DNA from: a virus
Reading direction: 5' to 3' (one strand)
IMG/VR virus record: IMGVR_UViG_3300037743_000223
Coordinates: 1-64,000 of that record
Length of the DNA stretch: 64,000 bases
The notes beneath the pieces were generated by a model. The model was not told where the DNA came from and did no database searches. It saw nothing but the letters and a program-made list of their open reading frames with translations. The translations under genes and the position numbers were made by a program. This document shows, piece by piece, positions 1 to 64,000 of this stretch (position 1 is its first letter; each line of letters begins with the position of its first letter).

Positions 1-2
1 GC

Positions 3-314
3 CAGCCACAGCACCTGATGCCCGGTGCGGGGGATGCGGAACAGGCTTCTCATGCCCGCACCGTAGCCGCCCGGTGCCACCTGCGCCATGGGGGTGTCCG
101 GTTGCCGACATACCTGCGGCTGCGGTCAACCCGCACCGGCCACCAGTGGGACGCGTCTCTACCGGCCGCCGCCGCCTACCTGGCATCCGGCGGGGTGGAG
201 ATCGTCGGCGGTCATCGGCCGCGTACCGCCGCCCGGCCACGGCCGGCGAAACACCTGACCGACCTGACGGGCCGCCCGGCCAGGCCCCGCCAACCCGCAC
301 GCACCAAGGAGTGA
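3..314 (+). CDS. C-terminal part of a head-tail connector or tail-terminator-like protein (5' end outside window)
   Basis: Frame 3 open from window edge, high GC3, stop TGA 312-314; the AAGGAG RBS of the next gene lies in its last codons; position just upstream of major tail gene. Confidence 0.4.
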   Translation, partial: QPQHLMPGAGDAEQASHARTVAARCHLRHGGVRLPTYLRLRSTRTGHQWDASLPAAAAYLASGGVEIVGGHRPRTAARPRPAKHLTDLTGRPARPRQPARTKE

Positions 315-318
315 CCTC

Positions 319-837
319 ATGACGCAGCCCATCCCAACTTCGATCCCGGCCGATGGCTCCGTCAAGGTGCTGTGGGTGCCCACGATCGCCGACACCTCCG
401 CCCCCACCGTCGACGAGCTGACCGACGCGGCCGTGGTGGACCTGTCGTGCTACCTGACCGACGACGGGTGGCAGCCGAACACCGACGAGCAGGTGTCTAC
501 CGACCCCCGGTTGTGCTCCCGGCAGACGTTCGAGCGGATCGGCCGGTTCACCGACCAACTGAACCTGATCTACGTCTACCAGGCGCAGCTGCCGCTGGCT
601 GCCGACAACAAGGCGCAGGCCACCCTACGCCACCGGGAGTTGGGGCATGTGGTGTCCCGCTGGGGGGCCGACTACGAGGACCCGGTTGAGGCCGGCGACA
701 TCGTGGACGTGCTCCCCGCCGAGTGCGGGGTGCAGAAGAAGGGTGCGCCGGAGGCCAACGGCCGGCTGCGGATGATGCAGAAGATCTTCGTCCGGGACGG
801 GGTGCAGCGTGACGTGGCCGTGGTAGCCGGCTCGTAG
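319..837 (+). CDS. major tail protein (tail tube subunit)
   Basis: 172 aa ORF with RBS AAGGAG 306-311; sits immediately upstream of the chaperone pair and tape measure, the canonical siphovirus order. Confidence 0.7.
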   Translation: MTQPIPTSIPADGSVKVLWVPTIADTSAPTVDELTDAAVVDLSCYLTDDGWQPNTDEQVSTDPRLCSRQTFERIGRFTDQLNLIYVYQAQLPLAADNKAQATLRHRELGHVVSRWGADYEDPVEAGDIVDVLPAECGVQKKGAPEANGRLRMMQKIFVRDGVQRDVAVVAGS

Positions 838-924
838 CGACGGGGCGGGAGCCCGCACGTGACCCTGGCCGGCGCGTGCGGGCTCCTTCAGCATCTATCC
901 GGCCAGAACCGGCCAGGAGGAACC

Positions 925-1644
925 GTGTCGAACACCCGCAAGACCACCGGCGCCCGCGCCGCGAAAGCCCCACCCCCGCCGGACCTGGACACGCTGCTGG
1001 GTGAGGACACCCGCGCCGAGCGGGTGGTGCCGCTGTGCCTGCGCGGCCACCTGCAGGCCGACTGGGACCAGCTGAAGGAGCTGTACGACGCCGGCCCGGG
1101 TGTCGACGAGAAGGCGATGCTGACCGACCGGGCGGCCAAGCGGAAGGTGGCCGAGCAGATGGCAGCCGTGGAGGCGCAGATGCGCGCCGGCACGGTCGCG
1201 TTCCGGCTGCGCGCGCTGCCGCGGCGCCGCACCCCCGCCGTACCCAAAGAGCAGGTGGTGTGGCTGGAGCTGCTGGCCGCGCACCCGCCGCGTAAGGACC
1301 CGGCGGGCAAGCCGGACCGGCGCGACGCGGCCGTCGGCGTGAACGTGGGCACGTTTTTCGAGGCGCTGGTCCGCGCCAGTGTGGTCGAGCCGGAGCTGGA
1401 CGACCAACGCTGGGAGGCGTTGGACGGCAAGCTGACCGACGGCCAGTTCAACCAGCTCGCCAACGCGGCGTGGCAGCTGAACCGGGCCGAGGTGGACGTG
1501 CCTTTCTCACGGGCCGCCTCGATGACGAGGGCACTCGACGCCGGGTCGAGGCGGCCGAACGGCTCGGCATCTCCCTCCGACGCTTCGACGGGTGGGAGCC
1601 GACCACCGTCACCTCCCACGAGCACGACGAGCACGGGCGGCTGA
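925..1644 (+). CDS. tail assembly chaperone, 0-frame product (G-like)
   Basis: GTG 925 preceded by CCAGGAGG (914-920); between major tail and tape measure; GC3 is high only up to about 1500, after which coding signal moves to the -1 frame. Confidence 0.6.
   Translation: MSNTRKTTGARAAKAPPPPDLDTLLGEDTRAERVVPLCLRGHLQADWDQLKELYDAGPGVDEKAMLTDRAAKRKVAEQMAAVEAQMRAGTVAFRLRALPRRRTPAVPKEQVVWLELLAAHPPRKDPAGKPDRRDAAVGVNVGTFFEALVRASVVEPELDDQRWEALDGKLTDGQFNQLANAAWQLNRAEVDVPFSRAASMTRALDAGSRRPNGSASPSDASTGGSRPPSPPTSTTSTGG
1498..1509 (+). promoter_or_regulatory. candidate programmed -1 ribosomal frameshift site (GUG CCU UUC UCA)
   Basis: Point where GC3 periodicity switches from frame 1 to frame 3; UUC to UUU re-pairing is possible; not a canonical XXXYYYZ heptamer. 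Confidence 0.35.
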
Positions 1645-1943
1645 CCCGCTCGGTCACGGCCGCGGAGGCGGAGTGGGACGACCTGCAACGCGGGTGGATG
1701 CTCGCCCTCGGCCTGTGGCGGGACTCCCGCTGCCGCGGCTGCGGCGGTGATCTGGCCGAGACCACCGCGGAGGAGCACTCCGGCGACCCGGGCCGGGCCG
1801 GCTATCGGCCGCTGCTGCCGGTGCGCTGCCACCGGTGCACCGCCCTGTCCGCCTCCGAGCACACCTACCGGGACGAGCGGCATCCGCATGCGCTGATCCA
1901 CCGGGTGGAGCTGCGACCCGACCGGCGTAAACCACCCAGCTGA
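1503..1943 (+). CDS. -1 frame extension of tail assembly chaperone (C-terminal part of a GT-like fusion)
   Basis: ORF 1470-1943 is in the -1 frame relative to 925-1644; high GC3 and protein-like sequence (LTGRLDDEGTRRRVEAAERLGISLRRFDGWEP...) start at about 1503; ends 20 nt before tape measure. Confidence 0.55.
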   Translation, partial: FLTGRLDDEGTRRRVEAAERLGISLRRFDGWEPTTVTSHEHDEHGRLTRSVTAAEAEWDDLQRGWMLALGLWRDSRCRGCGGDLAETTAEEHSGDPGRAGYRPLLPVRCHRCTALSASEHTYRDERHPHALIHRVELRPDRRKPPS

Positions 1944-1964
1944 CCACCGGGGCGGGGGTGTGGG

Positions 1965-4811
1965 GTGGCCAACGGTGCTGTCCGCTCCATCTCGGTCCGT
2001 CTGCTGGCCGAGGTTGGCAACTACGTCCACGGCTTCCAGCGTGCGCGGGCCGCCACCAGCGATCTGATCGGTGAGCTGTCCAAGTCGGAGCAGCAGCGGC
2101 AGAACATGACCCGGCTGGGCGCGTCGCTGGTGGTCGCCGGTGCTGGCATCGCGGCAGGGATCGGCCTGGCCACCAAGGCCGCCATCGACTGGGAGTCGGC
2201 GTGGGCCGGTGTGGTCAAGACGGTCGACGGGTCTGAGGCGCAGCTCGGTTTGCTGGAGGAGGAGCTGCGGGAGATGGCCCGCAGCCTGCCGGCCACGCAT
2301 GGGGAGATCGCGGCGGTGGCGGAGGCCGCCGGGCAGCTGGGTGTGGCGACCGAGGACGTGTCCGAGTTCACCCGGGTGATGATCGACCTGGGTGAGTCGA
2401 CGAACCTGACCGCGGATGAGGCCGCGACCGCGATCGCCCAGCTGATGAACGTCATGGGCACCGCACCGGAGAATGTGGACCGGCTCGGTGCGGCCCTGGT
2501 GGAACTCGGCAACAACGGCGCCTCCACCGAGGCTGAGATCATCCAGATGGCGCAGCGGATCTCCGGCGCCGGGGCGATCGTCGGCGCCTCCGAGGCGGAC
2601 GTGCTCTCCCTGGCCAACGCCCTAGCCAGTGCGGGTATCAACGCGGAGGCCGGCGGGTCCGCGATCTCCCGGGTGCTGGTGTCGATCGCCTCGGCCGCGG
2701 CCGAGGGTGGCGAGGAGCTGGCCGGGTTCGCCCGGGTCGCGGGTGTGTCGGCCGACGAGTTCGCCGCCCACTTCGCCACCGACCCGGTAGCCGCCCTGAA
2801 CACGTTCGTGCTCGGCCTGGGCCGGATGAACGCGGCCGGTGAGGACGTGTTCGGCACCCTCGACGAGCTGGGCTTGGCGGAGGTCCGCACCCGCGATGCG
2901 CTGCTGCGGCTGTCATCCTCCGGTGACCTGCTCACCCAGTCGCTGGAAGACGGGGCCCGGGCGTGGGGTGAGAACACGGCGCTGACCGACGAGGCCAGCC
3001 GGCGCTACGAAACCGCCGCCTCCCGCATCCAGGTGGCCCAGAACCAGCTCACCGACTTCGCCATCACCATGGGCGCGGTGTTCCTGCCAGTGGTGGCCGA
3101 CACGGCGGACAAGCTGGGCTCGTTCGTCGAGTTCCTGGGTGGGATGCCGGAGCCGCTGCGGCAGGTTGCCGGTGTCACCGCGGCGGTGGCCGCCGGGCTG
3201 GCGCTGCTCGGCGGGGCGTCACTGCTCGCCGTGCCGAGGATTGCGGCGACGAAGGCCGCGTTGGACCAGCTCGCCGCCTCCGGTGGCCGGGCCGCCGCCG
3301 CGGTGGGGCTGCTACGCGGCTCGCTACGCGCCGCGGCCTTCGCCCTGGGGCCGGTCGCCGCGGCCATCGCCGTGGTCGAGCTGGCCTCCGCCGGGCTGGA
3401 GAACGTGCTGTTCGATGACCTGAACCCGCAGATCGACGCGATGACCGCCGGCCTGCAAAGGTTCAACGAGACCGGTCGGGCCACAGGGGAGCTGGCGCGG
3501 GTGCTCGGCGGGGACCTGCGTGGCACCGGTGACGAGCTGGAGCGGATCCTGGACGACCGGGTGTGGGATCAGGCGTCCCGCGGCATCCAGGATGCGCTGG
3601 GCAGGCTGCCGGTCACCTTCGGCGACACGATGGGCCGGGTGGCCCGTGACCTGGACGCGCCGCGGGAGAAGGTGGAGGCGCTCGACCAGGCGCTGTCGGC
3701 GATGGCCCGCGGCGGCAACATCCAGGAGGCGGAGGAGGCGTTCGCCGCGCTCACCGCCGAGATGGGCCTGAGCGAGCATCAGACGCGGTTGCTGCGGGAC
3801 ATGCTGGACGGGTGGGCCGCCGCCGCCGAGGTGGGTGCCGCGCAGGCTGATGAGACCGCCGACGGGATGGCCGAGATCGGCGGGGCGGCGCAGGATGCCG
3901 CCACGGACGTGGAGGCGCTGAATGAGGCGTTCGAGGATCTGCTGGACATCCAGCTGTCGTTTGACCGGTCGATCATCGGCTGGCAGCAGGCGTTTGCCGA
4001 CCTGACCGAGCAGCTTGACGAGGGCTCCGACGCCATGGGCACCAACACGCAGGCCGGCCGGGACAACCGGTCCGCGGTGCTGGACACCATCGAGGCGATC
4101 GGCGAGATGCGGCAGGCGATGATCGACGAGGGGGCCGCGATCGAGGACGCGAACCGGGTCTACCTGGAGCAGCTTGACCGGCTAGAGGAGGTGCTGATCG
4201 CGAACGGGCTGAACGAGGACGCGGTCCGGACCTTGATCGACGCCTACCGGGACATCCCGGCCAACACCGCCGCCGCGGTGGAGACTCCGGGCCTGGACGC
4301 GGCGTTGGTGAAGCTGGACCGGCTGCGCCGGGGCATCGACACCATGCCCCGGGACCTCGATATCAACGTGTCCCTGTCCCAGTCGGGTTCGGCGCCGGTG
4401 CTGGGCGGCCGGGTCGCCTTCGCGCACGGCGGTGTGGTTGCCGCCCGGTCGGGCCGGCTGGTCCCGGCGCATGTCGCCACTTCGCCGACGGTGCTGTTCG
4501 GGGAGCGGGCCACCGGGGTGGAGGCGTTCATCCCCCGGGATGGGATCTCCGCCGAGCGGGGTTTGGCGATCGCGGATGTGGCGGCGGGTTGGCACGGCGG
4601 GCGGGTGGTCGCCCCGTGGCAGTGGCACGGGCAGCGGCCGGCCGGCGGCGACGGCGGCACGGGCATGGGCGGCGGCCAGTTCACCGGCGCCCTGTACCTC
4701 GACTCCGGGGAGTTTCTGGGGATGGTGCGGGGTGAGGTGCGGCAGGGTCAGGCCGCGCATGACCGGGAGCTGCTGCGCGGGATCGGGCAGGGGGTGGGCG
4801 CCGCGCCATGA
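1965..4811 (+). CDS. tail tape measure protein
   Basis: 948 aa, Ala/Gly-rich with TM-like segments; N-terminal region resembles the TP901-type tape measure core (AWAGVVKTVDG...EIAAVAEAAGQLGV); follows the chaperone pair. Confidence 0.9.
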   Translation: MANGAVRSISVRLLAEVGNYVHGFQRARAATSDLIGELSKSEQQRQNMTRLGASLVVAGAGIAAGIGLATKAAIDWESAWAGVVKTVDGSEAQLGLLEEELREMARSLPATHGEIAAVAEAAGQLGVATEDVSEFTRVMIDLGESTNLTADEAATAIAQLMNVMGTAPENVDRLGAALVELGNNGASTEAEIIQMAQRISGAGAIVGASEADVLSLANALASAGINAEAGGSAISRVLVSIASAAAEGGEELAGFARVAGVSADEFAAHFATDPVAALNTFVLGLGRMNAAGEDVFGTLDELGLAEVRTRDALLRLSSSGDLLTQSLEDGARAWGENTALTDEASRRYETAASRIQVAQNQLTDFAITMGAVFLPVVADTADKLGSFVEFLGGMPEPLRQVAGVTAAVAAGLALLGGASLLAVPRIAATKAALDQLAASGGRAAAAVGLLRGSLRAAAFALGPVAAAIAVVELASAGLENVLFDDLNPQIDAMTAGLQRFNETGRATGELARVLGGDLRGTGDELERILDDRVWDQASRGIQDALGRLPVTFGDTMGRVARDLDAPREKVEALDQALSAMARGGNIQEAEEAFAALTAEMGLSEHQTRLLRDMLDGWAAAAEVGAAQADETADGMAEIGGAAQDAATDVEALNEAFEDLLDIQLSFDRSIIGWQQAFADLTEQLDEGSDAMGTNTQAGRDNRSAVLDTIEAIGEMRQAMIDEGAAIEDANRVYLEQLDRLEEVLIANGLNEDAVRTLIDAYRDIPANTAAAVETPGLDAALVKLDRLRRGIDTMPRDLDINVSLSQSGSAPVLGGRVAFAHGGVVAARSGRLVPAHVATSPTVLFGERATGVEAFIPRDGISAERGLAIADVAAGWHGGRVVAPWQWHGQRPAGGDGGTGMGGGQFTGALYLDSGEFLGMVRGEVRQGQAAHDRELLRGIGQGVGAAP

Positions 4812-5683
4812 CCGTCGATCTTTCTTACGATCCGGTCCTGAGCCGGGTTTTGATCGCCATCTCAGGCTTACCCAACGGGGCTGTTCGGGTTGAGCGGTCG
4901 GCCACGGCCGGGTTTCAGCTCAACTCGATCGTTCGCGGCGGGGTTGCCCTGCCGATCTCCGGCGGCGTCGGGCAGCTGGCCGACGCCGAGTTCTACGCCG
5001 ACGCCGAGAACCACTACCGGGTGACTCAGGCCAGCTTGGAGGATCTTGTGGACGTTTTCACCGCATCCGGCACGTGGACCAAGCCGACGGGGCTGGTCGC
5101 CGCGAAGGTGACTGTGGTCGGCGGCGGCGGCGCCGGGGGTGGGTCCACCGCGACGGCTGCGGGTGAGGGTAGCGGCGGCGCGGGCGGTGGTGCGGGCGCG
5201 ACCGCCGTCGCGTGGATTCCGGCTGCCGACCTGGGCGCCACCGAGACTGTGACCGTTGGCCCCGGCGGCACCGGTGTAGCGGGAGCCGCCGGGAACCTGG
5301 GCAGCACATCCACGTTCACCCGCACCACCGGCACGAATGTGACCGCAGGCGGCGGCTCCGCCGGCGGCACGGTGGCCGCCACATCAGGGTCGGGCTCCGC
5401 ATTCGGCGGCACCGGTTCTGGTTCGACCACCGGCGCGGACCTGAGCCTGCCCGGGGAGTACGGCGACGCGGGCAGTGTGTTCGCCGGTGTGGCGAACCTG
5501 CCCAACGGTGGCAGCTCTGCGGTGGGCCGTGGCGGACGGTCCGGTTCGAGCAGTACCGGCGTCGCCGGCACTCACGGCGGCGGTGGTGGCGGAACCCGCA
5601 GCACGGGCTCGGGGGGGATCGACCGGGCCGGCGGCGACGGTGGTGACGGCCTGGTCATCGTCGAACACATCTTCGCGGACTGA
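4808..5683 (+). CDS. minor tail protein with C-terminal glycine-rich domain
   Basis: ATGA overlap with tape measure stop; motif SGTWTKPTG...VTVVGGGGAGGG typical of glycine-rich actinophage minor tail proteins. Confidence 0.6.
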   Translation: MTVDLSYDPVLSRVLIAISGLPNGAVRVERSATAGFQLNSIVRGGVALPISGGVGQLADAEFYADAENHYRVTQASLEDLVDVFTASGTWTKPTGLVAAKVTVVGGGGAGGGSTATAAGEGSGGAGGGAGATAVAWIPAADLGATETVTVGPGGTGVAGAAGNLGSTSTFTRTTGTNVTAGGGSAGGTVAATSGSGSAFGGTGSGSTTGADLSLPGEYGDAGSVFAGVANLPNGGSSAVGRGGRSGSSSTGVAGTHGGGGGGTRSTGSGGIDRAGGDGGDGLVIVEHIFAD

Positions 5684-5685
5684 CG

Positions 5686-6261
5686 ATGGCCGAGACCGCC
5701 AGCATCACCCCCAGCCTGGCGGGCCGGGTGTGGCTGAAGTCGATCCGCCACCCGGACCGCAACCGGGTCGTGACGGTGGCCGACTACGGCGACATCGAGC
5801 ACGCGATGCGCTCCGGCATCTTCCCGGTGGAGGGCCGGGCGCTGCCCACCGGGGTGGAGGAGCTGGCCGGTGGCCGGGACCACGTGCTCGTGCTGGCCAC
5901 CGACAACAAGCAGGATGAGGACCACCTGGCGGTGACGATCCGCCTCGGTGGGGTGTTCTTCATCCACGTGCCGACCGTGCCGGGCCCGGGCATCGAGGGC
6001 AACACGCTGCTACCGGGGTCGATGTATGTCATGTTCGGGCGGCCGGTGAAACGCCGCCTCGGCGGGGTGAGCCGGGTGCACCACCACATCCTCCCGCTGG
6101 TCGAGGTCGCCGCACCCGGGCCGGACGTGGTCGGAACCACCATCACCGTCGCCGGGCTGCTGGAGCTGCACGGGTCCATCGAAGCGCTGTGGGCCGCCTA
6201 CCCGACGATTCGCGACCTGTGGGCTGAGATCGGCTCCGGCGAATCGCTGCTACCGATCTGA
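5686..6261 (+). CDS. minor tail protein (unassigned)
   Basis: 191 aa ORF 2 nt after previous stop, within the tail block; no recognisable motif. Confidence 0.45.
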   Translation: MAETASITPSLAGRVWLKSIRHPDRNRVVTVADYGDIEHAMRSGIFPVEGRALPTGVEELAGGRDHVLVLATDNKQDEDHLAVTIRLGGVFFIHVPTVPGPGIEGNTLLPGSMYVMFGRPVKRRLGGVSRVHHHILPLVEVAAPGPDVVGTTITVAGLLELHGSIEALWAAYPTIRDLWAEIGSGESLLPI

Positions 6262-6283
6262 GCCCGGAGGAGGTGTCGAGCCC

Positions 6284-6964
6284 GTGCCGCTGTCAGTCCC
6301 CGACCAGTTCCCCTTCGAAGCACCGGGCGACCAGCCGCTGCACTCGCTCACCGGTGGGTCGTCCGGCACCGAGCCGATCCTGGCCGAGGTGCTGCAAACC
6401 AAGTGGTCGGCGCTGCAAACCACCATCGGTGACCTGGCCGACCGGCTGACCGTGGTGGAGGCGGCGGTTGCCGCGTCCCGGTGGCGGCACATCACCACCG
6501 GCAGCCAGTCAGGCGGCGCGGCCACCCCCGCGCTGGCGGTCCCGTCCGGGTTCCTGATGCTGCGGCTGGCGGTGTGGGGTGACATGGACGCCGCCGAGGA
6601 TCTGATGCTGCGGGTCAACGGCGACAGCGGAAGTAACCACATCTGGGGGTTGAACATCCGCGCCGCCGACGGGACCACCACCAGCTTCTCCCACAGCGGC
6701 GCGGGCACTGGTGCGTGGCGGATCGGCCGGTGGGCCACCACCGAGTCGAACAACAGCCTGGTCAACATCTTCCCGGGCGACGGCGGACAGAACCCGTCCT
6801 ACCTGGCGACCGCGCACCGGGTAAGCACTGGCGTGACGGGCCACCAGATCCAGCACGGCTACGGCAAGTACTTGGGGGATGTGGTGGTGAGTTCCCTGAC
6901 GATCCTGGCCAACTCGACCACCTTCCAGGATGTCCGCTGGGTGCTTGAGGGGTATCTGGCCTAG
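6284..6964 (+). CDS. minor tail protein (unassigned)
   Basis: GTG 6284 with GGAGGAGG 6264-6271; within the tail block. Confidence 0.45.
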   Translation: MPLSVPDQFPFEAPGDQPLHSLTGGSSGTEPILAEVLQTKWSALQTTIGDLADRLTVVEAAVAASRWRHITTGSQSGGAATPALAVPSGFLMLRLAVWGDMDAAEDLMLRVNGDSGSNHIWGLNIRAADGTTTSFSHSGAGTGAWRIGRWATTESNNSLVNIFPGDGGQNPSYLATAHRVSTGVTGHQIQHGYGKYLGDVVVSSLTILANSTTFQDVRWVLEGYLA

Positions 6965-9351
6965 TGGCCGTCGTGTGGATGACAGTCGGGAACACCGGCC
7001 CGGCCGGCGCCACGTTCGCGTGCAAGGTGGACGGCGGCGGCCCGGTGCGGGTGGCGGTGGCCGACAACCCGGGCATGACCAGCCCGGTGTTCACCGCCTC
7101 GCAGGCGGTGGACGCTCAGGGCGTGGCCAAGGTCAGCATCACAGGCCTCGACCCGTCCGCCCGGTACTGGTGGCAGGTCGAGGACAACGGCACGGTGGAC
7201 ACCGCCGTCACCGGCCAGTTCTTGACCCACCCGCCGCTCGGGCTCGCTGGCACGTTCACCCTCGGCATTGTGGCCGACGCCGGGCTCAGCCCGGTCACCC
7301 CCGGCGTCGGGGCGGTGCTCGCGGCCGACCGGCTCAGCAACGCTCCGGTGCTGGACCTGATCCGCGGGCGGGCGCTGGCCGAGGACTGGCTGATGGGCTG
7401 CTGGCTCGGCGATGACGTCTACTACGACTTGGGCTCCGGCGACTGGGGCATCGTCGGCGGGGCGAGCCTGGCGAACTACCGCCGGGCCAGGGACGACCGG
7501 CTGCTGCAGCCGCGGCACCACCAGCTCGACCGGCAGCTGCCCAACCTACGGCTCAAGGACGACCACGACGGAGCCCAGAACAACCACGACTCGACCGACG
7601 CGGGCACGCACGTCTACAACCAGGTGTACCGGGAGGTGGAGCCCCACCCGCCGCTGCCGGACACCGACACCGACGGCGGCATCTACTGGTCGTTGCCGAT
7701 CTGCCGAACCCTGCTCATCGGCGCGGACGTGCGCACCTTCAAAGAGGAGACCGCCGGGGCGATGCTCGGCGCCGCCCAACTGGCGTGGATGGACGAGCTG
7801 CTCGCAGGCAGTGGCGCCGAGTTCGTGCTGTGGCTGATGCCCGGGCAGTGGATGGGCTCCGACGCGGACACGTGGGCGTCCCACCCGGCCGAGCAGGCCG
7901 ATGTGATCGCCATGTTCGGCGACCACGGGTACGCCGGCCGGGTGGCGATCATCGGCGCCGACGCGCACATTGTCGCGCTGGACACCGGCGCCAACTCCCC
8001 CGGTGGTATCCCGGTGCTGCAGGCCGCGGCGATCGACGCAACCCCCGGCTTCGGCAACCCGGCCGCCTACGACCTGGGCGGCCAGGCCGGCCGGAACCAG
8101 TACGGCACCGTGCGAGTGGACGACCTCGGCTCCTCGATCGCGGTGCGGCTGTCCGGCTGGCACAACACCACCCTGCTGGTCTCCCACCAGATCGGCATCA
8201 CCGTCGCCACCGCGCCGGTCATCGCCTCCGGTGCGCTGCTGCGCACCCTGACCGGCTCCCACACCCCGCTGCTGGAGGCCCGGGTGGTCACCGGCCATCC
8301 CACCGGCGACGACCCGGACGGGGAGGAGATTCCCATCCTGGGTGGGGATGTGGTCTACGACGGCACCGCCGAGGTCCGCGCCACCCTCAGCCTGGGCACG
8401 CTGGGGATCTCGGATGCCACCGGGCGGAGCACGTACCCCCGGTTCGCTACCGACCTGCTGTCGCCGGTCCGGGGTGCCGAGATCTTCGTCCGCTACGGGC
8501 TGGACCTGGGCGGCTCGATCCTGTGGACCCCGCTGGGCTACTACCGGATCGAGGACGACGACCAGGGCGAGGCCCCGTACGGCGGCATCACCCTGGCCGG
8601 CAAGGACCGGATGGCCGCCATCATCGAGGGCAACCTGCTGTCCCCGCGGCTGTACCCGGCCACACGCGCGGTCGGCACCATCGTTGAGGACCTGGTCACC
8701 GACATCTACCCCGGCGCGCAGATCGCGTGGGACGACAACTCGGACCTGACCGCGCTGGGCCGGGTGCTGGTGGTGGAGGAATCCCGGTACGAGGCGCTGC
8801 GGGAAATCGCGGTCAGCACCGGGAAGCTGATGTACTGGGACGACACGGGGGTGCTCAGGTTTGAGGCGGCGCCGGATGAGGACAACCCGGTGTGGGAGGT
8901 CCGCTCCGGCCGCGGCGGGGTGCTGGTCTCGGCCTCGCGGAGGGTCAGCCGGCAGGATGTGGTCAACGGGTGGGTTGTGGTCGGGCAGGGCGCCGACGAC
9001 CTGTCCCGGGTCCGCTCGGTCGCGGTCGACAACAACCCACAGAGCCCCACCTACTTCTTCGGCAACTTCGGGCAGGTGGTGCGCCGGTTCGAGTCGCCGC
9101 TGATCTCCAACCAGCCTCAGGCCGACACCGCCTCGGTGGCGCTGCTCCGCCGCAGCCTCGGCGCCCCCCACGAGGTGGAGTTGGTCGCGGTCACCAACCC
9201 CACATTGCGGCCGTGGCAGCCGGCCCGCGCCACCTACCGCGACGGCAACCGCGACGTGGTCATCATGCAGCGGGTCCGTGTCCCGCTGGCCCGGGTGCCG
9301 ATGACCGGCGCCGGGCGCACCCGCATCCTGGCCGCGATAGGGAGCGTGTGA
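6964..9351 (+). CDS. tail protein with N-terminal PhoD-like metallophosphoesterase domain and C-terminal phage tail domain
   Basis: N-terminal half carries PhoD-like motif series in order: LGDDVYYD, LKDDHDGAQNN, IYWSLP..LIGADVRTF, MLGAAQLAWMDELLAGSGAEF, IIGADAHIVALD; C-terminal half resembles actinophage minor tail proteins. Confidence 0.6.
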   Translation: MAVVWMTVGNTGPAGATFACKVDGGGPVRVAVADNPGMTSPVFTASQAVDAQGVAKVSITGLDPSARYWWQVEDNGTVDTAVTGQFLTHPPLGLAGTFTLGIVADAGLSPVTPGVGAVLAADRLSNAPVLDLIRGRALAEDWLMGCWLGDDVYYDLGSGDWGIVGGASLANYRRARDDRLLQPRHHQLDRQLPNLRLKDDHDGAQNNHDSTDAGTHVYNQVYREVEPHPPLPDTDTDGGIYWSLPICRTLLIGADVRTFKEETAGAMLGAAQLAWMDELLAGSGAEFVLWLMPGQWMGSDADTWASHPAEQADVIAMFGDHGYAGRVAIIGADAHIVALDTGANSPGGIPVLQAAAIDATPGFGNPAAYDLGGQAGRNQYGTVRVDDLGSSIAVRLSGWHNTTLLVSHQIGITVATAPVIASGALLRTLTGSHTPLLEARVVTGHPTGDDPDGEEIPILGGDVVYDGTAEVRATLSLGTLGISDATGRSTYPRFATDLLSPVRGAEIFVRYGLDLGGSILWTPLGYYRIEDDDQGEAPYGGITLAGKDRMAAIIEGNLLSPRLYPATRAVGTIVEDLVTDIYPGAQIAWDDNSDLTALGRVLVVEESRYEALREIAVSTGKLMYWDDTGVLRFEAAPDEDNPVWEVRSGRGGVLVSASRRVSRQDVVNGWVVVGQGADDLSRVRSVAVDNNPQSPTYFFGNFGQVVRRFESPLISNQPQADTASVALLRRSLGAPHEVELVAVTNPTLRPWQPARATYRDGNRDVVIMQRVRVPLARVPMTGAGRTRILAAIGSV

Positions 9352-10145
9352 TGAGCACCGAACGGCTGGCCCGGGACCTGGCCAGGAAGGTGGCGGCGAC
9401 GCCATCCGTCACTGGGCTCGGGCTGCACATGTGCACCCTGCTCACCTGGGACCCGTCCACGCTGACCGGCAGCGTCGACCTGGACGGGACGGTGCTGTCG
9501 GATTTGCCGATCGAGTCGGCGACCGACGCGTTCAGCTGGACGCCGGGTGAGACGGTGCTGGTCCACTCCTGGCATCCACCAGATGGTCACAAGCGCCGCG
9601 GGTTCGGGTCGTACTGGATCCGCGGTCGGCTGTTCCGCCCGGGTGCCGAGAACGCGGCCAAGGTGCTGGATGCGTTGCGGAACAGCTTCGCCTCTCAGAT
9701 CAGTGCGGAGGTGTTCGGCGACCGGATCCACACGGCGACGGTCGCCGCCCTAGAGACCACCGCCAGCGACACCTTCGTCGACCTGGACACGGTCGGACCG
9801 ACGGTCCCCGATGTGGAGATAGTCGCCGGGATAGCGGTCGTGCTGCTGAACTGCGGCGGGCAGGTGTCCGCACCCACCGGGATCGGCTCCGAAACCCAGT
9901 ACCTGGGGGTGGCGGTGTCCGGTGCCACCACCCGTGCCGCCACCACCGCCGACTCGTACGCGCTGCAGGTGATCAACCACAACGTCGACGGTGTCAACCA
10001 CTCGATCGGCGCGCGAGCTGGGATCGCGGTCCCGCTGACCGGGCTGAACCCGGGCACCCACACCTTCACGGCCAAGTACCGGATCGGCTTCTCCGGGGAG
10101 ACGGGCAGCTTCTACGACCGGACGATGATCGTCATAGCCCTTTGA
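9351..10145 (+). CDS. minor tail protein (possible tail fibre or receptor-binding protein)
   Basis: ATG 9351 overlaps previous stop (ATGA); last gene of the tail block before the endolysin. Confidence 0.45.
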   Translation: MSTERLARDLARKVAATPSVTGLGLHMCTLLTWDPSTLTGSVDLDGTVLSDLPIESATDAFSWTPGETVLVHSWHPPDGHKRRGFGSYWIRGRLFRPGAENAAKVLDALRNSFASQISAEVFGDRIHTATVAALETTASDTFVDLDTVGPTVPDVEIVAGIAVVLLNCGGQVSAPTGIGSETQYLGVAVSGATTRAATTADSYALQVINHNVDGVNHSIGARAGIAVPLTGLNPGTHTFTAKYRIGFSGETGSFYDRTMIVIAL

Positions 10146-10201
10146 CATCCTCTCCGACTCCTGTCCGGACCATTCGGCTGACCCTTGAAAGGGGGTTGAC
10201 C

Positions 10202-11161
10202 ATGCGACTGCTGTGGCTGGTGGATGTGCTCCGCGCGGCGGGGCTGACCGTGCGGGAATACGACGGGTGGCGCACCCGCGGGTCCGAGACGTGGGGGCCG
10301 CTAACCGGGGTGATCTGTCACGCCACTGCCGGCTCCCGCACCTCCACCGACGCCGGGGAGACCCGCACCCTGTGGGTGACCGGCTCCACCTCCGCGCCGG
10401 TGCCGATCTCCCAGCTCTACCTGAGCAGGTCCGGCGAGTGGACGGTGGGCGCGTCGGGCAGGTGCAACCACGTGGCGTTCCGGGATGTCCGGCCCAGCTC
10501 GCCACTGGCCGGCTCGGGCAACTCGCAGCTAATCGGGGTCGAGGCGCAGAACGACAACCGCGGCGAACCCTGGTCGGCCCGGATGCTCGACAGCTACCAG
10601 ATAGGAGCGGCGGCGATCTGCGCCCGGATGGGCTGGGAGGCGTGGCGGGTGCTCGGCCACGCCGAACACCAGGCCGGCAAGTCTGACCCGCTGGGCGTGG
10701 ACATGGATGCGTTTCGCCGCCGGGTGGCGGCACTGCTGGAGGGAGACGACGTGAGCTGGAGTGAGCGACTGACCTTGCCCGCGTGGGTGGTGGAGCTGTG
10801 GGGCGACAAGGACGGAGTGGCCACCGCCGGTGGGCTGCTGACCTCCGGGTACGGGCACGCCCGGTCGGTCAACGACCGGTCCAAGACGATGCTGACCGAG
10901 CAGCGGGCCGGGTTCGCCGCGGTCCTCGCCAAGTTGGCCGGTGAGGACGTGGCCGCGACGGTGCAGGGGCTGCTGGAGGCGGCGGCCGTGCGGGAGCGGG
11001 CCGAGCGGCAGGCCGAGCAGGCGGCGCTGGCGGCCACGCTCGCCGACGGGGTGTTGGCCGGGCTGCGGGAGCAGCTGGGCGAGGTGGCCGATGAGCGGCT
11101 GGTGGCCGCCGCCGAGGCCGGGGTGCGGTCCGCGCTGCGCCGCGGGGTGGGCGAGAGCTGA
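10202..11161 (+). CDS. endolysin, N-acetylmuramoyl-L-alanine amidase (PGRP/amidase_2-like)
   Basis: ATG 10202 after AAAGGGGG; motifs VICHATAG and LGHAEH..GKSDP typical of Zn amidase_2; located after tail genes. Confidence 0.8.
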   Translation: MRLLWLVDVLRAAGLTVREYDGWRTRGSETWGPLTGVICHATAGSRTSTDAGETRTLWVTGSTSAPVPISQLYLSRSGEWTVGASGRCNHVAFRDVRPSSPLAGSGNSQLIGVEAQNDNRGEPWSARMLDSYQIGAAAICARMGWEAWRVLGHAEHQAGKSDPLGVDMDAFRRRVAALLEGDDVSWSERLTLPAWVVELWGDKDGVATAGGLLTSGYGHARSVNDRSKTMLTEQRAGFAAVLAKLAGEDVAATVQGLLEAAAVRERAERQAEQAALAATLADGVLAGLREQLGEVADERLVAAAEAGVRSALRRGVGES

Positions 11162-11164
11162 CCG

Positions 11165-11386
11165 GTGTCGACTGCCGAGCTGGTGCCGCTGCTCGCCGAG
11201 GGAGGCATCCTCGGTGCGGTCATCTGGGCCATGATCGTGCTGCACCGGTCGGCCATAACCGCTCACAAACAGCGCGCCGACGAGTGGCAGGCGGCCTACC
11301 AGGCTGAGCGGGCGCTGTCCGCCGAACAGGCCCGGCAGCTGGCGCATGTGCTCGGCGGGATGCGGGACCCGGCGGAGGCGGCATGA
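11165..11386 (+). CDS. small membrane protein of lysis cassette (1 TM)
   Basis: GTG 11165 three nt after endolysin stop; hydrophobic segment GGILGAVIWAMIVL. Confidence 0.5.
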   Translation: MSTAELVPLLAEGGILGAVIWAMIVLHRSAITAHKQRADEWQAAYQAERALSAEQARQLAHVLGGMRDPAEAA

Positions 11387-11556
11387 GACTGTGGAGGCGG
11401 CGGGCGCAGGGCGGGGAGCAGCAGCAGGCGAGGCATGCCCGGCGGGATGCTGAGCGGCGGCTGCGGGAGACCCGCCGGCAGTGGCCACAGGTGAACCAGG
11501 CCCGGGACCAGTTGGCGGCGATCGTGGAGCAGGCGCTCCGCGGCGGGCGGTCCTGA
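11383..11556 (+). CDS. small Arg-rich protein (57 aa), lysis cassette
   Basis: Not in ORF track (under 60 aa); ATGA overlaps at both ends (11383 and 11556); high GC3. Confidence 0.4.
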   Translation: MRLWRRRAQGGEQQQARHARRDAERRLRETRRQWPQVNQARDQLAAIVEQALRGGRS

Positions 11557-11867
11557 TGCCGCCGGCATTTCAGGTGGTCCTGGCCGCCGAGCTGCTGGTG
11601 GCGTTGGTCGCCGCCGGCGTGTTCATGGCGCTGCACGGCCGCGGGTCGTGGTGGCGGCTGCCCGACGGCCGGCCGGACCGGGCGGGCCGGCAGCTCATGT
11701 GGGCGGCCGGGGTGGTCGCGGCCGAGACGCTGGTGCTGCTGCTGGTGCTGCTGGGGCTGCGCCCGCCATGGCCGGCGCTGGTCGGCGTCTACGCCGCGAT
11801 GGACTTGGTGATGATCCGGTGGGTGATCCTGCGGTGGATCACCCGGAGCCGAAGGAGCAGATCGTGA
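11556..11867 (+). CDS. holin-like membrane protein (about 3 TM)
   Basis: ATG 11556 overlaps previous stop; three hydrophobic helices then an Arg-rich tail. Confidence 0.5.
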   Translation: MPPAFQVVLAAELLVALVAAGVFMALHGRGSWWRLPDGRPDRAGRQLMWAAGVVAAETLVLLLVLLGLRPPWPALVGVYAAMDLVMIRWVILRWITRSRRSRS

Positions 11868-11869
11868 TC

Positions 11870-12121
11870 ATGACACCGGTACGTGAGCAGGTGAAGGCGA
11901 TCGCGGCCGGTGCGGGTGCCGGGCTCGCATCGGTGGCCACGGCGCTGGTCGACGGGCAGATCACCCCGCTGGAGTGGGTGATCGCCGCCGGGCTGGCGGT
12001 GGCCGCCTACCAGGCGGTGTTCTGGACACCCCAGCCGGCGCCACTACCGACGCTCACCGCGACCGAGCTCCGGGGCATGGCGGACCGGGCGGCCAGGCAG
12101 GAACGGGAAGCGCCACGGTGA
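11870..12121 (+). CDS. holin-like membrane protein (2 TM)
   Basis: ATG 11870 after GAAGGAG 11851-11857; Ala/Gly-rich hydrophobic segments. Confidence 0.5.
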   Translation: MTPVREQVKAIAAGAGAGLASVATALVDGQITPLEWVIAAGLAVAAYQAVFWTPQPAPLPTLTATELRGMADRAARQEREAPR

Positions 12122-12387
12122 GCCCCGCCACGTACCGGAAGCGGCCGGTGGAGATCCAGGCCGTCCAGTGGACCGGCAGCAACCTGGACGAAATCGCGGC
12201 CCTGGCCGGGGATGAGTGGATCAAGAGCGTGGCGCCCAACCCACCAGGCGATGACCTGATCGTGGACACCCTGGAGGGCGAGATGCGCTGCCGCCCCGGC
12301 TGGTGGCTGATCCGCGGTCTGCGTGGCGAGTTCTACCCGTGCGAGCCGGAGATCTTCGCCGCCTCGTACGAGTTGGTGGCGCGGTGA
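12118..12387 (+). CDS. hypothetical phage protein
   Basis: GTGA overlap at 12118; soluble 89 aa protein (YRKRPVEIQAVQWTG...). Confidence 0.55.
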   Translation: MSPATYRKRPVEIQAVQWTGSNLDEIAALAGDEWIKSVAPNPPGDDLIVDTLEGEMRCRPGWWLIRGLRGEFYPCEPEIFAASYELVAR

Positions 12388-12617
12388 GCCCGGCGACCCG
12401 CTGGCGGATCGCGTTTCTGGGCCTGACCGGGCTGGTGATCGGAATGGAGTTGTTCGCCGCCTGTGACGGCAGCGCCGACACCGAACCGTGGACCACGCTG
12501 ATCGTGCGGCACGTCCCCGGTGAGGTGACCGCCGCGCTGATCGGCGCGCTCAGCCTGTGGCTGGTGGTCCACTTCGCGCTGGCGTACCGGCGCAAGCGCC
12601 GGCGGGCCGCGAGATAA
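12384..12617 (+). CDS. small membrane protein (2 TM)
   Basis: GTGA overlap at 12384; two hydrophobic helices, basic C-terminus. Confidence 0.5.
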   Translation: MSPATRWRIAFLGLTGLVIGMELFAACDGSADTEPWTTLIVRHVPGEVTAALIGALSLWLVVHFALAYRRKRRRAAR

Positions 12618-12642
12618 TGGGACCTGAGCAAAGGAGAACGCA

Positions 12643-12858
12643 ATGCGTAAGTTGATCATCGTGTTGGCGCTGGTCGTCGCCGGCGTCGGTGCCGCGGCCA
12701 GCCCGGCGCACGCCGACCCGATCACCTGCCCGCCCGGCCAGGAGGCCACGGCCAATCCCAGCGAGGGCGGCTGGATGTGCGTCAACGCCGGGGGCCACGG
12801 CAACGAGTCCGAGGACCCGAAGAACCCGAACAAGGGCAAGGGCGACTTCCGCCCCTGA
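12643..12858 (+). CDS. small secreted protein (signal peptide, 71 aa)
   Basis: RBS AAGGAGA 12631-12637; N-terminal MRKLIIVLALVVAGVGAAASPAHA signal-like sequence. Confidence 0.6.
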   Translation: MRKLIIVLALVVAGVGAAASPAHADPITCPPGQEATANPSEGGWMCVNAGGHGNESEDPKNPNKGKGDFRP

Positions 12859-12870
12859 CCCGCAACAAGA

Positions 12871-12904
12871 TCGGCCCGACCCCCCATCACGGGGGTCGGG
12901 CCGA
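12871..12904. terminator. bidirectional hairpin terminator between convergent genes
   Basis: Perfect 14-bp stem TCGGCCCGACCCCC / GGGGGTCGGGCCGA with 6-nt loop, followed by TTCGTCGTT. Confidence 0.7.
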
Positions 12905-12916
12905 TTCGTCGTTGGG

Positions 12917-13357
12917 TCAGCCGGCCGCGTCGCGGCACTGGGCAGCGTTGTCCCGGTAGTCAGATGAGCCGATCTGCTCGGTCAGCCCTTCCACGTCCGC
13001 AGTGATCGCGTTCAGCTTGTCGGTCAGGTCCTCGACCGCTGCAGCGTCGTAGGCCATCCCAGCCTCGATCCCGTCGTAGATCATCATGGGCATTTCGGCG
13101 GCGATGTCGGCGAAGTCGGCGCTGAACCCCATCAGGTCCTCGGCGTCGTTCAGGGCCTTGAGGCAGACGTCCGGGATGTCGGCGACGGTGACCACGCTCG
13201 CCGGCGGGCTGGTGTCGGTGGTGGCCTCGGTGTCCTCACCGCTGGCGCCGAGGGCAATGCCGATGATCAGCGTGGCGACGGCGGTGACGATCCACGGCCA
13301 GCGGCGGCGGGGTTTCACGGGGGCGGTTGGGGTAGTGGGCTGCATGTCGATACTCAT
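12917..13357 (-). CDS. membrane-anchored hypothetical protein (moron-like)
   Basis: 146 aa, N-terminal TM (WPWIVTAVATLIIGIALGA) then acidic domain; first leftward gene after the lysis cassette. Confidence 0.55.
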   Translation of the reverse strand: MSIDMQPTTPTAPVKPRRRWPWIVTAVATLIIGIALGASGEDTEATTDTSPPASVVTVADIPDVCLKALNDAEDLMGFSADFADIAAEMPMMIYDGIEAGMAYDAAAVEDLTDKLNAITADVEGLTEQIGSSDYRDNAAQCRDAAG

Positions 13358-13439
13358 GGTCTACTGCTCTCTGGTCGGGTGGCGGGTCCTGTCCGCCACT
13401 CGGCCCCCGCCCGCCGGAGCGGGTGAGGGCCGGGCAGCG

Positions 13440-13733
13440 TCAGGCGTCTAGAAGCCGGTCGATCTCGGCCAGCCGCGCGACCAGCTGAGCCCGCTCAGCG
13501 CGCAGGCTGTCCAGGTCCGGGGCGTCAGCCTCGGTGACCGTCGCTCCGGCAGACCGGGCGAAGTCCACGGCGCCGGACGCCTGGAAGTCTCCGTCGTCCA
13601 CTCGGACGGTCCACAGCCGGCTGCCGGGGTCGTAGGTGGCGATGTCGCCGTGCCGGGCGGCGAGCCGCCTCAGCTCGCCGACGATCTTGGTGAAGCGGCT
13701 GCTGCCGCTCGCGTCGATCTGGTAGGTCCTCAT
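13440..13733 (-). CDS. hypothetical protein (97 aa)
   Basis: ATG 13733 (MRTYQIDASG...); upstream part of ORF 13440-13979 looks non-coding; start codon lies inside a 22-bp inverted repeat. Confidence 0.55.
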   Translation of the reverse strand: MRTYQIDASGSSRFTKIVGELRRLAARHGDIATYDPGSRLWTVRVDDGDFQASGAVDFARSAGATVTEADAPDLDSLRAERAQLVARLAEIDRLLDA

Positions 13734-13847
13734 ACCAGTAGCGTAGCAGCGCACGATGCCAGGCACCAGGGATATCCGGGTGATGTACGTCACAGCGTGT
13801 GCTGTCGGGTGCAGCCTAGAATCCCGCGCTGCTACGCTACTGGTATG
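13731..13847. repeat. perfect 22-bp inverted repeat (13731-13752 / 13826-13847) containing both divergent start codons
   Basis: CATACCAGTAGCGTAGCAGCGC and its exact reverse complement; each arm reads TACGCT-N6-ATG towards its gene. Confidence 0.9.
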
Positions 13848-14108
13848 ACCCAGACGACCGAGCTGGTCGGCAACGCCGCCGCTGCCGCCCACATCGGTGT
13901 GGCGCCGTCCACCTGGCGCTCCTGGGTGCAACGCGGCTACGCCCCCGCCCCCATCCGCCGCCAGATCCGCGGCGGCCACGCCCTACCAGTGTGGGACCGG
14001 GCCGAGGTGGACCAGTGGCAGGCGTCCCGCCGCGGCCAGGGCTGGGCCCGCGGCACCACCCGACCTCGGTCTAGCGGTGTGCGCGAGGGCCGGGAAGGGA
14101 CGCCGTAG
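13845..14108 (+). CDS. excisionase/AlpA-type helix-turn-helix DNA-binding protein
   Basis: ATG 13845; AAHIGVAPSTWRSWVQRGYAP...VWDRAEVDQW resembles the Xis/MerR-type HTH_17 fold. Confidence 0.6.
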   Translation: MTQTTELVGNAAAAAHIGVAPSTWRSWVQRGYAPAPIRRQIRGGHALPVWDRAEVDQWQASRRGQGWARGTTRPRSSGVREGREGTP

Positions 14109-14281
14109 CACCCCTGATCGCAGCTACCGGTAAGGCCGCAACGGAGCCCGGCCCCCGCACCCGGACACCGTAACTCGACCGGCCGACGGCCACCAGCCCG
14201 CCGGCTGTCCGGAACCCGACAGACAGGGGGGGCGGTCCGTCTCCCCCCTCGCGGAGACGGACCGCCCACGGATGGCCCGGG

Positions 14282-15226
14282 TCAGGTGGTGAAGCGCACC
14301 CGGCGGCGCCTGGCAGCCAGGTAGAGCCCGCCGCCGACGACGGCAGCCAGGCTGCCCCCGGTCAGCAGCAGCGGCAGCGCGGCACCGGTGACCGGCAGCC
14401 CCCCGGCCTCCCCGTCGTTCGAGCCGTCGTCATCCCCGCCGGGTGCGGCGGCGATGACGCACAGCGGCAGGAACCCGTCCCCGCCGGCCACCAGCTCGGC
14501 CAGCCGTACCCCACCGGCGGCCAGCCCGTTCACCCGGCCCAGATCATCGACAGAGCTGAACGGGCGCAGGGCGATGATCTGGGCGGCCCGGTCCGGGCCG
14601 ACATGCCGCAGCATCTGCAGTGTCTCCGCGTCTGCGGCGTTCACGTCCACGCACTCCGGCGGCTCCGGGTCGGCCGGGGCGGCCAGGGTGCAGGTCGCGG
14701 CGGCGTCGCCGAGCGCGGCCAGCTCCGCCTCGTCGACCGTCAGCGACCACTCTGTCTTGACCTGGACATAGACGGTCACGTAGCCGCAGGCTGCCGGCCC
14801 GTGTGGCGGTAGCCACTCGGCAGCGTCGTCGTCGCCCTTGCTGGCGTTCAGGTTGTCGGTCATCAGCCACAGATTCGCGGCAGTCGAGCCGAACTCGTCC
14901 CGCTGCGCCGCGGTCCAGCCGTCGGCGCCGGAGTCCCACGCCTCCGCGAGGGCGACGATGTGGTCCACATCCACCTCGCCCGCATCGGCGTAGCACTGGT
15001 CGTCGGCGGCCGAGTAGAAGCCGCACGCCTGCTCCCCGGCGGCCAGCACGGCGTCCCGGTCCGGGTCGCCGAACAGGTCCCGGTCGTACCCGGCGCGGTC
15101 CGCCTCGGCGGCCACGGTAAGGCTGGCGATGTCGCCGGCCAGGTCGGCCTGCGCCGGCCCGGCGAGTGTGAGCGTTCCGCCGGCCACGCCGAACGCGACC
15201 GCCACCGCCCATGTCCTGATCTTCAC
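14282..15226 (-). CDS. secreted, LPXTG-anchored HNH (DUF1524-like) nuclease with ComEA-type helix-hairpin-helix domain
   Basis: GTG 15226; signal peptide; VDVDHIVALAEAWDSGA...NLNASKGDDDAAEWLPP; VDVNAADAETLQMLRHVGPDRAAQIIALRP; C-terminal LPVTG plus TM plus RRRR. Confidence 0.7.
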   Translation of the reverse strand: MKIRTWAVAVAFGVAGGTLTLAGPAQADLAGDIASLTVAAEADRAGYDRDLFGDPDRDAVLAAGEQACGFYSAADDQCYADAGEVDVDHIVALAEAWDSGADGWTAAQRDEFGSTAANLWLMTDNLNASKGDDDAAEWLPPHGPAACGYVTVYVQVKTEWSLTVDEAELAALGDAAATCTLAAPADPEPPECVDVNAADAETLQMLRHVGPDRAAQIIALRPFSSVDDLGRVNGLAAGGVRLAELVAGGDGFLPLCVIAAAPGGDDDGSNDGEAGGLPVTGAALPLLLTGGSLAAVVGGGLYLAARRRRVRFTT

Positions 15227-15459
15227 TCCTGCGCTCCTGTCTCGGCCGCCGCGGCGGCCGGATGTAGTCCACGTCGGTCCGACCCGTCGTCGTAGACCGT
15301 CCACGGCGTCGGCTCCGGCTCCCCGGGTCGGACCGGCCGGCCCATCGCAGCCAGCGCCAGCTCGATGTCCCGGTAGGTGTCGGTGTGCGCCACCCGGCCG
15401 TGGGGCGTGATGTAGCTGATCTGCCAGTGATCTGGTCTGCGCTGCCCGTCCGGGTCCAC
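15223..15459 (-). CDS. hypothetical protein (78 aa) coupled to the nuclease gene
   Basis: GTG 15459 with GGAGGAG 6 nt upstream; GTGA overlap with nuclease start. Confidence 0.5.
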   Translation of the reverse strand: MDPDGQRRPDHWQISYITPHGRVAHTDTYRDIELALAAMGRPVRPGEPEPTPWTVYDDGSDRRGLHPAAAAAETGAQE

Positions 15460-15518
15460 CGGCGCTCCTCCAGCTGCTGTCGGAAGATCGAAGCCCTTCC
15501 GCTGGCTCCGCTGAATGT

Positions 15519-15556
15519 GTCCGGCCCCGGTCAGCCCGAGCTGTCCGGGGCCGGAC
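15519..15556. repeat. 12-bp perfect hairpin/palindrome in divergent intergenic region
   Basis: GTCCGGCCCCGG (15519-15530) pairs with CCGGGGCCGGAC (15545-15556), 14-nt loop. Confidence 0.6.
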
Positions 15557-15685
15557 GGTGGATGGTGCTCCCGACCTCACGCCGGCCGGAACATGGTGGG
15601 TGCGGACCCGGCCCGGTCGGCTCCCGCAGGCCCCGTTCCCCTCGGATTTGAGGGTGCCGGGCCGAGTCCGCTGGCCACCTGCCCA

Positions 15686-15801
15686 GTAGCCAAACCGGGA
15701 GGCGACTCGGCAAGAGTAGAGTCACTAAGTGCGCTGAGTCAACTGGGCGCTTGCACCACGGGAGGGGGTGTCACCAGGATGGGCGGTAGCCAAACCGGGA
15801 G
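15686..15801 (+). repeat. 16-bp direct repeat GTAGCCAAACCGGGAG, two copies exactly 100 bp apart
   Basis: Copies at 15686-15701 and 15786-15801, flanking the 5' end of the GntR-type gene. Confidence 0.85.
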
Positions 15802-16033
15802 TGACACCTTGACGCGCCGTATGACCGGCCGCCAGATCGCGGATGACCTGGATGCCCGTATCCGTTCGGGCGAGTACCGGGTCGGCGAACAGCTGCTGTT
15901 CGCCGACCTGACGACGCTGTACCAGACCAGCCGGGCGACTATCCAGCGGGCCATGTCCCTGCTGGAGGACCGCGGTCTGGTCGAGTACCAGCCCGGCCGG
16001 GGCCGTTACGTCCGGGAGGACCACCCGGTCTGA
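15779..16033 (+). CDS. GntR-family winged-HTH regulator (HTH domain only; KorA/TraR-like by context)
   Basis: RQIADDLDARIRSGEY..GEQLL..DLTTLYQTSRATIQRAMSLLEDRGLVEYQPGRGRYV matches the GntR wHTH pattern; start 15779 (or 15821) uncertain. Confidence 0.7.
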   Translation: MGGSQTGSDTLTRRMTGRQIADDLDARIRSGEYRVGEQLLFADLTTLYQTSRATIQRAMSLLEDRGLVEYQPGRGRYVREDHPV

Positions 16034-16058
16034 CCCGCCGACCAGCGTGACCCCTGGC

Positions 16059-18092
16059 TCAGCTCGGCTGGTCCAGGGTCCAACTGGGGCCGGGCACGTA
16101 CGCGGTGCCCCGGCCGCCGGGCTGGGCGAGCACCCCGGCCTGCGCGTCGGCCCGCATCCACCCGATGACCGTCTGCTCGACGGTGCGGTAGTCCTCGGCC
16201 TGCATCTGCTGCCACACCGCCCGGGGGCCGATGCCGTCGCGCCGATGCTCCTGGACGATCTGCCGCATCCGTGCCCGCGGCGGCAGCCGCAGGTCGGTCG
16301 GGGCACCCGACAGCCAGCCCTCCACCACCGTCCAGTCGGTGGCCGGGTCGGCGTCGGCTTCTTCCCGGGCCTGCCGGGCGGCGTCCACCGCGTCGCGTAG
16401 CCGCTTCGCGGACTCGTCCAGGTTCACGGTCTCCTCCGGTCGGGTCAGGGTGGCGGTCACGGTGCCGCCTCCCGCAGCCTGCTCCCGGTCGGGTCGCGCC
16501 CGGCCGGCCGCGGGGAACATCAGCGGCAGGGTCTGCTCCCACCGCCCGGGGTAGGCGGCGCCGGCCAGCTCAACCGAGATCGGGTCCAGACCGGGCCGCA
16601 GGTCGCCGAGCACGATCGACGCGGCCTCGATCCGCGCCGGCTTCAACCGGCGGACCTTGAACGGGGCCGCCGGACTGGCCCCGGTGGAGAGCGCCCCGGA
16701 GCCACGGTAGGGCATCGAGGCAGGGTCGAACCGGCCCCTCGACCACATCGCATCGAACAGGTACTGCAGCTCCGCCTCATCGGAGACCCTCATGGCGATC
16801 CGCTCCCGGGCCTGCACGATCATCGCCCGGGAGATGTCCGCCCCGATCGCACGCAGCACGCTGGACACGACCCGCACGCCGGCGCCGCGGCCGGTGTTAG
16901 AGATCGTCTCCAGCGTCTCCTTCACATCGGCCGGCAGGTCCGCGAACTCATCCACCAGGATCACGATCTCGGGGACCTCGGGTGAGACCGGAAGCTTGTC
17001 GTCATCGGCCTGGTGCATCATCTGCTCGTAGGCGGCCGTGCGGCCGTTGATGATGGACACCGCCGCCGCGGTGAGTCTCCGGGCCTCCTCCGGAGTGACC
17101 GCCGCCCAGTCGATCACCGGAGCGGTCGCCCGGCCCTCCCGCCACGCCCGCACCCACGGCCGGGGGAACCGGCCGTTGCCCGAGCAGTCGACAGCCCAGA
17201 TCAGCGCGTCGGTGCACCGGCCCAGCTGGTGGGTGATCACGTTCAGGGTGTTGGACTTGCCGGAGTCGGTCTGCCCGACCAGCACGCAGCAGGCGAACCG
17301 TAAGGTGATCGCGGCCGGGCTACGGTCGGCGTAGTCACCCAGCGGCAGCGGGTTCTCGATCGACAGCGGTGACGTGGCATCGTCGAGGTGTCGGGTCTCG
17401 GCGATCGCGTTCACCGTCGCGACCCGGACCGTGAAGAAACGCCGGCCCCTGTCGGTGCCCAGCACCTCCACGTTGCAGCCCGGTGGCAGATTCGCGGCGG
17501 ACGCGAGCTGCGCCTCGTACGCCTTCACGTCGGCCACGGTGGTGCCGTCGCCGGGCAGGGTGCAATGCAGGGTGAACCCGGTCGGCGGGTCCCACCTCTC
17601 TGCCTGGTCGACGACGATCTGCCGGCGGGTGATCTGCCGCAGTCGCTCCTCCCACCGGGCAGCTACCGGGTCCCGGTCGCGCTCTGGCGCTGGCCTGTCC
17701 ACGTCGGGCTGCTGCCGGTCTTCCAGCCAGGCCAGCCCGGACCCGATGACCGCGGCCAGGGCGACACCGGTGGCGAGCAGGATCAGCGGCCACCGCGACC
17801 ACGGGGAGCTGTGGGTGAGCGTCCAGGACGACCAGCCGCCGGCGGCCACCCAGCAGCCGGCCCGGTACGCCACCGCCTGCCCGGGCGCGGACCGCCAGGC
17901 GGCGGTGACCGCGGCCGCGCAGCCCAGCACCGCCCCGGCCACCAGCGGCCACCCGGCCGGCAGCAGCCCGGACGCGGCCCCGACCGAGGTGACCGACAGG
18001 GCGGTCAGCCCGGCCATGGCCGCGCCGATCACCGGGTGCCGGCCCGGGCCGAACGACCAGTCCGACCAGTCCACCTCCAGCCGCTTGGTCAC
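16059..18092 (-). CDS. FtsK/SpoIIIE-family DNA translocase (TraB/Tra-like)
   Basis: GTG 18092 (GTGA overlap with upstream stop); N-terminal TM helices, Walker A VGQTDSGKSN, Walker B EIVILVDEF, C-terminal wHTH-like region. Confidence 0.8.
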   Translation of the reverse strand: MTKRLEVDWSDWSFGPGRHPVIGAAMAGLTALSVTSVGAASGLLPAGWPLVAGAVLGCAAAVTAAWRSAPGQAVAYRAGCWVAAGGWSSWTLTHSSPWSRWPLILLATGVALAAVIGSGLAWLEDRQQPDVDRPAPERDRDPVAARWEERLRQITRRQIVVDQAERWDPPTGFTLHCTLPGDGTTVADVKAYEAQLASAANLPPGCNVEVLGTDRGRRFFTVRVATVNAIAETRHLDDATSPLSIENPLPLGDYADRSPAAITLRFACCVLVGQTDSGKSNTLNVITHQLGRCTDALIWAVDCSGNGRFPRPWVRAWREGRATAPVIDWAAVTPEEARRLTAAAVSIINGRTAAYEQMMHQADDDKLPVSPEVPEIVILVDEFADLPADVKETLETISNTGRGAGVRVVSSVLRAIGADISRAMIVQARERIAMRVSDEAELQYLFDAMWSRGRFDPASMPYRGSGALSTGASPAAPFKVRRLKPARIEAASIVLGDLRPGLDPISVELAGAAYPGRWEQTLPLMFPAAGRARPDREQAAGGGTVTATLTRPEETVNLDESAKRLRDAVDAARQAREEADADPATDWTVVEGWLSGAPTDLRLPPRARMRQIVQEHRRDGIGPRAVWQQMQAEDYRTVEQTVIGWMRADAQAGVLAQPGGRGTAYVPGPSWTLDQPS

Positions 18093-19261
18093 GCCGCCGC
18101 CCGCTCCCGGTTGGCCCGGTGGTCCCACATCTCCTTGCGCTTGTCGGCCAGTGCCTCGATCTCCGGCCGGTGCAGCGCGTGCGCGGTCGGGGCGATCTCC
18201 TCCGCCGCGGCGGCGGTGAGCCGCTGGTGCCTGGACACCGCCTCCACCAGTTCCACGATCACGGGATGCAGCGGGTACCGCTCGGCCGCCTTGCGGTGCA
18301 GGATCACCCAGGCGTCTACCAGCCTGGCCAGCGCGTCCGGCCACTGCCGGTATGCCTCGATCACCTCCAGCATGCCCTCAGGCTCCCACCGGGTGACCAC
18401 GGCGACAATCTGGTCGGTCGCCTCCTGGATCTGCAACATCGGGGTCTGGGACATGGGTCCTCCTCGCGGGTGCGGACTCTCACGGGGGTCCGGTGGTGCC
18501 GGTGGTGCTGGTGGGGCCGGCGGGGGGGCGGGCCGTGGCGGGGGGCCGGTCGGCGGTACGGGTGGGGCCGGAGGCGGGGGTGGCGTTCCGGGGCCGGGCG
18601 GCCGGCTGGCTGCTGGGGGTGCAGGTCGGGCGTGCGGCCCCGGCCGCCGTTGCGGTGCCGGCTGCGGGCGGCCCGCGCCGTTGTCGACGGGACGGGCCGG
18701 GGGGGTGGGCCGGTACCAGCGCCACGCCGCCCGCAGCCCGCGCCGCGCGGCGGACAGCGTGACGGCTGTCCCGGCCCGTCGCCGACCGGTCGGCACCGGC
18801 TGCGGGCCGGCTGCGGGGGCCGGGCGTGCCCGGCCGGTGGCGTGGACGACCTGGCGGGTCCGACCCCGGGACGTGGGCAGCCCCAGCCACCCGGCCGCTG
18901 CCCGGGCGCCACGCCCCAGCGGACCTCGCCGCCCGGGCGCCCGCGGCGCCAGCCCTTCGGCGGCCAGCACCGCGGACCGGGCCCGCCGCTGCCGTAGCTG
19001 CGGGGGTCCGTCGAGGCGCACCCGCCGGCCGTTGATCGTCCGCCAGCGGCCGCCCGGACCCGGCCGCCGCTTGGCCATCGCCCCGGCGCCGGCAGCCGCG
19101 ACGGTGCCACCGGCGGCCACCGCCAGCCCGAACGCGCCGGCCAGGTGCGCCACCGTCGCCCCGGCGATCGCCGCCAGGTTGGCCACGGCGAGCACCACCG
19201 TCCCGGCCGGTAGCCGCCCCGGCCCGGCCTTCCGTACCGCGCTATCGCGAGGCTGTTCCAT
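18089..19261 (-). CDS. membrane plus Pro/Arg-rich protein; possibly two products (internal start 18454)
   Basis: ATG 19261; 2 TM then long Pro-rich linker; in-frame ATG 18454 has a strong RBS GAGGAGG and starts a 121-aa globular domain. Confidence 0.5.
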   Translation of the reverse strand: MEQPRDSAVRKAGPGRLPAGTVVLAVANLAAIAGATVAHLAGAFGLAVAAGGTVAAAGAGAMAKRRPGPGGRWRTINGRRVRLDGPPQLRQRRARSAVLAAEGLAPRAPGRRGPLGRGARAAAGWLGLPTSRGRTRQVVHATGRARPAPAAGPQPVPTGRRRAGTAVTLSAARRGLRAAWRWYRPTPPARPVDNGAGRPQPAPQRRPGPHARPAPPAASRPPGPGTPPPPPAPPVPPTGPPPRPAPPPAPPAPPAPPDPRESPHPRGGPMSQTPMLQIQEATDQIVAVVTRWEPEGMLEVIEAYRQWPDALARLVDAWVILHRKAAERYPLHPVIVELVEAVSRHQRLTAAAAEEIAPTAHALHRPEIEALADKRKEMWDHRANRERAAA

Positions 19262-19264
19262 CGG

Positions 19265-19540
19265 CTAACCCCCCCTCTGGTCCTGTGGCCTGCGGTTACG
19301 CCCCGGCCGGGGGCGGGTGGCGCCGGCAATATCGCGAGTCTCGCGAGACTCCGCCATGGCTGCGGTAGCCCCGACCACCCATAGCCCGGCCGCGGCGGCG
19401 AGCAGCCGCCAGAACCAGGTCAGCCCGGTCGGCAGGCTGATCACCGCTGCCACCACGCACCCGAGCGCGGCCAGCCACGCCACGTCCGCCGTGCCCAGCC
19501 GCCCCCGCCGTCCCTCCCGGCGGGGCGGTGGCGGGCTCAC
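19265..19540 (-). CDS. small membrane protein (2 TM, Spd-like by context)
   Basis: GTG 19540 in GTGA overlap with upstream stop; high GC3. Confidence 0.5.
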   Translation of the reverse strand: MSPPPPRREGRRGRLGTADVAWLAALGCVVAAVISLPTGLTWFWRLLAAAAGLWVVGATAAMAESRETRDIAGATRPRPGRNRRPQDQRGG

Positions 19541-19671
19541 GACAGCCTCCCCAGCAGGTGCCCGACCACACCGGCCACGGCGCAGGCCAGGCCGAACCAC
19601 TTGACCACCGTCCAGGTCCGCGGGCCCGCGGTAAGCCGTGCCCGCCGTGTCGCACGCGGTTGAGTGGTCAT
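19537..19671 (-). CDS. very small membrane protein (44 aa)
   Basis: Not in ORF track; ATG 19671 in ATGA overlap with DUF2637-like stop, stop overlaps next GTG; one TM (WFGLACAVAGVVGHLL). Confidence 0.45.
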   Translation of the reverse strand: MTTQPRATRRARLTAGPRTWTVVKWFGLACAVAGVVGHLLGRLS

Positions 19672-20684
19672 GCCGCCTCACGCTCCCCGTCATCGTCGCC
19701 CCGGTCTGCCTCGCCGTTGCGCCAGCCGGACAGCCGTTTCACCGCCGCGATCGCCCGAGCCCGGGAGCACGACCCATGGACCCGGCGGAGAGCGGACAGG
19801 GCGGTCGGCGAGCCAGGCACCCTGTCCGAGAACTCCCGGTCGAGAGTCCGGGCAAGCTGGTCGACGGACACCTCACCGGCCCGGCTGCGGCGAGGCCGAT
19901 CAGCTGTCCGGCCGGTGATGCTCCGGACAGAAGCCAGGGGGGAGGCTGGCTCCTGTCCGGAGCGGGTATCCGGCTTCCCGGCTGCCGGGGTGGCCGTCCG
20001 CCGCGCTGGCCTGTCCGGCCGGCGAGCGGCTGGGGGTGTCCGGCGGGCGGTCCGCCACTGCGCGTACCGGGCGCGGGCCTCGTCCACCGTGGCCACCGGC
20101 TCCCACGAGATCAGGTAGACGGTGATCAGCGACCGGATAGGGTGTAGCAGCTTCGCCGAAGTGGGTAGCCGGGGCAGCGCCGGGTCGATCTGACCTGCGG
20201 CGATCATCTCCCGCCGCTGCGCCCAGCGGGAACCGCGGGACCACAGCCACAGCGACGAGGCGGACATGCCGGCCAGGACCCAGGCCACCAGCTCCGGCAG
20301 GCCCCGGTATCCCAGCCACCAGTGGATGGCGATGGCGGATATCCCGACGTAGACGAGCATGCCGACCCGCAGCTGCCAGACGCTGTCCCGGGCGCGTAGG
20401 TGCTGGTCGTACAGCCACATCAGGTATCCGGCGGCGGCCTCGATTGAGGTTGCCACGGCCAGCCCGAGTAGCCCGGCCAGGCCGTACCACAGCCACGCCG
20501 GCCCGGTGCCGGCCTGCCTGTCCGCGAGCTGCCCGCCGACCAGGTCGGTGACCGCGGTGGCCTGGAGCACGAATGCGACGGCCAGGGCGGCGGTTGGTGG
20601 GGTGTAACGCAGCCACCGAACCCCTGTCCGGGTATCCGACTGGGGGTGTCCGGTGGGGGTGTCCGCGGCCGGGGAGTCAGTCAC
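19668..20684 (-). CDS. DUF2637-like polytopic membrane protein with basic C-terminal domain
   Basis: GTG 20684; 4-5 TM N-terminal half then Arg/Pro-rich tail; architecture and neighbourhood typical of DUF2637 proteins next to FtsK-like genes in actinomycete ICEs. Confidence 0.55.
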   Translation of the reverse strand: MTDSPAADTPTGHPQSDTRTGVRWLRYTPPTAALAVAFVLQATAVTDLVGGQLADRQAGTGPAWLWYGLAGLLGLAVATSIEAAAGYLMWLYDQHLRARDSVWQLRVGMLVYVGISAIAIHWWLGYRGLPELVAWVLAGMSASSLWLWSRGSRWAQRREMIAAGQIDPALPRLPTSAKLLHPIRSLITVYLISWEPVATVDEARARYAQWRTARRTPPAARRPDRPARRTATPAAGKPDTRSGQEPASPLASVRSITGRTADRPRRSRAGEVSVDQLARTLDREFSDRVPGSPTALSALRRVHGSCSRARAIAAVKRLSGWRNGEADRGDDDGEREAA

Positions 20685-20747
20685 GATGATCAGTGTGACA
20701 TGACCGAGACGGACGGGGCAACCGAGACGAGTGAGTGAGCCGAGACG
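20680..20747. promoter_or_regulatory. operator-like motifs in divergent control region
   Basis: Palindrome GTCAC-GA-TGATCA-GT-GTGAC (20680-20699) over the DUF2637-like start; three CCGAGACG repeats at 20704, 20722, 20740 (18-bp period). Confidence 0.5.
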
Positions 20748-20835
20748 ACTAGATCAACCTGTGCTGTCCGGGTGGTTCAAGACGCGCGTTACGGCCGGTA
20801 CGATCAGCGCAACCCGAGCGACAGGAGCAGGCACG

Positions 20836-21102
20836 ATGCCCGAGCCCGACCGAGCCGGCCTTGAACGGCGGCTCGACGCCGGGAAGTGGCTGCGCCTGAG
20901 TGAGGTCGCCCACCTGCTGGACGCCAGCCGGGCAAGCGTCGACCGGTGGGTCCGGGACGGCCGGTTCCGTTACCGCCGCCGCGGGCCGCGGGGGGACCGG
21001 TTCCTGCATCCCGAGGATGTGCGGCGGGAGCTGGACGAGTACCGGCGGGAGCGCCGCAACGGTGTCGCCGAGCCCGGAGACGGCTCCGCCCCGCCCGGGT
21101 AG
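20836..21102 (+). CDS. excisionase-family helix-turn-helix protein
   Basis: ATG 20836 after AGGAG 20823-20827; WLRLSEVAHLLDASRASVDRWVRDGRF...HPEDVRREL. Confidence 0.65.
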   Translation: MPEPDRAGLERRLDAGKWLRLSEVAHLLDASRASVDRWVRDGRFRYRRRGPRGDRFLHPEDVRRELDEYRRERRNGVAEPGDGSAPPG

Positions 21103-21200
21103 CGGGCAGGGCGGGTCAGGCTCCGGCGCTGGCGGTGGGGGTCAGCGATCCGCCGGGCCGGGACCGGCGGGGCAGGCCCCGGCGGCTGAGCTGGGCGCCG

Positions 21201-21728
21201 TCAGACCGGCTGCCGGATCGCCGGGTCAGGCTCCGGGTCGACGATGCGATCGCCCCCACCACCGCCGCGACACCACGGACACCACGGCCGCAGCCGCTGG
21301 TGGACGGTCACCGCCTGCGCCACCACCGCCAGCGGCATCAACGCGACCGCGACCGCCGGCCACGACGCCGCCCAGTCCAACCCCGCCAGCGCCAGTGCCA
21401 GCAGCACCAGGAACGGCCCAACCGTAAGCGCCGCCACCCGCCAGATGCTCGGCACCACCAGGTGATGCAGCCACAGCATCCGACGGCGTCGGCTGGCGAC
21501 CCCGGCCACGTCCAATGGCATCGCCTCCGCGCACCAGGTGCACGGAACCCGACCCCGCTGCACCGCCAGCAGCACGTACCCGGCCAGCGCGGTGACCCAG
21601 GCGGCGGTAGCCGCAGGGGAGTCGGCCGCCTCCGTGACCGCCGCCGTGCCGACCAGCACGAGCGCCACGACCGGCGCGGGTGGCCGGCATGCCAGCAGGT
21701 GCCCCAGCCGGCCAGGGTCGCCGGTCAT
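21201..21728 (-). CDS. polytopic membrane protein with two CxxC motifs
   Basis: 175 aa, 4-5 TM; CTWC and CPWC motifs; ATGA-type coupling with upstream gene. Confidence 0.55.
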   Translation of the reverse strand: MTGDPGRLGHLLACRPPAPVVALVLVGTAAVTEAADSPAATAAWVTALAGYVLLAVQRGRVPCTWCAEAMPLDVAGVASRRRRMLWLHHLVVPSIWRVAALTVGPFLVLLALALAGLDWAASWPAVAVALMPLAVVAQAVTVHQRLRPWCPWCRGGGGGDRIVDPEPDPAIRQPV

Positions 21729-22102
21729 CAGCGCTCACCCAGCCGCTTGAGCAGCGTCATCCGGTCGATCCCGCACCGCCGGGCCGTCTCCCGCTTGATC
21801 CGCTGGCCGGGATGGTCACGTACGACCATCGCGGCGACCTGCTGGGCGGCGGCGAACGCCCTGGCCGCGGCCAGGCGGGCGGCACCCAGCTCCGCCGCCA
21901 CCTGCTCCGGGGTGATGTCGCCGAGCATGTGCTGGACGGCAGCGGACAGGGCCGCTTCGCGCAGGTCAGCATCGTCCAGGTCCGGCCAGTAGGCGGCGAT
22001 GTCGTCGGACTCCCGGACCAGCCGGTCAACCTGCTCAGCGGTGAGGTCGCCGGCGGCCGGCCCGAGCCAGGCCATCATCTCGTGCTGCTGGGTGGCGGTC
22101 AT
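21728..22102 (-). CDS. hypothetical protein with C-terminal HTH
   Basis: 124 aa; C-terminus IKRETARRCGIDRMTLLKRLGE is resolvase/Hin-type HTH-like. Confidence 0.55.
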   Translation of the reverse strand: MTATQQHEMMAWLGPAAGDLTAEQVDRLVRESDDIAAYWPDLDDADLREAALSAAVQHMLGDITPEQVAAELGAARLAAARAFAAAQQVAAMVVRDHPGQRIKRETARRCGIDRMTLLKRLGER

Positions 22103-22108
22103 CAGTGG

Positions 22109-22471
22109 TCACACCTCCGTGGCCGAGTCGTAGGCGGCGCCGATCATGTCCCACATCTCGATGTCGTCGTCAAGGCTGGTGACGCTGACAATCCGGGTCG
22201 GCCGGAGCAGGATCTCGCCGTACTCCGCGTCGAGCGGGGTGTCGTCGGACTCGGCGCCCTCCAGCCCGACCAGCACCCAGCCGCCGGAGCCGTAGGGGAT
22301 GCCCTCGCCGACGGTGGCCAGGTAGCCGGCCAGCACCTCGCGGGACTCGCAGACGGAGATGCCGGAACGGTTGAGGTCGTCGCGGTGCCAGGCGCTGGAG
22401 ATCTGCGCCTCGGAGTCGAGCAGCGTCTCGACGGGCCGGTTGCCTGGCTGGACTCGGTAGTACGTCCTCAT
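22109..22471 (-). CDS. hypothetical protein (120 aa)
   Basis: ATG 22471 preceded by TAGACT plus 7 nt (possible leaderless start); high GC3. Confidence 0.55.
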   Translation of the reverse strand: MRTYYRVQPGNRPVETLLDSEAQISSAWHRDDLNRSGISVCESREVLAGYLATVGEGIPYGSGGWVLVGLEGAESDDTPLDAEYGEILLRPTRIVSVTSLDDDIEMWDMIGAAYDSATEV

Positions 22472-22548
22472 GTGGACGAGTCTACACCGTGGTTGTAGCC
22501 CCGTCTACATGAGGCATCACCCGAACGGGTGAATCCACCCCACCGGTA

Positions 22549-22588
22549 CGGCCCCGGACCCTGGGACGTCGCCCAGGGTCCGGGGCCG
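22549..22588 (-). terminator. 17-bp perfect GC-rich hairpin after the RHH gene
   Basis: CGGCCCCGGACCCTGGG / CCCAGGGTCCGGGGCCG with 6-nt loop; no U-tract (common in actinomycetes). Confidence 0.6.
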
Positions 22589-22603
22589 CTCGTGTCGACG
22601 GGA

Positions 22604-22726
22604 TCAGCCCTTCCGCAAGCCGGCTGCCACCAGATCACGGATGGTCGCGGCCCGGCTGGTGCCATCAGCAGCCGCCCGGGCGTCCACCAGAGCCAGCAGC
22701 TCGGCGGGGAACTCGAAGATGCCCAC
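22604..22726 (-). CDS. ribbon-helix-helix (CopG/Arc-like) protein, 40 aa
   Basis: Not in ORF track; GTG 22726; VGIFEFPAELLALVDARAAADGTSRAATIRDLVAAGL matches beta-strand plus two-helix RHH pattern. Confidence 0.5.
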   Translation of the reverse strand: MGIFEFPAELLALVDARAAADGTSRAATIRDLVAAGLRKG

Positions 22727-22755
22727 CGTCGGCCCCCGTATACGGCGGGCGCACC

Positions 22756-23019
22756 TCAGCCCTCCGCCGCCTCCACGTCGGGCAGCATGAACTCCACCCG
22801 GTTCAGCGCCGCCCAGGCGGCGGCGCGCTGGTACGCCTCGGCCGCCTCCGTCACGAGCTGCCGCAGATGGCGCAGCGGCACCTTGCCGTCGGCCAGCGCC
22901 AGCTGCGCCTGGGCCAGCTGGTGGCCCGCCTCCTTGACGGCCCGGATGCAGTTGTCCCGCTCGCTGCGGACCTCCTGCTCGAAGCCGCGGCGGATCAGCT
23001 CCGGTGGGTGCTTCGCCAC
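22756..23019 (-). CDS. hypothetical protein (87 aa)
   Basis: GTG 23019 with GAGGAGGG upstream; rest of ORF 22756-23307 is off-target extension. Confidence 0.55.
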   Translation of the reverse strand: MAKHPPELIRRGFEQEVRSERDNCIRAVKEAGHQLAQAQLALADGKVPLRHLRQLVTEAAEAYQRAAAWAALNRVEFMLPDVEAAEG

Positions 23020-23024
23020 GGGGC

Positions 23025-23420
23025 TCAACCCTCCTCGGTCCGGCCCAGCGCCTCCCGGGCGCGACGGATCGCCTCGGTCATAATCTGCCGGTCCGGCAAC
23101 CGAGCCGCGCTGGTGTCGTCGAGGACCACCAGCCACTCGGCCAGCGCCCGCAGCCGGTCCGGCTCGGTGGCAGTCCGGAGCATCGCTGCCTCGTCCGCCG
23201 CGTGGATCTGGTCCCGCCGGTCCAGCTCGGCCAGCAGCGCCCACACCACGGCGGTCACCTCCAGTGAGCCCGACTTGCCGTAGGCGAAGGCCACCGACCG
23301 CGCCCACTCGTCCAGCGGCCGAGGAAGCCTGACGCCGGTGTTGTCGATCGCCGCCAGCACCGTCGGCCGGTACTCCGGCTCCCGCATCGCGGCGGTGTAC
23401 GGGTCAACCCTCTGCGCCAT
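23025..23420 (-). CDS. hypothetical protein (131 aa)
   Basis: ATG 23420 (MAQRVDPY...); helical protein; 2 nt after upstream stop. Confidence 0.55.
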   Translation of the reverse strand: MAQRVDPYTAAMREPEYRPTVLAAIDNTGVRLPRPLDEWARSVAFAYGKSGSLEVTAVVWALLAELDRRDQIHAADEAAMLRTATEPDRLRALAEWLVVLDDTSAARLPDRQIMTEAIRRAREALGRTEEG

Positions 23421-23422
23421 GG

Positions 23423-23758
23423 TCAGCGCCTCCCCTTCCTCCCTCTCGTTCCAGCGGTCCAGCGGTCCAGCACCTGCCGGCCCGCTGCGGTCATCTGCCA
23501 GTACGACGGCTCCCGGTCGACGGGCGGGCGGATCCAGCCACGCTCGGCGAGCAGGTCCCACCACGGGGTACGACGGCGTGGGAAGCCGGCCGCTGGCGGA
23601 CGGTCGGCCATAGTCCACTCCAGCATCGGCGTGGCCAGCGGCTCGCCGCTCCGCGCGTCGTACCGGCGCACCGAGCAGCGTAGGGTGATGTGCCCGCACT
23701 CGATGTCCCGTAGAGTCCGCAGAATCGCGGCCTCACGCAACTCGCTGCACCGCCCCAT
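23423..23758 (-). CDS. hypothetical protein (111 aa), possibly winged-helix
   Basis: ORF track; part of the tightly packed leftward operon. Confidence 0.5.
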   Translation of the reverse strand: MGRCSELREAAILRTLRDIECGHITLRCSVRRYDARSGEPLATPMLEWTMADRPPAAGFPRRRTPWWDLLAERGWIRPPVDREPSYWQMTAAGRQVLDRWTAGTRGRKGRR

Positions 23759-23761
23759 CGC

Positions 23762-23986
23762 TCAGCCCTCCACCAGCTCGACAGCGTCATCGCCGTCGAG
23801 CACGTCCCACTCGCCCTCGTCGACATACCAGGGGTTGCCCCAGCCGCTGCACTGAGCGCAGATCCTGCCGGGCATGGCATCGCTGTCGAATGCCGCATCC
23901 TTGGCGGCTTCCTCGTTGTCAGCGGTTACCTCGACGCTTGTGCTCAGAACCATCTGCAAGTTGACGCGGTACCTCGGCATGGTCAT
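23762..23986 (-). CDS. hypothetical acidic protein (74 aa)
   Basis: ATG 23986 after GAGAGG; overlaps upstream stop. Confidence 0.5.
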   Translation of the reverse strand: MTMPRYRVNLQMVLSTSVEVTADNEEAAKDAAFDSDAMPGRICAQCSGWGNPWYVDEGEWDVLDGDDAVELVEG

Positions 23987-24378
23987 GTCCTCTCGTTGAT
24001 CTGGTCCCGGTCTGGGGTGGCAGCTAGCAGCCGCGCTTCCGCGTCGGCGTAGTCCCCGACGTGCTCGCCCAGCGGCTGGTCCTGCCGTGGCCCGGTGATC
24101 TGCCACCGCATCGCCGGCCGCAGCCCGCCCGCCTCGATGCCCACCGCGCGGATCGCACCGCGCAGCACCGGCCCCCGCTGCGGGTGGCTGGACCACACCA
24201 CCAGCTCCCCGTCGAGCAGCTGGCAGGTGACCTCGCCGCGGACCCGCCGCAGCCAGCACGCCCCGCACACCAGCTTGTCGGTGTCGCCCCACTCGTCGGG
24301 CAGCGGCCACGGGCGCAGCGGGCCGTCGCCCAGGCAGGATAGGCACCAGTCCGGCGCCTCCAGCATCGTCGCATCCAC
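23983..24378 (-). CDS. hypothetical protein with N-terminal CxxC...CxxC zinc-ribbon-like motif
   Basis: GTG 24378 with GGAAGGAG upstream; CLSC...CGAC. Confidence 0.55.
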   Translation of the reverse strand: MDATMLEAPDWCLSCLGDGPLRPWPLPDEWGDTDKLVCGACWLRRVRGEVTCQLLDGELVVWSSHPQRGPVLRGAIRAVGIEAGGLRPAMRWQITGPRQDQPLGEHVGDYADAEARLLAATPDRDQINERT

Positions 24379-24425
24379 GGTGGGTTATCTCCTTCCTTGG
24401 TTGGCCGGTCCGGGGACAGCCCGGG

Positions 24426-24599
24426 TCAGTCCCGCAGCTCCCACTGGGCGACGTGGGCGCCGGTGCACTCCTGAAGCATGGTCCGGACGTAGGTCCGAAT
24501 GTCTTCGCGGATCTCCTCCCGGTCGCAGCCGTATTCGAGGAGCCACGCCTCCACGCCCTCGGCCGGAATGTCTAACGTGGCATTGATGCGTACCTTCAT
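24426..24599 (-). CDS. hypothetical protein (57 aa), first gene of leftward operon
   Basis: ATG 24599 with AAGGGGGA RBS; in-frame upstream extension to 24719/25037 looks non-coding or low-complexity. Confidence 0.5.
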   Translation of the reverse strand: MKVRINATLDIPAEGVEAWLLEYGCDREEIREDIRTYVRTMLQECTGAHVAQWELRD

Positions 24600-24701
24600 G
24601 TCGTTCCCCCTTGTCGTTGCTGGGTTGGTGCTCCCGGCCCCCGCGAGGCGGGGCTCTACGAGGGCCGGGGCGTCGGTGGGGGTGCGGGGCTGGTCGTTGC
24701 C

Positions 24702-31210: not shown

Positions 31211-31468
31211 GTGACGCGAGCGAAGCAGTCGAGAAAGCCGCCGAAGACCCCCCTCGATCATGACCCCGAGGCCGTGACCTGGGCGCGGCAGGCCAAGGGC
31301 TGGACCCAAGCCGCACTCGCCCAGGCGATCGGGATCTCCGCCTCGCACATGTCGGAGATCGAAGCGGGGAGTCGCAACGCCACTCCCCGACTGCTGATCC
31401 TGCTGGCGGAAGCACTCAACTGCCCGGTCTCGGTACTGGAGCGCAAGCGTGACGGAGTCGCGGCATGA
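31211..31468 (+). CDS. Cro-like XRE-family HTH regulator
   Basis: GWTQAALAQAIGISASHMSEIEAGSRNATPRLLILLAEAL is a classic XRE HTH; start GTG 31211 (leaderless candidate) or TTG 31175. Confidence 0.75.
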   Translation: MTRAKQSRKPPKTPLDHDPEAVTWARQAKGWTQAALAQAIGISASHMSEIEAGSRNATPRLLILLAEALNCPVSVLERKRDGVAA

Positions 31469-31659
31469 CCGCCCCGAACGTCGCGCGGCCGGGCTGCTTC
31501 GCCGATCCGCTCCAGCTCCAGCTCGCCGCCCGGATCGTCCGTGCCTCGCTGGCCCGGCAAGGGCTGACCCTCGCGGACCTCGTGCCGGCCGACGCCAAGC
31601 CGGAGCTTGCCCCGGCTTCCCGGTCTCGCACTGCCCCGGACCGGAGGGCCGCCGCATGA
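31465..31659 (+). CDS. hypothetical protein (64 aa)
   Basis: ATGA overlaps at both ends; ORF track. Confidence 0.5.
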   Translation: MTAPNVARPGCFADPLQLQLAARIVRASLARQGLTLADLVPADAKPELAPASRSRTAPDRRAAA

Positions 31660-32537
31660 GCACCAAGACCCGAAAGGACGGCATGGCCAAGCAGCGGGAC
31701 GTTCACCCGGTCGCTGACCTGTTCCCGATGCTCGCCGATGACGAGCTGGCGGAGCTGGCCGCCGACATCAAGCAGCGCGGCCAGCTCCAGCCGATCGTGC
31801 TGGATACCGAGGGCCGCATCATCGATGGCCGGAACCGGCTAGCGGCGTGCGAGATGGCCGGAGTGAAGCCGGAGTTCACGACGTACGAAGGGGACGACCC
31901 GGACGGGTACGCGCTGGCGGTGAACATCGCCCGGCGACACCTGTCGACCGGCGCGCGGGCGATGATCGCGGCGAAGGCGGCCCGGCTGAACGGGAGAGGC
32001 CATCAGCGAGCTGCGGCCGAAAGTGCAGATCTGCACATTTCTCGGATTACTGAGGCGAGCGTCGTACTGGACTGGGCTCCGGACCTCGCTGACGCAGTGA
32101 TCACAGGCGCTAAGCCACTCTCGGTGGCCGTGGATACCGCGCGTGCCAAGAAGAAGGAAGCCGAGCTTCTGGCGGACAAGATGGACCGTCTGCGCGGTAG
32201 TGCCACCGACCTGCTCGCCCTTGTCGAAGAGGGGCGCATGGATGTAGACGACGCTACCGCTGCGCTCGATGCCCGCGAAGAGAAGGCGCGACAAGAAGCC
32301 GCCACCGTCGCCGCCCAGGAACGTGCCCTCGAAGCACAGCGGGAGAGCGAGCGCCGCGTTGCCGCCTCCAACCTGCGCAGCGTCCTCACCTACCTGACCT
32401 CGGTCAGCATCCCACCCGACCGGCTCGCCACCCAGGAGTACGGCGAGGTCGCCCACGAATTTGACCAAGGCGATCTGGACTACGCCGTCCAGACCATGAC
32501 CGCCATCGCACAGACCAAGAGGAACAGCAATGGCTAA
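31656..32537 (+). CDS. ParB/Srx N-terminal-domain protein (ParB-like nuclease domain)
   Basis: ATG 31656 after GGAGGG; ADIKQRGQLQPIVLD..GRIIDGRNRLAACEMAG matches the ParB N-domain GxxRxxA motif region. Confidence 0.7.
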   Translation: MSTKTRKDGMAKQRDVHPVADLFPMLADDELAELAADIKQRGQLQPIVLDTEGRIIDGRNRLAACEMAGVKPEFTTYEGDDPDGYALAVNIARRHLSTGARAMIAAKAARLNGRGHQRAAAESADLHISRITEASVVLDWAPDLADAVITGAKPLSVAVDTARAKKKEAELLADKMDRLRGSATDLLALVEEGRMDVDDATAALDAREEKARQEAATVAAQERALEAQRESERRVAASNLRSVLTYLTSVSIPPDRLATQEYGEVAHEFDQGDLDYAVQTMTAIAQTKRNSNG

Positions 32538-33003
32538 GGCGAACTGGCACCCCGAGGACTACGAGCGCTACAACGAGCTGCTGGAGTCCACCCGCGACAC
32601 CGAGGGTGTCGTCCACCGCGATCAGGCGATGAAGAAGCTCGCGGAGGAGTTAGCCGAACGGCGGGAACGGGTAGCCGAGTATGCGGCCTCACGTGCGAAG
32701 GAGGTAGCCGACGGGTTCGACAACACCCACAAGCCGGAGACCCAGGACGGTCAGATGGCGCTCGGGATCGAGACCTATCTGATCATCGGCGAGAACGAGC
32801 GAGTCCGGGTGGACCGGGCCAGCGGGAAGCACACCCGGCAATGGCTGGACATCCAGAACATCGCCAAGGCCAAGCATGACGCCGCCCACGCGGCGAAGAC
32901 CCTGCATGGGTACAGGCTGCTGGCGATCCAGGACGAGCGCGGCTGCTCAATGTGGGAAGCCGAGGAGATCCTCAGGAGCGGGCGCAGCGGGAGCACCCGG
33001 TGA
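32530..33003 (+). CDS. hypothetical protein (157 aa)
   Basis: ORF track; overlaps upstream stop; lower-GC codons than neighbours. Confidence 0.55.
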   Translation: MAKANWHPEDYERYNELLESTRDTEGVVHRDQAMKKLAEELAERRERVAEYAASRAKEVADGFDNTHKPETQDGQMALGIETYLIIGENERVRVDRASGKHTRQWLDIQNIAKAKHDAAHAAKTLHGYRLLAIQDERGCSMWEAEEILRSGRSGSTR

Positions 33004-33073
33004 GCCACCCCGCCGAAGGTGCACGGCGACGTTTCGAGGACCTGCGTCCATCACCGTCTGACGAGGTGGCCTG

Positions 33074-33241
33074 ATGCCCCCGACCACCCGCCGCTTCTCG
33101 TCTGCCCGTCTGAACCTGGCGGTGTGGTCCGCCTCCGCTGGCCGGCTGGTCGATGACCTGGTCTGGGGTGTCCGCGCTGGTGCGGTAGCCGGGCCGTTCG
33201 TGTGGCTGCTGGGTGCCGGCCTGGGGTGGTGGACGGTGTGA
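33074..33241 (+). CDS. small membrane protein (55 aa)
   Basis: Not in ORF track; ATG 33074, TGA 33239-41 overlaps next GTG; high GC3; C-terminal TM. Confidence 0.4.
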   Translation: MPPTTRRFSSARLNLAVWSASAGRLVDDLVWGVRAGAVAGPFVWLLGAGLGWWTV

Positions 33242-33804
33242 CCGCGTTCGGGGAGTGGGCGTTGGCGGCCGGTCTGCTGCTGGTGGCCTACGGCGGGGGG
33301 CTGGTCGTGTACGTGGCCGCCCGGCCGCGTCGCCGCCCGCAGCAGCCCCCGGCCCGCCGGCCGGGTCGCCACCTTCCGGCGGGCCGGGCCGCCTGGCGTC
33401 CGGTGGCGTACGAGCCCGACCGTCTGACACTCGTGTTCCCCCGGGCGGCCACACCACCTGCGGCAGGGCAGCAAAGCCAGCGGAAGGGCCTCGATCATCC
33501 GACGGCCGGCCGGCCCACATACTCCCGGCTCGATGGCGCGTCCCAGACCGCGCCTCGCCGGGTGCCGGTGGCCGGTGTCCCCGAGGGGTGGGCACCGGCC
33601 ACCACCCGCACTCCCGTCCCGGGCCGTGCCGCGCGCACAGTCCCGCGTCACGTCGTGACCACCACGCCTGTAGGCCACCGGCCGGACGGGGTTGGGGTCA
33701 CGCCGGCGCACCGCAGTGACCGGGCATCGAGCCCGGGGCGGGCCTACGTAGGAGCCCACCAGACGTGGGCGCGCCCTGCCGCAGGTGGTGCGGCAGGGCG
33801 CTAG
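33238..33804 (+). CDS. membrane-anchored Pro/Arg-rich protein
   Basis: GTG 33238; TM WALAAGLLLVAYGGGLVVYVAA then low-complexity region. Confidence 0.4.
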   Translation: MTAFGEWALAAGLLLVAYGGGLVVYVAARPRRRPQQPPARRPGRHLPAGRAAWRPVAYEPDRLTLVFPRAATPPAAGQQSQRKGLDHPTAGRPTYSRLDGASQTAPRRVPVAGVPEGWAPATTRTPVPGRAARTVPRHVVTTTPVGHRPDGVGVTPAHRSDRASSPGRAYVGAHQTWARPAAGGAAGR

Positions 33805-33833
33805 GGATCACCAACGGAAAGGAGCTGATCCCC

Positions 33834-33998
33834 GTGGCACAGGTTACAAGGTCCGGGACGGTGTACCGGTCCCGGACGGCCGGCCGGGCACTGACCCGCC
33901 GCCGGTACTCGACCCTGGGCAATGCGGTTCTGGCGGTGCTGTTCCTGGCCGCCATCACGCTGGCGGCCTGGCCGCCGGCCCTGGAGTGGGTCCGGTGA
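33834..33998 (+). CDS. small membrane protein (54 aa)
   Basis: GTG 33834 after GGAAAGGAG; C-terminal TM. Confidence 0.5.
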   Translation: MAQVTRSGTVYRSRTAGRALTRRRYSTLGNAVLAVLFLAAITLAAWPPALEWVR

Positions 33999-34267
33999 CC
34001 GGCGTGGAGCGGTGCCGAGTGCCCGGCTGCGGCGCCCAGATGGACGGCGTCCGGTGTGCCCGGGAGCAGGCACGGGAGGCGGCCCGGGAGCAGGTCCGCC
34101 ACCACCTCAACGGTCCCACGCCGCACGGGCGGGCCGACTCCTTGGCCGCCCAGGTCCGGCGGGTCCTGGACTCGCAGTACGGCTACCGGGACGCGGCCTC
34201 CCGGCTGGCGGCGATCGACACGCTGTTGACCCGCGTCGGCTACGCACCGCCGGGAGGTGCCCGGTGA
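33995..34267 (+). CDS. hypothetical protein (90 aa)
   Basis: GTGA overlap at 33995; high GC3. Confidence 0.5.
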   Translation: MTGVERCRVPGCGAQMDGVRCAREQAREAAREQVRHHLNGPTPHGRADSLAAQVRRVLDSQYGYRDAASRLAAIDTLLTRVGYAPPGGAR

Positions 34268-34554
34268 GCCGGCTCTACGACTGGTGGCGATTCCGCGACG
34301 TGGACGCCACCGACATCGAGATAGGCACGTCCGGTGATGAGGGCTACCTCATCGTGCATACCCGCTCCCGGTTCAAGCGCGTCATGCACATCACCGTCGA
34401 CCGGGCCGAGCTGCTCGGCCTCGCGGAGATGATCCGCGAGGCCGAGTCCGATGAGCCGATCTGCCCGATGAGCCCGGAGGAGTTCGAGGCCCTCCTGGCC
34501 CGGCACGCCAAGCCCGCCGAGCCCGCCGCCGAGCAGGCGGGAGGTGCGCGGTGA
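34264..34554 (+). CDS. hypothetical protein (96 aa)
   Basis: GTGA overlap at 34264. Confidence 0.55.
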   Translation: MSRLYDWWRFRDVDATDIEIGTSGDEGYLIVHTRSRFKRVMHITVDRAELLGLAEMIREAESDEPICPMSPEEFEALLARHAKPAEPAAEQAGGAR

Positions 34555-35009
34555 CCGCCCGGCTGATCCCCCATACAAGCGGCCCCGCGCTACTGGCCCG
34601 ATACGGCAGCCACGCAGCGGGCCGCGCCAAGGCGCGGGAACACATCGAGCGTGAGATACGCGACGGCGCGCGGCAACTGCTGGCGGACAGCCTGCACGCG
34701 GCAGGCAGGTCATGGCGCTGCAGATCGGATGACCACAGCTGCGCCAATGACGGCTCCGGCTGCCTGTGCGCATGCCATGACGGGTCGGAAACCCCGGCTG
34801 TGGACCGGTGGCCGGATACGGACCTGGGTGGTGTCGCCCGGGTCGTCGGCTGGCGTCTGCCGGACCGCGACGACGACCAGTCGGCATGGGCGGACCACCT
34901 CGGGTGGCAGGCCACATGCCAGGCGGCGGCGATCGACGACTACCTGGCCGAGACCCGTGCCGCCGCAGCCCGCGTCGCGGCGCTGGCCCGGGGGGGTGCG
35001 ACGCGATGA
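34551..35009 (+). CDS. hypothetical Cys-rich protein (152 aa)
   Basis: GTGA overlap at 34551; ORF track. Confidence 0.55.
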   Translation: MTARLIPHTSGPALLARYGSHAAGRAKAREHIEREIRDGARQLLADSLHAAGRSWRCRSDDHSCANDGSGCLCACHDGSETPAVDRWPDTDLGGVARVVGWRLPDRDDDQSAWADHLGWQATCQAAAIDDYLAETRAAAARVAALARGGATR

Positions 35010-35215
35010 GCCAGGTGAGTGGTCTGCCTGCCGGCGCCGACCGGCTGTTGACACCAGCCGAGGTGGCCGCGCTGTTTCACGTGTCGCCGAAGACTGTGAC
35101 CCGCTGGGCGGTGGCGGGCCGGATCGGCAGCCTGAAAACCCCGGGTGGCCACAACCGGTTCCGCGAGTCCGAAGTGTACGCGCTGCTGGAGGGCGGTGAG
35201 ACCCATGCCAGCTGA
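35006..35215 (+). CDS. excisionase-family / BldC-like HTH DNA-binding protein
   Basis: ATGA overlap at 35006; LLTPAEVAALFHVSPKTVTRWAVAGRIGSLKTPGGHNRFRESEV. Confidence 0.7.
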   Translation: MSQVSGLPAGADRLLTPAEVAALFHVSPKTVTRWAVAGRIGSLKTPGGHNRFRESEVYALLEGGETHAS

Positions 35216-35441
35216 GACCGCGAGCGGCCTTATGTGGGCGGAGAGGCCCGTGGCCACCTACGTGCTTGCCCCGGCCAACGGGCGGCGGTGTGTGGCGTTC
35301 GCCCGCCGCCGGCCCTCCGACCAGCTGTGGGAGGTCAAACAGTGCGGGACGGGCCGCACCGTGTTCGAGTTCCCGGACCGGGAAGCCGCGCATGTGAAGC
35401 TGCGGCAGCTGGTCGGGCTGCCGCCCGGTGATGGGTCATGA
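35205..35441 (+). CDS. hypothetical protein (78 aa)
   Basis: ATG 35205 overlapping upstream gene end; ORF track frame. Confidence 0.5.
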   Translation: MPAETASGLMWAERPVATYVLAPANGRRCVAFARRRPSDQLWEVKQCGTGRTVFEFPDREAAHVKLRQLVGLPPGDGS

Positions 35442-35758
35442 CCTCCCGGGTGTGCGAGTGCGGGGAGTGGACCTACGCCCCGGTGTGCGGCGGCCCGTGC
35501 CGCCGGCCGGCCTGCCGCCGGTGCATGCTCCCCGCCGGATCTGCGGAGTGCTGCACGGCGGAGACGCTGGCCGGGATGGTGCGCACCCGGCAGTGCGGCC
35601 ACCGGGTTGAGGATCCGCCGTGTGGCTGCGGCCGGCGGCGGCCTGACGTGGGCCAGCGGGCCGGCTACCGGCACGGGAAGCGGGTGCCGATTCCCGTCGC
35701 GGCCACCGTCACACTGCTGGCCGGCACCGCCCAGTACCGCGGGATGTGGACGCGGTGA
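35438..35758 (+). CDS. Cys-rich hypothetical protein
   Basis: ATGA overlap at 35438; multiple CxxC-like pairs. Confidence 0.5.
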   Translation: MTSRVCECGEWTYAPVCGGPCRRPACRRCMLPAGSAECCTAETLAGMVRTRQCGHRVEDPPCGCGRRRPDVGQRAGYRHGKRVPIPVAATVTLLAGTAQYRGMWTR

Positions 35759-35934
35759 GGCTGCACGTGCCCCACCCGCGCCGGGCTGCTGAGCAGCGGC
35801 GGCTGGTGCGGCAGCAGCGGGCCGCCCGGGTACGTCGCGCGGTGCGGCAGGCGCACCTGGCCGACCGGACCGCGGTCTACGACTGGGAGGCGGAGCTGGA
35901 GCTGCGCCGGCGGCAGCGGGGAGGTTCCAGGTGA
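35746..35934 (+). CDS. small Arg-rich protein
   Basis: ORF track; start 35746 or GTG 35755; coupled to helicase start. Confidence 0.4.
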   Translation: MDAVRLHVPHPRRAAEQRRLVRQQRAARVRRAVRQAHLADRTAVYDWEAELELRRRQRGGSR

Positions 35935-37340
35935 CCGCGCTCGCCTATCAGGACTTCCTGGTCGCCAAGCGCTGGCGTCCACCTGAGTCGGGCATCCCCT
36001 GCAAGCCCGACGATGTGTCACCGGCCCTGTTCGACTTCCAGAGGCACATCGTCGCCTGGTCGGTGACCCGCGGCCGGGCGGCGGTCTGGGCGGACACCGG
36101 CCTCGGGAAGACGCGAATCAGCCTGGAGTGGCTGCGTGCGGTGCTGCAGGTGGTCGGCGGGAAGGGGCTGATCCTGGCGCCGCTTGGGGTGGCCGCGCAG
36201 ACCGTGGCTGAGGGCGCCGTGGTCGGCGTTCCGGTGCGTTACGTGCGCGACCAGCCCGAGGCGGACGCCGCCGACGAGCGGGTCGTCATCAGCAACTACG
36301 AACGGCTGCACCTGCTCGACCCGGCCGCGTACACCGCAGTAGTCCTGGACGAGTCCTCGATCCTGAAGGCGTACTCGGGTCCGCTGAAGCGCGCCCTGGT
36401 GGCGGCGTTCCGGCAGACCCCGTACCGACTGGCCTGCACCGCGACCCCGGCGCCGAACGACCTGGAGGAGCTGTGCAACCACGCCGACTTCCTCGGGGTG
36501 ATGAGCCCAGCCGAGATGCGCTCCACGTTCTTCATCGCCGACAGCCGGGGCGAGTTCATGCGCTACCGGATCAAGGGCCACGCCAAGCAGGCGTTCTACG
36601 ACTGGCTGGCGTCGTGGGCGATCGCCTGCCGCACTCCGGATGACCTCGGGTTCGACGGCACCGCCTACAAGCTGCCGCCGCTGGAGATCACCGACCATCT
36701 GGTACCCACGGAGTGGGCGGCCGAGGGGGAGTTGTTCACTCCGCGGCTGGAGGGTGTGACGCAGCGGGCGCAGGTCCGCAGGGACACGTTGGAGCAGCGC
36801 ATCTCCCGGGCCGTGGAGATCGTGGAGTCGGCGCCGGGCGAGCAGTGGATCATCTGGTGCGGCCTGAACAACGAGGCAGACGGGATCACTGCTGAGATCG
36901 ACGACGCGGTGAACGTGCAGGGCTCCGACGACTCCGACATCAAGGCGGCCCGGCTGGCCGACTTCGCCGCCGGGCGGGTCCGGGTGCTGGTTACGAAGGT
37001 CAAGATCGCCGGGTTCGGGCTCAACCTGCAGCGGTGTGCCCGGATGGTCTTCTGCGGACTGTCGGACAGCTACGAGGCGTACTACCAGGCGATCCGCCGC
37101 TGCTACCGGTTCGGGCAGACCCGGCCGGTGCAGGTGCACATCGTGCTGGCCGACGTGGAGCGGGTGATCGCCGACAACGTGCGCGCCAAGGAGACGACCG
37201 CGCGGCGGATGACCGCCGGCCTGGTCAGCGCGATCGCAGCCGAGAACCGCCGGCAGCTGTTCGCCGGGACATCCAAGGGCGACACATACGAGCCGAACCG
37301 GCCGCTGGCTGTCCCTGACTGGCTGAGGAGCGCAGCATGA
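35931..37340 (+). CDS. SNF2/DEAD-like superfamily 2 helicase
   Basis: Motif I ADTGLGKT, motif II VLDESS, motif VI QAIRRCYRFGQ. Confidence 0.8.
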   Translation: MTALAYQDFLVAKRWRPPESGIPCKPDDVSPALFDFQRHIVAWSVTRGRAAVWADTGLGKTRISLEWLRAVLQVVGGKGLILAPLGVAAQTVAEGAVVGVPVRYVRDQPEADAADERVVISNYERLHLLDPAAYTAVVLDESSILKAYSGPLKRALVAAFRQTPYRLACTATPAPNDLEELCNHADFLGVMSPAEMRSTFFIADSRGEFMRYRIKGHAKQAFYDWLASWAIACRTPDDLGFDGTAYKLPPLEITDHLVPTEWAAEGELFTPRLEGVTQRAQVRRDTLEQRISRAVEIVESAPGEQWIIWCGLNNEADGITAEIDDAVNVQGSDDSDIKAARLADFAAGRVRVLVTKVKIAGFGLNLQRCARMVFCGLSDSYEAYYQAIRRCYRFGQTRPVQVHIVLADVERVIADNVRAKETTARRMTAGLVSAIAAENRRQLFAGTSKGDTYEPNRPLAVPDWLRSAA

Positions 37341-38242
37341 CCGACCGCATCATGGACCAGGCCAGCGGCGACAGCTGGACCCTCTACAACGGCGACTCGG
37401 CCGAGGTGCTACCGGATCTGCCCGATCGCTCGGTGGACCTGGCCGTGTTCTCGCCCCCGTTCTCGTCGACATACACGTACTCGCCCAGCGACCGGGACCT
37501 CGGCAACGTCCCCAACGACGACGTGTTCTGGCAGCAGTTTGCCTACATCTCCCGCGAGCTGCTGCGGCTCATGCGTCCCGGCCGGCTGGTCGCCGTCCAT
37601 GTCGCCAACCTGCCCGCCTACGAGAACACCCACGGCTACTCCGGACGCCGCGACTTCCGCGGCGCCACCATCCGCCACTTCCAAGAGATGGGCTTTCACT
37701 ACCACTCCGAGGTGTGCATCGACAAGAATCCGCAGGCGCAGGCAATCCGCACCCACTCCAAGGGGCTGCTGTTCGTACAGCTCCAGCGGGATGCCGCAGC
37801 AATGTGGCAGGCGTGGGCCGACTACGTCGTGGTCATGCGGGCGCCCGGAAGGAACGACACCCCGGTCCGATCTGACCTCAGCCAGAACGAGTGGATCGAG
37901 TGGGCACGGCCGGTGTGGCAGGGCATTCGTGAGACTGACGTCCTGGGGGCACACGAGGCGCGGGAGAACGACGACGAGCGGCACCTGTGCCCATTGCAGC
38001 TCCCGGTGATCGAGCGGTGCGTCCGACTCTGGTCGGCACCCGGTGAGGTGGTGCTGTCCCCGTTTGCCGGGATCGGCAGCGAGGGTGTGGGGGCGCTGCG
38101 GCACAGCCGCCGCTTCGTCGGCGTGGAGCTGAAACCGGCCTACTTCCGTGTCGCGTCGCGGAATCTTCGCGCGGCGGAACGGGCCAAGTACGACGGCACC
38201 CTGTTCGACCACCTCGACGAGGTGGCGGGGGTGGTCCGGTGA
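37337..38242 (+). CDS. DNA methyltransferase (beta-class N6-adenine or N4-cytosine)
   Basis: Motif IV DLAVFSPPF near N-terminus and motif I SPFAGIGSEG near C-terminus. Confidence 0.8.
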   Translation: MTDRIMDQASGDSWTLYNGDSAEVLPDLPDRSVDLAVFSPPFSSTYTYSPSDRDLGNVPNDDVFWQQFAYISRELLRLMRPGRLVAVHVANLPAYENTHGYSGRRDFRGATIRHFQEMGFHYHSEVCIDKNPQAQAIRTHSKGLLFVQLQRDAAAMWQAWADYVVVMRAPGRNDTPVRSDLSQNEWIEWARPVWQGIRETDVLGAHEARENDDERHLCPLQLPVIERCVRLWSAPGEVVLSPFAGIGSEGVGALRHSRRFVGVELKPAYFRVASRNLRAAERAKYDGTLFDHLDEVAGVVR

Positions 38243-38388
38243 GCCTGGTGGAGCGGCAGTTGGCCCGGGAGCTGGTGGTGCTGCGGTGCGAGTTGCGGCA
38301 CGGCCACCGGCGGCGGGTGGCCCAGCTGCGGATGGCTATGGCCGCCCGGCTGCGGGCCATCCCCGCGCGGGGCAGGTGGGCGCGGTGA
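38239..38388 (+). CDS. small Arg-rich protein (49 aa)
   Basis: Not in ORF track; GTGA overlaps at both ends. Confidence 0.4.
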   Translation: MSLVERQLARELVVLRCELRHGHRRRVAQLRMAMAARLRAIPARGRWAR

Positions 38389-38663
38389 CCCGGGAGGAGC
38401 TGCTGGCCCGGCACCCGGTCCCAGCGCCGCAGACGCTCGCGGACCTGGACCCGCTGGAGCGGGTGTGGACGGAGCACGTCGACTTCGCCGCAGTAGCGCA
38501 CCGGAAGGCCGCCGACCGGACCGCCGTGTGTGGTGCGCGGCTGCTGGAGTGGCCGGCCCTGGCCGGTGACCTGGCGGTGCTCCACGGCGGCCTGTGCCAG
38601 GCCGGCTGCTGGACGACCGAGACTCCCACCGGCACGGCGCCGGCGGGCAGGAAAGGAAAGTGA
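38385..38663 (+). CDS. hypothetical protein (92 aa)
   Basis: GTGA overlap at 38385; high GC3. Confidence 0.5.
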   Translation: MTREELLARHPVPAPQTLADLDPLERVWTEHVDFAAVAHRKAADRTAVCGARLLEWPALAGDLAVLHGGLCQAGCWTTETPTGTAPAGRKGK

Positions 38664-39541
38664 TGATCCACAAGAGACTGGCTGGTGCCGTGGTGGTGCT
38701 GGCCCTGGCGGGTGTCGGGCTGCTGCTCGGCGGCGGCCCGGCGGCTGCGAACCACAACGGCGTGACCGTGGAGGTCGACACGTCGGCTGGGCCGTGCGGC
38801 GAGACCGTGTTCACCACCGGGTGGCAGATCGGGGAGCACCAGGTAGACAACACGGTGCTGGTGGTGCGGATCGACGGACAGGTCAAGACCGCGCTAGTGG
38901 GTACGCCGCTGGCGGTCGGCCCGCACGCTCAGCCGACCACGGTCGAGTGGCGGGTGTGGGGTGGTGGGGAGCGGGACTATGACGACCCGCCGTTGACCGA
39001 CCTGGACGCTCTGCTGGCCTACCTGGTGATCAACCCGGACGGGGTGCTCGACGTGGACGCACCCGGTGTGGCCTGGCACAGGCTGTACGTCGATGGCTGC
39101 GCGGCGCCGCAAGCGCCGGAGCTGATCCCTGCCGACTGCGACACGCTGGCCGAGCTGGTGGTGCCGGAGGTTGAGGGTGTGGTTTACAGCCACACCTCCG
39201 GACCGCTGAACCCGGGCACCACCGTCGTGACCGCCGAGCCGGCTGATGGGTACGCGTTCGAGCCGGACGCGGAGACCGAGTGGGAGTTCGTGGTCAACGC
39301 GGTGCCGGGCTGCCCGGGTGAGCCCGGTCAGGACGGTCAAGACGGCGCGGACGGTGCCGATGGCGCCGGCGGCGCAGGCGGCACGGACGAGCCGGGGCTG
39401 CCGGTAACCGGCAGCCCGGTGACCAACCTGGTCGCTGCCGCCGGCGGGTTCGGCGCTGCCGGGGTGGCCGCTGTGGTGCTGCCGGTGTGGTGGCAGCGGC
39501 GGCGGCGCAACGCCCTACTCGAATCGGCCGGGGTCGAGTAG
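38663..39541 (+). CDS. secreted LPXTG-anchored surface protein with short collagen-like G-x-x run
   Basis: ATG 38663 after AGGAAAGGAAAG; signal peptide; GEPGQDGQDGADGADGAGGAGG; LPVTG plus TM plus RRRR. Confidence 0.7.
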   Translation: MIHKRLAGAVVVLALAGVGLLLGGGPAAANHNGVTVEVDTSAGPCGETVFTTGWQIGEHQVDNTVLVVRIDGQVKTALVGTPLAVGPHAQPTTVEWRVWGGGERDYDDPPLTDLDALLAYLVINPDGVLDVDAPGVAWHRLYVDGCAAPQAPELIPADCDTLAELVVPEVEGVVYSHTSGPLNPGTTVVTAEPADGYAFEPDAETEWEFVVNAVPGCPGEPGQDGQDGADGADGAGGAGGTDEPGLPVTGSPVTNLVAAAGGFGAAGVAAVVLPVWWQRRRRNALLESAGVE

Positions 39542-39558
39542 GCCCGGCCGCTGGGTCT

Positions 39559-39586
39559 GCGTCCGCTGGCACGGGGCAGCGGACGC
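39559..39586 (+). terminator. hairpin terminator after LPXTG gene
   Basis: 10-bp perfect stem GCGTCCGCTG / CAGCGGACGC, 8-nt loop. Confidence 0.55.
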
Positions 39587-39623
39587 GGGCCGAACGACCG
39601 GACCGAGCAGAAAGGACACGACG

Positions 39624-39845
39624 GTGTGGAAGACGGCGATGCCGGGGAGCCCGGCAGCCAGCCCGGTCATGGGCTGGCGGCGATCCAGATTTTGCGACTC
39701 CAACGCCTGTATCGAGGCGTCGGCCGGCACCCGGACGGTGATGCTGCGGGACTCGACCCGGCCGTGCGGCGGGGTGCTGGTGGTCGCCGCGGACGACTGG
39801 CGGCAGATGCTGGCCGGGATCCGCGCCGGCCGGTGGGACCGGTGA
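39624..39845 (+). CDS. DUF397 domain protein
   Basis: WRRSRFCDSNACIEASAG...VMLRDSTRPCGGVLVV..DDWRQMLAGIRAGRWD matches the DUF397 pattern; start uncertain. Confidence 0.7.
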   Translation: MWKTAMPGSPAASPVMGWRRSRFCDSNACIEASAGTRTVMLRDSTRPCGGVLVVAADDWRQMLAGIRAGRWDR

Positions 39846-40111
39846 CCGCCTGGCAGATCGTTGGCGTGCTGTACGCCGTGGTGCTGGGGCTGGCCGGTGT
39901 TGCCGGGCTCGGCGGGTGGTGGCACCGGCCAGAGGTTCGGGCCCGCCGCCGGCAGCGGCGGGCCGACCGGGCGCGGGTGCGCGCCGAGGTGGCCGAATGG
40001 CTGACCTTCGCCGGCATCGCCGGCCGGATGCCGGATGTGGCCGAGCGGGGCCGGCGGGTCGCAGCCGCCGACCCGTACCTGATCCCACAGCAGCGTGAAG
40101 GGGAGGAGTGA
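39842..40111 (+). CDS. small membrane protein
   Basis: GTGA overlap at 39842; N-terminal TM. Confidence 0.5.
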   Translation: MTAWQIVGVLYAVVLGLAGVAGLGGWWHRPEVRARRRQRRADRARVRAEVAEWLTFAGIAGRMPDVAERGRRVAAADPYLIPQQREGEE

Positions 40112-40112
40112 C

Positions 40113-41141
40113 GTGGTTCCGTTCTGGTATCTGGCTGCCGCTGTGCTGGCGGTGATGGGTGTGTCGCTGGCGGTGGGGTGGCTGGCCGGGCGTTGGCCGG
40201 GCCGCACCGACCGGATGCTGCTGTCCGACGTGGAGACCAGGCTGTGCCGGCTGGAGAGCCCCGACCGGGCGGCGGCAGTCCAGGGCCGGGTGCGGGTGGA
40301 CCGGGAGGCCGCGCAGGCGGCCGCGCAGGAGGCGACCCGGGCGCTGCCGGTGGTGGAGGTGGCCGGGTCGGACCTGCCGTCGCGCGGGGTGACCGACGTG
40401 ACCGCCGTGCTGACCGCGGAGGCTGCGGCGCAGGTGCGTCGGGACACCCGGGAGCTGCTGGCCACAGTCTGGGGTGGCACGGTGTCGACGCTGCCCGTGG
40501 TGGACCCGTCCGACACGGACGACGTGGAGCCGGCCCCGGAGGTCGACGAGCCGGACCCGCCGCAGCGGCCAGACCGCGGTGGAGGCGGCCCGCCGCCGGA
40601 CCCGCAGGGTGGGAGCCAGGACCCGCCGCCGGCCTCGCGTTACCCGTGGCCGGACAACCCACGCGGTCTGCCCGCCGGGTACGCGGTGCTGCCCCCGGCA
40701 TCGGTGCCGGCCGCTCAGATCGGCCGGCCGTGGTGGAGCCGGATTCGGGAGGAGGCGGCGGCCTGGTGGGAGTCGGCCCGGCCGGACACGTCAACCTGCT
40801 GGGCCGCCGGTGAGCTGGCCGGTGATGGTGAGGACCGGCGGTGCCCGTGCGCCGGCCAGCACTGCCCGGGTTGTGAGGAGCCGGCCCGGGTGATGGCGGT
40901 GCGGGGGGCTCACACGCCGCGGCACGACTGGGAGGAGGTGCCGCCGTCGCTGCGCCGCCTGGCCGAGCTGCTGCCGGTGACGCTGCGGTGCACGGTGATC
41001 GCCCGGGCGGTGTCCCCGCCCGGCTGGCGGCCCCGACCCACCAGCCGGGTCGCGTTAGAGCTGTGGGCCGCCCAGGTGGCGCGGCGCAACGGCCGCCGCC
41101 CGCTGCTGGGCACCTTCGGCCCGTCCAGGTGCCTGCCGTGA
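40113..41141 (+). CDS. membrane-anchored protein with Pro-rich linker and Cys-rich C-terminal domain
   Basis: GTG 40113 after GGGAGGAG; TM then coiled region. Confidence 0.5.
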   Translation: MVPFWYLAAAVLAVMGVSLAVGWLAGRWPGRTDRMLLSDVETRLCRLESPDRAAAVQGRVRVDREAAQAAAQEATRALPVVEVAGSDLPSRGVTDVTAVLTAEAAAQVRRDTRELLATVWGGTVSTLPVVDPSDTDDVEPAPEVDEPDPPQRPDRGGGGPPPDPQGGSQDPPPASRYPWPDNPRGLPAGYAVLPPASVPAAQIGRPWWSRIREEAAAWWESARPDTSTCWAAGELAGDGEDRRCPCAGQHCPGCEEPARVMAVRGAHTPRHDWEEVPPSLRRLAELLPVTLRCTVIARAVSPPGWRPRPTSRVALELWAAQVARRNGRRPLLGTFGPSRCLP

Positions 41142-41527
41142 GCCGCTGGGGGTGGCTGACCGGGTGGTCCGACCGGGCCGCCGGGCGTGCCGACCGGCTC
41201 GCCCGGGCGCGGCAGGCGGCGGTGGCCGCCGAGGTACGGGCTGACCGGCTGGCCGCGCAGCTGGTCGACGCCCGGGCCGCCGCCCGGGCGCAGCAGCGGG
41301 CCAAGGATGCGGCGCAGGCCCGGGCCGAGGCGGCGGAGGCCGCCGCCGAACTGGTAGGCCGGCAGGCCGGCGACGCGCGTGCCCGGCTGCGGCGGATCGC
41401 CGACGTGCTCGCCGACCAGCGGCTGACCGCCGCGCAGGCGTGCGACCGGGCACGGCAGGTGCTGATGGAAGACGCCGCCGGGCATCATCCGGTGCCCGAG
41501 CGGCGGGAGGTCGACGGTGGCAACTGA
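41138..41527 (+). CDS. Ala/Arg-rich coiled-coil protein
   Basis: GTGA overlap at 41138. Confidence 0.45.
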   Translation: MSRWGWLTGWSDRAAGRADRLARARQAAVAAEVRADRLAAQLVDARAAARAQQRAKDAAQARAEAAEAAAELVGRQAGDARARLRRIADVLADQRLTAAQACDRARQVLMEDAAGHHPVPERREVDGGN

Positions 41528-41759
41528 GGTGTGGGCTGCTGTGGCCGTGTCCGGGCTGGTTGCCGGTGTGATCCTGCTGGCGGTCGGGCTGGGGGCAATC
41601 TGGGTGCACCGACACCAGCCGGATGCGGGCGAGCCGCCGCTGATCATCACCGATCAGACGGTGGAGCTGCCGGTGGTGCGGTACCGGGGGCGGCGGCGGC
41701 GGCCCGGTGCCTGGGTCAGGCACGCCACCCCGCGGCGGGAGAGGAGCCGGCGTGGCTGA
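41517..41759 (+). CDS. small membrane protein
   Basis: GTG 41517; TM WAAVAVSGLVAGVILLAVGLGAIWV. Confidence 0.5.
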   Translation: MATEVWAAVAVSGLVAGVILLAVGLGAIWVHRHQPDAGEPPLIITDQTVELPVVRYRGRRRRPGAWVRHATPRRERSRRG

Positions 41760-42291
41760 GCTTGAGGCGATCTGGGTGGTGTCCGACGTGGCCCCGGACG
41801 GCACCTACGTGTGCACCGTCCAGGCCGGTGACGACCTGGCGGTGGTGCTTGACCGGCAGCGGGCGATCGCCTACACGGTGGCGCTGTACACCGCGGTCGG
41901 GTACGCGGAGTACGACGCGGCGGTGCTCAAGCAGCTCACCACCCTGGGCGTGGGTGAGCGGATGGCCGCCCGGTGTGTGGCGGACCTGCGCGCCGACCGG
42001 GCACCGGTGGACGACGCGGCCACCGCGCCGCTGCGGTTCGTGCCGCTGGTGACTGCCGCGAAACGGGAGCCGTCGCTGTTCGTCGAGGTCAACGGGCGGC
42101 GGATCTCGCAGTGGACCCCGGCCGACGGGCGGCAGCACGCCGGCCATGTGCTGGACATCGTGGCCGCGGTCGACCTGGACGCGGCCTACCGCCGGTTCCT
42201 GCGCGGGCCGGTGCGGCTGGATGACGACCGGGCGCGGGCAGTGGTCGAGTCGCTCGGCGAGCACCGGATCGGAGGTGGCTCCGGTGGGTGA
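41752..42291 (+). CDS. hypothetical protein (179 aa)
   Basis: GTG 41752 within junction motif CGTGGCTGAGC; ends with GGGSGG tail. Confidence 0.55.
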   Translation: MAELEAIWVVSDVAPDGTYVCTVQAGDDLAVVLDRQRAIAYTVALYTAVGYAEYDAAVLKQLTTLGVGERMAARCVADLRADRAPVDDAATAPLRFVPLVTAAKREPSLFVEVNGRRISQWTPADGRQHAGHVLDIVAAVDLDAAYRRFLRGPVRLDDDRARAVVESLGEHRIGGGSGG

Positions 42292-42799
42292 AGAGCTGGA
42301 CCGGGCGATCGCCGAGGTGAAGCGGCAACACGGCAGGGTCACGATGCGCGCTGATGAGCTGGCGCCGCTACTGCCCGAGCACCTTCAGCAGCCGTTCTGG
42401 GAGAGGGCGGTCGACCGGTTCATGCGTTGGGAGCTGGGCGACGATCCGTGCGTCTTCTGCGAGATCGTCGCCGAGCGGGAGCCGGCAGTGTTCGTCCGGC
42501 GTTGGACAGACGCGGTGGCGATCGTGCCGCTGGAGCCGGTCGTCGACGGGCATGTGCTGGTGCTGCCCCGGGTGCACGTCCCCGACGCGACCGACCACCC
42601 GGAGACGACGGCGCTGGTCATGCGCCGGGCGGCGTCCTTGGCGGTGCCGCCCTGCAACCTGATCACCTCGGCGGGGCGGGAGGCGACGCAAAGCGTCTTC
42701 CATCTTCACGTCCACATCGTCCCCCGGCGGGAGAACGACGGGCTCGCGCTGCCCTGGTACTCCGGCCGGAGCCGCAGGGGAGGTGGCTCCGATGGGTGA
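42284..42799 (+). CDS. HIT-family (histidine triad) nucleotide hydrolase/transferase
   Basis: GTG 42284 after GGAGGTGG; CVFCEI..., HVLVLPR, histidine triad HLHVHIVPR. Confidence 0.8.
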   Translation: MGEELDRAIAEVKRQHGRVTMRADELAPLLPEHLQQPFWERAVDRFMRWELGDDPCVFCEIVAEREPAVFVRRWTDAVAIVPLEPVVDGHVLVLPRVHVPDATDHPETTALVMRRAASLAVPPCNLITSAGREATQSVFHLHVHIVPRRENDGLALPWYSGRSRRGGGSDG

Positions 42800-43196
42800 G
42801 CGGTACACCCTGACCCAGGCTGACATCGCTGACTGCCGGACGATCCTGGCCCGGCTGGAGGAGCTGGACACGCAGACCGGCGGGTACCGAGTCGGCTCCG
42901 TCCAGGGGCACACGGGCTCGGCTACGGCGACAGTGCACTACGCCAGCAGGCCCGGGCCGCTGGTCACGTCGGATGCGATCTGCCACGCCCTGGAGTCGGT
43001 GGCGACGCTCGGCCAACTGTGTAAGAAGGTGATCGCGCACTTCGAGACCAACATGGTCCACGGCTGGGGTGAGTGCGCGGTCTGCGGCTGGGTCCACCCG
43101 CTCACCGGGGAAGGGACGGTACGCCCGCATCCCACCGAGGGCGGGGACTGCTCCGGCTCTGGTGAGATTCCGCGGCGCGAGGTGAACCATGGCTGA
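42792..43196 (+). CDS. hypothetical protein (134 aa)
   Basis: ATG 42792 in repeated junction GGAGGTGGCTCCGATGGGTGA. Confidence 0.5.
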   Translation: MGERYTLTQADIADCRTILARLEELDTQTGGYRVGSVQGHTGSATATVHYASRPGPLVTSDAICHALESVATLGQLCKKVIAHFETNMVHGWGECAVCGWVHPLTGEGTVRPHPTEGGDCSGSGEIPRREVNHG

Positions 43197-43701
43197 GCTG
43201 GTGGAGGAGCTGCCCATCGAGATCCAGCAGCCGAACGGCCTCGCCGAGCACGACATGCTCGGGCTGCTCGAAGCCCGCTACAGCGCGGTCAACCCGGGTA
43301 ACGGCCCCCGGTACGTGTGCGCCCGCCACGTCCGGTCACATGCCGGCTTCTCTGCCCGCCGCACCGCCGACTTCGTAGCCCTGGACACGTGGGAGAGCAA
43401 GCTCGCGCTACACGGCCACGAGGTGAAGGTGTCCCGCTCCGACTGGCTGGCCGAGCTGAAGCAGCCGGAGAAGGCGGCCGAGTTCATCCCGTGGATGCAC
43501 TACTGGTGGCTGGTTGTCAGCCACCCCAGCATCGTCCGTGACGGTGAGTTGCCGGACGGGTGGGGGCTGATGGTGCCACGCGGTGGCGGGCTTGTGGCCG
43601 TGCGCCCGGCCCGGTGCAATCACCAGGTCCGGCCGCTGCCGCTGACCCGGCTGGCGGCGTTCGCGCGGGCCATCGTCAGAGGCGGTGGTTCCGGTGGGTA
43701 G
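43189..43701 (+). CDS. PD-(D/E)XK nuclease-fold protein (MmcB-like)
   Basis: DFVALD...HGHEVKVSRSD motif arrangement; ends with GGGSGG tail. Confidence 0.55.
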   Translation: MAELVEELPIEIQQPNGLAEHDMLGLLEARYSAVNPGNGPRYVCARHVRSHAGFSARRTADFVALDTWESKLALHGHEVKVSRSDWLAELKQPEKAAEFIPWMHYWWLVVSHPSIVRDGELPDGWGLMVPRGGGLVAVRPARCNHQVRPLPLTRLAAFARAIVRGGGSGG

Positions 43702-44071
43702 CGCGCTGGGTCAGCGCATACCGGTAGGCACGGTCCGCCGCTGGTCGGACTGGCCGCTGGTGGTCAACCTGTACGCGCTGCGCGCCACCGACCCGCGTGA
43801 GCTGCGTGGGCATCCGGACCCGGTGGGGCCGGACAACGACCTGATGATCGCCTCGCTGCTGTCCGCCGACGAGCCGGTGGGTCCGGTGGTGTGCGCCTGG
43901 GGTGCCCACCCGGGCACCGCCGGGCGGGCCGGGCGGGTGCTGGGGCTGCTGCGCAACCGGCAGATCCGGCCGCTGTGCCTGGGCACCACCAAGGGTGGGC
44001 ACCCGCGGCACCCGCTGTACGTGCGCGGGGACACGGCTGCGGTCGAGTACCGGGGAGCATCGGATGCCTGA
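43694..44071 (+). CDS. DUF1643 domain protein
   Basis: PLVVNLYALRATDP..L....PVGPDND......VVCAWG...LCLG.TKGGHPRHPL pattern. Confidence 0.6.
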   Translation: MGSALGQRIPVGTVRRWSDWPLVVNLYALRATDPRELRGHPDPVGPDNDLMIASLLSADEPVGPVVCAWGAHPGTAGRAGRVLGLLRNRQIRPLCLGTTKGGHPRHPLYVRGDTAAVEYRGASDA

Positions 44072-44495
44072 CACCACCGCCACGTTCGCCGCCGTCGCTG
44101 TCACGCTGTACGCCGGGCACCAGCTAGCGGACCACGTGCTCGGGCAGACCGACCGGCAGGCCAGGGAGAAGACGCTGCCGGGCTGGTCCGGCTGGCGGGC
44201 GTGCCTTGAGCACGTCGCCCAGTACCACCTGGTGTTGACGGTGATGCTCGGCGCCGTCTGGATGGTGCTGGCCTTGCCGCTGTCGCCGTTGGGGGTGCTG
44301 GCAGGGTTGTGGGTTTCCGGGATCACCCACGCCCTCCTGGACCGGCGTTGGCCGGTGCGGTGGCTGCTGCAGCACACCGGCAGCCCCGAGTTCGCCTCCC
44401 CGGACCATCCGCTGCCGGGCATGTACCTGGCCGACCAGGCGACCCATATCGCTTGCCTGTGGGTGGCCGCGCTGATCATGGTTGCGGTGGCATGA
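44064..44495 (+). CDS. DUF3307-like membrane protein
   Basis: ATG 44064; LYAGHQLADHVLGQTDRQAREK and multiple TM helices. Confidence 0.55.
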   Translation: MPDTTATFAAVAVTLYAGHQLADHVLGQTDRQAREKTLPGWSGWRACLEHVAQYHLVLTVMLGAVWMVLALPLSPLGVLAGLWVSGITHALLDRRWPVRWLLQHTGSPEFASPDHPLPGMYLADQATHIACLWVAALIMVAVA

Positions 44496-44512
44496 TGGCC
44501 ACCCGGACCGTG

Positions 44513-45166
44513 CTACACCCGCATCCGTCCCAGTACCTCGCCGAGGCGGACGCTGAGGGTCAAGGGCGCACGCTCCTTGCGGCAAAGGTCCTCCGCAGCC
44601 ACCTCGTTCATGCGGGTCAGGTCAACGGGCTCGCCGAGGGCGGCCGAGTACTTGACGAATGCCTGCCAGGGGAGCGCCATCGCCGCTACTTCTCCATCCC
44701 GCACAACTGCAACCTCGGTGTCCAGTCGGCTGGTGCTGCGGCCCAGGATGCCTCGGCAAATCGTGTCGTTGAACTCAAGCTCTGGCCGGATCGGACAGGC
44801 CAGCGTATGCCGCCATGTTCCGGCCTTGAACTGGAGGCCGAGCGGATCGTATCCCTCAAGGTGGCTGGGCGGTCGCTGGACGACCATCAGGCCGATTCGG
44901 CTGTGCCCCCGTCGCGTGTTGTGTACTGGGCACTCGACCTCGATCGCCCGTGCTTCCTCGGTCAGAGCGCTAAGCCGGTCTGGGTACCAAGTCACATCTT
45001 TGCGGACGACCTTTGGCCACCACGCCTTGCTGTAGGAGTGCTGCCGGAGCCGCATATCGAAGTCCTCGGCCACCCCCACGTACAGCAGTCGTCTGGAGCT
45101 GTCGTACAGCCGGTAGACGGCAGTCATGACCGCCGGGTAGGTCTCGCTACGAATCGGGAACATCAC
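44513..45166 (-). CDS. GIY-YIG nuclease-domain protein with unknown C-terminal domain
   Basis: AVYRLYDSSRRLLYVGVAEDFDMRLRQH...ALTEEARAIEVECPVHN; visibly more A/T-ending codons than neighbours. Confidence 0.7.
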   Translation of the reverse strand: MMFPIRSETYPAVMTAVYRLYDSSRRLLYVGVAEDFDMRLRQHSYSKAWWPKVVRKDVTWYPDRLSALTEEARAIEVECPVHNTRRGHSRIGLMVVQRPPSHLEGYDPLGLQFKAGTWRHTLACPIRPELEFNDTICRGILGRSTSRLDTEVAVVRDGEVAAMALPWQAFVKYSAALGEPVDLTRMNEVAAEDLCRKERAPLTLSVRLGEVLGRMRV

Positions 45167-45411
45167 TCGACCGGGCGTCGCTTCATGCCCTGCTTGGCCG
45201 GCGGGATGTCGTTGTCCCGGGCTAGGCGGCGGACGTACGCGGCGGTGAACGGGGACCGCTCAGCAACGGTGGTCGGCTCGACACCTTCGCGAAGGGCGGA
45301 CAGCACGGCTGCCACCACCTTCTCCCGGGCCGCATCGTGCGTTGCCTCGGTCTCCCGATACAGCTCGGTCGCCTTGTCGAGTGCTCTCAACAGCCTCACC
45401 CGTTCGGTCAT
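45163..45411 (-). CDS. small helical protein upstream of GIY-YIG gene (82 aa)
   Basis: ATG 45411; overlaps GIY-YIG start by 4 nt; start uncertain (no SD). Confidence 0.5.
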   Translation of the reverse strand: MTERVRLLRALDKATELYRETEATHDAAREKVVAAVLSALREGVEPTTVAERSPFTAAYVRRLARDNDIPPAKQGMKRRPVE

Positions 45412-45434
45412 GTGCGGATGGTACCGCAAGTCGG

Positions 45435-45486
45435 TTGCGCTTCCCTGGTCTGAACCGATACTATGTTGCGTATTAGGAAAGCGCAA
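45435..45486. promoter_or_regulatory. overlapping divergent promoters within an imperfect palindrome
   Basis: Plus strand: TTGCGC (45435-40), 18 nt, TACTAT (45459-64). Minus strand: TTGCGC (45481-86), 17 nt, TAGTAT (45458-63). The two -10 boxes share the same base pairs. Confidence 0.55.
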
Positions 45487-45514
45487 CCAGCTAGCGACCG
45501 GGGGGGCGAGGCCA

Positions 45515-46027
45515 GTGACCAGCACCGAGACCGGCACCTGCCCGGTGATGTGGCCCGTACGCCAGGCCATCCACGCCGCCGGCTGGGTGCATGAGCCGTG
45601 CGGGCAGCCGACCGAACCCGGGCAGCGGTACTGCGCCGACTGCCAGGGGTGGCAGGCCCAGGAACATCGGGTGTCGACCGAGCTGACCGCCCGCCGGGAC
45701 CCGCAGCATGAACCCGAGCTGATCGGCGAGGCGATCTACCGGACCGCCCGCAAGCCGTGGGTCTGCGAGTGCCCGGGCAACGGCCGGCGGCCATGCCCGC
45801 ACGGCGACTGCACCGGAGCGATCGCGCCTGGGCGACGGTACGTGGCGTACCTGGCCGAGCCCGGGCCGTGCGGGTTCAGCGCCCGCTACTGCCTGGCCTG
45901 CGGGGTGCCTACGTGGCGGGCTGACGAGTGGCGGGCGCGCGAGCAGCGGGCACCGTACCGCTCGGTCGCCAGCACCGTCGACCCGTTCGCCCTGGTGGGC
46001 GAACCCGAGCCTGCCCTGCCGTTCTGA
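45515..46027 (+). CDS. Cys-rich zinc-finger-like protein (170 aa)
   Basis: GTG 45515 after GGGGGGCGAGG; upstream part of ORF 44309-46027 is antisense to the GIY-YIG cassette and rejected. Confidence 0.55.
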   Translation: MTSTETGTCPVMWPVRQAIHAAGWVHEPCGQPTEPGQRYCADCQGWQAQEHRVSTELTARRDPQHEPELIGEAIYRTARKPWVCECPGNGRRPCPHGDCTGAIAPGRRYVAYLAEPGPCGFSARYCLACGVPTWRADEWRAREQRAPYRSVASTVDPFALVGEPEPALPF

Positions 46028-46043
46028 GAGAGGACTTTTGATC

Positions 46044-46634
46044 ATGGGAACCCGAGGATTCATCGGCTTCGTCATCGACGGCCAGGAGAAGATCGCCTAC
46101 AACCACTGTGACTCGTACCCGTCCGGACTCGGGGCAGACGCCCTGAACTGGTTATGGAGGGCGGTCGGCGAGGGTACCGACCACCTGACCGAGCGGGTCC
46201 GGGCGCTTCGGGTTGTGGACCCGAACAGCAAGGCGACGCCCGCCGACATCGAGGACCTCTCCGAGTTCGCCCGGCCGGACGTTGCCACCCGCGAGCTGAG
46301 CGACTGGTACGTGCTGCTCCGCGAGACCCAGGGCGATCCGGCCGCGATGTTACGCGCCGGGGTGATTGAGGACGCGTCAGGCTTCCCGGCCGACTCGCTG
46401 ATGGCCGAGTACGGCTACGTGGTCGACCTCGACGCCGGTCGGTTCGAGGCGTACGTCGGCTTCCAGAGGGAGCCACATTCTGAGGGCCGGTTCGCCGCCC
46501 GTGATGTCGACAGCTACGCGGACGGTCTCCCGCAGTACTACCCGGTGCGACTGGTCGCATCGTGGCCGCTGTCCGAACTGCCCACCAACCAGGAGTTCGT
46601 GGCGGCGGTAGACGGCGACGGGGACGAGGGCTGA
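46044..46634 (+). CDS. hypothetical protein (196 aa)
   Basis: ATG 46044 after GAGAGAGGA. Confidence 0.6.
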   Translation: MGTRGFIGFVIDGQEKIAYNHCDSYPSGLGADALNWLWRAVGEGTDHLTERVRALRVVDPNSKATPADIEDLSEFARPDVATRELSDWYVLLRETQGDPAAMLRAGVIEDASGFPADSLMAEYGYVVDLDAGRFEAYVGFQREPHSEGRFAARDVDSYADGLPQYYPVRLVASWPLSELPTNQEFVAAVDGDGDEG

Positions 46635-46637
46635 CCG

Positions 46638-46961
46638 ATGACCACCAACCCGACCCCCACCGACCGGGACTGCCCGAACGACCGCTCGCTGACCATCGAG
46701 CTGCCCGACGGCACCGTGTCCACGCTGACCGTGGACACGATCACCGGCCGGCGGGCTGTGGTCCGGTCGACGATTGCAGGGCAGCCGGACAAGCTGGTGA
46801 CCTTCGAGCGTCGTCACCCTGGCCGGCCGTGGCCCGGCGAACCGACCGGGTTGGACACGTGGCGCTGGCCCGGCCTGTACGCCTCGCTCGCCGACTGGCG
46901 GGTCCGGCAGTGGCTGGACTCGCTCGCGCCGGCGCGGGAGGTGACCTCCGATGCTCGGTAG
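46638..46961 (+). CDS. hypothetical protein (107 aa)
   Basis: ORF track; 3 nt after previous stop. Confidence 0.55.
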   Translation: MTTNPTPTDRDCPNDRSLTIELPDGTVSTLTVDTITGRRAVVRSTIAGQPDKLVTFERRHPGRPWPGEPTGLDTWRWPGLYASLADWRVRQWLDSLAPAREVTSDAR

Positions 46962-47571
46962 CTACGAGGGCATGGTCGACCGGCATGCGGAGACTCACGC
47001 CCCGCCGCTGGGCTGCCGCACCCTATGTCAGCACCCCGGATGCGGCGTACCGATTGAGGAGATGCCGCCGACGTTCCCCGGTGGTGACCCGTTCTGGATG
47101 CACGTCGAGCCGGTGCCGGACGGATTCCCCAGGCATCCAGCTACCCCGGTTGAGCAGCCGGAGCCGGTGCGGATCACCTGCCCCGGGCTGGGCTGCGGCG
47201 AGACCGCCTGGCGGCTGCCCGACGGGGCGGTGTACTGCCCGCAGACCCGGCAGATCGTGCCGGAGCCGTCCGAGCTGGTGCCCGGCTCGCCCTACTGCTG
47301 GGACTGCAAGTACGAGCTGTCGTTCCAGCCCGACCACGCGCCGTGTGGTGCGGCCGGCTGCCAGTGCTGGTGCATGGCACCGGTGCGGCCGTGGCACATC
47401 GCCGCCATGGCCGAGCGGCTGTGTGATGCCGTCCGCGAGCGCTCCGATGCTGTCCGCCTCGGCATGGGCAGCCCGAAGTACCAGTTGGCGGTCCGGGCGC
47501 AAGGCCGTCGCCGGAGGGCGCTGGAACGGCTGGCTGAGGCGCTGGCCCGGCAGCCGGGAGGTGACCGGTGA
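46951..47571 (+). CDS. Cys-rich hypothetical protein (206 aa)
   Basis: ORF track; several CxxC-type pairs. Confidence 0.55.
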   Translation: MLGSYEGMVDRHAETHAPPLGCRTLCQHPGCGVPIEEMPPTFPGGDPFWMHVEPVPDGFPRHPATPVEQPEPVRITCPGLGCGETAWRLPDGAVYCPQTRQIVPEPSELVPGSPYCWDCKYELSFQPDHAPCGAAGCQCWCMAPVRPWHIAAMAERLCDAVRERSDAVRLGMGSPKYQLAVRAQGRRRRALERLAEALARQPGGDR

Positions 47572-47846
47572 CCGCAGGGGTGGAGCTGTCCGACCGGCAG
47601 CGGGAGGCGCTGGAGTGGCTGGCCACCGGCCGTCACGGACCGGCACCCCACCGGCAGACCGTGACCAGTCTGGAGCGGCTGGGGGCGGCGAAGCGGCTGG
47701 ACGGGTGGCCGGTGCTGACCGGAGCCGGGCGCAGCCTGGCCGAACGGGCAGGGCTCGCCGGCCTGTTGCCAACCCGGGAGCTGACCGACGAAGACCGGCA
47801 GGCATGCGCAGACGAGGCGGCGTGGAAACGGCGAGAGGACGTGTAG
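47568..47846 (+). CDS. hypothetical protein, possible winged-helix
   Basis: GTGA overlap at 47568. Confidence 0.5.
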   Translation: MTAGVELSDRQREALEWLATGRHGPAPHRQTVTSLERLGAAKRLDGWPVLTGAGRSLAERAGLAGLLPTRELTDEDRQACADEAAWKRREDV

Positions 47847-47849
47847 GTC

Positions 47850-48908
47850 ATGGCACTCAGGACGCGGAAACCGACCGGGATGGTACCGCCGCCGCTATGC
47901 CTGCTGGAAGGCGAGACCGGCTCGGGCCGGAGCTGGACTGCGGCCGAGCTGTCGGCGTCGCCGAAGGTGGGCCGGACCCTGTGGATCGAGCTGGGCAAGG
48001 AAACTTCGGCTGACCAGTACGGGGCGATCCCGGGGGTGAAGTACGAGATCGTAACTCCGGACAACGACAGCGAGACGTGGGACTGGCATTCGCTGTACGC
48101 GGCCGTGAAGGACGCCAAGGCCGACGCCGCCCGGGCGGCGGATGCGGGAGAACGGCCGACGGTGCTCACGATCGACCAAAGCGGCGCGATCTGGGACATG
48201 CTGTCGGAATGGGCCGACAACCGTGCCCGCAGCACGAAGACCAACCGGGCGAGGCTAGCGGAGAACCCGAACTACGAGTACACGATCGGGTCCAACTTCT
48301 GGAACGACGCCACCGGCCGGTGGGACAAGCTGATGACTCAGCTGCTCACGTTCCCGGGGATCGTGGTGCTGCTCTCGAATGGGCAGGAGATCACCCTGTT
48401 CGAGAACGGCCAGCCGACCCCGCGTAAGACGTGGAAGGTTGCCGGGCAGAAGGACTTCACCAAGGCGGTGCCCATCTGGGTGCGGCTGTCCCGCGACACC
48501 GACCCTCGGATAATCAAGCTTCGGGCGGTGCGCAACGGCATCCGACCCGGCGCGGACCGTGATGAGCGGGTACACGGGTTCAGCCTGGAGTGGCTGATTT
48601 TCGAGCGTTACGGGTGGGACCCGGCTGTCAGCGGCTCCCGGGAGATGGTTCCCATGGTCGCCGGTGACGAGGCGCCCGAGTCGTCGCGATGCGCCGCGTT
48701 CCTGATCGGTGTCGAGTCGGCCGAGGACCTGCCGGCGCTGGAGCGGATCTGGCCGTACGTGGTCAAGGCGGTGCGCGATGGGGAGATCAGCGAGGCCGAG
48801 GGGACTCGGATCAAGGATGCGCTCCGCGTCGCCAAGGAGCGGTTCTCCGCCGAGCACGATGCGGCCACGCCGGCGCAGCCTGCCGAGACGATTGGAGCGG
48901 CGGTATGA
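47850..48908 (+). CDS. AAA/RecA-like ATPase (phage recombination or replication accessory ATPase)
   Basis: Walker A LLEGETGSGRSW near N-terminus; Walker B-like TVLTIDQSG; typical actinophage early-region AAA ATPase. Confidence 0.65.
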   Translation: MALRTRKPTGMVPPPLCLLEGETGSGRSWTAAELSASPKVGRTLWIELGKETSADQYGAIPGVKYEIVTPDNDSETWDWHSLYAAVKDAKADAARAADAGERPTVLTIDQSGAIWDMLSEWADNRARSTKTNRARLAENPNYEYTIGSNFWNDATGRWDKLMTQLLTFPGIVVLLSNGQEITLFENGQPTPRKTWKVAGQKDFTKAVPIWVRLSRDTDPRIIKLRAVRNGIRPGADRDERVHGFSLEWLIFERYGWDPAVSGSREMVPMVAGDEAPESSRCAAFLIGVESAEDLPALERIWPYVVKAVRDGEISEAEGTRIKDALRVAKERFSAEHDAATPAQPAETIGAAV

Positions 48909-49435
48909 ACCGGGCTGAGGTGATCCGGCAGGTGTTCCTGTGGGATCGGGTGGCCGAGCAGGCGGTCGCCCAGGCGGCGGTGTTCCGGGCGATGTTGCAG
49001 GCCGAGGCGGTTGCCGAGTTCAAAGAGCAGGGCACCGCCCCGACGTGGCGGCTGCAGGACATCGCCGCAGTGGTGCTGCCCATCTCCCGCACTGCCCCGG
49101 TCGTAGCAGACCACGAGGCGTTGGCGAAGTGGGTCAGCCTGACCCGCCCGTCTGAGGTGGAGCTGCGGGTGCGGCCCGCCTACGTGAAGGCGCTGCGGGA
49201 CGGCGCGCGCATCGCCGGTGATGCGGTGATCGACCGGGAGGGGACGGTGATCCCGGGCATGGCGGTCCGGGACGGTGGTGTACCCGGGTCGGTGACGCTG
49301 ACCGCAGAGGCGGCGGCGAAGCAGGTGGCGGCGGAGGCGGCGGAGCGGGTGCTGGACATGGTGGCCGTTGCTCTCCACCTGCCCGCGCCCCCGCTGCCAC
49401 CCGAGGTTGACGGGGAGGTGGCCGGCGATGGGTGA
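48905..49435 (+). CDS. hypothetical protein (176 aa)
   Basis: ATGA overlap at 48905. Confidence 0.55.
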   Translation: MNRAEVIRQVFLWDRVAEQAVAQAAVFRAMLQAEAVAEFKEQGTAPTWRLQDIAAVVLPISRTAPVVADHEALAKWVSLTRPSEVELRVRPAYVKALRDGARIAGDAVIDREGTVIPGMAVRDGGVPGSVTLTAEAAAKQVAAEAAERVLDMVAVALHLPAPPLPPEVDGEVAGDG

Positions 49436-49673
49436 GTCACGACTGGTGATGCTCGGTGCGGTGGACGTGGTGGCCCGCCATGTGCTCGCGAACCTGGCCG
49501 AGGGCGCGGCCGAGCAGTGGGAGAACTACCCGGAGATCGGCGAGAGCGACTGGGTCGCTGTGGCTGCCAGGGTGCAGGCGCTGGCGCAGCCACGCCCGGC
49601 GCCGGACCTGTTCGCTGAGGCGTACGCCTACCTGGCTGGGCTCGCTGGGGAGGTGCCGGATGTTGCGGCGTAG
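49428..49673 (+). CDS. hypothetical protein (81 aa)
   Basis: ATG 49428, 8-nt overlap with upstream gene. Confidence 0.5.
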   Translation: MGESRLVMLGAVDVVARHVLANLAEGAAEQWENYPEIGESDWVAVAARVQALAQPRPAPDLFAEAYAYLAGLAGEVPDVAA

Positions 49674-50190
49674 CGCGATGCCGCGCGGCACCAAGCCGCT
49701 GCGGACCCTCACCCCGCTGCTCCGGAAGGTCGGGCTGGCGCAGGTCGGGCGTCGCCGGCAGGCCGAGGCGGAGGCGGCCGGGAGGCCGGTCAAGCCGGCC
49801 CTGACCACCCGCCCGCGCGCGACGGTTCCGGCGGACATGCGGGCAGCGCTGGCCATGCGCTCCGGCGGGGTGTGCGAGATCCAGTTGCCGGGCCTGCCGG
49901 GCCGCCCGGGCTGCACCTGGTGGGCCACCGACGTGTGCCACCGGCGCACCCAGGGCATGGGCGGCCGGTTCGGCGAAGCCAAGGAGGAGATCGACCAGCT
50001 CTCCGACGTGCTCGCCGGGTGCCGCACCTGCCACCGGTACACGCACGATCAGCCGGCCGAGGCGATGGACGACGGGCTCCGGCTCAAGGACTGCATGGAC
50101 CCGCTGGCCGAGCCGGTCCTGTACCGGGGCGTGCTCAGCTACCTGGACGACGTTGGCGGAGTCCGCGACTTCGGGGACGTGGGGCCGTGA
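49660..50190 (+). CDS. HNH endonuclease-like protein
   Basis: ATG 49660; GGVCEI....C.....VCHRRTQGMGG....L...CRTCHRYTH resembles an HNH/zinc-finger core. Confidence 0.55.
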   Translation: MLRRSAMPRGTKPLRTLTPLLRKVGLAQVGRRRQAEAEAAGRPVKPALTTRPRATVPADMRAALAMRSGGVCEIQLPGLPGRPGCTWWATDVCHRRTQGMGGRFGEAKEEIDQLSDVLAGCRTCHRYTHDQPAEAMDDGLRLKDCMDPLAEPVLYRGVLSYLDDVGGVRDFGDVGP

Positions 50191-50597
50191 CCCAGCCGAT
50201 CCCGGTCATGGTGCGCCGCTACGAGTGCCCCCACTGCGGGCACCGGCGGGCGGCGAAGCGCACCGTGTTGGAGCACATCGGCCGGTGCTGGCGCAACCCG
50301 GACGCCCGGGGCTGTCTGACCTGCCGGCACTACTCGCCCGGCGATTACCCCGACCCGACCACCGGCTACCCGGGTTCGGATGAGAGCTGCGACCGGGGGA
50401 TCAGCCTGGCTGGCACGCCCGAGTGCAAGGTGTGCCACGGGCAGGGTCTCGTCCAGGCGGGCGAATACGACGTGAGCCTGTGCCCGGAGTGCGATGGCAG
50501 CGACGCCGAGCCCGGCCAGCCGGGTTGCAACGAGGTGAAGCCGGGGCCGATCAGTGGATGCCACCTGTGGGAGCCGGCCGAGGGGGTACGAACGTGA
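50187..50597 (+). CDS. zinc-finger protein
   Basis: GTGA overlap at 50187; CPHC, CLTC, CKVCHGQG, CPEC motifs. Confidence 0.55.
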   Translation: MTQPIPVMVRRYECPHCGHRRAAKRTVLEHIGRCWRNPDARGCLTCRHYSPGDYPDPTTGYPGSDESCDRGISLAGTPECKVCHGQGLVQAGEYDVSLCPECDGSDAEPGQPGCNEVKPGPISGCHLWEPAEGVRT

Positions 50598-51223
50598 TCA
50601 CCTGGGTTCAGGATGAGCCGCGCCCGGACACCCCGGAGGAACTGGCCTACCGGGCCGGTGAGGCGCAGCGGAAGGCCGAGTGCGCCGACGCCCGCGGCCA
50701 CGTCTGGTGGCTGGAGCTGGAACACCCCGAGGACGGCTCCGGTATCAGCCTCTCGTGCGAGCACTGCCCGGCAGGGTTCGACGACCTGTACCCGGACGGG
50801 GTGGACGCGGTGAACGCCGACGTGGCCGGGGTGGAGATCGCCGCCGGCTGCCACAACTCGCCGGTGCCGCTGCTGATCCCCGTCGACTGCGAGGTGCTGA
50901 CCACCCACACCTCTAACCCGATCGTCGGTGAGGACTGGGATGTGGAGTTCACCGTGGCGGCGCGCGGCCCGTCCCGGCCGGTGATCTGGCCGCCCAACCA
51001 GAGCAACGACAACGAGAGAGCGAGGACTGACGTGACGAAGTTTGAGGTGGGCGACCAGGTTCACATGCCTGGGGTGCCGTTCGTGCTGACGGTGCTGGAG
51101 ATCGGCACCTGTGAGGACGGAGACAAGTGCGAGATGGGCATGGAGACGTTCCGGTTCGCCGACCCCGAGGGCAAGGGCGACGACTGGATGCACTCCAGCC
51201 AGTTCGAGAGGGTGGCGGGCTGA
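50594..51223 (+). CDS. hypothetical protein (209 aa)
   Basis: GTGA overlap at 50594. Confidence 0.55.
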   Translation: MITWVQDEPRPDTPEELAYRAGEAQRKAECADARGHVWWLELEHPEDGSGISLSCEHCPAGFDDLYPDGVDAVNADVAGVEIAAGCHNSPVPLLIPVDCEVLTTHTSNPIVGEDWDVEFTVAARGPSRPVIWPPNQSNDNERARTDVTKFEVGDQVHMPGVPFVLTVLEIGTCEDGDKCEMGMETFRFADPEGKGDDWMHSSQFERVAG

Positions 51224-51549
51224 TGGCAGCGAGGACCAGGCCCGCGCGGGTGATCCAGTTCACGGAGATTGAGCAGCGGTTCCGGCTGGTGCCGCTGCCG
51301 CCGGGCATGGGGACGCATCCGGCGGTAGCCCGGGACGACCGCGGTGAGGGCTACTTCGCCCGGGTGCTGGTGTCGTCCAGCCCGGGCGCCTACGGCGGTT
51401 CGTTGGACAAGTTCACCTACTTCCGGTTCGACAGCGACGGCACCATCACCGAGGCACCACGCGGGTTTGCGAAGGACTACCGGCCGGGCCGGGTTCCGGT
51501 GGAGGAGCTGGACGCCGCAGTGGCCAGGTACGCCGAGGCGAGCCGGTGA
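51223..51549 (+). CDS. hypothetical protein (108 aa)
   Basis: ATGA-type overlap at 51223. Confidence 0.55.
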   Translation: MAARTRPARVIQFTEIEQRFRLVPLPPGMGTHPAVARDDRGEGYFARVLVSSSPGAYGGSLDKFTYFRFDSDGTITEAPRGFAKDYRPGRVPVEELDAAVARYAEASR

Positions 51550-51857
51550 TGGCCGGCCGGGGTGTGCTGTCGCGGCTGCTGCGGTGGCTGGTCCCGGACG
51601 CCACCCCGGGTGTCGGCCCCGTCGCCCGGATCGTCGGCTCGGCGTCGGCCGGCGTGGTTCTGGTCTGGCCGACGATGCTCGCCTTCGGCGTTGCGGCGGA
51701 CTGGGTGGACGAGCCTGCGCTGGCGCTGGCCTGGTGGCAGACAGCCCTGGTAGTCGCGCCTGTCGCTGCATGCCAGTGGGCGGCCCGGGAGGTCCACATC
51801 CGACGCCAGCAGCCGCGGTCCGACCGCTGGCGGGAACGGGAGGGCCGGCGTGGCTAA
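51546..51857 (+). CDS. membrane protein (103 aa)
   Basis: GTGA overlap at 51546; 2-3 TM. Confidence 0.5.
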   Translation: MMAGRGVLSRLLRWLVPDATPGVGPVARIVGSASAGVVLVWPTMLAFGVAADWVDEPALALAWWQTALVVAPVAACQWAAREVHIRRQQPRSDRWREREGRRG

Positions 51858-52233
51858 GGTGCAGAGCGCCACCTTCCCCGTGTCGGTGCCGTCGGTCGAG
51901 CCGACACCGCGCCCGGCTGAGCCGCGTGTGGAGGTCACCCGGTACACCGTCTCGGTACTGCCCGAGGGCAGCATCAACCGTGGCCACTACGACATCACCG
52001 TGGAGGAGCGCCACCCCGGCCGGTGGGGAGTCTGCTGGCTGGGGCGATGTCTGAATGCCGACGGCGAGTGGGACTACGAGCCCAGCCCGTCGAACCGTGA
52101 GGACGACTGGCTGGAGGCGCACCGCTTCGACCTGGACACCGCGCTGCGGCTGGCCAAACAGGCCGCGCCGGGCGTGACCGTCAACGGCATGACCGCGGCG
52201 GAGTGCATCGAGCGGGAGGCCCGGCGTGGCTGA
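51850..52233 (+). CDS. hypothetical protein (127 aa)
   Basis: GTG 51850 in junction CGTGGCTAAGG. Confidence 0.55.
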   Translation: MAKVQSATFPVSVPSVEPTPRPAEPRVEVTRYTVSVLPEGSINRGHYDITVEERHPGRWGVCWLGRCLNADGEWDYEPSPSNREDDWLEAHRFDLDTALRLAKQAAPGVTVNGMTAAECIEREARRG

Positions 52234-52501
52234 GCAGTGGGAGCGGCGGGAGCGGCACCTGGTGACCGTCACCGGCCCGGCGGTGGCCGACGCGGACGAC
52301 GTGATCCGGGAACTGCACGCCGCGATGTCGGACTGGCGGCAGATCGCCGCCGAGCCGCCGAACGTTGGGGTGCCGCCTGGTGCGGTCACCCTGTCCGCTG
52401 TCGGTGGGGTGATCACCGTACGGGTGGATCACGTGGAGTCGGCAGATGTGCCGGACGTGGAGGAGCCGCCGGAGGCGGGGGAGGGGGATCAGCGTGGGTG
52501 A
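52226..52501 (+). CDS. hypothetical protein (91 aa)
   Basis: GTG 52226 in junction CGTGGCTGAGC. Confidence 0.55.
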   Translation: MAEQWERRERHLVTVTGPAVADADDVIRELHAAMSDWRQIAAEPPNVGVPPGAVTLSAVGGVITVRVDHVESADVPDVEEPPEAGEGDQRG

Positions 52502-52673
52502 GGTCGTGAAGTGGCTGCTGATCGGGCTGCTGGCCCTGAACGTTTTGCTGGTGGTGGGCCACGTCGGGAAGCCACGCGGGCCGATCACCCGGTCGACTGC
52601 GGTCGCCGCGGTGGTCATGAACGCGCTGGTCATCGTGGCGATTTTGGCCTACTGGGGAGGTGGCCGTGGCTGA
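52494..52673 (+). CDS. small membrane protein (59 aa)
   Basis: GTG 52494 in GTGGGTGA overlap; two TM. Confidence 0.5.
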   Translation: MGEVVKWLLIGLLALNVLLVVGHVGKPRGPITRSTAVAAVVMNALVIVAILAYWGGGRG

Positions 52674-53031
52674 GCAGGTGATGCCGGAACCGCCGGACGG
52701 TGCAGCCCTGTACTGGCCGGCCCGAGACCCCTCTGAGATACCGGTGATGGTTGTTCGTGATGACCAGTTCGCTGCCTGGCGGGGTGAGCCGGCCAAGCGG
52801 TGGCACGGCCCGAACCAGACCGGCGACTCGACCACCTGGGCGGAGACGTGCCGGATCGCCGAGGCCAACGAAGATCCGGTCGCCGGGGCGGTGCTGCTGC
52901 TTCCCGGCTGGGAACAGATCGGGGAACACCTGGTGTGGCTGGCCACAGGGGCATGCCAGCACTGCCCGGCGCAGTTCGAGCTGTCCACGGAGCTTCCCCG
53001 GTTGCGGGCGAGGGAGGCCGGCGGTGGCTAG
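52666..53031 (+). CDS. hypothetical protein (121 aa)
   Basis: GTG 52666 in junction CGTGGCTGAGC, GGAGG 5 nt upstream (track start 52660 is also in frame). Confidence 0.55.
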   Translation: MAEQVMPEPPDGAALYWPARDPSEIPVMVVRDDQFAAWRGEPAKRWHGPNQTGDSTTWAETCRIAEANEDPVAGAVLLLPGWEQIGEHLVWLATGACQHCPAQFELSTELPRLRAREAGGG

Positions 53032-53269
53032 CGTCCGCAGTGCGATCCTGGCCCAGCTAGACGAGTGGGATGCCCTGCCCTGGGAGTGCATCCGCCTCGC
53101 GGTGCGGGCGTTGCGGGTGGTGCTGGACGCGCACCAGCCGGCCGAGTGTGACGGCTGGTTCCGCTGCGGCGGGATGTCCGCGGCCGGTGGCGGTGCCGAC
53201 TGCCCGACCGTCCTGGCGATCGCCAAGGCCATGGACGTCACAGCGGGGGAGGGGGCCGGCGATGGCTGA
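53024..53269 (+). CDS. hypothetical protein (81 aa)
   Basis: GTG 53024 in junction GGTGGCTAGC. Confidence 0.5.
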   Translation: MASVRSAILAQLDEWDALPWECIRLAVRALRVVLDAHQPAECDGWFRCGGMSAAGGGADCPTVLAIAKAMDVTAGEGAGDG

Positions 53270-53528
53270 CCAGGAGTGGCGCCTAGCCGCGCTGTGCGCA
53301 CAGGTCGATCCGGAGATCTTCTTCCCGGAGAAGGGTGGTTCGGTGATGGCCGCGCTGCGGGTCTGCGGCCGGTGTGAGCCGTGGGTTCGGCAGGCGTGCC
53401 TGGCTGATGCGCTGGCGGTTGAGGCCGAACTGGGCGGGAGCCCGGCCGGGGTGCGCGGCGGGATGACCGCCAAGGACCGGGAGGCGATCCTGCGCCAGCG
53501 GCGGGCCGCGGCGAGGGAGGCGGCATGA
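53262..53528 (+). CDS. whiB: WhiB-family transcription factor
   Basis: ATG 53262; four Cys in WhiB spacing (ALCAQVDPEIFFPE...LRVCGRCEPWVRQAC) and a basic C-terminus. Confidence 0.8.
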   Translation: MADQEWRLAALCAQVDPEIFFPEKGGSVMAALRVCGRCEPWVRQACLADALAVEAELGGSPAGVRGGMTAKDREAILRQRRAAAREAA

Positions 53529-53884
53529 GCGCCCGGGACCTGCTCGCCCAGCAGATGAGCGAGGACCAGCTTCTCGGCCAGGTGCTGGAGTGCGCCGCAT
53601 GGCTGGGGCTGCTGGTGCATCACTGTCGGCCGGCGCGCACCGCGAAGGGCTGGCGCACGCCGATCCAGGGCACCCGGGGTTTCCCCGACCTGGTCATAGC
53701 CGGGCCAGGCGGCGTGATCTACCCGGAGACGAAGGACGCCACCCGCGGGCTGGATGAGGACCAGCGGCAGTGGCGAGACGTGCTGGTGGCATCCGGCCAG
53801 CGGTGGCGGCTTTGGAGGCCGCAGCAGTGGCTCTCCGGGGAGATCCGGGCCGAGCTTGAGGCGCTAGCTAAAGGAGACGGCTGA
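53525..53884 (+). CDS. VRR-NUC domain nuclease
   Basis: ATGA overlap; GFPDLVI...YPETKD... PD-(D/E)XK core in a VRR-NUC-like arrangement. Confidence 0.65.
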   Translation: MSARDLLAQQMSEDQLLGQVLECAAWLGLLVHHCRPARTAKGWRTPIQGTRGFPDLVIAGPGGVIYPETKDATRGLDEDQRQWRDVLVASGQRWRLWRPQQWLSGEIRAELEALAKGDG

Positions 53885-54048
53885 TGTCTTTCTGGCGTGG
53901 GATGCCTACCGGGCACCCGACCCGGCAAGCAAAGGGCTTCCGGTACCGGTGCCCGAAGGGACACGAGCAGAGCTGGTCGGAGCGTCCGGCTGGCCGGGCG
54001 AACTGCAACCGGTGCGGGCGGCAGCTCAAGTACGTGGGACGGGGGTAA
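53884..54048 (+). CDS. small zinc-ribbon protein (54 aa)
   Basis: Not in ORF track; ATGA overlap at 53884; CPKGH...CNRCG. Confidence 0.45.
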   Translation: MSFWRGMPTGHPTRQAKGFRYRCPKGHEQSWSERPAGRANCNRCGRQLKYVGRG

Positions 54049-54052
54049 GGCC

Positions 54053-54391
54053 GTGGCTGAGCAGGCCGAGCCGGGGGTCAGGTTCACCCTGGCCCCCACT
54101 GCCGGGGAGAGCAGCCGGACCGGGCCGCTGCTGGTAATCCCGCTACCCACGGATGCCCGGCTGGTCGCCGCGGTGATGCTGGCCGCCTCCGGCTGGTGGG
54201 AGGACCGCTACGGGCAGCCGCTGCGGTTCGGGCCGCTGCTGGACGAGCGGGACACGCCGTACGGGCGGGCGCTGGTGCTGTGTGAGCCGCCACAAGGAGA
54301 CCGGGCGGCGGCTGCCGGGGGGGCCGGGAACCCCGCCGTGGAGGACCAGCCGCCGCCCCCAGACCAGAGCGAGGTGGACCGTGGCCGCTAA
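54053..54391 (+). CDS. hypothetical protein (112 aa)
   Basis: GTG 54053 in junction CGTGGCTGAGC. Confidence 0.5.
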   Translation: MAEQAEPGVRFTLAPTAGESSRTGPLLVIPLPTDARLVAAVMLAASGWWEDRYGQPLRFGPLLDERDTPYGRALVLCEPPQGDRAAAAGGAGNPAVEDQPPPPDQSEVDRGR

Positions 54392-55403
54392 CAGCAAGAT
54401 CCAGTGGACGGAGCGCACCTGGAACCCTACTGTGGGTTGCGATCGGGTGTCCCCCGGGTGTGACTCCTGCTACGCGATCCGGATGGCCGCCCGGCAGCAG
54501 CGGCACCCGGCCTACGAGGGCACCACGGGCCGGATCAACGGCCGGTTGGACTGGACCGGCCGGGTGAACACCGTTCCCAGCCGGCTTGCTGATCCGCTGT
54601 CGTGGCGCAAGCCGGCGATGGTGTTCGTGGACTCGATGAGCGACTTGTTCCACGCGGACGTTCCGGACGGCTACGTCGCGCAGGTGTGGGACGTGATGGC
54701 CCAGTGCTCCCAGCACACCTTCCAGATCCTCACCAAGCGGCACGGTCGGATGCGGTCGTGGGTGACCCGGTGGGCGGACCGTACCGGGGATGGCGACCAC
54801 GACCGGGGGCTACCGCCGATGCCACGCGGTCCGGAAGCGGTCCGCGCGACCTATACGTCGGGTCGGGCGCGGCTGTTCGCCGACATGCTCGACTCGATGG
54901 GTGAGCCGCCGGAGGGCTGCGCCTACCCGCCGTACGACTGGATGGAGGGCCAGCGGTTCTGGCCGACCGTGCTGCCGAACGTGCACCTTGGCGTCTCGGT
55001 CGAAGACCAACAGTGGGCCGATATTCGCATCCCGGTGCTGCTGCAAACCCCGGCAGCGGTTCGGTGGATCTCCGCCGAGCCGCTGCTCGGACCAGTCGAC
55101 CTGCACGACTGCGACGGGATGGACGCTCTCGAACCGGACTGGGCCGGCGGCGAGTTCGGCGGAACCGGCGCGCCTCATCCGCTGCTGGACTGGGTTGTCA
55201 TCGGCGGCGAGGCCGGCCCGGGTGCCCGGCCGATGGAGCTGGCCTGGGCACGCTCGATCGTCCGCCAGTGTCGATACGCCGGGGTGCCGGTGTTCGTCAA
55301 GCAGCTCGGCTCCCGGTGGGGCCGTAACCACCACGACATCCGGGCGTTCCCGCCGGATCTCCAGGTCCGGGAGTACCCGCGGGAGGTGTCTCATGTCGGC
55401 TGA
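54381..55403 (+). CDS. phage Gp37/Gp68-family protein (DUF5131, three-Cys motif)
   Basis: N-terminus SKIQWTERTWNPTVGCDRVSPGCDSCYA is the family signature. Confidence 0.75.
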   Translation: MAANSKIQWTERTWNPTVGCDRVSPGCDSCYAIRMAARQQRHPAYEGTTGRINGRLDWTGRVNTVPSRLADPLSWRKPAMVFVDSMSDLFHADVPDGYVAQVWDVMAQCSQHTFQILTKRHGRMRSWVTRWADRTGDGDHDRGLPPMPRGPEAVRATYTSGRARLFADMLDSMGEPPEGCAYPPYDWMEGQRFWPTVLPNVHLGVSVEDQQWADIRIPVLLQTPAAVRWISAEPLLGPVDLHDCDGMDALEPDWAGGEFGGTGAPHPLLDWVVIGGEAGPGARPMELAWARSIVRQCRYAGVPVFVKQLGSRWGRNHHDIRAFPPDLQVREYPREVSHVG

Positions 55404-55692
55404 GCCGAGTGTGGATCTGATCGCCGAGGTCCTGGCCCAGCATCACGTGTCGACGGACTGGTTCCGCCGCCGTAGCGGCTGGGCCTGGTCGTGTTCTTGT
55501 CTGACCGACGGGGAGGGGGTGTACCCGGACGGGGATGGTGCCCGCCGGTCCGGGGCCCGGCACCAGGCCGAGGCGGTGGCCGAGGCGTTGGCCCACGGCG
55601 CACCCCAGGTTGTAGCTGTCGACCGGCTTGTAGGTGCGGGGGATGCCGGTAGCCCACACGATCGTGACCCGGGCCACGGGGGTGGTGGGTGA
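55393..55692 (+). CDS. hypothetical protein (99 aa)
   Basis: ATG 55393, overlaps upstream end by 11 nt. Confidence 0.45.
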   Translation: MSAEPSVDLIAEVLAQHHVSTDWFRRRSGWAWSCSCLTDGEGVYPDGDGARRSGARHQAEAVAEALAHGAPQVVAVDRLVGAGDAGSPHDRDPGHGGGG

Positions 55693-56084
55693 TGCCTGAA
55701 CGTATCCAGCTTCGACGCGTCAAGGGGTTCAAGCTCGCCCCGAATGCGCGGAGCGTGGCCCGCCCCGGCTACTACGGCAACCGATACAAGGTCGGCGACT
55801 ACTACCTCGTCGGTGATCTGTTGCCGTTCCCGGTCCCCACCGTGCTGGTCACCGAAGGCCCAGCCGGCGACGCTGGGCTGCGCTGCGTCCAGCTGAAGAG
55901 CCCGGCGAGGGCCGTGGAGTGGTTCCGCCAGTGGGCGACGGCCGGCGGGCTGGCGCCGGCGAAGGTCGAGTTGTTGCGGGGGATGGACTTGGCCTGCTGG
56001 TGCCCGCTGGTCGACCAGGACGGTTTTGATGTTCCCTGCCACGCCGATGTTTTGCTGGAACTCAGTAACGGCGGCACGGCATGA
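55689..56084 (+). CDS. DUF4326 domain protein
   Basis: RPGYYGNRYKVG....LRGMDLACWCP.....CHADVLLELSNG matches the DUF4326 pattern. Confidence 0.7.
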   Translation: MMPERIQLRRVKGFKLAPNARSVARPGYYGNRYKVGDYYLVGDLLPFPVPTVLVTEGPAGDAGLRCVQLKSPARAVEWFRQWATAGGLAPAKVELLRGMDLACWCPLVDQDGFDVPCHADVLLELSNGGTA

Positions 56085-56146
56085 AGGCGATCACAATCCG
56101 CCGGCCGTGGATCGACCAGATCGACCAAAGGGAGGGACGGGGATGA
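56081..56146 (+). pseudogene. possible remnant of an ASCH-like gene (21 codons)
   Basis: MKAITIRRPWIDQI resembles the MKAxSIRQPWA N-terminus of ASCH proteins, then stops; ATGA overlaps at both ends. Confidence 0.25.
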
Positions 56147-56391
56147 TCCCGATTCTGGTGCTTGTCACAATCCTGGCCACCTCAGCGGTGACCGTGCCGC
56201 TGACCTACCTGTACGCCCGCCGGCCCCGGCCGACCTTCCCACCCCGGCAGCGGCAGCTGCTAGACGAGTCGATGTCGCTGCTGTGGCGTTTCCTGCACCC
56301 CGTTGACCTGGACCGGTTCGACACCCTGTCGGACCGGTCGAAGGAGGCAGCCGAGCGGCTGCTGACCCGCTACCAGAAGGAGATCAAGTGA
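56143..56391 (+). CDS. small membrane protein (82 aa)
   Basis: ATG 56143 after AAAGGGAGGGA; N-terminal TM. Confidence 0.55.
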   Translation: MIPILVLVTILATSAVTVPLTYLYARRPRPTFPPRQRQLLDESMSLLWRFLHPVDLDRFDTLSDRSKEAAERLLTRYQKEIK

Positions 56392-57338
56392 GGGCACCAA
56401 ATCGCGTGTTCCGCGTGCTGGCGCTGGCCGTTGCCGGCGTGGCGCTGCTACTCGGCTCGGCCGCGTGCACGATCACCCCGCAGCCGGACGAGATCAAGCT
56501 GCACTACCACGGCGGCCCGCTGGAGGGCAACAGCTTCGACCGGGTGGTGCTACCCGGCGACTCGGCCGGGAACTGGAACGTCGCCGACACGACGATCGGG
56601 CTGCCGACCAGCCTGCGGACGTGGAACATCGCGCCAGGTTCGGCCGACCAGGACGCGCCGATCGTGGCTCCCGCCAAGGACAACGTGCCGGTGGCGGTGT
56701 GGCTCCAGGTGAACATGCTGCTGAATACGAACACTGACGACGCCGAGGGCTTCCCCGGTGGGACGTTGCGGGAGTTTTGGGAGGTCATCGGCCGCCGGTA
56801 CAAGGCGGACACCGAGGGCGGCTGGCTGGACATGATGGCAGTGACGGTGGTGCCCGCACTCACCAAGGCGGTCACGGACACCGTGCGGGCTTACGACTCG
56901 GAACCGTTGGTGTACAACACCGACGGTGTCTACTCGGAGGTGCAGCCGGAGATCGGCCGTCGTTTCCAGGCCGAGCTGGAGCGGCTGTCTGGCGGGGACT
57001 TCTTCTGCGGCACTAGCTTCGTCCCGGACTGGCGCGACGGCGGCGGGGAGTGCCCGAACGTTGAGCTGATCCTGACCAACGTCGACTTCGCCAACGCCGA
57101 CATTCAGGCGGCTCGGGACCAGCGGGCGGTGGCGGAGGAAGAGGCCGCGGCGGCGCTGGTCGAGGCGCAGGGCCACACGGCCGCGCAGGACGAGTTGAAC
57201 CAGGCGCTGGCCGACCCGGCCTATCTGGAGTACCTGATCGCCCAGATGCAGCTTCAGGCGGCGCAGGCGTGCGCGCAAGGTGCCAACTGCACGGTGATCG
57301 TCGGTGGGGGGGTTAACCCGGTGGTGCCGACCCGATGA
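56388..57338 (+). CDS. lipoprotein with SPFH/band-7-like domain
   Basis: Lipobox LLLGSAAC; central region and Ala/Gln-rich coiled C-terminus reminiscent of SPFH proteins. Confidence 0.5.
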   Translation: MRAPNRVFRVLALAVAGVALLLGSAACTITPQPDEIKLHYHGGPLEGNSFDRVVLPGDSAGNWNVADTTIGLPTSLRTWNIAPGSADQDAPIVAPAKDNVPVAVWLQVNMLLNTNTDDAEGFPGGTLREFWEVIGRRYKADTEGGWLDMMAVTVVPALTKAVTDTVRAYDSEPLVYNTDGVYSEVQPEIGRRFQAELERLSGGDFFCGTSFVPDWRDGGGECPNVELILTNVDFANADIQAARDQRAVAEEEAAAALVEAQGHTAAQDELNQALADPAYLEYLIAQMQLQAAQACAQGANCTVIVGGGVNPVVPTR

Positions 57339-57625
57339 TCGGAACCCGTGGCGACCTTGACCGGGTGCTCCAGCGGACCGGCGCGACCTACCGGCAGCTG
57401 GACTGGTGGTGCCGGCAGGGGTACCTGAGCCCCGGCACCCCGGGGATCGGTGCGGTGCGTGACTGGCCCGAGTCTGAGATCAGGGTGGCCGCGGCGATGG
57501 TGCGCCTGACCGCGGTGGGGATACCACCGAGGCTGGCCGTGGAGGTGGCACGCGCTGGGGGCAGCCTGGAAGCCGGGCCGGGTGTGTACATCAGCCTGGG
57601 TGACCCTGGCGGAGGGCTGCCGTGA
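57335..57625 (+). CDS. MerR-like HTH protein
   Basis: ATGA overlap; TGATYRQLDWWCRQGYL....WPESEIRVAAAMVRL. Confidence 0.5.
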   Translation: MIGTRGDLDRVLQRTGATYRQLDWWCRQGYLSPGTPGIGAVRDWPESEIRVAAAMVRLTAVGIPPRLAVEVARAGGSLEAGPGVYISLGDPGGGLP

Positions 57626-57703
57626 GGGTTCCGCCGTTGCCGTCGGTCCGCTGCCCGCAGTGCCACCGGTCGGTGGTGCTCGGCCTGTTCGGGGAGGTGG
57701 CTG

Positions 57704-58138
57704 ATGTTGTACGTGCTGGTGGCGGGTAGCCGGACATGGGACCTGCGGGGCTACGTCTGCTGGGTGCTGGACCGGCTGCTGCAGGAGCATGACCGGCTTG
57801 TGTTGTTCCACGGCGCGTCGCGTGGTGGTGGCGCCGACGCTCACGCGGACTGGTGGGCCACACGTTGGCCCTACCCGGCTACCCGGGTAGGGGTTCGCCG
57901 GTTTCCGGTGGACTTGGTGCTGGACGGCCCGTGGCCGGCGGCCGGTCACCGGCGCAACGAGCGGATGGTGGCCGAGTTTGCCTCGGATGTGGACGCTGCT
58001 GGTGCCCGGGACTCGGCGCAGGTGCACGGCTTCCTGCGTGATTCCAGCCCGGGCACTATCGGCTGCCTCAAGGCGGCGCGGCGTGCCGGGTTCGCCCCGA
58101 CGGTGTACCGCTACGAGGAGGTGAGCGCCGGTGGCTAG
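57704..58138 (+). CDS. DUF2493 / SLOG-family protein
   Basis: VLVAGSRTW...LFHGASRGGGADAHADWWA...FPVD...AAGHRRNERM...SPGT pattern of DUF2493. Confidence 0.65.
   Translation: MLYVLVAGSRTWDLRGYVCWVLDRLLQEHDRLVLFHGASRGGGADAHADWWATRWPYPATRVGVRRFPVDLVLDGPWPAAGHRRNERMVAEFASDVDAAGARDSAQVHGFLRDSSPGTIGCLKAARRAGFAPTVYRYEEVSAGG

Positions 58139-64000: not shown

Follow-up and report, generated by a model that had tools for sequence, protein, structure and literature searches.

The window, which is the whole 64,000-nucleotide stretch analysed here, belongs to a large siphovirus-type prophage of 72% G+C. The tailed-phage genome is roughly 94 kb long and encodes its own DnaB, helicase and methylase as well as an integrase. 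Between the lysis genes and the serine integrase lies a cassette of five leftward genes (20684 to 16059), bracketed by a GntR gene and an HTH_17 gene (Table 1). GC3 frame analysis and ORF reading agree on five intact ORFs coupled in translation, confirming the start/stop-coupled operon of the initial annotation, and its position was likewise read correctly, as tape measure, tail genes and endolysin lie to the left and the integrase to the right. The earlier statement that the module lacks a replication initiator and a Nudix gene also stands: the whole window contains no Nudix box and no AICE-type replication initiator, and no par genes are in view for this phage.

Table 1. Coordinates of the cassette and of neighbouring features in the window
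Feature	Position	Strand	Remarks
Two perfect 16-nt direct repeats GTAGCCAAACCGGGAG	15686..15801	+	candidate operator
Short GntR-family wHTH-only protein	15779..16033	+	84 aa; Pfam GntR 1.7e-14
Predicted TraB-type FtsK-like dsDNA translocase (ATPase)	16059..18092	-	677 aa; GC3 0.93
Partner protein	18089..19261	-	390 aa; starts 3 nt past upstream stop
Small membrane protein	19265..19540	-	91 aa; 2 TM (TM scan)
Tiny membrane protein	19537..19671	-	44 aa; 1 TM
Polytopic membrane protein, first gene of operon	19668..20684	-	338 aa; at least 3 TM (TM scan)
Predicted HTH_17 (excisionase/MerR-type) DNA-binding protein	20836..21102	+	88 aa; Pfam HTH_17 2.2e-6
Serine integrase	29141-30595		right of cassette

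The ATPase gene, whose start overlaps the end of the upstream gene by GTGA, contains every element first read from the sequence: four N-terminal TM helices (residues 20-127), an FtsK alpha/beta motor (142-525) with Walker A GQTDSGKS and Walker B ILVDEF, and, after a disordered linker, a wHTH-like C-terminus made of a three-helix plus wing domain (605-667). Across 49 relatives, residues G273, G278, K279, D381 and E382 never vary. As the score against Pfam FtsK_SpoIIIE is sub-threshold (15 bits, cut-off 24), the FtsK identity is based on the match to PHROG 31069 (2.7e-80) and on structure; the FtsK/SpoIIIE label given earlier thus holds by family and fold and not by Pfam. With the motor of the AF2 model (pLDDT 86) as a Foldseek query, the best PDB matches were FtsK (E 1e-17), followed by TcpA, EccC and HerA. 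The FtsK gamma domain is absent from the window ATPase, whereas some members of the family carry a genuine one (4.4e-19).

The protein encoded directly upstream was rightly described in the initial annotation as a TM plus proline-rich product, and yet missed as the partner gene that always adjoins the ATPase upstream in its clade. An N-terminal TM anchor is followed by an Arg/Pro-rich low-complexity linker and a conserved all-helical C-terminal domain of ~110 aa (encoded by about 18092-18430), which is the signature of the cassette. The protein belongs to no Pfam family and the domain has no fold match in the PDB. An HMM of the domain matches, at about 30 loci, the C-terminal end of the ORF immediately preceding the ATPase and, in its second iteration, pZL12.72c (E 7.5e-26). 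Library-wide it is found in 290 representative clusters, at the C-terminus in nearly all of the 150 matches listed. In the sister phage L012, one frame joins the conserved TM to this domain. Substitutions within the domain are skewed to third positions.

At the head of the operon, the 44-aa gene begins with an ATG overlapping the upstream stop (ATGA), and the 91-aa gene has a GTGA overlap with the stop before it and a GGGGAGG ribosome-binding site upstream; these are the two tiny TM proteins noted earlier, and neither has a family match. The polytopic protein (300 aa with a start at 20570 in the source's gene call) had been labelled DUF2637-like, a label we drop since Pfam DUF2637 gives no match and profile-profile comparison with hhalign is not significant (E 0.14). 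None of the 21 proteins of its family has a Pfam match, and a weak match (E 8e-4) links it to gp96 of Galactica, a product with a membrane-protein annotation. In L012 and L038 the counterparts that head the operon are DUF2637 proteins; as far as sequence comparison goes, it corresponds in position, but not by detectable homology, to the DUF2637 proteins encoded by sister prophages and plasmids.

In the tree the ATPase falls into a clade separate from classical TraB of pIJ101 and pJV1 (65% bootstrap), always preceded by a partner with the ~110-aa helical domain. Outside the prophage clade to which it belongs, its closest relatives are encoded by plasmids (up to 40% identity), and the ATPase-partner pair is found on small GntR+Nudix plasmids and AICE-like islands. 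The TraB kinship claimed at first therefore holds for architecture and plasmid relatives, but not for membership in the clade of pIJ101 Tra and pJV1 TraB. In pSQ10, pAGRA3207_2 and pADI95-16c the family member is the only FtsK-like ATPase found in annotation tables and in Pfam scans of the larger neighbouring proteins, and in the first two it lies within a GntR ... Nudix layout, which is typical of actinomycete conjugative elements. Plasmids with the pair as the only FtsK-like ATPase found are 10-18 kb in size. Since phage and plasmid members are interleaved in the tree, the cassette has probably been exchanged repeatedly between phages and plasmids.

These carriers bear on a possible role of the pump in segregation or host takeover, in which it would act like FtsK/SffA at sporulation or vegetative septa and export no DNA to other cells; as septa close, phage or prophage DNA, or replicating concatemers, would be held in the correct compartment or packed into spores. 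The motor is structurally nearest chromosomal FtsK, some family members have the gamma domain, phage papers draw informal links between the FtsK-like genes of phages and either Streptomyces development (PMC13587820) or DNA segregation (PMC4569894), and such a role fits lytic and temperate carriers alike. We consider it unlikely, as it leaves unexplained the obligatory partner with its long, predicted extracytoplasmic-type Pro-rich spacer, the DUF2637 and Nudix neighbours, and the pair as the only FtsK-like ATPase found on such small plasmids, and as the window ATPase has no gamma domain.

Within a Micromonosporaceae prophage lineage the cassette occupies the same genomic position, in some members together with DUF2637 and Nudix genes. 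L012, L018, L007, L037 and L038 keep the order tail, lysis, variable genes, ATPase, partner, membrane protein and divergent HTH_17 gene, with ATPase identities of 45-66% and intact motifs; Nudix genes lie close to the module in L037 and L038. The initial verdict that the module does not belong to siphoviruses is wrong for the present lineage, given the shared position in at least five related prophages and a PHROG family of its own. This temperate tailed phage, whose host is a filamentous actinomycete, thus stably holds in its genome the same membrane-anchored DNA-pump cassette as is used by small conjugative plasmids of actinomycetes. It is very unlikely that the cassette is a captured AICE or plasmid fragment without function for the phage: the missing AICE-type initiator and Nudix gene, the GntR gene cut down to its wHTH and the flanking genes, which vary among related prophages, would suit a remnant, but the coupled ORFs are all intact, the catalytic residues are invariant, the position is held across prophages diverged to 45% identity and substitutions in the partner domain show third-position bias.

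Thermobifida phage P1312 and the Hiyaaviruses also carry the cassette. The PHROG 31069 genes of phages, annotated as "FtsK-like DNA translocase" (Hiyaavirus gp99/gp102, P1312 ORF63, Saccharomonospora phage PIS 136), belong to the same family, and these phages have the same partner gene upstream. The ATPases of Galactica and P1312 are 29.9-32.7% identical to that of the window over about 540 aa, whereas that of PIS 136 matches less well (24.5% identity across 47% of the query). P1312 shares with the window phage a serine integrase and a related tail protein, and its authors suggested only "DNA segregation" (PMC4569894). Carriage by strictly lytic relatives, counted at first against a transfer role, was found in part: the Hiyaavirus cassette sits among rightward early genes in genomes for which neither integrase nor repressor nor partition genes are annotated. 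The general role of the cassette therefore cannot be conjugation from a lysogen, and the weight shifts from lysogen escape by mating towards a role during infection or spread.

Apparently lytic carriers also speak against exclusion or defence, in which a prophage membrane ATPase complex would block or expel incoming DNA of superinfecting phages or of conjugative plasmids taking the same route, or belong to a defence system. In its favour, this leftward block occupies the interval from lysis genes to integrase, a common place for accessory genes that temperate actinophages express in lysogeny, and a cell-wall-anchored nuclease gene is nearby (14282-15226). PADLOC gave a partial match to mad8 (1.6e-10, ATPase residues 326-460) and the divergent regulator a weak MADS1-type HTH match (E 0.037). 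The mad8 match is, however, limited to the P-loop core common to all FtsK/HerA ATPases, no other MADS component was found, the nuclease is missing from L012, and the full architecture with partner is common to small plasmids with no other FtsK-like ATPase found. Such a role appears improbable.

A phage/conjugative-element chimera is not unprecedented, since the Streptomyces plasmid-phage pZL12/phiZL12 (GQ919031) makes virions and has the module adjoining its phage structural genes. Its ATPase, pZL12.71c, is the only FtsK-like gene found there and belongs to the same family (28.6% identity over 518 aa, E 4e-38); the partner domain lies in the gene directly upstream and a membrane protein further upstream. 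Zhong et al. (2010, J Bacteriol 192:3747) reportedly described a traA-traC transfer locus on pZL12; this would correspond to pZL12.71c-73c, the pair being pZL12.71c-72c. Transfer of pZL12 was shown experimentally (PMC3583192). Unlike the window phage with its serine integrase, pZL12 persists outside the chromosome as a plasmid-prophage with ParAB; it has a divergent GntR regulator of full length and carries the partner domain twice, and identity is low. Classical TraB proteins (pSVH1 TraB, pIJ101 Tra, pJV1 TraB) share with the window ATPase the TM domain, FtsK-like translocase and C-terminal wHTH, a length of about 650-770 aa and translationally coupled small membrane (Spd-like) genes. They are only remotely similar to it (28-48 bits) and work without the partner domain, the HMM of which has no match in pIJ101 or pJV1. 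AICE-type elements follow the same gene-set logic (FtsK-like pump, membrane "spread" proteins, HTH regulator), and the Nocardiopsis relatives are elements of the form GntR - small genes - partner - ATPase - Nudix, whereas the window lacks the AICE-type Rep, the Nudix gene and a full-length GntR. On pDSM40587 the cassette is present in addition to a PF01580-positive TraB-like gene, so the two are, it seems, not simply interchangeable.

From the observed gene anatomy, fold, family relationships and synteny we infer a model of hexamer formation, DNA selection, partner interaction and biological role, to which we give about an even chance: a plasmid-derived dsDNA translocation cassette is used by phages for virion-independent DNA movement. 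A plasmid or AICE-derived cassette would have become fixed in a temperate siphovirus lineage. The 677-aa protein would form a membrane-embedded FtsK-like hexameric pump, with the C-terminal winged-helix domain picking phage DNA at a putative cis site, and the partner (TM anchor, long Pro/Arg-rich spacer, helical domain) together with the small and polytopic membrane proteins may build, in analogy with Spd proteins, the part that crosses the envelope or septum. Phage dsDNA, circular or replicating, could then be moved through hyphal cross-walls or from hypha to hypha, either as conjugation-like transfer of the excised prophage from a lysogen, as for pZL12, or as intramycelial spread during infection. 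SpdB2 homologues on actinophages were proposed as possible helpers of phage DNA spreading by Thoma et al. 2015 (PMC4447253). The presence of the cassette suggests that the DNA of this phage may move between cells without virus particles. Against this stand the remote TraB similarity, the sub-threshold Pfam FtsK_SpoIIIE score, the non-DUF2637 head protein and the presence of the cassette in Hiyaaviruses. In addition, the search for clt-type repeats proposed in the initial annotation returned no cluster of short repeats near or inside the module.

The bracketing regulators differ in conservation. The HTH_17 protein, transcribed divergently from the cassette as first read, keeps its position in related prophages (95% identity to the L012 protein, 42% to that of L018), and L007 and L038 have HTH_17/MerR genes that point away from the module. 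The GntR gene is real and is a variable accessory, not a conserved part of the module. Of all the loci compared, its product best matches the N-terminal parts of full-length GntR regulators from plasmids (37-41% identity). We rejected the KorA/TraR role given to it earlier because the gene is truncated to a bare wHTH, convergent with the ATPase gene and missing in L012, L007 and L018. Between the two GTAGCCAAACCGGGAG repeats lie a putative promoter of lower GC and the first part of the GntR gene, and the observed number of near-matches was reached in none of 100 shuffles.

Based on the sequence, we propose that the five coupled leftward genes form a DNA-translocation cassette of the plasmid/AICE type and of TraB architecture, which would belong to a distinct clade that depends on a partner protein. 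The window, with a G+C content of 72%, looks like a portion of the genome of a large tailed phage or prophage. A protein identical to its ATPase is found on a record from a 94.9-kb JGI contig, and a sister phage, L012, is a 93.7-kb IMG/VR contig. No close DNA relatives were seen, as the 13-24 kb region had no megablast match among 50,697 phage records, and among isolates the tail protein comes closest to that of Thermobifida phage P1312 (34%). The window contains no tRNA genes that could serve as att markers. A short way 5' of the serine integrase, positions 26495-28156 (+) encode a protein of 553 aa with a match to phrog_850, 'RNA-binding protein' (7e-47).

Features of the module and of its surroundings in the window
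Feature	Position	Strand	Basis or remark
Tail genes	1-12858	+	GC3 frame analysis/annotation
Tape measure	1965-4811	+	within tail gene block
Phosphodiesterase/tail protein	6964-9351	+	
Endolysin	10196-11161	+	
Leftward gene block	12917-24719	-	contains module
GntR wHTH gene, 84 aa	15779-16033	+	Pfam GntR 1.7e-14
ATPase, 677 aa	16059-18092	-	GTGA overlap with partner gene
Partner, 390 aa	18089-19261	-	directly upstream of ATPase
Small membrane protein, 91 aa, 2 TM	19265-19540	-	GTGA overlap
Tiny membrane protein, 44 aa, 1 TM	19537-19671	-	ATGA overlap
Polytopic membrane protein, 338 aa	19668-20684	-	ORF reading
HTH_17 gene	20836-21102	+	Pfam HTH_17 2.2e-6
Serine integrase	29141-30595	+	rightward early block
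Helicase and methyltransferase	rightward early block	+	
DnaB	61523-62866	+	early block

The overlapping or abutting start and stop codons of the five genes were confirmed by GC3 frame analysis and by reading of the junctions, the GntR and HTH_17 genes that bracket them were confirmed by Pfam, and the Walker A (GQTDSGKS) and Walker B (ILVDEF) motifs of the ATPase are both present and invariant in 49 relatives, so that the anatomy described in the initial annotation is correct. A scan of the module for consensus promoters and terminators gave nothing, as expected for a high-GC actinomycete, and neither the partner nor any of the small proteins nor the 338-aa membrane protein could be assigned to a family by Pfam, NCBIfam and PHROG scans.

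An AlphaFold2 model of the ATPase, built on 49 sequences (mean pLDDT 86), begins with transmembrane (TM) helices, which are followed by an alpha/beta plus RecA-type motor; a disordered linker then leads to a C-terminal domain of three helices and a possible wing. The N-terminal TM helices number four in the model (20-41, 48-66, 71-94 and 100-127, pLDDT about 90) and three in a hydropathy scan. The top PDB matches of the motor in Foldseek are the FtsK motor structures 2ius and 6t8b (E 1e-17, TM 0.62-0.66), those of E. coli and P. aeruginosa, over about 400 aligned columns, followed by the conjugative coupling protein TcpA and then by EccC/EssC and HerA; a PDB search by sequence also places FtsK first. 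At the C-terminus, helices are predicted at 605-615, 623-632 and 639-651 and a short strand at 665-667 (pLDDT above 90), the strand being possibly the wing of a winged helix; this domain has no Pfam HTH match and does not align with the FtsK gamma domain carried by some relatives. A layout in three such parts, the last of them here a putative winged helix, has been published for Streptomyces TraB (Vogelmann 2011, summarised in PMC3583192). Against Pfam PF01580 (FtsK_SpoIIIE) the ATPase scores 15 bits, below the cut-off of 24; as pJV1 TraB itself scores just 18 bits (pIJ101 Tra, 39 bits), the weak score is no argument against a TraB reading. A role in segregation like that of FtsK or SffA would agree with the fold and with the presence of gamma domains in some relatives, yet it leaves unexplained the partner, the DUF2637 and Nudix neighbours of related loci and the distribution on plasmids. 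The possibility of a packaging ATPase was rejected, since the protein is anchored in the membrane and terminases are encoded separately in related phages.

Among PHROGs the ATPase matches phrog_31069 'FtsK/SpoIIIE-like protein' (2.7e-80). A tblastn search detected related proteins, at 29-33% identity in the Hiyaaviruses Galactica, Hiyaa, Spocter and Keanu, in phage P1312 and in the plasmid-phage ZL12, at up to 40% on plasmids of Streptomyces, Kitasatospora, Nocardiopsis, Frankia, Actinomadura and Thermobifida, and more weakly in Saccharomonospora phage PIS 136 (24.5%, with 47% of the query aligned). A single-protein search of IMG/VR returned no relatives; related loci were found with a closer 18-sequence alignment as query. 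By sequence the ATPase does not cluster with experimentally characterised TraB proteins. In an all-against-all comparison the ATPase scored 141-296 bits to its own clade of phage and plasmid proteins, and just 28.5 bits to pIJ101 Tra, 39-48 to pJV1 TraB and 43 to the PF01580-positive TraB-like protein of plasmid pDSM40587, scores to be read beside the 19.6 bits that pIJ101 Tra and pJV1 TraB give with each other. In the neighbour-joining tree the family and the three TraBs fall on separate sides of a split recovered in 65 of 100 bootstraps, and the phage and plasmid members of the family are interleaved. Taken together, the bit scores and the tree indicate a TraB-like clade rather than classical TraB.

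The signature of the cassette is a helical domain of ~110 aa at the end of the partner, a protein that had been annotated as simply 'TM plus proline-rich', its conserved domain having been missed. An HMM of this domain matches the window protein, whose gene is coupled to that of the ATPase by GTGA, at 7.8e-60, and in essentially every collected locus it matches the C-terminus of the ORF directly 5' of the ATPase. The matches include Galactica gp98, P1312 ORF64 and five IMG/VR contigs, the plasmids pDSM40587, pSQ10, pAGRA3207_2, pADI95-16c and one of S. longwoodensis, and chromosomes of Micromonospora, Nocardiopsis, Actinomadura and Umezawaea. After one iteration two copies were found in pZL12.72c (E 7.5e-26), whereas pIJ101 and pJV1, which carry the classical TraBs, had no match, in contrast to the clade of the window. 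A search of 1.84 billion library representatives gave 290 cluster matches to the domain, and in nearly all of the 150 matches listed it is C-terminal, in proteins of about 110-825 aa. It is this placement across the library, together with the HMM loci and the copies in pZL12.72c, that supports its status as a signature. There is no Pfam model of the domain, and a fold search of the PDB with its predicted helical bundle (pLDDT 83) gave nothing significant, the best match being an EsxA-like helical hairpin at E 2.4. The family, with its 290 representative clusters, is likely a core part of a second actinomycete DNA-transfer system. The source gene calls for 18089-19261 cover the last 116 codons alone, and in several relatives too a separate small gene is called from just the final 116-180 codons; as one open frame joins the conserved TM anchor to the C-terminal domain in the window and again in L012, although the linker between them has diverged and differs in length, the gene probably encodes a single 390-aa product. 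In the proline-rich linker, 18442-18660, third-position GC is about 0.64 compared to about 0.9 in neighbouring genes, which could be codon-repeat low complexity.

The initial annotation considered the module to be foreign to siphoviruses. However, five related prophage or phage loci (L012, L018, L007, L037 and L038) keep it in the same position at 45-66% ATPase identity, in the order tail, endolysin, variable genes, ATPase, partner, membrane protein(s) and divergent HTH_17 gene, and Nudix genes lie close to it in L037 and L038. The cassette is conserved within a siphovirus lineage and integral to it, rather than a foreign insert. That it is a decaying remnant is unlikely, since its ORFs are intact and coupled, its catalytic residues are invariant and its position is kept down to 45% identity. 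The membrane protein at the head of the operon is Pfam DUF2637 in L012 (2.4e-8) and in the Salinispora prophage L038 (6.8e-8). The 338-aa protein of the window had been called DUF2637-like, yet it gives no match to PF10935 at E up to 5, and in a comparison with three DUF2637 proteins by hhalign the E value was 0.14. As L012 and L038 have DUF2637 at the operon head, the 338-aa protein appears to be a non-homologous replacement at that slot.

A block of membrane protein, small gene, partner and ATPase is also present in Galactica (81 kb), which encodes its own DNA polymerase, primase and RecA and in whose full annotation no integrase, repressor or partition gene is found. Carriers of this type are probably lytic by their gene content, indicating that the cassette is also useful to such phages, and this favours a role in moving the DNA of the phage in the course of an infection, perhaps through hyphal cross-walls. 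The same idea was put forward by Thoma et al. for SpdB2 homologues on actinophages (PMC4447253). A common and syntenic occurrence of the block in strictly lytic relatives had been regarded as telling against a conjugation-type module; its presence in the apparently lytic Galactica goes part of the way to this.

The pair of partner and ATPase is found on three small plasmids, pSQ10 (18 kb), pAGRA3207_2 (16 kb) and pADI95-16c (10.5 kb), where its ATPase was the only FtsK-like one found in the annotation tables and in Pfam scans of the larger neighbouring proteins. On pSQ10 and pAGRA3207_2 the pair is accompanied by a full-length GntR gene in divergent orientation, by genes for small membrane proteins and by one for a Nudix hydrolase, an arrangement that is standard for conjugative plasmids and AICEs of actinomycetes (PMC3218068, PMC4447253). 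Islands that resemble pSQ10 and have its gene order are present on Nocardiopsis chromosomes. The 29-kb Streptomyces plasmid pDSM40587 carries a PF01580-positive TraB-like gene adjoining a DUF2637 gene (960-5236) and, separately, a few kb off, the partner and ATPase cassette (7144-11981). A TraB-like system and the cassette can thus coexist, which hints that the two FtsK-like systems of this plasmid may have different roles.

AICEs are compact elements of Int, Rep (RepSA, RepAM or Prim-Pol) and Tra functions, commonly with a Nudix (Pif) gene and a GntR repressor. Unlike these, the module has no Rep-type or Nudix match, no frame of the window contains a Nudix box, and the integrase lies 8 kb off, inside a phage genome with tail, lysis and DnaB genes; the initial view that the module is not a complete AICE was thus borne out.

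A 90-kb Streptomyces plasmid, pZL12 (phiZL12, GQ919031), which Zhong et al. are said to have described in 2010, reportedly also makes infectious siphovirus particles. In its GenBank record pZL12.71c is the only FtsK-like gene, preceded by 72c, with the partner domains, and by 73c, a membrane protein, and tblastn with the window ATPase found no second place on pZL12. According to PMC3583192, pZL12 is a plasmid-phage with a mapped conjugal transfer locus. The combination of phage and conjugative element hence has a published precedent. As 71c is the sole FtsK-like gene and no second place was found, we infer that traA-traC would correspond to 71c-73c, in which case the ATPase and partner of the window would be homologous to a tested transfer locus of a phage-forming element.

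FtsK-like genes are routinely annotated in actinophage genomes and to our knowledge none of them has a demonstrated function. Here such a gene is placed in a two-gene cassette of a TraB-architecture pump and an uncharacterised partner, which is common to small conjugative plasmids, AICE-like islands and pZL12, in whose mapped transfer locus it would lie, and which is stably inherited at one position in a prophage lineage. We suggest tentatively, and with some doubt, that a lineage of integrating siphoviruses of Micromonosporaceae and relatives might be phage/conjugative-element hybrids, in which the TraB-type cassette would pump the genome, once excised or while replicating, in the form of dsDNA into adjacent hyphae or compartments, so that the phage would spread by virion and by mycelial contact, with the partner domain as a new essential part of a second actinomycete DNA-transfer machine. 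Placing the gene in a cassette turns a vague annotation into the testable hypothesis that phages of mycelial bacteria can move DNA from cell to cell without particles, and if true it would bear on the spread of infection through compartmentalised hyphae, on prophage dissemination and on the boundary between phages and conjugative elements. The sharpened hypothesis of virion-independent movement and the recognition of the partner domain are in our opinion the most useful products of this analysis. An exclusion or defence module is suggested by the place of the genes among the accessory genes of the leftward block and by a partial match of the ATPase to mad8 in PADLOC, but this match extends over no more than the generic P-loop core, and PADLOC detected no further MADS component among nine other proteins in and around the module; the HTH_17 regulator, outside that scan, has a weak NCBIfam match to MADS1 (E 0.037). 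A MADS defence system (the mad1-8 set) was rejected, as this partial mad8 match was the sole one from PADLOC.

Repressors of the KorA/TraR type are full-length GntR/HutC proteins, with a wHTH and a C-terminal effector or oligomerisation domain, and are divergent from the tra/spd operon. The GntR protein of the window, proposed to be of this type, does not conform: the only Pfam-matching part of its 84 aa is a wHTH (residues 18-78), its gene is convergent with that of the ATPase, and the related prophages have no counterpart. It lies, with an LPXTG nuclease gene, in the stretch that varies among the related phage loci, and neither gene is conserved. The latter gene (14282-15226, -), which has no counterpart in L012, encodes a secreted protein with a signal peptide, an LPXTG cell-wall anchor, a GmrSD_C/HNH-type nuclease domain (4e-9) and a ComEA-like helix-hairpin-helix DNA-binding domain (1e-8); its product would be a prophage-encoded, surface-anchored nuclease adjoining a DNA-pump module. 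On the other side, the HTH_17 protein (20836-21102) is 95% identical to that of L012 (712-978), compared to 50% for the partner and 66% for the ATPase, and is under unusually strong constraint. The gene just past it (21201-21728, -) encodes a product of 175 aa, which has 4-5 TM helices, carries two CxxC pairs (CTWC, CPWC) and matches nothing in Pfam, PHROGs, NCBIfam or PADLOC.

The cluster of 8-bp repeats expected of a clt site, the cis-acting site recognised by TraB, was not convincingly found in or beside the module by exact k-mers, degenerate 8-mers or flank repeats. No exact 8-mer clusters of four or more lie near it, the degenerate 8-mer maximum of the window is the proline-codon stretch of the partner gene (18442-18660), and the flanks hold repeats of just two or three copies. 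The conjugation-type reading is partly supported. The TraB architecture and the sharing with plasmids stand, but the ATPase belongs to a distinct clade and the GntR gene is not KorA-like. Against a simple conjugating prophage speak the probably lytic carriers, the failure of these scans to find a clt and a C-terminal winged helix that is so far a predicted topology. A perfect 16-nt direct repeat, GTAGCCAAACCGGGAG, at 15686-15701 and 15786-15801, flanks a lower-GC stretch and the GntR start codon and may be the operator of this short gene. The 15-nt motif CGGGTCAGGCTCCGG occurs three times at 21112-21236, spaced 54-56 nt, where the HTH_17 gene and the gene at 21201-21728 converge, and is not beyond chance in shuffles. 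The strongest short-repeat cluster in the window is a tandem array at 60505-60816, of 2.8 units of 33 nt and 3 units of 21 nt (GAAAGGCCGGACGGTGGTCCG), with a partly palindromic core, CGGACGGTGGTCCG, that occurs 5-6 times. It lies in or at the ORF 60264-61526, directly 5' of the DnaB helicase gene, and its iteron-like appearance makes it a candidate for an origin of replication or for an array that binds protein.
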